From NCBI GenBank assembly GCA_016748015.1, contig JAAOMT010000597.1, positions 496,001 through 560,000 of the forward strand: DNA of 64,000 nucleotides, in the 5' to 3' direction. The notes below the pieces were generated by a model. That model made no database searches. It was not told the origin of the DNA and saw nothing but the letters and a program-made list of their open reading frames with translations. This stretch comes from Geosiphon pyriformis uo1 (taxonomy: Eukaryota > Fungi > Glomeromycota). Below are positions 1-64,000 of this stretch, one piece after another. The number at the start of each line of letters is the position of its first letter. The first letter of the stretch is position 1. A program made the translations under genes and the position numbers.

Positions 1-422
1 CATAATCATCATCATCATCATCCAAACAACAACGTCAAGAAATCTTTTTACCGCTGCAAAGTAATCTGTAGCCGTCCACGCGACATCAGGTAGCAGGTTA
101 AGCATAATAGAGACACGGATTAGATTCTAGAGCATCTTTTAAGAAAAAAACAAAATTTTCTTTTATTAATAATTTTTCCCAATGATTAAAATGGCAATTT
201 ATGTTAAATATAAAAACTCCACATGGTATTACCCTTGCACGAATAACATAATCAAGACTTGACATTTATTTATTAAGGGAGGTCAGGAGAAATAGTCAAA
301 GAAGACTGGCTTAAAGTCTACACACAAAATTAATCATTTATTAAACACATGGCTTATTTTGTTCGTTTAACCTTTTGTCGATATATCCGATCTTTTGGAT
401 TAAAAAATCTCTTTTTATTCTC

Positions 423-581
423 TGACTCATTTGTTTTTTAGTGAGACGCTAACCCCTGAGTTGCGTGATATTTTTGTTGACAAAATTTTTCAAAACTAAG
501 TGAATGACCAAAGAATTTGTAGACCCAGAAAAAAAGAAGAAAATTTAGAAGTTGAGTCATTTTTTACTCAATGGTGAGTCA
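423..581. promoter_or_regulatory. Cluster of AP-1/Gcn4-type bZIP sites
   Basis: TGACTCA 423-429, TGAGTCA 553-559, TTACTCA 564-570 and TGAGTCA 575-581 within 160 bp of gene-free sequence; target gene not visible in the window. Confidence 0.35.
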
Positions 582-617
582 ATCAGAGTTTTTCGTAAAG
601 TGTTTCATATTTTAAAA

Positions 618-652
<35 letters not shown>

Positions 653-945
653 ACTGCTAATATACACAAGCTTCCTCTTCTTCTACTTCTTCTTTTTCAT
701 TTCTCAGAAATTTCGATTCAGATCTTAATCACGGACCAACCAAACATTAACTCACGTACACGACCAGTTCACAAGCCAAGAAATGATCAAAAAAAGTTCT
801 TTCCCTGGGAACGTATCAAAATTTCTCATATTGAAGAAAAAATATAGATAAAAAAAACTGGACTTCAATAAAATCGTTCAAAATTTCTCTTCCCAAATGT
901 TTATTCAGATTTCATTGATGTTAAAAATTTTTAAACGATGTCAAA

Positions 946-947
<2 letters not shown>

Positions 948-976
<29 letters not shown>

Positions 977-1012
977 TATTATTATTATTATTGTTGTTGT
1001 TGTTGTTGTTGT
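948..1012. repeat. Compound (ATT)n-(GTT)n microsatellite
   Basis: Direct reading. Confidence 0.9.
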
Positions 1013-1437
1013 TTATGGATTCGAACCATTATTGTTAATTTGAATGTGTTTATAACTTCATTTTTCTTGGTATTAAAAAAAATAAAAATAAAAAAAAAGA
1101 TAGTTCACGCGCGTTTCAAAAACTCTCTGCAAAAAGTTTTATTGAACTCCTTCAGAGTTGGTCAAAAATTTCAATAATTAATTTTTGTCCACGTTCCCAG
1201 AGAGGTATTTCTATAAAGAAGAATACCAATGAAGTCAGAAATTAAAAATCAACACGCACGTGGGGAAACAAAAAATCAGGGATCATTTAACCTTAAAATT
1301 TTTAATCTATTTTTTTGAAACATCTTTATTATGACAATGGTTTTGATAAATGATAAACGTAAGACAATGGTTATAATGATATTAATTGATAAACATTTAA
1401 GTATGACAGTGTAGCTATATATATATTAAATTCTCAT

Positions 1438-1439
<2 letters not shown>

Positions 1440-1474
<35 letters not shown>

Positions 1475-1544
1475 TTGATGATGCTGTTGATGATGATGAT
1501 GATGATGATGATGATGTTGATGTTGATGTTGATGATAATAATAA
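1440..1544. repeat. Compound (AAT)n-(GAT)n microsatellite
   Basis: Direct reading. Confidence 0.9.
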
Positions 1545-2102
1545 CCCGAAATGTGATTCTGCATTAAAATATATACCAATGAGCGATGACAAAAAGTGAA
1601 GTTTATTTAAAATTCAGTCTGAACGTGAGCGGGAGAGTTTTTTTCTTTTTTTAAAGAGCGCGATATTTCTCACTGGTGTGGTTCTTTCGCGTAACCATTG
1701 GAACAAAGAACTAGAATAGGTGGCCCAATTGCAACGAACCACAAATGAGCGATTGTTGCATGTTAATTTTTGAGGTGACGAAATCAAATCTTTTGGGACT
1801 TTATATGCGTGAATATGTACATATGTGTGATGTAATAACAAACAACTAAGAATCCATTCCACTTTTGGAAATTTTATATTCATAAATAATTAACTTTAAA
1901 ACTGGAAAGGCTTCAATAATGAATAAATTCAAATATAGTGTGAGATGGCGTGACCTGAACCAAAAACATTATCTACCGAGTTCTAGTTTAATAGTCAGTC
2001 AATTTTTTGTAACCTGATCTAATCAGGCATTAATGAATGAACTTCCTTTTTAAATGCATCATGTTCATGGTGACACAGTGATGCATTTTGTAGGACTCGT
2101 CC

Positions 2103-2308
<206 letters not shown>

Positions 2309-4060
2309 CTTGAAACTTTCATCATAGACATTGCATGAGCATCAAAGTTTAATCCATATTCTGTAATGTAAATTACACAAAATAGCAAACTTCCGAGTGG
2401 AAAACCAATCGCGAAAATTTGCGCAGCCATAACTTAAAACTTTACGAACCAATCAAAATATGTTGGTTCGGTTAGGCGTCCCCAAGATAACAAATGTTTT
2501 TTGTCACTTTTTTGGGTATTTTATTTAAGTTTATTTTTTTCTTTTATCGGCTTAAATCATTTCTATGAGTCTGTGCGGAACACGTTTCAGTGCCCCAAGT
2601 TTGAGATTAAATTTTGGCGAAAAATTTTTTTTAACGCCTCGATCAATTATTTTTCCATGCGAACAGACTTTATAGGTTCTTCATCATGAGACAAAGGCTT
2701 GATAGGACGATCTATTTTTCACAATTTACTCCGCCTAAAAAATGCATGACAACGAACAACGATGAAAGCATGTATTATGATTATCTTTTTTTTGCCCTTT
2801 GCAGAATTCGAGAGTTTATAGCATCATCATCATCATCATCATCATCGAGATCTGTTTTGCACGCTTGAAATAAGACAGATCAGAAATTAATAATCACAAA
2901 ATCTCCCTCCCTTTATATCTGCACTAGTGCTCGTGATGAGAGACAATTTACAAAATGAACCTAAATAGATGCATTACGCAATTGAAAATATAAACAGTTT
3001 TCATGCATTTTCAACTTGTATGAAACACGGACAGAATCCAAAATCAAAACTCTTCACATTTGAACATGTTTGTATATTAAAGGCACTTCCCATTTTTACG
3101 TGCGAACGAAAAGAAAAAAAAAAACCAAAAAAAAACCAAAAAAAACCAATTTCAAAATCATTCTTAAAATTGACACGTGTCCAAATCATGCATCTTTTCT
3201 CCAACCGAGTTGACAAAGAAATAGTACTTCATGCATATCTCATCAGGGAATATCTGTTTTTGACTGTTGAATGAAAATTTTTTTTTTGCCACTATCAAAT
3301 TTCAATTTACCCATTCAAGGTCTCAAAATACATGGGAAATATTAAACCGCGTGTAACAAAAAAAAAGATTTTCATCAATCTCAACAGAGTTGGACAGGAT
3401 TCAATCTTGAAAAAGTATTCTTTTTTTTTTTTTTCTCGTTTCGCCTTTTTGACAAACTTTAAAATTCTCTTTTTTTTTTACTGTTTTTAACTTTTTTGAT
3501 TTCAAATGCATCATGATAATCCTATAGGTCTGGTGATTTCTTTACGTGTGATTATTGTCTACTCTTTTCATTAAAAAGCCTAAAGTTCGTATGTTTGGGC
3601 ATCAACAAATAGACAAACAGTTAAAATTGAGTTTTTAAATCAAAAGAATTGCGTATTATCAAGGTTTACATTAAAAGTTTCTTTTTTTATGTGGTATTAC
3701 AAAAAAATTAATTTTACCTTATTGGTTCATTCATGCATACTTTTCCCCCAATCAGAAAAGAGAGTCATGTCACTGATCCCATTTTCATGACCCCACCTGA
3801 GCTCTGCTTTTTTTGAGTTTTTTAAAAGAGTTCGATTTTCATCATTTACACACACTTTTTGTTTATCGCATGAATTAATTAATGTTGATGCTTTTTTTTT
3901 TAATATGATTCACACATAATTAGCAATTTGGATGCGTGAGCACTTGACTACCTTTTTAAAAAGAAATTTCTTACTGCGGCTTGACTCCAGTTTCGATCAG
4001 CATGCCTCTATTACCATTCAAAAATTCCAATTTTTTTTTTAAAAAAAAAAAAAAAAAAAA

Positions 4061-5050
4061 NNNNNNNNNNNNNNNNNNNNNNNNNNNNNNNNNNNNNNNN
4101 NNNNNNNNNNNNNNNNNNNNNNNNNNNNNNNNNNNNNNNNNNNNNNNNNNNNNNNNNNNNNNNNNNNNNNNNNNNNNNNNNNNNNNNNNNNNNNNNNNNN
4201 NNNNNNNNNNNNNNNNNNNNNNNNNNNNNNNNNNNNNNNNNNNNNNNNNNNNNNNNNNNNNNNNNNNNNNNNNNNNNNNNNNNNNNNNNNNNNNNNNNNN
4301 NNNNNNNNNNNNNNNNNNNNNNNNNNNNNNNNNNNNNNNNNNNNNNNNNNNNNNNNNNNNNNNNNNNNNNNNNNNNNNNNNNNNNNNNNNNNNNNNNNNN
4401 NNNNNNNNNNNNNNNNNNNNNNNNNNNNNNNNNNNNNNNNNNNNNNNNNNNNNNNNNNNNNNNNNNNNNNNNNNNNNNNNNNNNNNNNNNNNNNNNNNNN
4501 NNNNNNNNNNNNNNNNNNNNNNNNNNNNNNNNNNNNNNNNNNNNNNNNNNNNNNNNNNNNNNNNNNNNNNNNNNNNNNNNNNNNNNNNNNNNNNNNNNNN
4601 NNNNNNNNNNNNNNNNNNNNNNNNNNNNNNNNNNNNNNNNNNNNNNNNNNNNNNNNNNNNNNNNNNNNNNNNNNNNNNNNNNNNNNNNNNNNNNNNNNNN
4701 NNNNNNNNNNNNNNNNNNNNNNNNNNNNNNNNNNNNNNNNNNNNNNNNNNNNNNNNNNNNNNNNNNNNNNNNNNNNNNNNNNNNNNNNNNNNNNNNNNNN
4801 NNNNNNNNNNNNNNNNNNNNNNNNNNNNNNNNNNNNNNNNNNNNNNNNNNNNNNNNNNNNNNNNNNNNNNNNNNNNNNNNNNNNNNNNNNNNNNNNNNNN
4901 NNNNNNNNNNNNNNNNNNNNNNNNNNNNNNNNNNNNNNNNNNNNNNNNNNNNNNNNNNNNNNNNNNNNNNNNNNNNNNNNNNNNNNNNNNNNNNNNNNNN
5001 NNNNNNNNNNNNNNNNNNNNNNNNNNNNNNNNNNNNNNNNNNNNNNNNNN
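4061..5050. other. Assembly gap (run of N) flanked by poly-A and poly-G/(GGA)n
   Basis: N characters in the sequence; ORFs spanning it are artefacts. Confidence 0.99.
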
Positions 5051-5083
<33 letters not shown>

Positions 5084-5771
5084 GAGAGGAATCGGCCAAA
5101 ATTAGAATTAAATCATTACCCGACTGGGAAGCCAAGACTTTAAGAAGGGTGAAATTGACGTGGCGAAAATTGCTCACGGCCATAATCCATTTTTCCAGAC
5201 TTTTTGATTTTTGGGCATGCAGAAATGCAGGTTAGAGTTTTGACTTTCTCAGTCTGTCAGTTAATGCGCAATTGGGATTTGGAAGATATCCTGTGTTTTT
5301 TGAACACATATTAATGCACAATCAAGGATTTTCCCACGAAAGTAGAAATTAAATTTTGAAATAATGACCTATGGAAAGATCCGAAGTTAAATTGACGATA
5401 TTTTTTAGACATTGATTTTCCTAGTTTCGAATATTAAGTTAAAAAGCACTACCGAAAAATGACAAAGGTGAGTAAACAATGTCAACTGATTTTCTGCATG
5501 AGCGTATTTTTTCGTAATGTTTTTCTGATTGGGAGTGATAGGTAAGGTAGATTGGTATGAAATTCAAAGAGTGATGATTAGTAGAACACCCAGATTTTCA
5601 AGGAGATATCCTCTTGGAAATTATGCTTAAAAATTACCAATTAAAATATTGGAAAGATTTACTTTCTCTGGGGAATTGTTGATATTATTACGTATATACA
5701 TAAATAAATAATTAATGTGTTGGGCAATTTCTAAAAAAAAAAAATCAAAATGAATCATTTTAATCGATTTC

Positions 5772-5788
5772 TTATTATTATTATTATT

Positions 5789-5827
<39 letters not shown>

Positions 5828-5856
5828 ACTATTATTGTTGTTGTTTTTGTTGTTAT
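5772..5856. repeat. Compound (ATT)n-(GTT)n microsatellite
   Basis: Direct reading. Confidence 0.9.
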
Positions 5857-6449
5857 TAAAATCTTTGAAAATTTAAATTCACTCGGAATATGTCATCTTT
5901 GATTACAGAAAGTTATTTAGAGAATTACAATAGGGAGAACATGAGAGGTGAATTAATTAAAGAGATATATCATTACTGAATACTGATTTTTGTTTTTTTT
6001 TAGTACCAAAAAGATTCGAAAAAAAATAATAATGGGTTCACAAGATGAATAATACAGGGTGAAATTATTATTTTTTATTTTAAAAATAAAATTTTTTTTT
6101 ACACTTTATAAAATTAAAAAAATTTGTAAAGTCAAAAAATAAATAAATAAATACAAAATTAAATAAAACAAGATAATATAAAATAAGTGATATAAATAAA
6201 TGATATAAATAAATGATATAAATAATTAATATTAATAATTAATATTAATAATTAATATTAATAAGCAATATTTATAAGCGATATAAATGAGCTATAAATT
6301 TTATATTTTATGACGTTTAGATCGTTAATTGTGGGTGTCGGAATAATTAATATCTCATCGATTTTTAAAAATTAAGCAAAATAAAAAAAAAGTGAAAAAA
6401 AAGGGTTTTTTTTTATCATGAAAATGTATGTATATTTGGTCGCTAATAG

Positions 6450-6488
<39 letters not shown>

Positions 6489-9033
6489 ATAAGTATTATT
6501 AGTATTATTATTATTATTATTATTTACTTTGTTGCATTAAACGTTTTAGAATAATGATTAAAAAGATAAGAAATAAAATAAAATTTCCGATTTTCAAAAA
6601 CCTTGAAAATGAGAACCCAATATTTTTAACGGATTTTAAAAGTATCAAAGGTTTATGACAAGATTATATGAATCTTTGATTTAAAAAAAGTAAATTTTTT
6701 TTTAAAAAAAAAAAAAAAGATATAAATATAAATATAGAAATGAACTGATTAAATTTCTAAAGACTCTTAAAATATTATTGTTTTAATTTTTAGAATATAA
6801 TTTTTTTGTTTTCAAGATATAAGTATTTATATTTTTATTTATGTAAGAAATTAATTTATTTTCATATAAATATATATATATATATGTATGTATAATTGAA
6901 AAGAATTTTTTTTTCTATAGCAAGTAAAAAAATTTTGTATAAATTTATATTAAAAAATTGTGGTTTCAAAAAAAGGTTGGCTATATGAGAAAATTATATT
7001 TTTCCAAATATATATATATATTTTTTTTCTAATTAAATCAGATAATTTTTGATGTTTTTACCCGAAATTCATTAAATTTTGAATTTTTATTCTCGAATTG
7101 TAGATTAACAGACTGATTAAAATTTCAAGTATTAAGAGTAAACCGCTACCTAACGTTTTTTTTATTTTTAGGATTAGATCCAATTTCCTTGAATAGTATG
7201 AGTTTGTGATGCTCTGTATAGGATTGATATGTTATTTTCAGACGCGTTGAAAAAAAAAAAAACAACAACTTTATAATGGAGTTGTGACTTTTATTACCTG
7301 GGAGAAAAACCCATTAAATTAAAAATTAAAAATAAATAAATAAATAATAATAATAAATAAATAATAATAAATAAATAATAATAATAAATAATAATAATAA
7401 TAATAATAAATACTAATGTTCAATTAGATATTTGCATATTGATAATAAAAATTTGATTAAAAAAAGACCCAGTAAACCGATTATCACCATCTAGAGACTC
7501 TTGAAAAAAATAATATGGCAATGAATTTCCCCAAGTCATATGTATAAATATTTTTTTAATGAGTTTCAAGAATTTTAATACTTGTTTATACGGGAAATCT
7601 TTTTAATAAAAATGAAAAGATCATTTCGAAGTAAGGTAAGTAGGTAACTGTGATCTCCCCCCCACCCCAAATGTGATCAAAAGTATAAATTTTAATTGGC
7701 TTTATCTGGTATATCCTATATTATTGAACTATTATAAGAATCTTCAAATATTTTATATTTGTGATATATCAATAAATATCTTTATGTTTACATTTAAAAT
7801 CTTGAATTTTTCTCGATATATATTACCTCCCAACTGATGGAGATTAGAAAACTAAAAAGTTGAAAAGAATAATTAAAAATCAAAATATTTTGGTCAACTT
7901 ATATTAACTTTATAGATAGCAAATATAGAAAATAAAATAAAATAAAAAATAAAATAAAAAATAAAAAAAAGAAGCTGACTGAAAGTTGAAAAGCCCAATA
8001 AGTTAATTTATACCCCAAATCTATTTTTTCATAAAAGAAAAATAAAAAGTTTACCTTTATCAAAAAAATATTCATATACAATGATACATATTTTACTTTA
8101 AAATAAACAAAAAAAAAAAGTATTTATTTCATTATTACTTTTTAAAACAAGAATATTTTTTTTTCACAGTTTATCACTTTAAAGAATAACTTAATTTACT
8201 ATGCACACATCATAATAATACGGAATTTTATAAAATTTTGTCGATTCATAAAGACTTTCTTTTCATTTCATTTATCAATATTTGGACAATCTAAGATTTT
8301 TTAAGCTTTGAAAAATTATTTTTTAATTTATCTAAAAAATTTTCTCTAGTAACATTAGATTGATCTTTAAAAAAAAACCTTATCTCGACTATAATTCTGC
8401 TCATCTATTCTCTCTCATCTTAACCAAAAATCTATATAATGAATTTACACTCTTTCCTAGGAAATCGATTGTGAAAAAAAATTGTGAAAAACGATGTTCT
8501 CAAGCTAAATATCATTATTGTTTAAAATTGATTAGAATGTAAATTTCAATTATTAAAAATTTAACAGATTATCCAATTGTTTTAATCCTAAAGTAATATG
8601 GTTTAAGCTATAATTTACTCATAAATTAACGATCTTATTAAATCCTGAATAATAAGGTTTGTAATTTATAAATGGTTCATTTTTTGAATTTAAAATTTAT
8701 TTAGAAAATCATTAAAGAACTTTCGAAATTCAATTATTATTATTATTATTATTATTATCATCTATTTATTTATTATTTGGGATTAAAAGTAAATAAAAGC
8801 CCTGAAATTCCGGATTATCCTGTTAAATCTAAATTTATATTTTTATCAGAAACCTATTCCTAACTTTTTGAAATGTGTGTTACCCTTAGAAAACATATAT
8901 TCAAACAAATTTTTATATATATAATTTTACTAATAAGTTTTTAAAATTGGGGACACAAAGTTAAAAATCGTTTTATTTTATCATTTTTTAATTTTACATG
9001 CTAATTGATAAATTTGATAGTTTTAACAAAGGC

Positions 9034-9081
<48 letters not shown>

Positions 9082-10033
9082 TTATTATTATTATTATTCT
9101 TCTTCTTCTTTTTTCTTTCATCGAAAATGAAAAACAAAAATTTTGATTGATTTTAAAGAAAAAAAAAAATAATTTTTTTTTTTAAATGATTTTAAATTTT
9201 TTTTTCAGTAATTCAAAAATAAATCCAATCCAGCCTAAATTAAACTGAAAAACAGCATTAATATTACTGATTTTCCTGTTTTTTTTTTTTTTTGGTTTTT
9301 GTTCGTAGCATAAGTGCTCAAAAATCTATTCATTATATCATAATTCTTATAATTTCTTGTTGTCATTAGTCTTTGATAATTATATAATCCAAGTTTAACT
9401 AAAAATTCAGTTTAAAAATGGTCGAATAGATGGGGGGAGAAATGTGTCACAAATTTTTTAAAAAAAATAAATGCATATTTTAAAATTGATCTTTCCGAAT
9501 ATTAAATCTAAATTTTTTATCATGAAAAAAATCTATAATCTTTTCAACAATTATAATGTACACAGAAGAATTAATTGTTGTTGTTCATTTTAGCAAAATA
9601 GTAAATCTTTTGGCTTTTCACCCCAATTGTCCAGACCATTTAAAATGTCAATTTGTTTTTTTTAAAAATTTTCCTTGTTTGGGATTCTCATTTTTAATCC
9701 TGCCTTATTTGCTTGCTTGTTTATTTATTTATTTATTTAGTTTGTGTCAGGTGAATAAATTTATAATATTTAGAATTTTTTGTCAAATACCCATATTTTT
9801 ATTCAATTGTATTATATAAGATTTTGCTTATTTTAAAGGAAAAAAAATTTTTTAACCGTTCCTTGAAAATTAAAATATTTATCAAGAAAAAACTTTACCT
9901 ATAATTTTTACTTTTTTGTAAATGCAAAATTTTCAATCTTCAATTTTAAAAAAATAAAGTTGCACCCCAATCCTCCTCCAAATTAAATTCTAAATCTTCT
10001 TTTCTAAAACCTTTACTTATCAAAAATCATTCT

Positions 10034-10832
10034 CTATTTCCCACTATCTACAATAAGAATTACACATAAACAGCCGGCCAATGATAACATTGTAAAGATG
10101 CTACCAAGAACAACTGTCCCTCTACTCGCCGGAAACTTCCCAGTTGTCAGGGTATGTTGTGAATGAAAGTATCTCACAAATCCAAAACTCAAGAAAATGA
10201 TTCCAAGCAATATAAAGACTACGCCTAATGGTTTACCAACTTTTTCCTCGATAGGTGATCGAGTTGTTATATTTAGTCGAAACAATTGTGTGATTGCTAG
10301 AAACCAAGTTGTTATTGGAAAATTTAAGAAATTTGAGGAATAAATCAAAAAAACAAATTCTTTGATTTTAACTCACCAACCCCGATACTGATGAACGATA
10401 ATGAAGTTCGTAACCAGGCCAGAAATGTCCTTTCATTTGCTATAAGAAAAGAAGGTGAGAAGGAAATCTTGAGTCATTGTGATGAAATTCCATTTTCTCT
10501 TTCTAAGAGTAATATTTCACAATAAAATTCCAAGAACATCCATTTTTGCATCATCTCACTTGTGAAAACAAACCTAAATGATCTCTCGCAACACTAGCTT
10601 TATTCTCCAAATATAAAGTAGGATTTAATTGTCCCAACTTTATTCGAACCCATTCAGTAATAGGCCTTTGGTTTGAAACACGACGAGAAGCGGGAGTTGT
10701 CGAAGAACTAGCCAAAGTTGGCACTGATTTATGAGTTGTATTATTTGAAGAGAGTTCATTCAAATCACTTTCGGTTAGGTTTGGTTGGCGGCGTTGCGTT
10801 ACTCTGGTTGCAGAGTTGATGAGAGTTGTCAT
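10034..10832 (-). CDS. DUF202 (YidH-like) membrane protein, paralog A; exons 10832-10574, 10439-10377, 10296-10034
   Basis: Spliced product reads ...SVARDHL|ANERTFLAWLRTSLSFISIGV|AITQLFRL...FVRYFHSQHTLTTGKFPASRG... The ANERTFLAWLRT motif is the DUF202 signature; three hydrophobic segments; both introns are GT-AG and keep the frame. Confidence 0.92.
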
Positions 10833-10980
10833 TATTATTGAAATTATATTATCTCTTGATATCTAAAAATGTTTTATCAAAGAAATTATTTCAACAAATT
10901 TTATTACGATCTTTGATCTTTTATTTTGAATAATAAAGATATTTTTGATGATAATTGAAAAGAAAAAATTTTATTTATTA

Positions 10981-11045
10981 TGACGACAACGACGACAACG
11001 ACGACAACGACGACGACGACGACGACGATGATGATAATGATGATA
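10981..11045. repeat. (GAC/AAC)n-(GAT)n microsatellite just upstream of DUF202 paralog A
   Basis: Direct reading. Confidence 0.85.
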
Positions 11046-11989
11046 AAAAGGTATTGGATCAAAAGATATAGAAAATGCGAATAATGTTTTACATCCACAA
11101 CACTGGCCTTTTTATTTTTTATTTCTCAACTGTTTTTGAATCATGATAAACAAAAATACAAAAATCAATAGGGTTCAAAAGGTTTTATGATCCCTTTATT
11201 GTAACTTTTTTTTTTGGCGTAAAAATAGGTCCGTGAATTGGTTAAGCCGATTGTTACAATATTCAGTTATCATCTGATGACGTTTAGTAAAGCTTATTAA
11301 AAACACCTGTTTCCTGATCAACACCCTATTTTTTGCGTTTTTTGTTTATGTTAATCGTGAATTTAAAATGGAAATCGTGTGCTCTTTGTTATTAAACCTG
11401 TCAAACTGGTTCTAAAATACACAAGTAATTGGGTCGAATGCTGTTTGTTTGTACCCAGTTGTTCCAACCAATTGAAAAAAATCTTGTAGGTTTTGGACCT
11501 TTAAATCCCAATCTCAATTCTTAACTTTTCTTCCTCGTAGATCTTTCCATTAATATCACAATATTTACGCGCAAAAGAACACAAGAATGACGCAAGAGAT
11601 TAGGCTAACCTCGGAAAAATCAATCAGAATTCTGTTTAGAACAACTTTTATTTTCTCCAAAAAAAGAAAAAAGAATACATTTTTCTTGTAATTTTGCTTA
11701 AATATCATCATTAATTGGACACTAAAAGGTTGATGTGTTAAATATGAAAATTTTTAGAATTCTTTGTTAAAGGGAAACCAGTTTTTCCGCGATAGGACGT
11801 CCAATTTATAAATTGAATCTAGGGAAAAAGATAAACTCTGGAGGCTTCTCCATTTTTAAATCCTAAATTTTATGCGAGGAAAGTGAATTGGTGCTACCCA
11901 ATGATTATATGGGATGTGCTACATTTTGCTCATGCCCTTCATTCGTTTATACCGAGAAATTGTGATATGCAACGATAGAATCCCATCAG

Positions 11990-13660
11990 TATGGATGCAC
12001 TTCACAAAATGGGGAACGTGAGAATATTACTACCTTTAGTTTGTAAAATTATTCTGGGAATATTAACAATCTCAGAGACCTCATCAGTGTTTGTTGGAAT
12101 ATTAAAGTCCTTTAATTCCATGGACGCATAGAAGTCAGCGTCAATTTAGATGACCAGAATGACTCGAATGAAAAAATAAGACAAAAATCCAGGCATCGTG
12201 AAGTCATTTAAGACCTGTTTCGAAACTGCCCCGTGACAATATCCTCTACCAGAGACGTTTGCATGCCTCTTAAGTTCTTTTGTATCTCGAGAGGATTCGA
12301 GGTAACCTTGCTTTCACTTTCAACCTTTGACCCAGCTCTTTTGCATAATGAAAACTCACTGCCATAGGGTACTTTTGGAAATGATATTGCGTTAAAATGT
12401 CACTATAACGGTGGAAAAAAGATTCTCCGTATCGTAAACATCCAGCCAAACGATAACCTCCTGAATTCTCAGTGGCGTCTGCCGTTATCGCTATTGCTCG
12501 CTGAACTCGTGTAGCGCGAGATACCATCTCCTCGCTATTCAGTTTCAACAGCAAAAAATGATAAATATTAAATAATGAAGACGAAAAAACATGCGATTTG
12601 ACAATGTCTCACCAAAGTTGCGATCAAGAATGACATGGATATTTATGACAAAACTCCGGATATTCAACGTACATTTATCGAAATAGTTTAAAAACATCTC
12701 CGACATCTTGATCTTGACAATCCTCCTCAAGAATTTCATATCCAACCCTTGTTGTGTTATGATAGGATTTTCACCATAGACAAATCTTGAAAATAAGTCA
12801 ATACAATTCCACTTCATCTATTGCAAAAAGAGGTGTTTGATTAATCAACAGTAATTAAGAGGCTCATATATGAATATTTCTTATAGCCCCCATCCGGGTC
12901 AAATTATTCAATCAACACTCTCCCAAAAGTAAGCTCTTTCCGCCAACCTTTCCTCTTACACGTGTGTTGAACACGGAAGATTTGCACGTAAACCCTGGGG
13001 CATTAGCATTCCAGCATCCTTTATGTCTAAACAAGATATCCGCCTTGTCATGCTGAACTTCAAGGCAGAGTTTGGTGATTACCATGTAACAAAAAAGGCG
13101 CTTGTACATAGTAAAACAGAAATTTATTAATATTTAACTTTGGCCTGATGTGTGGCACAGTACATCAAACGCTTAATGATGCCAATAATAAAATCATTAT
13201 CAGTGGCCATTCCGTACTTCCGTTAGGTTAACGACAGTGAATTTGTAAACTACAACGGAAACGCAAATGTTCTCGTTATTGTGCGAGTATTGACCTACTC
13301 TGAGGCTTCCTCTCTCTTAATGAAATATAACGAAGATGCGGATATCTCCCGTAGTCATAAAGTATGGTTTTCTCTAAGAGACAAACACTTATGGGAAGCT
13401 CCATATCAGATTCTCATTTCTATTTCTTTATTCAGAGATAAGAAAAGAAAATTTTCTTAGAGACTTTAGTAACTGGGTTGTATGTTCCTTGGTCTTCTCT
13501 TTTAGTGCTTGAAACCAAAGCTTCCAAACTCTTTCACAGTTTAATGGATTCTCTGTGTAAGGGCCAGGTAAATTCATCTGGATTTTACCAATACTCATAA
13601 TAGTCAGCGAAACGGTATTCCTTAGGGGTGTCATCAAAATACGAATCCCATTTGGTGGTA
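11990..13660 (-). pseudogene. Disrupted gene, probably of a Glomeromycotina-expanded family with a C-terminal restriction-endonuclease-like (PD-(D/E)xK) domain
   Basis: Higher-GC island with colinear minus-strand protein-like fragments broken by stops and frameshifts: KWDSYFDDTPKEYRFADYYEYW*NPDEFTWPLHRESIKL*KSLEAL (about 13650-13515), ...ETLSNRMFFRLHYLIFIIF / SEEMVSRATRVQR...SGGYRLAG (about 12610-12440), ADFYASMELKDFNIPT (about 12140-12090). The family assignment comes from recalled resemblance, not from a search. Confidence 0.45.
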
Positions 13661-13789
13661 TTATACCTAATGTGCTGGTTGTGAGTGATATTCCAGCCAC
13701 AATTTGCATATTTTATAATCAAAACGCATGCCAAATGTTAGCCTTTAGTGCAATTTTTTCATCCTGTTTTTTTTTTTGAGAATTAAATT

Positions 13790-15150
13790 CAAAATATTAT
13801 AATTTTTATGATATAAATTAGTTTTACATTTACATTTTTATTTAGGAATAATATTATCATTAATAAAATACTTATGTCAATACATATTATTATTGACAAA
13901 ATCAAAAAAACCACCATATTTTTAAAATTAAATTATTTTTGCGATTGTTTTGTCAAAGTGTTTAAAAAAATTTGTTAAACTGTAAAAAGCTTTTCAAGTT
14001 CTTATTAAATTTATACAATAAAAAAACAATTAGTACTAGTTGATATTTTAAAAGCAAAAGTCAATTTAATAAGAAATTTATTTATTGCTAAAATTATAAT
14101 TTACTTTTTTTGTCAAAAATCTATTTTAATATGTTTAACATTGATTATATATTACTTTAAAATGTAAAAAAAATTAATATATGAAAAGGTTGCTGGAATA
14201 AAAAATTAAAATAGTTTTTAACAAAAATATGACAAGAATATTTTTTAAAATATGTTAATATTCATAAATTATTAAACTTATTAACGAATTATTTAATCAA
14301 TTATTTTTGTTGTTGACAAAATAAGTAAAAAGTTTGTATATTACCAATTTTTTGCAAAAATTTAAAAAAACCAATAAATTATTCACATTAATTACAAAAA
14401 TTGTAGTCTTTATGTAATATTTATTAACATTTGTAATTCAAAATCTGTGAAAAATTCAGGTTTTTGAAAAAATAAAATAAAATTTAATTAATATAAATAG
14501 AAATCAAATTAAAAATTTTTAATAAAAGATTAATTTTGTTTTAATAGAATAAAGAAAGTATATGAAAACAAAATTTATTAGTGATAATATAAATAGATAA
14601 AATAAAAACAAGATTTTTATTTATATTCAATAATTTATAAATACTATATTATCAAATTCAAATTTTAATTTGATTAAAAAGTTTTATTACAAGATTAAAT
14701 ATATTTTATTAATATTAATTCTGGTCTGGTTAAAGTCTACTAATTTTTTTAAAATTCAAGTTGCTAAAAATTAGTATATTTAAGACTTTAAATATTATAA
14801 AAAAATTATGGTCTTATTATTTTTAATAGTGATGTTTTCTCTTATGAAATATGAATGGCAAAGTATTTGCTTTTTTTGTTGATGAATTTAAAACATTATT
14901 TGTTTTAAAATTGTTGAAATAAAAGTTGTGAAAATTTAAAATATTATTAAATGAATTGCTTTCACTGTTGAAACAAGCAAATCAGCCAACAAGAATATTA
15001 TCTTTTCAATATAATTGCTGATTATGATGATTCAAACCCATGCATCATTTGCTCTTTTTTCTATTGAAAGATTAACTGTTCTCTTTTTTAAGCTTTTAGG
15101 AATAAAGTAAAATTTATTTGAATTAATAGTGGTAGTAAAAAAGAAAATCA
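13790..15150. repeat. Extremely AT-rich degenerate block (probable decayed repeat/TE)
   Basis: Abrupt drop in GC, near absence of CpG, no ORFs. Confidence 0.5.
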
Positions 15151-16179
15151 ATTAATATCTTTGATAATTATCAGTTCTTTTGGGAAAGATATGGATTCAA
15201 AAGAATGGAACCCTTCAAAGTTGGAAAAGTTTTGGTCAATTTCTCCAAACAAAAATAGAATTGATGGAATTGACAGTTGATGAAACAAAAAAACCTCAAC
15301 ATTGCCCTTGAGATTGAACAAAATATAACAAACCTGATTTTGACATCTTTATTGATGATAGTCAAAATGCGATTTTGGAAACCAAGAGACTCCTTCCTCA
15401 ATCTAATATAATACTTGTGATGCCTAACTATATAAAGAATGTTGAATAATTAAAAATTTATAGAGCAAGAAAAGCGAAAATAAATATCTAGATACGAATG
15501 TTTCAAGTGATGCAATGTGTTCACTTTATCGCAGCACACCCCATATCATCTTTATCTTTCACTTAAATGGACTTTTTAACAGCAACTGATTTGTACGTCT
15601 ATGGTTTCAAATCGGAAAATAAAGGAGCATTCTCCCAAAATATTGATTTTGAATTTCAAACTAAAAGAATTTATTAGTCGCAATTGAGGTGACCCATGCA
15701 ATCTACTTAAAAACGATAAATATTTTAAACTAAGTTTGTTATTACCAGTGAATTAGTCTCAAAGAAAGTCAATTTCTAAATGTCACAAAAAATTTCGTCA
15801 ATTTTGCTAGTAGCATTTATCATTGCAGCGAAAAATATTTCGTTGTTTAGGCGTCTTTAGTGTAATTATGTGATTGAGGTCTCGGATTGTTGAGTAGTAC
15901 ATATTTAAATGAATAATTCTGAAATGGTTGGACAATAAAATTAATCGTATGCACATAAAAGTGTTGATCTCGGAATGTTCTTTTCAATTAAAATTGAACA
16001 AAAGAATCACTTTAACAAGTACATGTACATAAAAATTATGTACAACAAGAAAATTTTCCTAGATTAATTACCCCATCTTTTAAGGGATCCGGAAGATCTG
16101 GTACTCAATATTTTTTTTAAAATTTGCTCTTAAATTACGAAAATTCCGTTACAATACTTGAAAATCTTGACCACAATAA

Positions 16180-19100
16180 ATTATGGTTAGTTAATATTAA
16201 AAATATACATATATTACAATTGGTCATATATTAAATACAGTAATATTTTAAAGAAAACTAAATTATATATGTAATGTTTTACAATACATATAAGTATATA
16301 CTAAAAATTAATCGCAAAAATTTGATTTAATTAATAATCAAAACATTATAAGAAAAAGATACGATATAAAATTTAAAAAATATTACAGCACAAAAATTGT
16401 TAAAAATAATATTTACACAATATTGATATTAAAAGATGAATTGATAGCAGTAAGAAATTTTGCAACAGCTGACAGATTAGACAGTTTTTTATCAATATAA
16501 TACTCAATAAATAATGTTAATATGAAACAAATTATTACACATGTTTATTGAAATATGTCATTAAAAATAGTCTCCTGAAAAATGTACAAAAAATTTATTT
16601 TAAATAAAATAAAACTAATTTTGAAACACATACAATAAATTTAAATTAAGTGCAAATCGGAATTCTTTTACAAGTTAAAAGAATACATGATCATGCTGCT
16701 TTGACAAAATCAAAAACAAAAAAGTGTGACCAAATAATTTGTACTTTAACATGTTTAATTAATTAATAATAATTAAATATATGTAAAAGATGAAAGAATT
16801 CAAGTATTTAAATATTATATCAATAAAGCAAAATTTGGTGAATTTTTTGTAAAATTAAATATATTAAAAATTCACATACATTAAATTATTTACTGAATTT
16901 AAATTAATATTATTTCGAAATAATAAACTTATTAAAAATATTGATTGTAATAAACTCAAAACAAATTTTTAATTTTTATATTATTTATATTATTATTATA
17001 AGTTTAACAAAAGATTTAACTATGTTTAATATTATTTTATTATTTTCTTTTAATTAATCTGTTAAAAACAATTCTTATAATTTTTTAGTAATTAATTAAT
17101 AATCATAAATTATGAAACTAACAATAATACTTGAAGTAATTAAAATTGAATATAATTTTCTTTATTAGCTGTTTAAATTAATTATGAATTTAATATTATA
17201 TTAAATATAAATATAATAATAATTATTATTTTATTTAGTAATTAATTTAATTTTTTGATAAATCTGTTTAAGTTTTTGATTTTTTTGTTGACAAACTTTT
17301 TTGTTTTGAAAATTGAAATATTTAATTAAAAAACATTGTTTTTAGTTCTGATAACTTGATTAATACACTATTATTTCATTTATAATTTTTTAAATTCAAT
17401 TAAAAACGTTTGCAAAATAAAATTCTATTAATAAATAATACAATAATATATATATTTTTCCAAACAAAAACATTTGAAAATGTTTATTTATTTTTCATTT
17501 CTTGGATATAATTCTAAATAAATAAATAAATAAATAATATTTTTTAAATTATTAATTTTATGTTTTTTGAGAATTTTAAACTTATTACTAATATTTTAAA
17601 ACTTTGAATTTTTTATTTAATTTTTTATTTTTTATTAGTTTTGTTTTACCAACTTTAATAATAACAACAAAATTTAATCCAGTTGTAAATAATGGTATTT
17701 TTTTTTAATTTAAATAATATATTTATTAAAATAAATACAAATCAACATTTGGTTGTATTGCTTAATGTAATTATTTTAACAAATTATTTTTTGTTGAAAA
17801 ATAAAATCAATTGTGCTCTAATATGTATTTTTATTTGATTATTATATAAGTTTACTTGTTTTAAAAATTGGATTAATATTGTAAAAATTTAAATAACAAT
17901 TTTTTTTTAATGTTTGATGTTTTTTTTTAAAATCAAAATAATTTATGTTAAAACTGTATATTAATTATTATATAATTTGGTTGGTTTCAAATCGGTCATT
18001 AAAAATAATATAAAGATGTTTTATATAAAATTTATATTTTAAAATTTTTTAAATGCTGTTATCAAAATTGTGCTTTTTAAATTGGTTTTTATTAAATTCA
18101 AAATTGTAAAACTTATTTTAATTTTTAATATTATTTTAATTTTTATTACTATTGTAATTTGTAATATTTTTTTAATATATATATATATTTTAACAATATT
18201 AAAAATGTCTTAAAATATCTAACAAAATTATTACTATTAAATTAAAACTTTTTGGTTTTGTAATAGTATATTATTGCTTATTTTAAAAACTTAAATTTTA
18301 TTAATTTTGTTTTATTTTATTTTAATAAAAAAAAAAAGTATTAAAAATTTTTCTTGTTAATTATTAATAAAATTAATATTTTGAAAAATATTATGTTTGA
18401 TAAAAAAATTTTAATTTTTAATGTAAAAGTTGTTAAAAATCTGACACAGTAAATAATAATTTTATAAAATATAAAAAAATATTTTTTAAAATCATATTTT
18501 ATTTAAATTAGAAAAAAATATAGGATTCTTAAAGAAATAATTATATTATAATTATATACATGTTTTTTGCTTGTTCTCAGTAGTTTAATATATAATTAAT
18601 TTATAATAAATAATTTTGTGTTTAGCTAATTTTACAATTTTTAAAGTAATAATTGTTGATTTACAAAATTTGTTTAATAATATAATATAAATTATATAAA
18701 AATTATTAGTTTTTGTACAAACTAACAATTTTTTTTATAATTTATTAATATTATATATTTTCTTTTTATTAAAATAATTTGAAATCTTTTACATGTTTTA
18801 TTTTTAAAAATTATTAATTAAAATTTTTTATAAACATTAAATATTATTTAAAATAAAATTCATTTTTTTAATCAATAAAATATTTTTTGCAACTGTTTAA
18901 AAAATATTTTTTATTAATTTTAATAATTAATTTAATTATTTTTAAAAAATATTATTGTACAAATTATTTCACAAATTTGTAAATTTTAAAAAAAAAAACA
19001 ATTAATGTTGTATATAGTTCGCAAAATCTAATTTTAATTAATTATTTATATTATATATTAAATATTAAATTACCTTTATTAAATTTTAAATAAAATTACT

Positions 19101-19296
19101 GTTTATTATTTGAATTTCAAAAAAAAAATCTATTATTAACAAAAAATGTTGTTTTATTATAAATAATAAAAATATACAATTTTTTATTTAGTAATAAGAC
19201 TGATCTAATTTAATTATTTAAATATTAAAACATATGAAATTTAAAATTTTAATACTTATTTTTAGTAAGACTTTTAAGCCAATTATATACAATAGT

Positions 19297-19327
<31 letters not shown>

Positions 19328-19443
19328 TAATTAATTTTTAATGTTTTAACTTGAATTTATTTGCATAAAAATATTTATTAACTAAATATATTTTTATTTT
19401 TTTTAAAAAAAAGTAAAATTTTAAATAATAATTATGTTTAAAC

Positions 19444-19487
<44 letters not shown>

Positions 19488-19990
19488 TATTATTATTATT
19501 ATTTACAAAAATTATAGTTTACAGTTTAATAATAATTGAATTATTAATTCAGAAACAATTAAATAAAAATATTATATAATATATTAACATTAAATATTAA
19601 AAACTTAAAGTTTTTTAGTTTATAATTACAAAATAAACAATATTTAATTTTATTGTTTTATTTTTATTATAAATAATAAATTTAACAGTTTTAATATATA
19701 AATTATTATACTTAAAACTTTTTTAAAATATTTGGTTGCTTAATGTTTAAATTATAATTACAATAATTATAGAATTTTTGTTTAAATATTTTATTATTTA
19801 AATATTTATTTAATTTTTATATATTGATTATTTTTAAATTATTAAATTAGATTTTTAACATTTAAAAATATTTTTTAAGTTTTATTGTTAATTTATTTAC
19901 TGTATTTTTTTTGTAAGATTTAAATAAAATTATATATAATTAATTGTAAATTTATTATTAATATATAATAATTTTTAATATATTTTGGTT
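16180..19990. repeat. Extremely AT-rich degenerate block (probable decayed repeat/TE)
   Basis: About 3.8 kb with very few CG, CC or GG dinucleotides, non-periodic, no ORF in the track. Confidence 0.55.
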
Positions 19991-21835
19991 TGTAAATCAA
20001 GTGCAGTATATTTTGATCTCACAGATTAGAGCAAATCAGATTAAATGCAAAGTATTTATAAGGGTACTTCTTTTTATATACAAAAATCTTATCTGAAATT
20101 AAATCATATTTTTTATTCCTTTATTCTTTCAATATAAAGTTTAATAATAATAAATTATAAAGTTCAATAATAAATCCCCTTTTTGGCAAAAAAAAAAGGA
20201 GTTATAATCTCTACTGATGAACAATTAACGATTTTCAAAGATCGATTGTACTGAAATTAAAATTTATTTATTTTATCACAAATAGATAATATTCTCTTAC
20301 TGAATAAATCGTTAAAAAATAATATTAAAAATTCTTAAGAATAAGTTTAATGTATTAATGATTTTTATAAAAATAGAAATTCATAAAATATTTTCATCCT
20401 CGCAAAGTACACTTTTACAAGATATATATATATTTTTGGCCTAAAAAACAATAAACAATTTTTTCGAAATGAAATATTAAAGTGTTTAATAAGTCGTTAA
20501 AGAGGTTGATACCTCGTTAAATAATTTAATTCTTTTAAATCTTGAAAGGTTTACAATTCAAATCCTTAAACTCAATTTGAATTCTAAAAATTTATTTAGG
20601 AAAAGAGAATTTTCTAAATATCTTTCTGTTTATGAATAATTGCTGGATTTGTAGATTGAAAATTTATTCAGAGAAAACGTTTTTTTTCTGAAAGTTATGA
20701 ACTAATTATAAGCGAATAGGACACCTTCGTTTTATAAAAAAGTTATTGAAAGGCAAAGTTGAGTCACACATGCATTCTATTAATTTTTTAAATTTAAAAT
20801 ATCTATTGAGGATATTTAAAAGTATGAATTTTTCGAATAGATTTTTGTTTATTGAGTAAGGAAAATGCAGTTTTTAGAAATTTTCTAAATAACTTTTGCT
20901 TTTTTCCCATATATTTTCTGAAAATATTAATTTCAACCTGATAAGTTTTTTAGATGATACCAAATTTTTTAAATTTAGGTTTCACGCTACCATATTTGTT
21001 GATTCACTGATAAAATCGTCCAATTACATTTTCAAGAAATTATGTGATTTGCCACACATATTAGCTGTTGCATGTACGACACAAAATTTGCTTAATGAAG
21101 CCATGATGAGGATCAAATAATTTGGTATATATTCAAGAGGAAGTTCGACAAGGCGATTTTTTTATTGCAAATATTCTTAGCCTCATTATATTTATCTTTG
21201 TTTATAAAGCCTTCCTTTCAGCAACATTTTCTAAATAAGCAAGATTTTTTTTTACAAATTTTATATCAAACAAACTTAAAAAGCAAAGATTTGATTATTG
21301 ATATCATAGAATTACATAACTTGAAAAAATACTTTTAGTTTCCAAATTTTTCTTGCCTATATTTGAAAATCAGTCTTTTTACCTTTTACGAATTCCCACT
21401 AAACGAAAATCCAGCACCCAATCCAATTCAACAGATTTTTCCATAATTAATACGACTCTATAAAAATTCTTATTATAAAAAAGTCTAATTATCAACTTTA
21501 CCAACATCAATCCTGAAAGTTTTTAATTAGGGTAAATGAAAAATAATTGTCGATCAGCTAGTCATGATGACGAAAGGTAAACTTTATTTACATTTTTAAG
21601 GTGTTTATGGTATCAACTACCACTTTAAAATTATTAACATATATTTCGAGATCCGTCTTACAGGTTAAAGAACTTTGATAGCTGATAAGGTCACAGGTTA
21701 CATTTAGATAATGTACGCATACATCAACTTTAGTCTGGAATTCAAATCTTTTTGTTTATAAATTTTCGCAGGAAGAAACATTCAGGAAAACCATAAAGAC
21801 TCATGCATTGATTTTAAAGGTTAGTAAAATTGATT

Positions 21836-21976
<141 letters not shown>

Positions 21977-22446
21977 GCATTTCATTTCATTTCGAGTTTA
22001 AAATCTTTCCTCATATGAAAACGGAAAAATGAAAATTTCTAGACATTCACGTCTGAAATTATTTGTTAATCTCGAGAAAATCATCACATTTACTTTATTA
22101 CTCGATTCTTAATCTAAAAGGTGCATTTTTTGTTCCACACGTAGACAGATATAATCATAAATGCATCCAAACAAATTGCCAAGGTTTGATAAAAATCGCA
22201 GTACCTGTCACAAATCCCTTTCGGAGAAGTCCCTTATTTCTCATGGATAATAAACCGGATATTGCGCCCAACTTAATATAGATGAAAGGCTCACACCTTA
22301 CATCAGTTTTGCATAATTTTGAGAAACTTTGGTGTTCAAGGATTTATCAGTTGATAAAAATATAAAAGAATGAAAACTGTCAGCACCTAAAAACCTGAAA
22401 ATTTAAAAATCAAAGAATTTGCAAAATCAATTGCATTTCGCAAAAA

Positions 22447-23108
22447 ATGAGCATGAGTATCACTTCATTGCCAATTCAAACTATTTCGCAAGAAAACTTT
22501 CCTGATCCTGGTTGGTTTTCGTCACTTCCCAATTGTGAAAAAGGTTCAATATGGAAAACTACACTTTTTCTTGAGAATAATGGTAGTGTGGCTAGAGATC
22601 ACTTAGGTAATTTCATAAATTTTAAACGCGGAAAACTCTAATTACTACCAATTATTTAAGAATTCTATTCCTAATTTCTTTCAACAGCAAATGAACGAAC
22701 ATTTTTAGCATGGTTACGAACTTCACTTTCTTTTATTGGAATCGGACTTGGTAAATTCTCTAATTACAATTTAAATAACTTTCACCTTTTAAAAATTTTC
22801 CTTCTCTCACTACAAAGCTATGTTTTTCTATTTATACAGCAACAGCCCAGTTATTTCGTCTTACAAATAGGGATCACACTTCAATTGATGATCGCTTTGG
22901 TCAACCATTAGGGATAACATTTATCATGTTAGGAATAATGTTCCTCTTCTTTGGTGTAACACGATATTTTCTTTCACAGACTACCATGATTCGTGGTCAA
23001 TTCCCAGCCACGCGTGGAGCTATAATTCTGGCGGTAATTTTGACAACAATCACATTAATCGGGTGTTTGGTTATTATTATTGTTGTCGGCCGTGTCTCTC
23101 GGACCTGA
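22447..23108 (+). CDS. DUF202 (YidH-like) membrane protein, paralog B; exons 22447-22606, 22688-22750, 22840-23108
   Basis: Spliced product reads ...TLFLENNGSVARDHL|ANERTFLAWLRTSLSFIGIGL|ATAQLFRL...VTRYFLSQTTMIRGQFPATRG...; intron positions and phases are identical to paralog A; TATAAAA near 22360. Confidence 0.92.
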
Positions 23109-25632
23109 ATTTATCTCAATGCATCAACCTTTTTTATAGTAAAAAGTAATAGAACATATAGATTTTTAGATTTTTAGATTATTAGGACGATAGATATTCC
23201 AAAAGTGTAAAAATTAGACATTTCTCAAGAAAAACTTCTTCGAGAGTCTAGTAAAATAGTAATTTGGAAAATTTTTTCGAAAGGGTCCTACGATGGATGG
23301 ATGATAACATAGAACTTTAATTAATTGAAAAATGTGCTGAACTTTTATTGGTTTGAATAACAAGAAATAGATATTATCTTTTTCATTTTGAATTATTTAT
23401 GGATATGCATTAGGATGTAGGCGTTATCACATTCATGCAAAAATACGTCACAAAAGCTTTTGAACAATGAGATTACAATTTTTGGTGGTGATACAACAAT
23501 ATTCTTTGATGTGTGTTGAAAAAAATTTCCAGAGAATTTTTCGTGTATTAAGTTAATTTTTTGCATTAGATGAAAAAAAAGCCATGGTTGGAGATAACCG
23601 TAACTGGCTCGGTGATTGAGGATAAAAAAAATAATAAAGTTAAATCTTTCGTTAAAGATCTATTTTTGTACATATATATATATATATATACGAGGTTTTC
23701 AGCTCAGTGGTTTGTTTCTTTTTTTTGTAACGGTTAGAACCGTTAAAATAATTTACATAACAGCGAATTTTACTTATTCACGAATATACGTGCAGATATG
23801 GTTACGATAAACGTTACCACCTTGTTTAATCCACCTCTAGCCTTTTATCTGTGAAACTGCTAATTTTTTTTTATGCTTATTACCATAGATTTTGTTATAC
23901 CTTCACGAGAAACAAATTTTTGGGTAGAATATCTTTCTTCAAGAAGGATACACATTCTTAGGAATTTTTCTATAGAAATAAGAGTCATAATAGTTCTTTT
24001 AATGAAAAAAATATTGTTATTTCATTTCTGAGAACTCTCTTCCAAATTCAGTATATATAATTAAAGAAAAATCCTTTGAACTTATTCTTGATTGTTTATT
24101 TTTTAATAATGAAGCTTGTGCCAGAACAATTTATGGAAAATTAAAAATAAATATTTTCAATATTTTATTTAAATATATTAATTTAGTTTGTTTATTAAAT
24201 ACCAACATTTGCATTTTGAAAATATAAACATAATTGGTTTTTATAAGATATTTTTCATTATATCATTCAAACTAAAACTTAATTGTATTATATTAAATAA
24301 TAATAATAATAATAAACTAATTTAATAAAAATAATAATTACTTTTTCAAATTTACAAATTGTTTTGAGCAATATTCTTGAGCATTTCTTTCTACAACATC
24401 TATATCTATTATAAATAAATTAAAACTACTTCAACAAAAGTTCAAAATTTAAATTTAAATTTTAAAAATCCGCGTAAAAGGCGAAGACATTCAATATTTC
24501 AAAAGTTCAAGGATCTCAGTCTTGACTTGAAAAAAACATTCATCTTGGTAAATGGATTCAAGCAAAGCAAAGCACGAAAAAAAGATCCTAAAGATACAAA
24601 ATTTTTGAATAAAATGGATTGAGTTCCTTACCAGTGACATTTTATTTAGGATTGAAAAGTCAGGTGTAAAAAAATGCATTCAAGAAAGTAGTTGGTAGTC
24701 GTATATGTTAAAATTTTAATGATACGTTTTGATAACGGCTCATTTCATAGTTTGCAAAAAAGGTTTTCTGTAATTCAGTTCAGCTCCAAGTTTAGAATGT
24801 TAATAGAAAAGGAATTTAGGTTCAGCTTTTGGAAAAATCTGAGTTTGGAATTTCAATAAGAAGTAATATATGCATTGGAAGGCATATACCCGATTAAAAG
24901 TAAAACCATTTAGCAGAAAATATTTATGCTCAACATTGTATAAGTACTATATGGTAGAAGTTTCGTTAATGTATGACAAATTTTCTTCAAGGAATGCAGC
25001 ATATACTGGTAAGATTTAGATATTCTTATTGGCACTTGTATTAATAATTTGCAGCCAACCCACATTTAAAATGCGCCCAAATTATTCAAGATGACCGAAT
25101 TTACATTCTTTTTAAAATTGAATTTAAAATAGGCCGAATCCTATTTAAACAGTGCTATTGATATATTAACTGCTTATTAAGTATTCTTTAGTCTTATTAA
25201 ATTTTTTATTAAACTTCCCAGAATTCGAATAGAATTATCAAAGAGTTATAGATGAATGAGATGACTCAATTATTCTCGTTTCAAGAAATACCTGATTTAA
25301 TAGTCTTAATTTTTTCATCAGAGAAATTAAATCAGTATTTCTAATTTTTGCATTGTGGTTTGTAAAACACTTACACAAGGAGTCAATCAGAAATTATTTC
25401 ATTAAATCAAGTTTTTCTGCATGCATATAGACTTTCAACCCCGTTTATGAAAAGGAAACTTTGTTGCAAGGGAAAAAACTAGACGATGTAATACATAGTC
25501 CGTGAAAATGCTCGGTTGGTAAAAAATCAAGAGATCTATTTAAACAAGCACTTGGTTGCTTAAGTCAATTTAGAGTAAAATCCTCTCTTGGTAACTAACT
25601 GCCAACCATTTTTAAACATAATTTCTGCAAAT

Positions 25633-28600
25633 ATGAAACCTCCTAGGCGTCATACAGTTGACAATACCTACTCTGATGAAAAAAACCATGATACGGTCTT
25701 TGCTGAAAACTCATATTACGAGGATTCTAGTAAAGGTTTAGATTATTTGCGTGATCAAAATCTTATCGCTCTCAGCCCTAATGGTCAAATGGCGGCTATG
25801 ATTACAAGAGGTTAGTGCTTTGTCTTGGGTCTAAGATTTCCTTTTCGGTAAAGCCAATTTAACAATTTTGTTTGATTTTTGGATAGAAAATAGGAAAATT
25901 ATGGCTTTCAAACTTGACCCACTTGACCAAACTTCACAATCTACTCTGACGAAACCCATTGAACCGGGATTTTTCATTCATTCTAAAGCTGCTGATTATT
26001 CACTCGCGATATCAAACCAGTCAGACGCGCTTAATGTTTTCTACATTGTAATTTCTCGTTCTGGTATACCCAGCACTCATCATACTAAAAAAGGTGATAT
26101 TTTTCAAGATTTTGGGAAAGATGTCCAGTTTGTTCGGAAAGATGTCCAGTTTGCTATAAATTTCACATCAGAAATTCCTACATTCGATGAAAGCGTCAAT
26201 TACACTTATTGCCTTCGAATCTCTTCAGACAAAGAGCTAGAGATAAAACATGCAGGCTTTAAATATGGGGGCATAGTGAAATTTACGACCGAATCTGAAA
26301 TTTTAATAATGACGCGAGATGGCATTCGATTTTTTGAACTTGAACAAAACAAAAAAATCACCAAAAGCAATCGAATTTATGGCACGGAAAAACCAGAGAC
26401 ACAAGTTCATCACCCATATCCAGCTTCATTGTATTTCCAAATCGATTCTCATCCAGATGTTCCTTTTGATCTATTAAACAATTGTGTCAAAAGCAAATAT
26501 CTTTTCGCGCTGGACTCGGAGAAAAATATTGAAATGTACAATTTAATTGACGGAGATTTGGAAAAAGTTTTTCATCCATTTCTCTCTGATAATAAACTAT
26601 CGAATTCTGATTCAAATGATAAAATCCGTGGCTATCCAATTTTTGCTCTTTGGGAAGATTCTCACGAAAGCAAGGCCACCGGTATCGCAACGCTGATGGC
26701 AGCTTCGTTGGGAGACGACAAAGTAACTATTTATATAGTTCATAATACTTTACCAGTAGTAACACGTCAATTCGAATTTGCTGAAGGAATTAATGGTGTT
26801 ATCCGTTTTCTTGGATTTTTTAAACATGTTGACAAAGAACATATTGGAAAAGAAAATTTGCATCTTGCAATTCTCGTAGAGGGGAATGACAAAGAAACAT
26901 CCGAAACTGAATTCAAAATATTCATGTGGGATTTATGTAAATGGAAAGAAACAAGGGAGTTTGGAAATGAAATTGACATGAAACTGTTTAAAAAAGGACA
27001 ACAATTACCTATTATCGATTCTGCTAGGACTACTGTTATACTCGATGAAACCGGACGACTATTACCTATAATTCAATCGGAGGAGGCCAAAGAACCCAAA
27101 AAGACTTATCCTAATTTTATCCCAATTGCTGATTTCTTTAAGCAGCTATCTGCATCTGAGGGCAGTCAAAAAATCTCCATGCCTAGTAAACGCCCTGAGA
27201 TGGAGGATGATATAAAAATGTCGAATGACCAAAGCGCCCACACTATGCCAACAGATATAAAAATGCCGTGTGGCCAAAGAGCCCACACTATGCCGACAGA
27301 TAATCTAAAACAGAAGGCTGGGCATCACATAGAAATGTCGAATGACCAAAGAGCCCACACTCTGCCGATAGATAATGATCCAAAACAGAAGGCGGGGCAT
27401 GATATAAAAAGATCGGATGACCAAAGAGCCCACACTCTGCCGATAGATAATGATCCAAAACACAAGGCTGTTGGATTAATAATCAATCCCATAAAACATG
27501 TTCTTGGTATCAAAGGCTCTGACTCCAATAAAAGGAATTTTGAAGACCCAAAAGGTTTCAAATTACACTCACGGCTAGATTTTAAGCCAGACCCTTTCGA
27601 TAAAAATCGAGATATTCTAAGAAAGTTTGAGCCTTGGAGCCAAATTTCTTCCCCTGATCCGGAACTCCCAAAGTTAACTCGTCTCGTTTTGCCCACTGGA
27701 AAAATTTTAAGACTATTCATTGGACATTTCACTATTCAGATCTGGCTTATTGAAGATCCTCAGAAAATATTTGGTGAATTAAAATTTATTTGGTCCCTTA
27801 AAGAAGATTTTTGGGAACATGAGAAAGAAGTTATGAAATCTGTCGAATTAACTAGTACGGGTCCTGATCAATATGAATTTAAGATATCTTTAAAAAAAAA
27901 CCAACATCCCATCAGCGTTCATTTTCAGATTGAACCGAATGAAACAACAGCCATCAACGCTATTAAAACTTTAAAATTTCTGGTGTCGAAGAGAGACGAA
28001 TTGCCAAAAAATTTGGCACGTGATTTTTCATTTATAATCAAAGAAACAACTTTGATAATTGAGTCATTTTTAAAAGACAAGCCTGAGATTTGGCGATTTT
28101 TAGACTTACACTATGGGATAACCCAACAACTGATCAAGATGAAGTGCTACGAAGTGGTTGAGAAAATCTTAGATAAAGATCACAGAAACTCTTGCTTTCA
28201 TATACCTCGCTCTACAAATTTTCACACTTCTGCCCTTGAAGAAGCGATAAATTCAGGAAACATCAGCCTTTTAAGAAACCTTCTCAACTATTATTCAACC
28301 AATGGAAATCATAATCTCGGTTGGATGACCACAATTTCTGAAGCTCTTCCAGACTTATTTAGAACTTACCCTGGCAAGTTCCAATGTTGTTGCTCGAGTT
28401 TTGAAATTATACAACTTAAGTCTTTCTAATCCCTATTATCTCACTTAATCTTAGATTTGGCCGTCGATTTATTTTCGAAACCAGTTTTTAGTTATCGAAA
28501 AATTCATATTGATAAAGTGCATCTCAGTGATATAAGTCTCAATATATTAAAAGGTTCAGATCTCCATCCATTCACATATAGCGGTAATTTTTTACGAAAG

Positions 28601-30281
28601 TCGAATAAAGAGTCCTCTGTTCAGGATACATCAGCATACGAGTTTTTCGTCGTACCACTTCCAAACATTATCGTCCGCCAGGAATCTTCGAGCTTTTTTT
28701 TAAAATATTTTTTCAAAATCTTCAGGATCAAAGAAATACATCCACGGAAGCATAGCCCATTCTATGAAATAGTCGACAATGATCGTAAAGGTGAAATCTT
28801 TGAGAACCCAGCAATGGAAGCAATTATTGAGTATGAATGGCGTGCACAAAAAACAGGACTCTTTCATATCAAAGCAATATTTTATTGGATTTATCTTCTT
28901 TTTTTTTTGGTTTGGTCAAAACTATATTTGGATGTACGAGTTTATGGTGAAGACAATGAAGATTTTATACGCAAAGCTTCATATGTTATTTTGTGGGTTG
29001 CTTGTTTATTGCTTTTCTTTGAAAGCCTCCGAATTTCTCGACGCAAACTAGCATATTTCAGAAACATATATGGTTGGCTCGATTTGGGAGCTTGTGTTTT
29101 ACCTATTTCAGTGGTGATATATGTTATTAGAGGGAATAGCTCTGCTTGCTATCAAAGTAAAATTAAGTGTCAAAATACTATCATATTTATTGCCTTTACA
29201 TCTTTAGTCCTATCAATTCAAATGGTAAGAATGAAAAGATATATTGAGTTGTGCTGATTTAAAGGGTTTCTCTTTGGCTAATCTTTCTTTTTAAATTTTA
29301 GTTTTTGAGGCTAAGATTTATTCCAAGTAAGTCCTTAGAGATTTTAATATAATATTTTACCTAAAATAAAATCTCCTTCATTGATAAATCTCTCTATAAT
29401 CTATTTAAAGAAATTGGAGGTTACATTTACGCTCTCATTTACATAATTCGGAAGACTTTTTGGTTCTTAGTTTCTGTTGTTTTTATCGCAGGATGTTTTG
29501 CCTATACAATGTAAGAGGGGTTTTTATTTAAATTTAAAATATCATTATTCTTAATAGTAAATTTTCTTTGGTATTTCTCTTAGGTATTTACTGCTTCATT
29601 ACGCGCCAAAACTTGGGGTAAATCCCGGCTCGCCTACATATACCAATATCCAAAATGGAAACAATACCAATTCAACGATTGATTTGACTCAAATTATTAA
29701 TCCCTACGATTATACCGATAACTATTATAGCGAGTTTTGGAAGTCTCTTGAAGCTGTTTATTTTTGGGTGAATGGACGATGGGATCAAATCGATCAATGG
29801 AATTTCTGGCCAATTGACATCATTTCCTTAATGGCATCAATTATACTAGTTACTATTATGCAAAATATGTTGATTGCCTTGATGTCGTAAGTATATTTTC
29901 AAAGTAAGGAAGGAAAGAAAAAATGATTATGTCCTAATATAATTTTTCATTTTAAGTAACGCCTACGACTCAGCGAGGGAACGTAGTAGACGTGGGCTAT
30001 TACAAACGCGTACTCGTATGATTCTTGAAGCCGACGAAATAAAAACGGCTTTGGTTTTTATCATTCATGTCATCCCCGGTCTCTCGTACTTGCCAAAGTT
30101 TATTCCTAGGCTTAAACCTTTTTTGAAACAGGCACATTATTATCCGTCATTTATATATTATGCAACCGATAGAATAGAGGTTGTCACCCTTGATACTCAG
30201 GTCGCCGAAATGAAGGATCAGCTGGATAAAATCTTAAATGCGATAGCAAAAGGCAATCCAAAAAATAGTATTGAGTTTTGA
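25633..30281 (+). CDS. TRP-like cation channel (ion-transport domain with a long N-terminal region); exons 25633-25810, 25887-28373, 28455-29224, 29302-29326, 29411-29510, 29584-29886, 29957-30281
   Basis: All junctions keep the frame. Pre-TM motif IFENPAMEAIIEYEW, six hydrophobic segments, YFRNIYGWLDL, FLRLRFIP, pore region FWKSLEAVYFWVNGRWD and S6 motif VTIMQNMLIALMSNAY, typical of TRP-like channels. Confidence 0.88.
27208..27470 (+). repeat. Intragenic tandem repeat in the TRP-like gene (four copies of a 15-aa core; last period 75 bp)
   Basis: DIKMSNDQSAHTMPT / DIKMPCGQRAHTMPT / HIEMSNDQRAHTLPI / DIKRSDDQRAHTLPI; gagcccacactctgccgatagataatgatccaaaaca occurs at 27351 and 27426. Confidence 0.9.
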
Positions 30282-31345
30282 AAGAGTTATAGTTGATTCA
30301 CTAAAATTAATATTAATATTAGATTATTGAGATAGGTTTTGTAATATGTAATTTAAATTTAGCTGAAATAAACCAGAAATTTAAAAATGGACATCTCCAA
30401 ATGCGTCTTTTATATGAGTTCATAGCAATATTGTTCTCGTTATATTGTCAAATTTTATGAAAAATTCTTTAAAAATTTGTGTTAAATTGCTCATTTTTTA
30501 AAAAGTTAATATTTAACCATATATAAAATATCTATATTTAAAATACTTTGAAAAAATTGAACAGCTTCAAATTCGTAAAAGATATGTATTCTCGCAAAAA
30601 GTAAACTATTAAACAGCTTTGCATTAAATTATTAAAAGATATCAATAGTTGGTTCAAACAGCAAGGATATTTTAATACTTTACATAATTTTTTTAATATA
30701 TATTTTCATAAGAGAACTATCCAAAATAATATTTTCAAAATTTTTAGATATATCATGTATGTTGAAAGTATGAAAAATTTAATAATGAGTCAATTAGTCT
30801 TTACTTTTTTGAATTTCTGATAAATTAAAGAATTGATATATTAGTAAAATTCTAAAATTAAATAATATTAAAAAAATGTACATAAGTATCTTAAATTTCG
30901 AAAGCAACACAATATATTTAAATTTTATTAATAAAATTGGATATTTTCGAAAATTTGTCAAAAGCTCTAATCTGATAATTCACATTTTATCTTTTTTAAG
31001 AAAAGGAAATTTGTAAAAAACAAATTACCCTAAGAAGTTAAATTTTGTAATAATTGGATATTTATTATTGATGTTATTTATTTTAAATTAAAAACCGCAA
31101 ATTCTGTTGGAGAAATTTTGGGCCTCTCATTTGAGATACTAAATTCTCGACTTTAGAAGTATAATCAGTTCAAATTTTATCACAAAATACGAATTAGCTC
31201 AAGATTATCACTTTATTGTTTTTCCAAGGATAAATTCTATTATAGAATAAACTCCCGCTAAATTGTTCAACTAAACAATTGATTTTTGAGGTCTAAAAAA
31301 TTTCTATTGCTATTTTTCCAATTTCCGAAAATTTTTTGGTAAAAC

Positions 31346-33221
31346 TTACAAACGAGCCCTAATCACTTGATTATCAGATCGGCGACCATATCGACTTCGG
31401 TTTCTGCCATCACGACGACCTTCTCGATCCCAATCATCACGACGACCACTTCGGTCTCTGCCATCACGACGACCTTCTCGATCCCAGTCATCACGACGAC
31501 CACTTCGGTCTCTGCCATCACGACGACCTTCTCGGTCCCAGTCATCACGACGACCACTTCGGTCTCTGCCATCACGACGACCTTCTCGGTCCCAGTCATC
31601 ACGACGACCGCTTCGGCCTCTGTTATCACGACCACCATCACGATCACCTCGGCGACCATCACGACGACTATCACGACCACCTCGGCGACCATCTCCCTCA
31701 AGTTCTTCAATGTTTTCCTATGATTTTTGAAGGAGTAAATATAAAGTATTCATGCAGAAAGTATTAAAAATGGAAATAAAACAATTGTTGTTCTCTTTAC
31801 CCTGAAGAATTCTTCGAGCGACTCGGGTTCACGACCATTAATTCTGCGGATGTCATCGGTTGGAGATACCTTATTTTCACGCGCGTATTCAATCAAGTCG
31901 AGGCTAATAAAAAAATTTAAAGTTGATATTTAAATTTAAAAATATAAAAGCATTTAAAGGAAAATCAAGTCACTTACATTTTTTCAATTTCAAATTCTTT
32001 AATGGGAAGGAAATCCAATGGGTCATTTTCCTCGTTAAATCGGCCACGGTAACCATCACCTCTTCGGCCACGTTGATAATGACCACCATCACGACGATTA
32101 TCACGATCACGAGGGCCCTCATGACCTTCATTAAGGGATCTAAGGTAGTCTTGTAATTCACGAGGATTCACTTCCTCATATTCAACTTGTTCGCGACCGA
32201 GGGTATCGTTGAGAATATCAACAATATCACCAGGAGATAGAGATTCAGGGCCAGTTAATTCGTAGACTTGATGTTTTCTTCCAGAATCTTTTCTGAATCT
32301 ATTATTTTCTGTGATAATATTCGCAATGGCACCAGTAACGTCACATAAGTTGACAGGTGCAAATTCATCACGGTCTTCATCCAAGGGCAAGCTGAAATAT
32401 CCGTCTTGAATTTGTTCACTCCAAAGGAGGAATACTTGTTGAAGAATTGTTGATCTATTTAAATGTGGAAAGATTGAAGAGAAATTTGGAATGATTAAGA
32501 TTGAGTCAAATAATTGAAAATTTGTAAAAAGTAAAAAAGAAAACTGATGGACTGAATACCTAAGTATCACAACATTTCGACCTTCCTCGCGCCATATTCT
32601 CTCAATTTCCTCAAATTCACGATGAGTTGCTGTTCGGCCTTCGTTAGCACCAATGACTGACAAAACAACAACATTACGGACGTCGTTTCTCCTGGCAGCC
32701 TACAAGAATCTAATTGTTCAGTGAAAGAAAATTTTTTGTAATTAATTATAAGATTTATTTACCCTGGCTAATTTTTCAGCTTTGTTCACTCGATCTCTGT
32801 TTGATTCGGCTACCCAGACCAACCAATCAACATTTCGAAGAGCATGATCAAGGGATCTATCGTTATCAAAATCAGTTTCTCGGACTTCAGCTCCTTCATA
32901 TTCCAAACGCTGGACGTTTTTATCATTTAGATTTTGAGTCAAAGCTCGGACTTCAAAATCTTCATTGCCTCCACGGTGTTCTCGCCTTTCTGAAACTTCA
33001 GAGCGAGCGCGATTTTCGTTTCTACGACCACTTTGACCTCTTCTGCGTCTATAATCGTCCTCATCACCATCACGACGACCACGTCGGCTTCCACACAAGA
33101 GACCTCGAGCAATTGTGTTTCCAATGTAGCGATCCGTAGATGTGACAGCGATGTTCCAGTTTTTGTTGTGGCGACGACCAGAAACTGAACGATTTTGATC
33201 AGAAATTTCGGCTGAAGACAT
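31346..33221 (-). CDS. NmrA-like (atypical SDR/Rossmann-fold) protein with Arg/Asp/Gly-rich insertions and tail and C-terminal PTS1 (-ARL), paralog 1; exons 33221-32763, 32699-32560, 32454-31978, 31903-31801, 31717-31346 (about 516 aa)
   Basis: Frame-preserving GT-AG junctions. NmrA-like segments EVRALTQN, GAEVRETDFDNDRSLDHALRNVDWLVWV, AARRNDVRNVVVLSVIGA, FAPVNLCDV, VYELTGPESLS, INGREPESLEEFF. Last exon ends RSDNQVIRARL* (this frame is missing from the ORF track). Confidence 0.88.
31394..31609 (-). repeat. Four copies of a 54-bp coding tandem repeat (GRRDDWDREGRRDGRDRS)
   Basis: Unit acttcggtctctgccatcacgacgaccttctcggtcccagtcatcacgacgacc repeated nearly perfectly. Confidence 0.95.
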
Positions 33222-33301
33222 TTCTCTTATGCTGAATGTGGTTTGGTAAAAATAAGTGGTGTTTTTGAGACAATTACTTTTTCACGAGAGAAAGGAAGGA
33301 A

Positions 33302-33349
33302 GCAATTGGTGAGGAATCTGGGAAGACGCTGAAGCTCTGTATATTTATA
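33302..33349 (-). promoter_or_regulatory. Core promoter of paralog 1: TATAAATA...CAGATTCCTCACCAATTGC
   Basis: Motif shared with paralogs 2 and 3 at similar spacing from the TATA box. Confidence 0.65.
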
Positions 33350-35253
33350 TTCGTTTGGAGCTGCTAAATTCTTTAGGAAGTACTGAAAAACTTTGATGAA
33401 AGAAAATAGCATGCTTTCTAACTCAAATTTTTTCTGATTAAAGATTGGAATAATTAAAATTTTAATTATCATTGATAAAGAAAATTTTCATTGTTATCAG
33501 AAAAAGATTGCGCCATTTTCTAACATCATCGTCGATGTTGCAGTAACGGGAATTCCAACAACTTGAATTATTTTTCGTTACCCTCTATTGAAATGTTTTG
33601 TCAATTATTAAGACTTTAGCTATGTTTTTACGTTTTATTTTTTGTGCGTGAGAAAGGTTGGAGACATAATAATTTTGGGAATTCAATGAAATTTTACATC
33701 TTTGGTTGATAATTCATAAATTGAATACGCCAACTGCATGCATTAATATTGATCTAGTTTTCAATACAAAAACACCACTTTTAATTCATCAAAGATCCTT
33801 TTTTCCATTGTTTCCTTGACTTCTTATAGCTTTGGGAATTTTATATCTTTTAGAACTGGATATTTATAGAATCTCTAAATTTTTATATTTCTTTCATGAT
33901 TTAAAATTACTATTATTTTCTTGGCTTTCGTATGATTTCAAAATTAATCAAAGGATATCTCTTTGAAATTTCAAACTAAAAATGTAATTAATATCCAATT
34001 TTGCTAAATAATGCTAAGTGCTAACCTCTTTTTAAAAAAATAGATCGATCGATCTGATATCAGGGATTAGATTTTTATCGAAAACGACATGTGTTAAAAA
34101 AGTACAAAAACACGAGGAACGGGAATTTTTTAAATCTTGTATCTTCCCATTTAAGCTATAAAAACATGCATTTTATAAATTATTTGTGAAACGAAACACG
34201 AAATTTATCTAATGATATATAATATTACAAACAAAAAATAAGCTCTATCAATGACTATTTTAAGCTATTTTGGGAAATAATTTTTTAAAAAAGGATATTT
34301 CAATTTATAAATATTTCGAGCTTTAATAGTTAAATTTTTATTTGTCGAGCATAAATAGCAATAGTTTCCAGTTTTCGTTAATCTATTAATGTGAGCCTAA
34401 AGAGAACAATGAAAATTTGCAGTTTTTTGATTCGCCCGATCATCTGGGCAAGATTATCCGAGACAATTTTTAATGGGATGTGTCGTTTGAAAAGTATGTA
34501 TAATTTTTCAAAATTATACATACAAGAATATATTTCAAGTCTTATGTTTTTTTTTCCCAGGCTGAAAATTAAAATTTTGTTTCATAAAGTTAATAAGTTA
34601 AAAGTTTTTTTGCTAATATCAGTTTGGACATGAAAAAGTCGTGGGTATTTGTTGTTATATTACATATTACAAAAATCATTACAGGCTAACAAATCGATGC
34701 CAAAATGTTTTATTCCTCTTTTAATTCAAGATTTCTTTGCAGTTAATCATGATAATCAATATATTTTCATAATTGAACCAATTTTATACACATAAAAAAT
34801 TTAATTTTTTTCTCAATTTAAAAAGCATGACTCGCAAAAAAAAAATTTGATAAATTATTTTTAAAGGTTAGTATTTAATTCAAGATCGGGTTTGATTATG
34901 AATGAAAATTTTGGTATGAATTCAAAATACTTCAGTACCCTGTAAAGTTCCCGTCTCAAAAAAAAATAATTTGTAATCGAAAGAATGGCGTACGAAAATA
35001 TTGAAAAAAACACGCCACATTATTATCAAGCAAGATAGAAATAGCTTGATTTGTGAAAAAATTGAATAACAAATAAGATGATAGAACAAAAATACTTGGA
35101 TTTATCGTTAAATTCAAAATAGGCTGAGATTTTTTAAATTTTTTTGTTTCAACGCTAAATGATAACAACTTCCTTTGATTTTGTAAGATGATTGGCTTCT
35201 GAGGTATCCCATTTAGAATTAATTTATTTTAAAAATCATCGTCATTTTAATTA

Positions 35254-35703
35254 CCGTAGAGCACTACTTATAGTACCAAGGGTATTATTCAAAACTTACT
35301 GGTCAGGAAATTGTATAGTACCCCTAAATATCATACATGGATGGAAGTATTAAATATAAAGGGAGGGGGTACTTTTAATACTATTAATACTATTGGAATT
35401 CATTTTCAACAAGAAAGTAAAATAGATTATTCATCTTCTAATAATTATGAAAATAATCATAATATAGAAGAAGATTGTAATATTGATGAAAGTGATAGTG
35501 AAAGTTATGAAAATGAAACAACATATAATAATAGTTTGGAAGATTAAATATGTAATAATAATCATTAAAATGTAATAAAATACCCGGGTCTTATTAAAAA
35601 TAATATGAGTTATAATTTAAAAAATGCCTCAGATACTTTACAATTTTTAAAAATTAATATCATATAATGTACCCGGTCTTAATTATGCGGTAGTGCTTTA
35701 CGA
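35254..35703. mobile_element. Non-autonomous Tc1/mariner-pogo-type element (MITE), TA-flanked
   Basis: Left end TA|CCGTAGAGCACTAC; right end reverse complement TA|TCGTAAAGCACTAC; subterminal repeat tacccg(g)gtctta near 35581 and 35670; acidic ORF remnant inside. Confidence 0.65.
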
Positions 35704-36214
35704 TAGTGGTTAGTTTCTTAAAATCAGTATGCCAAATAGTTAAAAATTAATTGATGATTGAAAATAAATAAATTGGCATTAAGCAAAACAAGTCAAAGCA
35801 GTAATAATAAATTTAGGAATTCATAGTGCTTAAATTCAAATCTTTTAAAATCATTTAGCTAATTAAACCAGCCTAATCTGAAAGTGAACAAAAAAAATGT
35901 TTCATGGTTCACATGTCCTTCCATAAAAAGATATCAAAGCTTTTCGATTTACCGTTTCATAAAATTTACCAACGAGGAATAATGCTATATCGCATATCAG
36001 GTTAAAATTTTAAAAAGCTCACATGTTTTGCCAAATTTGATCCATGATTATTTAAAAAAAAACTTTTAAAATAAAAAAGTGAGAAAAGGTGGGACACATG
36101 TCTTTCTTTTTTCGCCAAATTCTCGAATCTAAATCTGTCAAAAAATGCAACCCATTACGTTTTTCTAAATACCATTTTTCCTCAAAGTTTTTCGCAAAAA
36201 GATCAAAAATCTTG

Positions 36215-36256
36215 TATAAAATAGTGGGTTTCTCCCAACTCCTCTTCACAATTGCT
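36215..36256 (+). promoter_or_regulatory. Core promoter of paralog 2: TATAAAATAG...CTCCTCTTCACAATTGC
   Basis: TATA plus TCACAATTGC, shared with paralogs 1 and 3. Confidence 0.6.
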
Positions 36257-36303
36257 CATAATCAAGCGATTGAGAATTCCTGAAACAAATAAATTTTTTA
36301 ACA

Positions 36304-38003
36304 ATGGCCTTACAAATACAAGATAGTGTTAGTTACAGAAACCGTCGCCGTGGTGAACGTCGTTCTGATCAAGACAACAGACGAACCGGAAGAGTTGGCA
36401 ACAATAGAATCGGTTTCTCGGCATGTGAGCGGTGGGTTCCAAACTGCATTACCCGTGCCTTCGTTGGACTTTCTGGTGACACAAATATTGACCCAGAAGA
36501 ATGGGACGTTTATGCACTTACTCGTCAACCCGGATGGGAACAAATCGAAGAATTGAGAAGGGCGGGCGTATGTGTACAGTTCACTGATTATAGCGACATT
36601 GATTGCTTGATGGACTCGCTCAGGGATCTTGACTATCTTATTTGGTTCGCTGAAGGTGGTAATCGTCGAGTTGAAGAATCAAAAATGATGGCTGAGGTAA
36701 GAGTTTTTTTTGAAAAAATATACATTTTTGGAGCATTCTAGAATTCGTTTAATTATTTTCTTTAAAATAAAAGGCTTGCAGGAGGATGAATGTTTGCGTC
36801 ATCATGGTTTCAGTTCAAGGTGCTGATGATGGTGAAGGTAAAACTTTCGACGCTTATAGACAAATGGAACGAGCATTTGAAAACGAATTAGCTGAAGAAG
36901 ACCTCCAAATTCTTCGGTAAAATTTCTAATGTGATTAAATATGATTCAATTTTTAATATTTACAAATGCAATAATATTTGATTATTAGATGCGCATTCAT
37001 CCAACAAGCTTTCTGGTTGTTCAGCCATTATATTCGGGTAAATTGCAAGCTAAACATGATGATCGATGAATGTAATGACTTTTTCCCTCCAATAAATTTC
37101 AACGACATGGCTAATGCGATCGAAAGCTTGATGATGTGCCCTATTGATCAAAAGATCTTCACATTGACCGGCCCTGATGCTGAAAACGCTCGTGATTGCG
37201 TTGGACTGATCAACAATAGCATTACAGGTGAAATTGGGTATGCTAGGATGACCCGGGAAGAAATGGAGGAATATCTTAGTCATCTTCCACCATATGCTTA
37301 TAACCGAGAAGAAAATACATATCGTCGAGGAGGTGATAGAAGAGATCGCGATGGTTCTCAAATTCACAATTATGGTTATGACCAATGTGATTATCCACGC
37401 CCTTTCCTCCCATTGTATTGGGCAGAAGTTGAACTCTGGCAAGTATTGATCATTTTGTTCATTTTCAAAAATTCTGATTAATGCTAATGAGTGAATATCT
37501 TGTTGAATTAGGTGTGATTTTATGGAGTACATGAAGAGTGGTAAGGCTAATTCCCCAACCTTGCAAGTACATGATATTACTCAAACTCCCCCTCAAGATC
37601 TTTATCAATTTTTCATGGTAAATTATATTTTTGGCTTTATATTGAGAAATCTTTGAAACAAAATACTTACCTATCTTTAAAACAGAGGAGTTCGGATGAT
37701 TTTGAGCCATCGACACGAAGAAATGGCAAAGAGGGTCGTCGGCAAGATGATCGATTCAATCGTGGCCACCGTGGAGATTTAAGACGCCACCGTAATTGGG
37801 AAGATGATGAATATAATCGTGGTCGTCGTGGTAATTCAAGACGTCATCGTGATTGGGAAGATGATGAATATAATCGTGGTCGCCGTGGTGATTCGAGACG
37901 TCATCGTAATTGGGAAGATGATGAATATAATCGTGGCCATCGAGGTAATTATAACCGAGGCCGTCGATCTCGTGATGGTAACCGATTCATCGCCAAGCTA
38001 TAA
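36304..38003 (+). CDS. NmrA-like protein with Arg/Asp/Gly-rich tail and PTS1 (-AKL), Cys-rich paralog 2; exons 36304-36696, 36774-36916, 36989-37438, 37512-37617, 37686-38003 (about 469 aa)
   Basis: Colinear similarity to paralogs 1 and 3 (DVYALTR, SLRDLDYLIWFAE, FPPINFNDM, IFTLTGPD, MEEYLSHL, PFLPL); same four intron positions as paralog 1, the third being GC-AG; ends GNRFIAKL*. Confidence 0.87.
37758..37928 (+). repeat. Three copies of a 57-bp coding tandem repeat (NRGRRGDSRRHRNWEDDEY)
   Basis: gggaagatgatgaatataatcgtgg recurs at 57-bp spacing. Confidence 0.93.
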
Positions 38004-39925
38004 TATTTGACTTTAGAGATCTAATGCTATCTCGGAAGTTCAGATTTTAGAACAGAATTAGCTTTTGTACTTTTAGAGAAGATAAAGTTTTATGGATTAT
38101 TAAAATAAAACAATTCTGAAATTATTAAATTTAAGAGGTTCCCAAAAAAGCCAAGAATCTCAGTTAAAGTTCCTAATAAAAGTTGTGGCATTGATAAAAC
38201 CGTAATGTATTGATATTAACAGTGTAAAATTTCAAAGGTCACAAAAGATCTGGTTGCAATGTTGTAAAAGGCTTGGATGAAAAATTATGGGTAGTTTCGA
38301 CAGATTATTTTCTCGAAGAACAAGACAGGGGTAAATCTCTGCGATTGAATTATCAATTATTACAGCTAGTATTTATTTGGGCAGGTAGATGAGCAATTGC
38401 AATGATCTTTGAACATATCCCATGAGATTTGTTTTAGACAAATATCACGATATTCTATTTAAAAAAGAAGTTAGAACTTCAAAAAAAAAACCGATCAAAA
38501 AATCACATCATTCGAAACAAAATTGCTTTTAATGAAGTTATAATTTAAATATTTATGTAATTCATTGTGTATGATTCTTTTAACCATGTATCCAAATGGT
38601 CTCAACAAATACTTTGAATATTATCCCGGAATTAAAAAATTTTGGAAAGTTTACTCTTTTATCAATTGAAAAATCTTAAAAAACTAAAAATAAAAGTTTG
38701 TCCCGCAATTTAGAGACAGCAAAATCAATCAATCAATCAAATCACATAATTTTGTGTCTAAATGCTTTATGTATTTAAAATTTCAGGATTATGACTATAT
38801 TATACCATTTTGCAAGTTTTAAAGTCAAATTTTCTAAATTCATCTCATGCTTGAAATTTTTTTAATTTTTTAATTATATGTTATCAATATTCATACCTGA
38901 TTTTTTCTTTTAAAACTATACTAAAAATAAAATAAAAAACTAATCAACCTTAAGTTTTTGAAAAAAAAAGGTAAACTACTCAAAAAACTGATTTGAAACT
39001 TTTCTCAATAAAGCGACTTGTCTATTTCTAAAAATTTAAGTAAAAGTAAAAATCTTTTCTCATAAAATTTGTGAATTTAACCGAATAATCCAAATTCTCT
39101 AACAGCTTGATATTTGTAAAAAGGGATCTGGTTTTTTAACTGAAGAAATTGCTGACTAACAAAGTCCTAGATTTTATTGAAAATTATCTATTTCCTTTTA
39201 ATCAAAAATTAATTATTAATCCAAAAACACTTTGAATTATTTGAACGAAAATTGTGAGTTTGAAAGAGACTTTATATCTCTGTTAATTAACGTAAGAGAA
39301 CTTATCACTATCAAAGAAATTTGACAAATTCATAGCAAAAGCTGCCAAATTTATATTCAGAATAACTGAATTTTTCATTTACCCCAAATCTTTAAGTAAA
39401 GCATGTCATAAGGGAAATTTTTTTCGAATTAAAAATTATGAAGCCCAATGACAGAGCCTCGAGAACTTTTAGTAAAATCACAAAATATTTTCACTCTGTT
39501 CCTGTTAAGTATGCACAATTTTTAATTTTGAAAATTGTTAGCTCTGGGTGCCTTTGTGCAAAAACTTGGTGACATAATAGCTACATTAATACTTTTTTTT
39601 TCGAGACTTTGTAAAAATTTCCAATTTAGTTTTTTATTTCAAAAGATGAAGAATCATCAAAGTGCTCAATTATATTAAATTATCGAATTTATAATTAAAA
39701 GGGTTTTAAAATATTTTTGCTCTAGGTTCTCAAGTCAGAGTTTTTTAAATTGCGTATATATCAGAAAAAAATCTCCTTTTTTTGATTTTATTTTGTTAAA
39801 ATGAATTAATCAATCTTCAGCCCACCATTGTTGATTGATTTATTTGGCAAAACTCTCTTAAGATGCCCATTCCCAAATATCTTGGCCTATAGACACAAAA
39901 AGAATGTCGCCATAAATCAATGATA

Positions 39926-42110
39926 TCAAATTAGTCCTCGGCGTTTGGCTTGTATCATTCCTACTACACCGATAAAGATCATTAATCCTACGATCCAGAA
40001 AAACCAAACCAGATCGTCTTGATCGTCCCCAGGTACCTTCACATTCATCCCGAAAATGCCTTGAGAACGAGAATTGAGATAAATAAATTTTGATAATTAG
40101 TAGCAAAATTTGATAGATTCACTAAGTGAATTGCTAGATTCCATCTTATTTTGGACTCCCACCTGCTATCAAAGTAGAAGGAAGAAGAATTGTGGCAAAA
40201 ACTGAAAGCTTTCCAATTGCATCGTTTGTCTTATTGCTAAGTTGTGTGATTTCAATCGAGATTTGAGCCAAATAAGTGGAATGTGATCGACCAAGAATAT
40301 TTTCGCAGTGATTGATATTTTGAACCATGGTAATAATGTGGTCTGTGAAAAAGCATAAGTTTCTGAATAGATTTTTTCTAAAATTTGAAATATAGACAGC
40401 ACACAATCTAAAATAAATACCTTGAATGTCATGCAAGTAGAGCTTTACTTCACCACGATCACCACCAGTTGCAAGTACTTTTTCCTCGCATCTTTTAATT
40501 AATCCTTTAATAACATCGGCTTTACTTCCCAACAATCTCAATAAACTCATTACAACCTTTCGATTGTGCCCTATTCGCCGTAACATATCAGATTGTTCGG
40601 TTTGTCTTAAAATTAAAACGAGCTCATCCATTGTGTCTGTTTCAACTTCAACTTTGCGAACCAGCGGTGCAAATGAGTCTGTTATGTCATCGAGAATAGC
40701 GTAGTTTATCCAATCTTTTGAGACATATTTAAAGGGCGAGATGTTTAAAATTCTAAGTCGTATATTACGTTGAAAAAATAAAAATTTGTATTAGTATTTT
40801 TAGTATACCTGGAGTAACTTTTATGAAGTCCCTTAAATGCCTTATTCGCTCTCTGACGTTTGATGCGTGTGGTGCTTGCTTAAAATGAAACTTTTTAAAT
40901 GTACAAGGAGCATTGGATTAAAATTTCTAATATTGCGAAACTATTTAATATTTCCACAAGAATTGCAAAATATAACCTTACTGTTAAAATTCCTTCCTTC
41001 ATAACAACATTGTAAATATTGACTGGTTGCAAGAAGTTTGGACTATTCTGATCTTGAACAAAAGAACGGAAACAAATGAAGTAATATGTACGAAAAAGGT
41101 CACACTTTTCTCGTGATTCTTCCATTGCTATATCTTCCATTGTCAATGGATGAATATTAAATATCTTGATGCAAAAGCAGATATTTGATTAAAAAGTTAT
41201 CAAATGGAATTTGGATGTTTAAATTTAAGATTTGAAGCATATTTTACCTTGCTCAACATTTTCATTTCTGAATCACTTGGTGCCAATACATTAATCCAGA
41301 AAACTCCTTGCTTTAAGAGATTTTCAAAACTAGTTTCTTCAGGTGGCAATTCAAAAAAAGAATGTGCTTGGATTGCCCCTCTCTCTACTGAATAAAATGT
41401 AAATCGTAATTTATCCGATAAGTCCTCACCTGGTAGCTTATAAATTTAAAAATTTTTGAAATAAATAAATCTTCAAGATTTCAAAAAGAATACTGTCGAT
41501 ATTATATAAATACCCTCGCTCGATCTCCATATAAGCTCATTTTTCGTTTTTGAATTCTTTTTTTATATGAAGAATTTCTTGAAATTGTTGGACTTAATAA
41601 AATAGGAGGACTCAAAATTGTATTTCCGAAATTTATCTCATCTCTCAAAGTATCACTCTCCTGCCATTTTATATTTTCTTCATTTGCATATTTCTCCAAA
41701 GCTTCGAAATCAATACCAGATTTAGCTTCAGAAGGCGCTGAACTAGCTGGGAAACAAAAATCTTGGGTTATATCGATATTTTCCTCGTATATTGAGCCTG
41801 CCTCTTGTTTATTATGGTAATCGGCATAGAGATCTTCAGCTGGTTCGGAATTTTGGCTGAATAAAATGTTCGTGGGTGTCGTGGTGATGGCTAATTTTTT
41901 CGCAGGTAAAATATTGGCTGATAGTGGTGTTGGGGATTGAATTTTAAGAATTGGTAATGCTTGAAGCTTTTGTTTTAGGGTACTAGATTTTTTGAGGATG
42001 GATGAGGTTTTTGATGAGGATGATATTCGAGAGTCGATTGATAACCTTTGTCCTTTTTCTTCGTTGTTGAAATTTAATGGGATATTTGATGAATTATTTT
42101 CACTCGACAT
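39926..42110 (-). CDS. CorA-family Mg2+ transporter (fungal ALR1/MNR2-like); exons 42110-41514, 41436-41248, 41164-40982, 40890-40809, 40714-40421, 40342-40163, 40059-39926 (about 552 aa)
   Basis: Motifs IFNIHPLTMEDI..EESREKCDLF, DWINYAILDDITDSFAP, LYLHDIQDHIITM, RSHSTYLAQISIE and the CorA signature GIFGMNVKVPG between two TM helices; all junctions GT-AG and in frame. Confidence 0.95.
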
Positions 42111-43497
42111 TATTGATCTTGATCAATTGTATGATTTGAAGTTGGGGATTTTTCCAAAATTAATATATTTCGGATGGTAACGAATGTTTTTAAAATTTTA
42201 ATCGGAACAACGTTCAGGCTATTACGTTGTTTGTATATTTTGAAACTTTATCATTTTAAAATAAAGCAAAGATTTACACTAGATTTTAGTTTGGTAGCCC
42301 AAAAATTATGATATTTGCATAAGGTCTCACAACCCTAGAATTCGGGTGATACATTTACTCTGTATGCAAATAAATGGAATCAACTGATTAATATTATAAA
42401 TTGAATGATGTACCTAAACTTATGCATCGAAATATTACTACCAACTTTTATATGACCGAAATTTAATAATCAGGTAGTTTTTAAAAAATCTTGACTGGAG
42501 GATTTTTTTTAAAAAAAATCTCCATTCTGAATTTAAATAAAATCAAGAAATCGATCGTATTTGTCTTTTTCCGTTATCTAGCTACCAAATTTTATGAAAT
42601 TAATAAAATTATTATAATTCTGAAATTAAACTTGTGTTCAGACATAATTAATTTGAAAACTAAAACTAAAAAATTAACCATTATCCGTTAAATTAGACAA
42701 TAAAAATTTTTTTTGAAAATGAAATTGAAAAATTAAAATGTTTAGATAATCGAATCAAAAGAATTCACACATAGTAAAAAAAATTAAAACAGTTGCAATA
42801 TTAAATATTCTGAAAAGAACAAAAAATTTCTGATAATAAAATAGCTAACTTATCAAAATATTTTACCAGATTTTGAAAAAAATTGGTTTGAAATAAATCT
42901 CATATTGAAACAAATAGCATATATTTAATAAAAAAGACAAAAAACTTTTTAATCACAAATATACATTATAAAATTAATATGTTATTTTCTAGCAACTTTC
43001 GAATTTTTTGAACAATTTCAATTTAGATTCATTATTTAAGGTTAAATTAACAATTTGTTTGAATCTTTTATTAGATTTTGATTTGAAAACAATTAATTAA
43101 AGATAAAGAACCAGAAATCTTAATTTATAGTGTTTTAAAAAAACCAAAATTGTAAATTTTTTACTATGAGTCAATCACAATCTTAAATTTTAAATATTAA
43201 TAAATGATTTTATAATATATTTTAATAAGATATATGTTTGCTGTGTTTTTTTATAAAAAATTCACAATGACATTTCATCAATTAAACTAAATATTTGCAA
43301 TTTTCTTATAAATTGTGCATACACTTTTTAATCTTGTCTTTCATAATATTCCAAAGACTTTTAAGTTTAAACTTCAAACATATTCTTATTTTAACACTTA
43401 CTGTGGTTTTAAAAAATTGAAGTTTATTTTATTTAATGATTTTAATAGGTTACAACCAGTGTTATTTTAATTGTTACATGTTTGTAATTCTTAATTA

Positions 43498-43823
43498 CAG
43501 TAATACCTCTCTTTATAAGTACATACTCTTTCTATATGTAAACTATAGTCTCGTTTCAAGTTCGAAACTTAGAGCTAAGTGCATGCGCTTTATATTCTGC
43601 ATGTGCAAACGATTCAGAATTCCAAGTAAATTAGAATACTCTCTATAATACATATACATGATGATGACCAATCAGGTTGTTTGTTAGTAATAATAATATA
43701 GCATTAGATTTAATTTTGATTGGCTTGGTGGCTAGTCACGTGTAAAAAGTGCACGGTTTGCATTTACTGTAAAACAATATGTATTATTTAGTCCTAAGGT
43801 GTGCGCTTATAAAGATATTACTG
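43498..43823. mobile_element. MITE, pogo/Tigger/Fot1-like (CAGT termini, TA target duplication)
   Basis: Left end TA|CAGTAATACCTCTCTTTATAAGTACATAC; right end reverse complement TA|CAGTAATATCTTTATAAGCGCACAC. Confidence 0.7.
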
Positions 43824-45396
43824 TATATAAATGCAATTAAATAATGAATATTATTATTAAAAAAAATGGGATCTAATTATTAATGAAATACTTATAGATT
43901 TACCACACATAGTTTTTTATATTCTATTTTATTTAAATATTTTGCTTCAGCTTTTTAATAATTCCATAAGAAAAATATTTGTTTAATAATTTAGTTTGTT
44001 AACTTTATAAACAGTTTTTTTTTTTACAAATCAAGTTTAAGATTAATTTATTTAACAAAATTTTGAAAAAAATGAGTTTTTTCTTTAATTAAAATTGTGA
44101 AAAGTATTTTAATATAAAAGCAGCATAAGTTTTTTTTTTGTAACTCACAAAAAAAAAAATATATATATATATATATTTAAATTAAACCATTTTTTTGATT
44201 CTAAATTGTTTTAATAATAATGTACAAATAACTTTATAACATTGAGTAAATTAATTTTTAGAGCTTGAATCATTTGCCTTTTTTACAACTACTTAATTTC
44301 AGAAAAAAAATAGTTGACTAATATTGTATTAAAAGATAAATTTAATAAAAATTTATTTATACTTCCAAGTATTTTCCATTACTTTTTATAAAATAATTAA
44401 TAAAAATTAACTTAAAAATTTTCAAAATTTAAAACATGTTAATTATTATACTATATTATTCATATGTTTTTAGTATTATAGAAGAAATTATCACTTTCGA
44501 GAATTTGGAAATTAAATTAGTTGCTCGCCAAAATTCTTAAATTAAATATTATATTAAAACCAAATAAACTCTTTACTATTCAGTAACTTAAGATAATTTT
44601 CTTAAAATAACATTAAGAAATTTAGAAATCATTGTTTTTTGTTGTCTTTCTTATAAGCTCAGGTTGTTATGTACTGGCAGTACGATTAAGCTTTATAATG
44701 ACATTTTTTGGAATATTATTAATTTGTAAAATTGGAGAGATTTACGTTTAAAATGATTTATTAACAGTTTTAAAACTTTTTAATTGTGCAGTATAGTGTA
44801 TAAATGCTTTTTTCGAATATGAAATGCCAACCAATTTTAATTTTATGCCATTTCGAATTAAGTTTTAAATAAATAAATAAATAAATTTCAATTTGTCTAT
44901 TAATATGTGAGAATTGCTATGGTAGTATCCAAAAATTTTTTAATAAAATTTCTAACACCTAATTTATAAATATGAATAAATATTATTTAAATTTGTGATT
45001 AAAAAAGCAATGGTAGTTATTTTGTCATGTCAAGAGTTTTTAACGCTTCATATTTTGTTATAATTAATATTAATAAACTTAAAGATCTGAAAATAATTAA
45101 CCTATTTTCTTTTTTATTTATTTTATTTATTTTTTTAAAAAAACCAATATTTGCTCAGTTTTTTATAAAAAATATTTTTAGATGGACATTAAAGAAGGTG
45201 AATGACTTGGTTAGAAGGAAAACTGAAAATGCATCACAAAAAAAGAAACTGCTATCCAGAACGTAAATATAAAATAAAATCAAAATCGCATGTAAAAAAG
45301 GAAATATAAAATGTAATAATAATAAGGGTGGCTTGTCACTATAATTGCGTTGTGCGAAAATATTCAGTGGTTGGGCTACACCTTTGGAAGAACAAA

Positions 45397-45407
45397 TAAT
45401 AATAATG

Positions 45408-45454
<47 letters not shown>
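45397..45454. repeat. (AAT)n microsatellite
   Basis: Direct reading. Confidence 0.9.
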
Positions 45455-47731
45455 TTATTAGCATTTTATACTGCTAATATTTGTTTATGTTGTTTTGCTA
45501 CATTACTCATTTTAAATTGAAAATTGTAGTATTTTTAAGAGTTTTGTATAATTTATATAAGATAACAGTTAATATAATAAAGCGCTCTTGGAAGTTTTTA
45601 ACTAGACAATTAAAAAATCCAGAAAATCAAAATTTGCAGTGTTTACAACATTTTTCACTTTTTATGGATTGGTGAAAGAACTCGAAAGCTTGATGGAGTA
45701 TTTTTGTAGAATTCAAGATCTGATTGGAATTAAAATTGGCTCCTAGTATAGAATTTGATTTTTCGATATAGTGACCCCTCGAAATACGGGGCAACCAAGT
45801 TAAGTACCAATGAGGTACATATTTCGATATAAATATGTTTTTGCCAACCGGAATAATTTTCAATCCTTTGTATCATTGATTTCTGCCTCCGAAAAAGCGA
45901 CGTTATTGACGGAATAATTGAGGAACTAACCAGATTAATGGTGCCCCGTTTTTTGTTTTTAAGGTCTTGCCAAATGTGTTGATTCGAAAATCTGATTTGC
46001 CTTATGAAGAATGTATTGGAGGGCCGATGCAATTATCCCGACTCTGTCAATTATCTTGATGTTCACAGATGCGTGGGAGAAATTTATCCAAGTTAATTTA
46101 CGGCCATGGGAAAGAAATTGTAATTTATGAACAGTATTGGTGATCTAATAAAGTGTTAATTAAAATTTAAACAATAATGAAAGATTACTCCTATTACTAA
46201 GTTTCTATAAATAAAGATTATCATTATTATGTTCTATTTGAAATTCTATTAAAATCCAGATATATTTAAGGTGCCCAGGATTTAGGACGTTATTCAATCG
46301 ATGGGAAGGATGCAGGAATCCCAAATGTGTCATTCCGTCTAGTAGGAATAATCAAAAATCAAAAATTCAAGACAACCAAGAAAATGAAGCAGATCGTTGA
46401 TAGTGAAAAGCATGACGTAACCTCTTTTAAAGTCCAACTAATACCATAAAAATAGTCTATAGTGGTGAAAAAAAGTTAGCCCTTTGACCCTCTTGAATTA
46501 AAGAGAACTCAAATAAATTCCAATTATTATGCTTCCAGTCATGCATAAATAATATTAATCGTATTAGAGATATTCAAAGACACTGACTTTAATAAAAAAT
46601 AATAAAAAACGCCCGATACTCAAAAGATTATTGGGAAGGACTTACGCCGCATGCAAACTATCTGATGTCGTCGCAGGGAACTTTTATAATGGGAGGGCTG
46701 AAAAATAAATATGAGGAGAGTATGAATTAGATTACTCGTCATGTTCCCGGAGACATATGGGACATGGGTAAGTATTCAAAACCAATTCGGGTTTATTAAA
46801 GGGATTATCTATAGGGGCATGTCCTAATTTACCCTATGGAAAAAAAATGTAATTTGCTGTTTTCATCATTTGTGGAAGCGATTAATGGTGATTTGGGTAT
46901 CATTTGTCTGAGCTGGTTCCAAGGTAAAGGAAATAAAAACACATCTACAACCCAAATATCTAAGCTTTGCGATAGCTTGAGCTTTGAAATTAGGCCATTT
47001 TTACCGTGAACAATGGGCGGACCATTAATGTACCTTTTTCTACCCATTGACAGATTTCTACACGACCTTTCCAAGCTTTGATGCTAGAATATCACAGAGG
47101 CTAAGGGGCAAGATAAAACTGTCATCCAAATATTCTAAGTAGATGGTAAAAACTAAAAATTTGCAAAATTTAGGATTATTTTTCTTTATACAATTAATTT
47201 TATTTAATAGCTTGCTCAAAGGGTATTTTTTTGAAAAAGATCTTTTACCAGTATCAAAATAAGAGGGTTTTTTTTAAAATTTTCTTTGAGCAATGATATC
47301 AATACAATTTAGAGAAACATTTAATCTTGATAAAAAGAACAATCTCGAAACTTTCCCGAATATTCCTAATTAGAAAATATTCTTTTATAAAGATAATTTC
47401 AAAATTCTCATGATAATGATATATAACATTAGCTATTAATGGAAAAACAACTTCCGATTGAAAAAGGGAGGATAAAAAACCCAAGAGATGGCTAATAACA
47501 TTGCATATACTTATTGTAAATGAAAAATTGCAAAGTTACTTCCTTTTTAACAATTATTTTTTATCTTTTATTTTCTATTATTATTTATTTTAAAATTAAT
47601 GTTAATAAATTAATATTTTTATTTAATAAATAATGATTATTTATTACATAATCAGTTTATCCAATTTTTAATTATAATTAATGCAAAACCAAAATAATTT
47701 AACATATATTTTACTGAATTTTCTTGCCAGG

Positions 47732-47762
<31 letters not shown>

Positions 47763-50034
47763 AAAAAACTACATGCTATTTTTATTATGTTTCTAGATAT
47801 TATAAAAATGTTTAACCAATATTTATTACAATTCTTTATTTATGAAAACTCTTAAAACATTTAATAATCAAATTAAAACTCAATATTTTGAATATCTTTA
47901 CAAGTCTAACTTAAACAGCGTTTTTAAAACAAAGAAATATGAAGCAAAAATATAACAATAAATTGTTTGCTTAATTGAATAAATATTTTGTTCTTTATTA
48001 TCTAATAAAATTTTAATTTTAATGTATTTTATTTAAAAATTTATTACAGAATTTCTCAAGTTATATACTCTTCTATGCTAGTTATACATTAGCTGTTTAT
48101 CGATAGGGATAAATATTAATGTAACTATAATTGTGAATGTAATGACAACTCATCTCGAAGGATATTCGAAAATTTTAATTAGTTTTTTTTTTGAAAGTAA
48201 TATTAAAAATATTTTTCAAAAATATATTTTAACACATAATTTATTAGTCTTCTTTGAATCGTAGTTTTCAGGCTCATTCGACACGATTGTTAGCCAATCA
48301 CTTCTAAAGTTTTCAAATTATACAAGATTTTTGAATCATTTTAAACCATTCACCAGATGTTCCCCCAATATGTGGCTTAGATTACCAATAAATTCTTTAT
48401 TATATAGTCGATAATCTAAATTTAAAAATTTTCACGAATAATTCAAAACTAAATTAAAGGCTAAAAGTTTTGTTGAGCCTGGATCCTCTTTATCCCTTGA
48501 AGATACTAGGAAAAACGCAAATAATTCCCATGGAAAGTTTTTAAATTTAATCAAAAGTTTTTGTGATATGATGCAAAAAAAAAAAATTCTTTCGAAGCCA
48601 AGAATTGGAAAGAGGGATATTTCAATTGTTTTACTATTTTTGAATTTTAAAGACATGTTGATACTGAGTATCAAAATTTGATTAGTATTATTAAAAAACT
48701 ATTTCCCATTTGGAAATCACCATTGTCATAAATAATGATTTACTGTTAAATTGTATCTAATAATCAATCTATCAAGGAGACAATAAGATAACTTAAACTT
48801 AATCTCAAAACAAAGGAATATTTGATATAATTAAAATCTGATAAAACGTAAACTTATCTTTTTCCTATTGAAAAGTTTTATCTTTCTCACAATGCAGGAG
48901 ATATTTTTAATCGTATATTTGTGATGAGAAGCTTAAAGATGGACCCGGTATTCGTGAACTGGAACAATCTTTATTAATTTTAAATAACAATGTGAAGATT
49001 ATCTTTGATCATTTTTAAAATGGGTAAAAAAAGTTTATCCCACGCAGAAAACATTATTGTTTATTTAAAGAAATCATTTTTCGAAAAAACTTCACCATAA
49101 AAGGAAGCAAATGAGAGTAATCGATATAAAATTTATTTGAAATTTAAAATATTTGAAATAAATTGCGTAATTAAATGATCGAAAGGAAATCTAAAAGATA
49201 TTAATCCTTATCAATGTAGTAGTAGTAGTAGTAGTAGTAGTATTTTAATCAAGAATATGATAGAATTAAAGGTTCCAAAATGGTGAAATTAAAGGAAAAA
49301 TCTCGCAGCTGTCTAATAAATTCTCCAGTTTACTCACATTATTTGCCACTGAAAAAGTTTTACAATGATATTTTAAAACTATTATTTTTGTTAAAAATTT
49401 GCGAGGCTAAACTTTTAAACTTAAAATCAGAGATACTAATTAAGGAAAAGCCCTTCAGCACGTACGTTCTAAATAAAATTGTAAAAACTTTAAAGATATT
49501 CAAAAAGTCAACATCAAGCAGAAAAAAGTTATAGTAAAATTTTTTTTGGTAAAAGTTTCGCAATTAAAATTTTAAACCATCACATCAAGATTACCAAAGC
49601 AAGAACTAAATCGTTAATTTGAAAATAGAGCATGTGTCAAAGATGGTGTTGCATCAACACCAGATTACAACAAAATTTTCTTTTTAGCGGGAAAAACTTT
49701 CTATTTGTCTCCGATTAAAACATATTTTTTCTCCTTGTAAAGATTAATAATTATCTTTTCGTGAAAAAAAAGTTGTAGTAAAAAAAAACGACTTGACACA
49801 TGGCTTTCAGATGAAATGGAAGCAAAAATCATGCTTTGGTAAAAAAAAATCCTTTTTTTAGAAGAATATAGAATTGTAGCTTTGTTGCACAAACCATTGT
49901 CCGCCAAAGCCATAATCTCCTAATGAATCACCCGAGGCGGGGAAAAAATTCCACAAAAATCTAGAATTTTAAGCATAATCTTCTTAAGTAAATCAATTAA
50001 AAAATGTTTCATCTGACAAAATTTGGAATTTAAT

Positions 50035-50079
50035 TATAAATAGAGGTCTTCTCAGCTCACTCAGATTCCTCACAATTGC
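50035..50079 (+). promoter_or_regulatory. Core promoter of paralog 3: TATAAATAG...CAGATTCCTCACAATTGC
   Basis: Nearly identical to the motif upstream of paralog 1. Confidence 0.65.
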
Positions 50080-50180
50080 AAGCAACAAGCAATTGACTTT
50101 TATTAATAACACAAAATAACTCTCTGTTCCCTTCCTATTTCTCATTAATTTTTTCAAAACCTATCCAAAACTAATAAAAC

Positions 50181-51836
50181 ATGGCATCATCAGTTGAAGC
50201 TGGACGTAGTCGCCGTGAAAACCGTGGTCGTGAAAACCGTGGCCGTTTCGGAAACAACAACACTTTCGCTATTTCTGCGACTGACCGATGGATTTCTAAC
50301 AACATTACCCGTGCTCTACTCTCTACCTGGCGGGATCAATGGAATATCGTCGCACTTACTAATGATTGTGACGACAGGCACGTCAGACAATTGAAACAGC
50401 GAGGCGCTGATGTTCGAGAAATTAACTATGGGAATACTCGAGACATTGAGAGAGACTTGAGAGACGTTGATTGGCTGCTCTTCATAGCCGAAGCTAATCA
50501 TGATCGAGTTGAGCAAGCGCAAGAATTAGCTAGGGTGAGTAAAAAATGATTTGTGTTAATTTGAAATATTTGTAAATAATTTATTTTATCATTCATTGAT
50601 TAGGCCGCAAATAACGCGGGTGTCTCCGGAGTTATTGTTTTATCTCTTCAAGGTGCTGACCGTGCCAACACCAAAACTCATCGTGACTATCATGAAATTG
50701 AAAGAATTTGGAAAGATGAAATAGAAGGTGTCACCGTTGTCAGGTAGGTCGGCTATTTTGATAAACTTGCTTTTATATTATAAATTTTTCTAAGCTTAAT
50801 TTTCTATTTATCTCCTGGAATTTGTCAGAATTTCTTTACTTCATGAATCTGTCTGGTTATGGAGCCAAAATATCAAAGAAAACGGTGAATTGAACTGGAC
50901 TCTTGACCAGGAAGATGACGAATTTGCCCCAATAAGTCTCGACGATGTCGTTGATGTCATCGAGAATTTGGTAGCTCATAAAAACGGTAATTTACGGGAC
51001 GAGCCTGACCAAAGGGATGAAAGACAAACTTATACCTTGACCGGTCGTGACACTTTAAGGGGTGCTGATGTTGTCGATATTATCAACAGCGTGATCAGCG
51101 GTGAAGTTGAATATCGAGAAGTTAATCGTCAGCAGCTCGAAAATTACCTAGAAAGTCTCGAGAAATGGCATGACAGAGATGACCGAGAAGACAGAGATGA
51201 TGACAGAGAATCTCGTCGCCGATCTCGTCGTGATTCGGAGCGTCAAGATGGGCGGTTCGACAGGGATAATAATCGTCGTGGTAATCAGAGACGTGGAAGA
51301 TTCGATGATGAAGGCTACAATTATCAACGTCCCTATCTTCCTCTCCGTCGCACCGACGTTCAGTTGATTCTCGACACTTTTGATTTCATTCAAGAAGGCT
51401 ATGGCAGGAGTACCCGCGATGTTCGTGAGATCACAGGTCGTGACCCAGAGCCGCTCTACAACTTCTTTGAGGTAGCGAATTAATTCAATTTTATTGAATA
51501 ATTTGAATTATGATTACAATATTTAAATGTTTTTTCCCTTTTTTAAAGGAAAACAAAGAAGATTTTGAGACTGAGAGAGATGGAGGCCGATTCGGTCGTG
51601 GTCGCCGTGGTGATTATGGTCGGGGTCGTCGTGACTGGGATGATGAATATGGTCGTGGTCGTGGTCGCCGTGATCGAGATGATGGATATGGCCGTGGTCG
51701 CCGTGATCGAGATGATGGATATGGCCGTGGTCGCCGTGATCGAGATGATGGATATGGTCGTGGTCGTCGCAATCGTGGAGATTATGGCCGTGACGATAGA
51801 TACGGTCGATATGAACAAATTCTTGCCAAATTGTAA
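50181..51836 (+). CDS. NmrA-like protein with Arg/Asp/Gly-rich insertion and tail and PTS1 (-AKL), paralog 3; exons 50181-50534, 50604-50743, 50829-51471, 51549-51836 (about 474 aa)
   Basis: In-frame GT-AG junctions; GADVREINY, DLRDVDWLLFIAE, AANNAGVSGVIVLSLQGA, FAPISLDDV, TYTLTGRD, ITGRDPEPLYNFF; ends YEQILAKL*. Confidence 0.88.
51657..51755 (+). repeat. Three near-perfect copies of a 33-bp coding repeat (GRGRRDRDDGY) with degenerate flanking copies (about 51594-51810)
   Basis: Direct reading. Confidence 0.93.
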
Positions 51837-53449
51837 ATTAGTTAGTTTTTGGTACAATAGAAAAATTAGTTTACTGTAGGTTTGATTCTAAAATTTCTTT
51901 GAAATGATTGCAGATCATTTCTTTTTTGTTGAAAAGTAAGTAGGATAGTCTCTAAAAAAAAAATGTATAGTTCCCAAAAAAGTCAATAAAAACCTGATAT
52001 TTTGGGATGGTTTAAACTTGCTTGTTAAAAAACTATTAAAATATACTTTCAATATTAAATATCCTTGCCAGAAATTAGAAAGTCGTTTCAGTTGCAAGAG
52101 CAGTTAGGATAAAAATAATTCAACCTTTTACAATTTTATACTTTTTTTGAATCAAAATTTCCCAACAACTCTGAGGTAGTTGACTTTCTCCAACGCCTCC
52201 TACACTATGTATAAAGGCCCAAAATTTCGGATAAAATGGTACTCCAAAATGCGTTTTGATAGGTGAGAAATTCGAAGTCTTGCTTCTCCAGCCAATAATT
52301 ATTGATCAATTCTAATTGAGAATAATGCATCAATAATTAAAAAAGAATTTTATGCTTAAGTGAAAAAATTTTTTGTTTGATTCCATCATAAAATATTCAG
52401 GACCTGCGGGTAAGTCTTGGTACTTAAAATATCCATAACTTATATTTGCTAGACTACACTGCAAGGTGGTTCCACAGTAGTAAAACTTCTTGCCAAAATC
52501 TAACGCAACAAAACGAGGATACGAGTCAAGAAAAAATTTAAGATGTCAATTTCTCGCCTGTTATCCTGACGGTCGCCAAAATTACTGGGGTGGATCACAA
52601 AGTTGATATTCGGCTCGAGTCTCCTTCTTTTTTTAATTCTTGTATGGTTGTTTTTCAAGTTCTTTGGTTTGCTTTGCTGATTCGAACTCTGTTGGGTGGC
52701 AATAATGTTGAATAATTTTATTTATAATAAGAAATATACATCTCAATGTGTTATATGTCCACTTTTGGCTAAGATAAATAGCTTCAATTCTACCAGGTAT
52801 AGAATTAATTAATTTTAGTATAGTTTTTGAGGCCCCGCATTCTATTCTCCTATAACCATTAGTTCCTCATTCAACAAAAGACCTTAATTCTTCAATAAGA
52901 TTAAGAACTTTGTGGTGGCTATGACAAAAGTTTTACTTTTTTGAATCAAGAAATTTTTGGCAATTTTTGAAATGTGACTCCTCTTGAAGATAAACTTCTT
53001 TTTAACTTACCGTGCATGTGTTTTAAGAGTTGATATAATATAATTAACTCAAACTTCACAATGAGTAATACTAGTAATTGAACTTTTTAATAGAACAATA
53101 GCTTTAAACTAATCCATAAACAACAACCCCAAAAAATTCTTGCTGGACTGTGCTTTACAGTTGAACCAATGCAATTAATATGAAATTCCTTAACTGGTGT
53201 TCGTCAAACTCGACCCAATCCTGAATTTTGAAATTGTGAAAATGTTGATTCATCTAACTGAATAAGTTTTTTCAAATATCTATATTTTTTGCAAGCTTTA
53301 TTTCGTGCGGTAAGACAAGAAAATTTCTCCTTTATATATATAATAGATGAGGTTTGGCTAGCTCTCGTAAAAATTAGATCAGCTCAAAGGGATAAATAAA
53401 AATTGGATGTAATTTTGCTTTTTTTCTTCCAAAGATCCTTAAAATTTTT

Positions 53450-54610
53450 TGAAGCTTTTTTTTCTGTTTGTTAATGTTTGATGATCAATTATTAAAAGCA
53501 ATTTTTCAATTTGTGTGTTTAATCTAACAAAATAAATAGCAATTAACAAAAAAAATTTAAATATAATCAATCATTAAAATACTAAGCAAATATTTTTTAC
53601 TAAATTTGTTTTTAGGATATCAATATAAAATTTTAATGGGTTTTGATTTGCCATTTTGAAGATTCGTTTTGTTAAAGAAAAATCATTAATTAAAAAAATG
53701 TTGTGCAGTATTGTAATTAAATTAAAAAAAGAAAAACATAATTTATTTGTCATTTTAAAATATTTTTTGAATTATAATCATTTTTGTTCAAATATTAATA
53801 TCAAAATTTTGATTTAACTTTAAAACCATTGTATCAAATCAAAAAATTATTTTAAATATATATAAAAATTTTATTATAAAATTTAAATTGGTTTTACTAA
53901 TATTTTGTTAAAATAACAGCTGTTGCTTAATTTAAATCTCTTTTAAAAATCTTTTAGTATTAGTTTCTAATTTTAAAGCAAAATTTAGCAATATTATTAA
54001 ATTTTGAACTTTGCAACAAATTAAAAAATTAAAGCAAAAATTAAAACGTACTTTTGTATATATATTAGCTTGTGATTGATCTTTAAATAAAAATATTATT
54101 TATTAAATGTGCATAAATGATTCCAAGTTTATAAGCAATATTTAAAAAAACTAAAAGTCTTGTTTTTAAAAAATCAATACTTGAAAAAAGATAATAAGCA
54201 AAAGATAAAAAAAGAAACAACCACTATATCTTCTAATATAACTAAAAAAACAACAACAGAAAAAGTTTATTCAATAGTAAAAATATTTTTCTAAATAATA
54301 AAAATTTAAAGCAGTCTTTAATTGTTTTAAAACGAGTTTTTCTTTTTAATTAGAATTTTTTTAGTTAAATTTCTTTTTAAAAAAAACACAGACAAATTAT
54401 AATGTTTCAATTATTAGCAAAATCCCAAAATTTTTGAAACCAAAATTTTATGAAAACTCTTATGTGTATTGTTAAATATAATTTATTATTTTTTACATAT
54501 AAGATTGCAAAGTTTTTTGTAATCTTTAAATTATTTTTCTTTTTTGCTGTTCTTGTTAATATATTTTTAAATGCTATTAAAAATGCTTTTTGGTATAATT
54601 CAAAGCTAAC
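53450..54610. repeat. AT-rich degenerate block
   Basis: Same CpG/CC/GG-poor texture as the 16-20 kb block. Confidence 0.4.
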
Positions 54611-55520
54611 CATAGGATGAGAAAGCGAGGGCTAATAAATTTAATATTATGACAGTTTGGTTCAACAAAATTATTATCTCGCAAATATTTATTTGTAATC
54701 TAAAAATCGAATTTCATAAAAGCAAAATTTCATGAAAATATTATTCACTTTGAAAATCTAATCATATTAATCATATGATCTTTTTGTATATTACTTTCAA
54801 TGCATTCATTCAGTGTTTTGTTGCTTATTGGCTTCAGAGGTTTCACATTTCAGAGGGCAGATTTTATGTACTTACAAATTACCATGGATCTTTTATTTTT
54901 GCATGGTTTACATGTGACAAAGTTGATGGAAGAAGTTAAAAATTATTTAGAATTCTTTTTTTACCAATTACTTTCTGAATTTTACGAATAAAAAGTTTGT
55001 GAAAATTGCACAAAAATATATAGTCATATGAAATAAATAAATATTCTTTTTGTAGAAGAGATTCAAATGTTTTGATGTAGTGAATTTATGCGTCTAAAGG
55101 AAATTTTTCAGTTTGCAGATTCCTTAAATGTGAAGACATGTGACTTGATGGATGCCTTTTTTTTGTCTTTCCTTCATTTACGCAAAAGTTGAAAGATCTG
55201 GCATCATCCAGGTAATGTGTCGTTGCATAAATACAGTTGCAAAATATCGGCGTGAATTGTTACCAAATGAGCGTTACCAGTAAAAATACGAAAAGAATAA
55301 TTGGTGTAAATTATGACACAGTGAACTATTGGTGTTTTCACAAATTAAAACAATTTAATATATATACTTATATAAAATCGAAATTTTATAACTGGAACAA
55401 AGATTTCTGGTTGTATGCTTATTGAAATAAATTTCATTTGAAGTTTGCTGAATTATTTCAATCTCTACACAAATATATCGTCATAATACCTGCTCTTCCC
55501 TTTGCCAAAGTGTAGCAAAA

Positions 55521-56894
55521 ATGATAGAAGATACAACTGGATTGGTAAGCACAATGCACAAATCTCAATCCATTTCAAAATGGAGAATAGTGACTCGTCG
55601 GATAGCAAGAGCTGGGGATGGTGATGGTCAATGTCCAGAATGTGAACGACCACGCGTATCATTTTGGTGTCAAAATTGCGAAAGTTTGCGACTACGTGCA
55701 AAGTTTCCTTTCTGGACAAGTGGAAACGAAAATATCGATCATTTTTTACAGGGTACTCAATTTTTTGCCGGGCGACATGTGAAATACATGGAATTTATTC
55801 CATTTTCGAGTTTCAAAAATGTAAAATATTTGTCGAAAGGGGGTTCTGGGACTGTTCATTCTGCTACTTGGATTGAAGGACCACGCTGGAAAGCAGCACC
55901 TGTTTGGGAAAGAATTTCTGGGAGATATTATAAAAGATGTGGTTCTACCCCTGTTGCATTAAAAACTTTGAAAAATTCGGCCACAATGAGTTCAGATTTT
56001 TTTCAAGAGGTGAGTACACCCCAATATTGATTAAAAATATCCAACGTTTTGAACTAAACATTATAATTGATCTAGTTAAGACGACATCAAAACATGTTAT
56101 TTCCATACTGGATAACGAAAATAGTTTATTGTTTTGGGATTTCTCAAGATCCTATAACACAAAATTACATCCTGGTCACGGACTTTGCTTCAGATGGAAA
56201 TCTTTTTGACTATCTTCAACAAGAAAAATCAAAAATTTCTTGGTCTCAAAAATTGACAATTTTAGGTCAAGTGGCTTCAGCATTAGTTGATATTCATCGT
56301 AAAGATTTAGTACACACCGATTTACATACTGGAAATATTTTGGTTGGAATGTCCTTATCTGGGGCACAAGTTTCAATAGGTGATCTTGGTTCATGCCGCC
56401 CGATTACGTCCACATCAAATTCTCACGATGTATACGGGGTTCTTCCGTACGTTGCCCCCGAAGTTCTTAAAGAAATATCATGTAGTTCGGCATCCGACAT
56501 TTATTCTTTTGGAATAATTATGTGGGAAGTTTCTGCTGGTCAAAAACCTTTTGCCGATAGATCGCACGACTATGATCTCGCCTTAGAAATATGTAACGGT
56601 CTTCGTCCAGAGGTAGTTGCTGGAACCCCTCGGAGATATTTCAGTCTAATGGAGCGCTGTTGGGACGCAGAGCCTGCAAAAAGACCAAGTGCTGCGGAAT
56701 TGGTATCAACTCTATTAGGATCCAAAGATGCAAACGGATTTGGCGCTTCACGTGACATAGATGATCAGAAATGGCTTGATATGTTACAAAAAGCGAAGGA
56801 TGCGGTCATAAAGTATCATCCAGGGGCGGTTTATACAAGCCGATTGCTCGATTGTCCTATTACTCGAACTCATAATGTCAAAAAAGACAAATAG
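55521..56894 (+). CDS. Tyrosine-kinase-like (TKL) protein kinase of the type expanded in Glomeromycotina; exons 55521-56009, 56076-56894 (about 435 aa)
   Basis: N-terminal CxxC..WCxxC and WTSGNENIDHF, Gly-loop KGGSGTV, VALK, HTDLHTGNIL, DLG, GVLPYVAPE, SDIYSFG, CWDAEPAKRP, YHPGAVYTSR. Confidence 0.93.
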
Positions 56895-57483
56895 TGACGA
56901 AAACTTCAGGTATGGACGAAAAAATGAGTTCTGGTTTGTATCTATGAAAACGATTAAAATATACTTTCCTTTGCATTTATTAGATTTAACTCCGTCTTCC
57001 AAATGTATTAATGACGAAGCAAAAGGTTAATGTACAATAAAATACTGCATTCTTAATTATGATGTTAATTAATTCCCGTACTAGTCATCAGGGATATTTT
57101 GTAAAAAAAGGTATAATGCCTAAAACTTTGAATGAAAGCACACACATTTTATTGTATTTCGGATTTCAAAAGGTCGTTCTTTTTTGACACTCAATGTTCC
57201 GGCTATATAAATAAAACAAAATCTTTTTGCACCAGAATTCTTCGATCATATTAAAGTTCTGCAATATATCATGGTTATATTTCATTTGGTCATGCTGATG
57301 TAGAAATTATATCACAGCGGATGTTCACGCGTGCTAGTAAGCCGCAATTATTCAATTAATTTATGTAGGTTAAGTCTCAAGTTGCCACTTCACTTATTAG
57401 GATAGTTTATTTTAAAAATAACTTGCTCTTTTTCTTGCGCAATTCAGGTTATGTCCTAAACCTTCTCAAGAATAAGACATAAA

Positions 57484-58663
57484 ATGGTGCCTTCTCAAAA
57501 ATCCTCGGATTCAAATTATAGCAAAGAAAACGAATCTAGTGTCACCAGCTCCGAGTGCTACTCGGCCAGAGGTGATTTATATATGGTTTCATGTATTTTA
57601 TATTAATTTGATTATTTTTAAAACTAAATTTCTTTGAAGCCTCTATGCAAGGTCGCCCTCGTAAGGACTTATGGATCTCATCAGAAATCGATGAGATCCA
57701 TGTATACCCAAAAGAAAGAAAAATATTTTGGAAACAATACGGAAGGATGAGCTTCTTATTCCGTTATTTATTAGTCAATATAACTCTTTCATTTCCTGAT
57801 CAAAGAAAATACGTCTCGATCGAATTCAAGGATGTAGAAGATATTCGGATTCTCCCGGGAAACGGCAGATTTATGGTCGAATTGGCCAAAAACTATATGC
57901 TCCATGTTTGCTTCAAGTTTATATTGGGTTTTTTACGTGGAAAACGGTAGAGATATGGTTAAATAAAATTTAGTTTTTTTATAGTCCTCGTGGAAGGCCT
58001 GGTGGTAGAATATCTTGTCCAGTGGATGAATCGGAAGACCCTAGCAGAGGAAACCTTTGGGGTGCTAAACGCCTGGTTTTCAAGTGCCGTTATGACGATC
58101 TAGCGTCACTAAAATTGATAAGAGCCGGATTTTATAAAATCAAGTTTGAACAAAAAGCGACAATTGATTTCTCTCAACAGAGCAATAAATGCCAAAAAGT
58201 GATTATTCCATTCACGTTATAAGATCGTTTAATTTGACGTTAACTTGTTTATTTGTTTCATTAGGTGGAAATCGATGAGAGTGGTCTGAGTGCTTCAGAT
58301 AAAACAAAATTTTCCAAAGATTCGAAATCCAATAACCTTGTAGGTGGTCATTTATTTGCATATACTCTGAGACTAAATTACTAATTTTTTTGATAATTCT
58401 TCAATGAGCTAAATATTAGGTGCGTTTTCTCGTACGGCAAGCGAGATATCAGTCTCCCAAAAGAAGCTTCCTTCCATAAACTTTTAAAGGAGGTCGAAGA
58501 AAAGACCCGAATTCATCCTACCATTGCTAAATATAGGAACAAAACCGGGAATGAATTCGACATCACAAACGAGATGCAATGGTGGATTGCTAAAAATAGC
58601 ATCTACGGGGAAGGAAATGGTACAATTGAATTAGCTTTTGATTCCCTAGCATTCACGGAATGA
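57484..58663 (+). CDS. Uncharacterised multi-exon protein with a C-terminal PB1-like domain; approximate exons 57484-57571, 57640-57905, 57974-58198, 58265-58339, about 58409-58663
   Basis: First three introns are GT-AG and in frame. The last exon reads IRCVFSYGKRDISLPKEASFHKLLKEVEEKTRIHPTIAKYRNKTGNEFDITNEMQWWIA, a PB1-like pattern. The last junction is uncertain (needs a GAG acceptor). Confidence 0.6.
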
Positions 58664-60779
58664 TTTATTAAGAATGGCTTCGAGGTTGATGTTTGAAAAT
58701 GATTCGAGATTTTTTAGAGGTTCAAGAAAAACAATCTTAGGGTGTATTTATTGAAGAGACTGGCGAAGTTAGATGTATTTAAAAAAATTGTACTTCTAAG
58801 AGAGTTTCATGATAGATTGTTTTGGATCTTGAAACGCTTAAATCATTTAATTAATCAATAATCGATTAATGATAAAACTTTTGGTACAGATAAAATTTTG
58901 CATAAAACATAGCTTCCGTCAGATTCTTCGTATCCAAATTTCTTTGCTTATTTGTCACTAGCAAAATTTATTGCGCAACCACCTCTGGTCTACTAATTTG
59001 AAGCTCTTTTATCCACTTTTATAATTATTATTTGAAAAGCTTTCTTGAATTCAAAATACCCTATCAGGTTATCTTTTAAATAGTAAAGGAAGTACAAGTC
59101 ACTTTGGTAGCAATATTAAATACCCAAGTTTGATTATCATATTGCGGGAATCCCAAAATATGCGTAAAAATTTATTATGAGAACGAGTAGTGGAAATGTA
59201 CTACGTCAATCCAAATAATAATAAAGGACACAGAATTTAACATTAAATATTAAATTTCTCCCCAAAAGAGGATGAGAGGCTAATTAAAATAAAGTAATAA
59301 ACAATAAAGTAGAAACCTATTCATTGATTCTTGGAATTCTATGACTATATCTCATTTGACTAAATGTTATCATGTAAATCATTAATTCAGCCCACTACAA
59401 GTGTTCCAAGCCGTGCTTTGCTAATTTGAGCCAAGATTTGGTTATCCCTCATGTAGAATTTACTTTTCAACTCGTCAGCTGAAAGTACACAAATTGAAAA
59501 AAGAAAAAGTTGATTACATTTTTAATTCATAAGTTTAATTAATTGCTTGGAAATATTCGAATCAACAAGTCCAAAATTAAAAGCAAATTTAACTTTAGAA
59601 AGTGCTTTGTTGTATCTTGAAAAATTAAAAGTAAAGGACATATATCAATCATGTTATATAAAAAAAGGGTTTTAAAGGGTTGTTCAAATGATTAAAGTAA
59701 ACATTTATGTCAATATTTTTTGCGGAAACTTTGGAAATTTGATGTTTATGTCATTAAGGGGAGATTTTTAACGGATTTTCGATGCTTAAAATTATTTACG
59801 TATTGTTTAAAGATATACTTGATTTCTTAGCTCTTGAAAAAACTTGTTCTTATTTGTTCATATCATTGTGCATAAGTTTATTCCTGATTTTACTGAAACT
59901 TCAGGAATCTTTCTCAAAAACTAATAGATGGTAACAGGAAAAACGATCGGATCCAAAAAACGATAGGAATTACTATTCAAGAGTAATCCAAAATATATAT
60001 ATCCGATTTTCTTCTTGGATGAAGGTTTGAAACTGGCATTGAAAAGTTCGAAGATCAAATTTTAAACACGTTCTTAGTCTCGTTCCTCTAACCATTTATT
60101 ATTATTGTTTCAGTGAGGACAGGTCATCCTAAAGTAAGAAAGATGTGGTTATGTAGATACCGCTCAAACTCTTTATTTCACAGGAACAGTTTAAAGTAAT
60201 TAAATTGAGATCTTTTCTAAAAAAAGCATTTTCTTTATGTTGTTTCTTAATGTCAATAGAGAATGAGCTGTGTACAATAATTACGTTCTAACTGCCTAAC
60301 TAAGGATGCCCATGTGGGAGAATACTTAGAATTTTTTCTCTTTGAATGTGCCCGAAAATGATGCGAATTCTATGAATAGAATAATTCCTTGTTATTCTAT
60401 GGTTTTAAAACGGCTCTGGCGATTGATTATTATTATCAATTATTAAGATCAAAATCCTTGTAAAAAATGTCACCTTTGCTCCGTTTAATGATAATAAGTT
60501 ACTAACTTATTATGCAGAATTGTGTATTACAAATTTGGCATCCTAGAAACACTGCCACATGCTTCCTGTTCTGTTGGTCCTATTTAAATCGTCCCAACCG
60601 AAATGCAATGTGATTCTATTGCCAAACAATCGGATTTCTCATGCTAAATTATATATAAAACACCTTGCAACAATTAATCATAGTTCTGCATTTCTTTTTT
60701 GTCGCCATTTTAAATAACATTCTCGCCATTTTTCTTCTATCTCCTTATTCGCTTCCGTTAAAGAAGAGCATCAACCATT

Positions 60780-61901
60780 ATGTCCTCTATATCTTCTTAT
60801 AACGATAGCAAAACGCATGGTCCGTTGAACGAACTAGCAAAATCATTTTTGATAACAATAGACCGAGGAACAAATTTAGCGAAAATAAAGAGTGAAATAC
60901 GGGAACATGTAAAGACCAAAACTACCGTCGAACCTAAAATCTTATTAGAAAATCTCCATCGGCCAAGGTATCAAAAACAATTTCGATGTTTATTAGGATA
61001 CTGCTATGAGACGGGAGCACTAGGTGCCAAAGTGAATTTACGTAAAGCTATCGCCGAATATAAAGTAGCAGCCGAAAATGATTATGGTTATGCACAATTT
61101 TTACTTGGAAAATGTTACGAGAACGGTGTAGGTTTAGAGAAAAATGGCTTACAAGCATTTCGTTTATATGATAAAGCTGCGAAATCTGGTAATACGGCAG
61201 CGCAATTTGCTGTTGCTTGTTGTTATCGATCCAAAATCGGAACGGGAAGGGACGATTCCAAAGCTTTTTACTGGATGCAGAAAGCTGCTGATGGTGGTCA
61301 CGTAATCGCTCAGTGTCGTATTGGATATTTTTATGATGAAGGTATAGGAACGACTAAAGATAAATCAAAAGCATTTTTCTGGTATAAGAGAGCTGCCGAG
61401 GCTGGGGAACTTTTCGCTCAAGCAACTGTCGGCTATTGTTATGAATATGGATCTGGAACCCCACGAAATCAAGTAAACGCTTTTTATTGGTATCAGAAAT
61501 CTGCTGAGGCTGGGTTAGTGAGTGCACAATTCAATCTAGCTAAATGTTTTGAGGAAGGGAAAGGGACGGATAAAAATGGCGAAAAAGCTTTTTATTGGTA
61601 TAAACGAGCCGTTGATGCTGAATATGCTCCAGCCAAAGTGAATCTTGGTCATTGTTATCGTACTGGGCTTGGTACATCAAAAGATCCCGTGAAAGCCTTT
61701 TATTGGTATAAACAAGCGGCCGATAATGGTCGTCCAATCGCTCAATATAATCTAGGGAATTGCTACCAACATGGTATTGGTATCGCTGTTAATGTTGAGG
61801 AAGCGAAAAAATGGTATTCAAAAGCTTCTGAGAATGGCCACGAAAATGCAGCAAAAGAATTAGAAAAGATAATGAAAGAAGAAAGGAGTAAAGTAAAGTG
61901 A
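60780..61901 (+). CDS. Sel1-like repeat (SLR) protein, single exon, 373 aa
   Basis: About eight 36-aa repeats of the form AQxxLGxCYxxGxGTxKDxxKAFYWYxKAAxxG. Confidence 0.95.
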   Translation: MSSISSYNDSKTHGPLNELAKSFLITIDRGTNLAKIKSEIREHVKTKTTVEPKILLENLHRPRYQKQFRCLLGYCYETGALGAKVNLRKAIAEYKVAAENDYGYAQFLLGKCYENGVGLEKNGLQAFRLYDKAAKSGNTAAQFAVACCYRSKIGTGRDDSKAFYWMQKAADGGHVIAQCRIGYFYDEGIGTTKDKSKAFFWYKRAAEAGELFAQATVGYCYEYGSGTPRNQVNAFYWYQKSAEAGLVSAQFNLAKCFEEGKGTDKNGEKAFYWYKRAVDAEYAPAKVNLGHCYRTGLGTSKDPVKAFYWYKQAADNGRPIAQYNLGNCYQHGIGIAVNVEEAKKWYSKASENGHENAAKELEKIMKEERSKVK

Positions 61902-64000
61902 GGCGTCCAATCAGTGAGATTTGTAATCATCCTGCATATAGTGAGATTGTGAAATACTGTCCCGATATCAAATAGAGACTTTTACTTGGCCAAGAATCAA
62001 GCCGGAACATTCTTTAATTCCTATTTGAAAATATGTTTAAACTATAAAAATTTGATAGCCTAAATTCCTTGTCAGTTTCCCAAATCGTTTTTCGTATTCT
62101 TTCTTTATTAGTAGGCTAAAAGGTTTTTCGATTGCAAACGATTTCGTGGAATGACTATCTGCTCATAGAAGGTCGAAATGCAAAAAAGGATGAATATGAC
62201 TACTTTCGAACTAAGATGAAAGAAACAACTACTCGATCAGAAGATATTCATGTGACATTAGATACTGAAACAGACAGTTAAAATATTCAGTCATCGGGTT
62301 GGTCACTTGCCCTTTTGCCACTTTAGATTTTCAAGTCAGATAGTCAAAACAAATTCATCAAAAAACCTTTGGGACTTTAACCAGATGAACTTCATGCCCT
62401 TCACTTCCAAATGTCCGCAGATAACTTGGACAAAAAATGATTGTTAATAACAGTTGTGAATGGAATTTTAAAACAAAATTTCCCAGTTCCAAAAATATTT
62501 AGCGATCAACTTTGTAAAGGAAAGCCTAATTTTTTCCGTAACAACTTTTTCAAAAAAATAATTTTGAAAACCATGAACAATGAAAATCAACAAAGCTATA
62601 ATTCCTAGTTAAAAATGATATTTTCCATTATTTGTTTATAATACCAAAAAAATTCACCCTTTATCTGAAATGAAACACAGGACTCTCATGACCCTCAAAA
62701 TGCTTCCCAAATAACACAACTCCTTAAATGTCGTTTTTGATGGTCGACTCAACCTGAAATTTTGATTGTCTTGAATCAAAGTTCTTTCCTGTATGACATG
62801 AATGATACTCCATTAGAAATCTTTCAGACTGTGTTGCTCAAACGCAACAGTCATTCTATGGAGAAATTCATTCTTTTACTGATCATCCTGAAAAAGTGAT
62901 TGCCACCACTTATCCTCTTAACTTGCCTCAAAGTATAGAAAGATTTTTTGAATGTTTATAGTGTCTTATTGGCTGTAACTCACGAATGGTAACAAGAATT
63001 TCGAATCGTCAAAAAAGCTATGTAGAATGTTTGGTAAGAATTCTATCAGCCTTCGACAAATGATTGGGAAAGTTTAGAGAATTGGCAATGAGAACTCTGA
63101 GATAGTTATAAACTAAAAGTGCTACTGATCAGTTGGCTCCATTCATATTTTTTCAAAATGATCCCCAAGATTACATCAGTCTTTCCTTGATGCAAAAAAA
63201 TTAAAGTTCTTTTCATCTTTTTATGGAATCGACAGCTTTCAAAGGGATCAAAAACTGTAAAGGTCTTGAAATGAAATTTCGCCTTCTTTTTTCAGTATTT
63301 ATCGGGTTTTAGATTGAGCTGCCTAAAAAATTTAAGTTCTATACTCTGTTTCGAATATTTGTACGCTTTCATCTCAACTTGCTACCCTTGCTTCTATACT
63401 ATCCGATACCTGCAATCGGTTCATATTTATGATGTGTTATTACAAGTCCTGGTCTTATTTCCATGATTGCGAAAACTTGAATCAAACATTTAAGGGTCAT
63501 TAGAACCTTTCAATGTGGAATTATGAGCTTTTCAGTAATGATTTTTATTATTCATTACGTTTTGTTCCTTTCGTCACCAACTGACTGATACTTTTATGAA
63601 TGCTTCCAATTAAGATCATTCTCAAGCTCGAAAATTACATTGTCAGCTTGGTATACAACTAAACGTATTAGGCCATCAAATTTTAATTAAAATAGAACAA
63701 AATTTTTAACATCTTCGAAATGTTACAGGAAAACAAATTTTAATGAACAACCGTGACTTTGAAAACTGGGTTGCTTTTTCCGTTTCTTTTGATACACTTT
63801 TAAGTATTAACAAACCATCCTTTTTTCAATTTAGTATTCAAAATTTTTTACCAAAATATAGTTATGATTCATATATTTGGAAGCAAAAAGTATTGATTCT
63901 TCAAGAGATTTGATTATAGGAAAAGAGTTTTAATCAATAACTTTTTTTTTGAAAATTTATTAATCATCTTTCACCTATATAGGTTTGCATAATGACAAAT

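Follow-up and report, generated by a model that had tools for sequence, protein, structure and literature searches.

Three genes of Geosiphon pyriformis, encoded within the 64,000-nucleotide window that was analyzed here, probably specify peroxisomal matrix proteins that belong to a branch, specific to Glomeromycotina, of a family of NmrA/QOR2/triphenylmethane reductase (TMR)-type atypical SDR-like proteins found throughout the Mucoromycota. In the model that we propose, a newly gained C-terminal extension would have supplied a PTS1 to an ancestral tail-less core. In the Archaeosporales, independent tandem-repeat expansions inflated the tail, the N-terminus, and one or two surface loops, the outcome being disordered, near-neutral, Arg-rich mixed-charge segments. 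The proteins would fold in the cytosol, and PEX5, by binding the C-terminus that the flexible tail exposes, would carry them into peroxisomes; the R/D arrays would serve, at minimum, as a charged flexible spacer that presents the PTS1.

Gene models and the Rossmann core

The three genes, termed A, B, and C, were modeled by hand, and exon-by-exon translations were matched against database proteins (Table 1). The start and stop coordinates assigned to them in the original prediction agree with the exon models, all frames are intact, and all introns are GT-AG. The three products are identical in translation to deposited Geosiphon pyriformis hypothetical proteins, the gene C product being recorded as 'hypothetical protein G9A89_007134 [Geosiphon pyriformis]'; the deposited model of gene B places the exon 4 acceptor at 37527, with the frame kept. 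That the genes are diverged paralogs, as had been proposed, is borne out by the exon 1 and exon 3 pieces, which are 33–43% identical, with 33–35% identity between genes B and C. Gene B is the most divergent, with an end branch of 1.37 in the tree. The family extends beyond the window: two further paralogs, both ending in SRL*, are found elsewhere in the genome, for a total of five.

Table 1 Features of the three genes in the window, in positions of the 64,000-nucleotide stretch
Feature	Position	Strand	Remarks
Gene A	31346..33221	-	P0002, 516 aa; each exon an exact substring of P0002; GT-AG introns
Gene A exons	33221-32763, 32699-32560, 32454-31978, 31903-31801, 31717-31346	-	End ...NQVIRARL*
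Gene A R/D/G-rich insertion	32001..32129	-	After YLRSL (about EGHEGPRDRDNRRDGGHYQRGRRGDGYRGRFNEEND); directly precedes the conserved D/PxFLP motif
Gene A last exon	31346..31717	-	Completes the family motif FFR|ENIEEL, then R/D/G/W tail; 117 aa past the motif
Gene B	36304..38003	+	P0001, 465 aa; each exon an exact substring of P0001; GT-AG introns
Gene B exons	36304-36696, 36774-36916, 36989-37442, 37528-37617, 37686-38003	+	End ...NRFIAKL*
Gene C	50181..51836	+	P0003, G9A89_007134, 474 aa; each exon an exact substring of P0003; GT-AG introns
Gene C exons	50181-50534, 50604-50743, 50829-51471, 51549-51836	+	End ...YEQILAKL*
Gene C R/D/E-rich insertion	51156..51335	+	After YLESL; about 60 aa, the longest post-YLxxL insertion

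Transcript contigs, searched for gene C, demonstrated that this gene is transcribed and spliced, with the exon 1/exon 2 junction contained within one contig; the exon 3/exon 4 junction was not seen among the matching contigs, which are of low depth. These data bear on whether the tails are artefacts, arising either from wrong annotation of the last exon or from the decay of pseudogenes in which microsatellite-like (CGT/GAT)n repeats have expanded. The repeat arrays are indeed open in other frames and on the opposite strand, and gene B is very divergent and falls under the Pfam cut-off. Yet the last exon opens with the conserved family motif EN..F.P, in frame with the tail, which fixes its reading frame; a 63-nt contig from the run that holds the gene C transcripts sits on the gene C tail exon; and homologous intronless transcript contigs read through the tail to the signal, among them a 1279-nt contig of a close homolog whose single open reading frame ends in SRF*. 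Together with the intact frames, the GT-AG introns, and a terminal tripeptide that is kept in every complete C-terminus of the clade, these observations leave an artefactual origin of the tails exceedingly improbable.

The NmrA-like core that had been predicted was recovered by profile searches with the full proteins. Relative to the curated cut-off of 27 bits for Pfam NmrA (PF05368), genes A and C scored 47.1 and 32.9 bits; gene B matched NAD_binding_10 only, at 18.9 bits, yet is nested in the family clade. The core is of the NmrA/QOR2 atypical SDR type in all three proteins. Searched against the PDB, the family profile matched YtfG/QOR2 (2zcu) best, with an E-value of 2e-21, followed by TMR and then an NmrA-family regulator; HSCARG was matched at about 2e-3. 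The AF2 model of the gene C product (pTM 0.72, core pLDDT >90) displays a QOR2-type fold, and a Foldseek query with this model returned QOR2 (2zcv) with a TM-score of 0.84 by target and an E-value of 3e-14, with SimC7, TMR, and HSCARG also matching. As modeled, the core folds into an NmrA-type Rossmann domain of two lobes.

Within this core, the family alignment reveals that, family-wide, the place of the classical GxxGxxG dinucleotide loop is taken by [A/S/T]-x-D/E-x-W/Y-x-G; in the HMM alignment, the QOR2 sequence IAITGATGQLG lies opposite the family sequence iavtaaDswig. The Geosiphon loops read TSTDRYIG (A), SATDRWIS (C), and SACERWVP (B), and of the loop glycines the final one alone is retained, though not in genes B and C, with gene B reading WVPN at this point. 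By motif, the loop thus departs from the GxxGxxG associated with functional NAD(P) binding (TGATGxxG in QOR2 and TMR). The 'pseudo-enzyme' label in the original prediction is therefore plausible on motif grounds, and the altered loop speaks less for a standard NAD(P)H oxidoreductase than for a ligand-binding, sensor, or scaffold protein of a non-catalytic or atypical kind. NmrA itself binds NAD+ despite a non-canonical loop.

The proteins could instead be catalytically active peroxisomal NAD(P)H reductases, acting on quinones or carbonyls in the manner of QOR2, TMR, or SimC7, with tails and loops that are neutral low-complexity expansions. The nearest solved relatives are active NADPH enzymes, several family members keep the QOR2-like 'LTRNP' segment whose TRNP forms the 2'-phosphate site of QOR2, and AM fungi depend on peroxisomal lipid catabolism. 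Set against this are the loss of the first two GxxGxxG glycines, the invariant Asp/Glu in the loop of all members, and the absence of the TRNP Arg from Geosiphon genes A and C (LTQN and LTND), and active reductases are an unlikely explanation.

A conserved C-terminal tripeptide in Glomeromycotina

The C-termini of genes A, B, and C are ARL*, AKL*, and AKL*, as originally read, and all match the PTS1 pattern [SAC][KRH][LM]. The tripeptide, described in the original prediction as conserved beside unalignable tails, is also conserved across the clade: 18 of 18 complete C-termini keep [SAN][RKH][LIF]. Thirteen are strict, and the five non-canonical near-variants, listed with some overlap as SRI (three), SRF (two), and NKL (one), are weaker or uncertain PTS1s. 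When the 18 C-termini are right-aligned, entropy is 0.9–1.1 bits at positions -1 to -3 and 2.2–3.5 bits at positions -4 to -14. Acidic residues are near-absent from -1 to -8; R, I, and F predominate at positions -4 to -8, where only two of 90 cells hold Glu, and the 6–8 residues preceding the tripeptide are basic or hydrophobic and nearly acid-free. PTS1s that the PEX5 receptor reads are known to follow such a basic or hydrophobic, acid-poor stretch, and the family presents the accessible, flexible, non-acidic upstream segment expected of PTS1 cargo. The genome encodes PEX14, at two loci above the Pfam cut-off. Peroxisomal targeting, as judged from these termini, is well supported, and we consider it quite likely. 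Separately, a search for the bona fide peroxisomal enzyme ACOX (PF01756) matched one exon, weakly.

The tripeptide can be traced through the wider family. The core is found across the Mucoromycota without tail or signal: relatives in Mortierellomycotina and Mucoromycotina possess neither, P0056 being the sole signal-bearing exception outside the clade, and the ancestral protein stops directly after the ITGxxxxxxxxFFxxNxxxFxP motif. A clade of 22 rows (SH-aLRT 99) takes in every named Glomeromycotina protein, and 14 of the 15 PTS1-type ends fall within it; the eight signal-less rows within it all resemble truncated or intron read-through models. Read from this tree, the C-terminal extension is a gain in one well-supported Glomeromycotina clade comprising Archaeosporales, Paraglomerales, and Diversisporales, where it ends in S/A-R/K/H-L, rarely in I or F. 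Orthologs end in AHL, SRL, and ARL in Ambispora, SRL in Diversispora, NKL in Gigaspora, and SRI in Paraglomus, the last found with a region-restricted protein query. No named Glomerales member was among the homologs found, so the range of the clade, as sampled, falls short of the whole of Glomeromycotina.

The original prediction asked whether PTS1 and the R/D tail co-occur, and in part they do. PTS1 is present in the five paralogs and in orthologs from three other Glomeromycotina lineages; only the Archaeosporales (Geosiphon and Ambispora) have long R/D tails, the other orders combining PTS1 with short basic tails. The conserved feature is thus the signal and not the R/D array.

This distribution also bears on a nuclear location. 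Arg-rich mixed-charge domains drive localization to nuclear speckles or nucleoli (bioRxiv 10.1101/771592; PMC9324279), a pull that, by analogy, could compete with PTS1. The proteins might then be nuclear or nucleolar NmrA-like regulators whose Arg-rich segments act as speckle, nucleolar, or NLS signals, the tripeptide being non-functional or conferring minor dual targeting; the same Pfam family includes NmrA and HSCARG, which regulate without catalyzing a reaction, and the N-termini of the Geosiphon proteins are likewise Arg-rich. Three lines of evidence render nuclear regulators highly unlikely: i) strong purifying conservation of the last three residues and their acid-free context, against the turnover of the tail, is hard to explain without PTS1 function, ii) clade members beyond the Archaeosporales carry the signal with short tails only, and iii) QOR2 and TMR are nearer to the family than NmrA proper, by sequence and by fold.

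Arg/Asp-rich insertions and repeat tails

The R/D/G-rich insertion that had been noted after the YLxxL motif occupies an identical alignment position in genes A, B, and C, and this position is a variable loop across the whole family. In the AF2 model of gene C, the insertion (residues about 280–330) is represented as a helix, at low confidence, and then as disorder, and the tail is disordered (pLDDT <50). Gene A possesses an additional R/D-rich loop in the N-terminal half of the Rossmann domain. The predicted R/G/D/aromatic tandem-repeat tails are likewise present in all three proteins, with differing periods: an 18-aa (54-bp) unit repeated 4.7 times in gene A, a 19-aa (57-bp) unit repeated 3.6 times in gene B, and the unit GRGRRDRDDGY (33 bp) repeated 4.5 times in gene C. 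In gene A (R 38%, D 22%, G 19%), the repeats are followed by a non-repetitive, acid-poor spacer and then by ARL*. The tails span 87–117 aa, with R at 24–38%, D at 12–22%, a charged fraction of 0.47–0.64, a net charge per residue of +0.01 to +0.11, and, in genes A, B, and C, one aromatic residue per repeat; high R with D/E over tens of residues is the composition of an Arg-enriched mixed-charge domain (R-MCD). Arg makes up 14–20% of the whole protein in Archaeosporales members.

A profile search of the genome found no second copy of the gene C tail, with the proviso that the HMMER bias filter may mask low-complexity kin; the tail is thus not a shared module. As the repeats read, the tails are products of independent tandem-repeat expansion, and we infer that constraint on the R/D arrays acts on composition and not on sequence. 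Neutral expansion, as the reductase explanation holds, fits repeat units that are 83–94% identical at the DNA level, as expected from recent slippage or unequal crossing-over. That three or four independent arrays, and three or four sites in each protein, have converged on R/D/G nonetheless argues for some selection on composition.

According to the original prediction, the Arg/Asp tails may condense the proteins into a dense peroxisomal core, which would serve a coenocytic fungus as a HEX-1/Woronin-like plug or would store nitrogen in Arg/Asp-rich form. The conserved PTS1 is consistent with this proposal, as are the strong polyampholyte character of the tails, their slight positive net charge and regularly spaced aromatics, and the evolution of the same composition at three loci from different repeat units; R/D repeats elsewhere are reported to condense in a length-dependent manner (bioRxiv 10.1101/771592; PMC9324279). 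The charge patterning, however, follows no common grammar: kappa is 0.06 for the gene A tail (better mixed than shuffles), 0.14 for gene C (equal to shuffles), 0.26 for gene B, and 0.36 for E, and well-mixed strong polyampholytes tend toward expanded coils. The restriction of long tails to the Archaeosporales, against the clade-wide PTS1, further weakens the claim of a condensate core. The HEX-1 analogy fares no better, the Foldseek matches placing the fold among atypical SDRs and not with the eIF5A-like fold of HEX-1. For nitrogen storage, the high Arg content of the whole protein would be suitable, but storage would call for high abundance, transcript evidence is limited to low-depth contigs, and a ribosomal protein with 14–20% Arg is a poor cyanophycin analogue. 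A dense core of either kind is accordingly improbable. We regard as similarly improbable a broader version, in which a cofactor-blind Rossmann protein, having gained PTS1 and later, in the oldest AM-fungal lineage (Geosiphon, Ambispora), Arg/Asp/Gly/aromatic expansions, would have become a multivalent matrix protein that forms a protein-only mixed-charge condensate or dense core in peroxisomes, or whose Arg/aromatic-rich tail hastens its partitioning through the PEX13/PEX14 YG-phase import pore; if true, the condensate and import-pore versions alike would represent the first use of an R-mixed-charge domain in an organelle lumen.

Implications and comparison with known systems

AM fungi draw their lipids from the host and rely on peroxisomal metabolism, and to our knowledge their peroxisomal proteome has received almost no study. 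No description of the family was returned by literature searches that paired NmrA with PTS1 or peroxisome, that covered AM fungi, or that paired Glomeromycotina with PTS1. New here are the two additional SRL paralogs, the clade-wide PTS1-type ends, the independent tail repeats, the family-wide loop change, and the transcription of gene C. As probable peroxisomal proteins, the family would offer a clean case of organelle retargeting through a gained C-terminal extension and signal, placed at the Glomeromycotina stem (on a sample with no named Glomerales) after which disordered Arg/Asp repeats grew unchecked in a single order. The family would also provide a lineage marker for AM-fungal peroxisome biology and a natural test of whether Arg-rich mixed-charge domains, hitherto described in nuclear bodies, can function within a membrane-bounded organelle or influence import, and it brings to light a Rossmann subfamily, spread across the Mucoromycota, whose loop contains Asp and is poor in glycine. 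Should the tails be neutral, it would simply be an unannotated peroxisomal NmrA-like family.

Escherichia coli QOR2/YtfG (PDB 2ZCU/2ZCV) and Citrobacter TMR (2JL1/2VRB), NmrA/TMR-like atypical SDRs, are the best profile and fold matches; they have in common with the family the two-lobed architecture, an E-x-x-x-E/K region that replaces the SDR YxxxK, and C-terminal helices including the 'ITG' segment. These bacterial NADPH-binding enzymes of about 285 aa retain an intact GATGQLG and are devoid of disordered insertions, tail, and PTS1, whereas the family possesses the [AST]-x-D-x-W-x-G loop, eukaryotic introns, R/D loops and tails, and PTS1. Aspergillus nidulans NmrA and HSCARG/NMRAL1 (TM-score of 0.74–0.80 by target for HSCARG), which have the PF05368 assignment and fold in common with the family, are a known case of a Rossmann protein whose role is to bind ligands or partners and not to catalyze a reaction. 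They are further from the family by sequence than QOR2 and TMR, keep the dinucleotide-binding loop, bind NAD(P), are cytosolic or nuclear, and bear neither PTS1 nor R/D tails. NDUFA9 (39-kDa, NUEM), a related atypical SDR of complex I (TM-score of 0.52–0.62 by target), is a non-catalytic, NADPH-holding structural subunit within an organelle; it differs in being mitochondrial, in its kept NADPH binding, and in having no PTS1 or R/D tails.

HEX-1, the Woronin-body core of Pezizomycotina, resembles the family in being a lineage-specific, PTS1-bearing protein whose unrelated cytosolic fold was recruited into peroxisomes. HEX-1 self-assembles via crystal-lattice contacts of its folded domain, whereas any assembly of the family would require the disordered tails. 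R-MCDs resemble these tails in combining R with D/E, in their high charged fraction and slight positive net charge, and in their repeat-like build, although the charge patterning of the tails varies widely among paralogs. Known R-MCDs are nuclear and act with RNA; in the family, the R/D segments are attached to a Rossmann core, and a conserved PTS1 closes the chain.

Gene structures and transcription of genes A, B and C

The genome of Geosiphon pyriformis, a member of the Archaeosporales within the Glomeromycotina, comprises 128 Mb in 792 contigs and is AT-rich and intron-bearing, and base-by-base reading of genes A, B and C gave exon models with GT-AG at every intron. The translated exons recur as ordered exact substrings of the database proteins P0002, P0001 and P0003, respectively, which were returned by a representative-protein search. 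The start and stop coordinates originally predicted for the three genes are exact. Full-length analyses were performed on these database proteins, all of which are deposited as hypothetical (the P0003 record reads 'hypothetical protein G9A89_007134 [Geosiphon pyriformis]'). The genes are diverged paralogs, as proposed, with 33–43% identity over exon-sized pieces, and gene B is the longest branch of the family tree. The last exon of each opens with the conserved C-terminal family motif FFx|ENxxxFxP, by which its reading frame is fixed through homology.

Transcript evidence concerns gene C and was drawn from Logan contigs of X1, the only public run found to contain the gene C stretch. Four contigs fall on this gene, all exonic, with the introns uncovered. 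The contig at 50373-50535 runs on with CCGCAAATAA, the sequence with which exon 2 opens at 50604, and thus spans the predicted exon 1/exon 2 junction. Gene C is therefore transcribed and spliced at this junction, and its tail exon is represented by a contig.

Two splicing details were observed in the other genes. Intron 2 of gene A is divisible by three and has no in-frame stop, such that an open frame continues unbroken across it and intron retention would add 35 in-frame residues with no truncation. In intron 3 of gene B, splicing at the AG closest to the homologous site (37510-37511) would disrupt the frame. The deposited model takes AG 37526-37527 as its acceptor, at the cost of ~5 residues (CDFME) kept in the paralogs, a shift that may stem from alternative or eroding splicing in this most divergent of the paralogs.

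The other window genes provided no functional link to A, B and C, and some large window ORFs lack any Pfam match. Kinase and Sel1-repeat genes are typical of gene-family expansions in AM fungi. The long unbroken ORFs at 25868-29257 are unusual in an intron-rich genome and could therefore belong to a mobile element or a novel gene.

Family genes and other features of the window, with the two paralogs located elsewhere in the genome
Feature	Position in window	Strand	Description
Gene A	31346-33221	-	five exons; P0002, 516 aa; end ...VIRARL
Gene A intron 2	32455-32559	-	105 nt
ORF across gene A intron 2	31974-32663		
Gene B	36304-38003	+	five exons; P0001, 465 aa; end ...FIAKL
Gene B intron 3	37443-37527	+	
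Gene C	50181-51836	+	four exons; P0003, 474 aa; end ...ILAKL
X1 contigs on gene C	50072-50366, 50373-50535, 50854-51372, 51695-51757		
Paralog D			contig C692, locus L003; G/D-rich insertion, short basic tail; end HRSRL*
Paralog E			contig C474, locus L004; P0010, 634 aa; end ISRL*
Low-complexity ORFs	3981-5183	both	long
Extreme AT-richness	4001-8000, 16001-20000		GC 9-18%
Consecutive ORFs	25868-29257	+	853 aa, then 266 aa; neither with a Pfam match
CorA-like ORFs	40146-42110	-	between genes B and C; Mg2+ transporter domain (fragment), PF01544, E 5.6e-8
Kinase ORF	55521-56894	+	protein kinase domain, PF07714, E 2e-38
Sel1 ORF	60780-61901	+	7x Sel1 repeat, E 5e-80

Family relatives and the C-terminal tripeptide

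Exon 3 and exon 1, used as genome-wide queries, identified exactly five family loci, A, B and C being joined by paralogs D and E, and the endings of all five carry a canonical tripeptide of the type of PTS1, the C-terminal peroxisomal import signal read by PEX5. A profile built from the exon 3 sequences of A, B and C yielded only 174 matches among 1.84 billion representative proteins at E ≤1e-3, 38 of them at ≤1e-10. The named close relatives are Glomeromycotina without exception (Ambispora leptoticha, A. gerdemannii, Diversispora eburnea, Racocetra persica, Gigaspora rosea and Paraglomus occultum); other close matches are ~1–1.7 kb contigs from JGI and Logan. The 1279-nt contig encoding P0012 holds one unbroken 392-aa ORF from Met to SRF*; because family genes have three to four introns and this ORF has none, the contig corresponds to a spliced, tail-containing mRNA. 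Distant members, two of them named (Actinomortierella wolfii, Mortierellomycotina, and Dichotomocladium elegans, Mucoromycotina), are 300–350 aa long and end 3–7 residues past FFxxNxxxF(R/K)P without a PTS1. Ambispora P0004 and P0011 are tandem copies 2 kb apart. P0025 (1311 aa) and P0031 (1338 aa) possess up to four matched stretches of the family domain and are multi-domain or tandem-domain relatives. Literature searches found no paper describing the family.

In a maximum-likelihood tree of 84 full-length matches, a 22-row clade (SH-aLRT 99) holds every named Glomeromycotina protein and 14 of the 15 PTS1-type endings. The remaining ending belongs to P0056, which terminates in AKL after a 12-aa extension within a Mortierella-like clade and may represent an independent second PTS1 gain in the family. 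Eight clade rows lack the signal. These either are flagged partial or stop at ITG, within 'VNIFTF' or at the EIExx boundary of exon 3, and all eight appear to be truncated models or ones that read through an intron.

Conservation of the PTS1 in homologs had been set as a test beforehand, and the tripeptide is kept at the clade's 18 complete C-termini while upstream positions vary. Right-aligned, these termini carry L (13), I (3) or F (2) at position -1, R (14), K (3) or H (1) at -2, and S (12), A (5) or N (1) at -3, with an entropy of 0.9–1.1 bits at -1 to -3 versus 2.2–3.5 bits at -4 to -14. Between -8 and -4 the residues are basic or hydrophobic, Glu occurring just twice. In PEX5 cargo recognition, a functional PTS1 comes with accessory upstream context; the conserved tripeptide in its basic and hydrophobic setting is the signature that would be expected of such a signal. 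PEX14 is encoded in the Geosiphon genome. Judged from these sequence features, A/B/C-type proteins are probably imported into peroxisomes.

Predicted fold and cofactor loop

Of the three proteins, for all of which an NmrA-like core was originally proposed, A and C exceeded the Pfam NmrA cut-off (47.1 and 32.9 bits, respectively) and B fell below it, with only NAD_binding_10 at 18.9 bits. Against solved structures, the family profile best matched E. coli YtfG/QOR2 (2zcu, E 2e-21), followed by triphenylmethane reductase (TMR), the NmrA-family protein 8r2j, SimC7, complex-I NDUFA9 and, weakly, HSCARG. An AlphaFold2 model of the gene C protein, computed with 24 family sequences as input (mean pLDDT 77, pTM 0.72), bore out the NmrA-like Rossmann fold: Foldseek neighbours were QOR2 (TM 0.84 by target), SimC7, SwaQ2, TMR and HSCARG. 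The confident core (pLDDT >90) comprises approximately residues 28–275 and 330–392; residues 1–23, the loop 218–225, the insertion after the YLxxL motif (~280–330, a low-confidence helix followed by coil) and the entire tail 394–474 are disordered. P0015, a short Ambispora member, has the same fold in the ESM Atlas.

In the HMM alignment, QOR2 I-A-I-T-G-A-T-G-Q-L-G faces i-a-v-t-a-a-D-s-w-i-g of the family; the first two glycines of the cofactor loop are lost and an acidic residue is invariant, Mucoromycota members included. The Geosiphon loops read TSTDRYIG (A), SATDRWIS (C) and SACERWVP (B). Because these changes reach the Mucoromycota members too, dinucleotide binding has plausibly been lost or altered across the whole family, beyond A, B and C. 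NmrA binds NAD+ despite an odd loop, and a QOR2-like LTRNP segment is retained in some family members. For the pseudo-enzyme assignment of the original prediction, loop sequences tilt the balance slightly, if at all, toward A/B/C-type proteins being non-catalytic.

In the best-supported reading, these proteins form a branch, specific to Glomeromycotina and bearing a PTS1, within a Mucoromycota QOR2/NmrA-like family with a degenerate cofactor loop: in short, a retargeted atypical SDR. The initial observation was correct in all particulars and is stronger than first noted, with five paralogs and a signal conserved clade-wide.

Charged insertions and repeat tails

The R/D/G-rich insertion after YLxxL occupies one shared alignment site in A, B and C, as predicted. 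In paralog E this insertion is ~200 aa and predicted to be helical from its sequence character; Diversispora P0013 has a comparably long insertion at the same site. The predicted R/G/D/aromatic repeat tails were likewise recovered as tandem arrays of 54 bp x4.7 (A), 57 bp x3.6 (B) and 33 bp x4.5 (C). Since the repeat periods differ, the arrays originated independently, and they converge in composition on R, D and G with one Trp or Tyr per unit. At its N-terminus paralog E has an (RD/HD)n run; its P/D/R tail contains a Pro-rich PDRP-type repeat followed by RG/poly-Asp. The expected co-occurrence of PTS1 and R/D tail holds in part: long R/D tails accompany the signal in Geosiphon A, B, C and E and in Ambispora (P0004, P0151), while in Diversisporales and Paraglomus the PTS1 follows short basic tails of 13–48 aa. 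The best-supported account is that, in the Archaeosporales, repeat expansions inflated termini and loops into Arg/Asp-rich disordered segments.

The tails are strong polyampholytes, with a charged fraction of 0.47–0.64 and a net charge per residue of +0.01 to +0.11. Tail A (kappa 0.06) is better mixed than its shuffles, tail C (0.14) equals them, and tails B (0.26) and E (0.36) are blockier; composition is conserved and charge-patterning grammar is not. The original prediction envisaged a condensate, with a HEX-1-like or nitrogen-storage role. Elsewhere, R/D repeats are reported to condense in a length-dependent manner, which supports a capacity to condense in principle, and R-mixed-charge domains to localise to nuclear speckles or nucleoli, which lends some weight to nuclear localisation as a rival to peroxisomal import (bioRxiv 10.1101/771592; PMC9324279). 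We consider peroxisomal import the likelier destination and a condensate, core or nitrogen-store function of A/B/C-type proteins improbable. The fold of the gene A/B/C family is unrelated to that of HEX-1.
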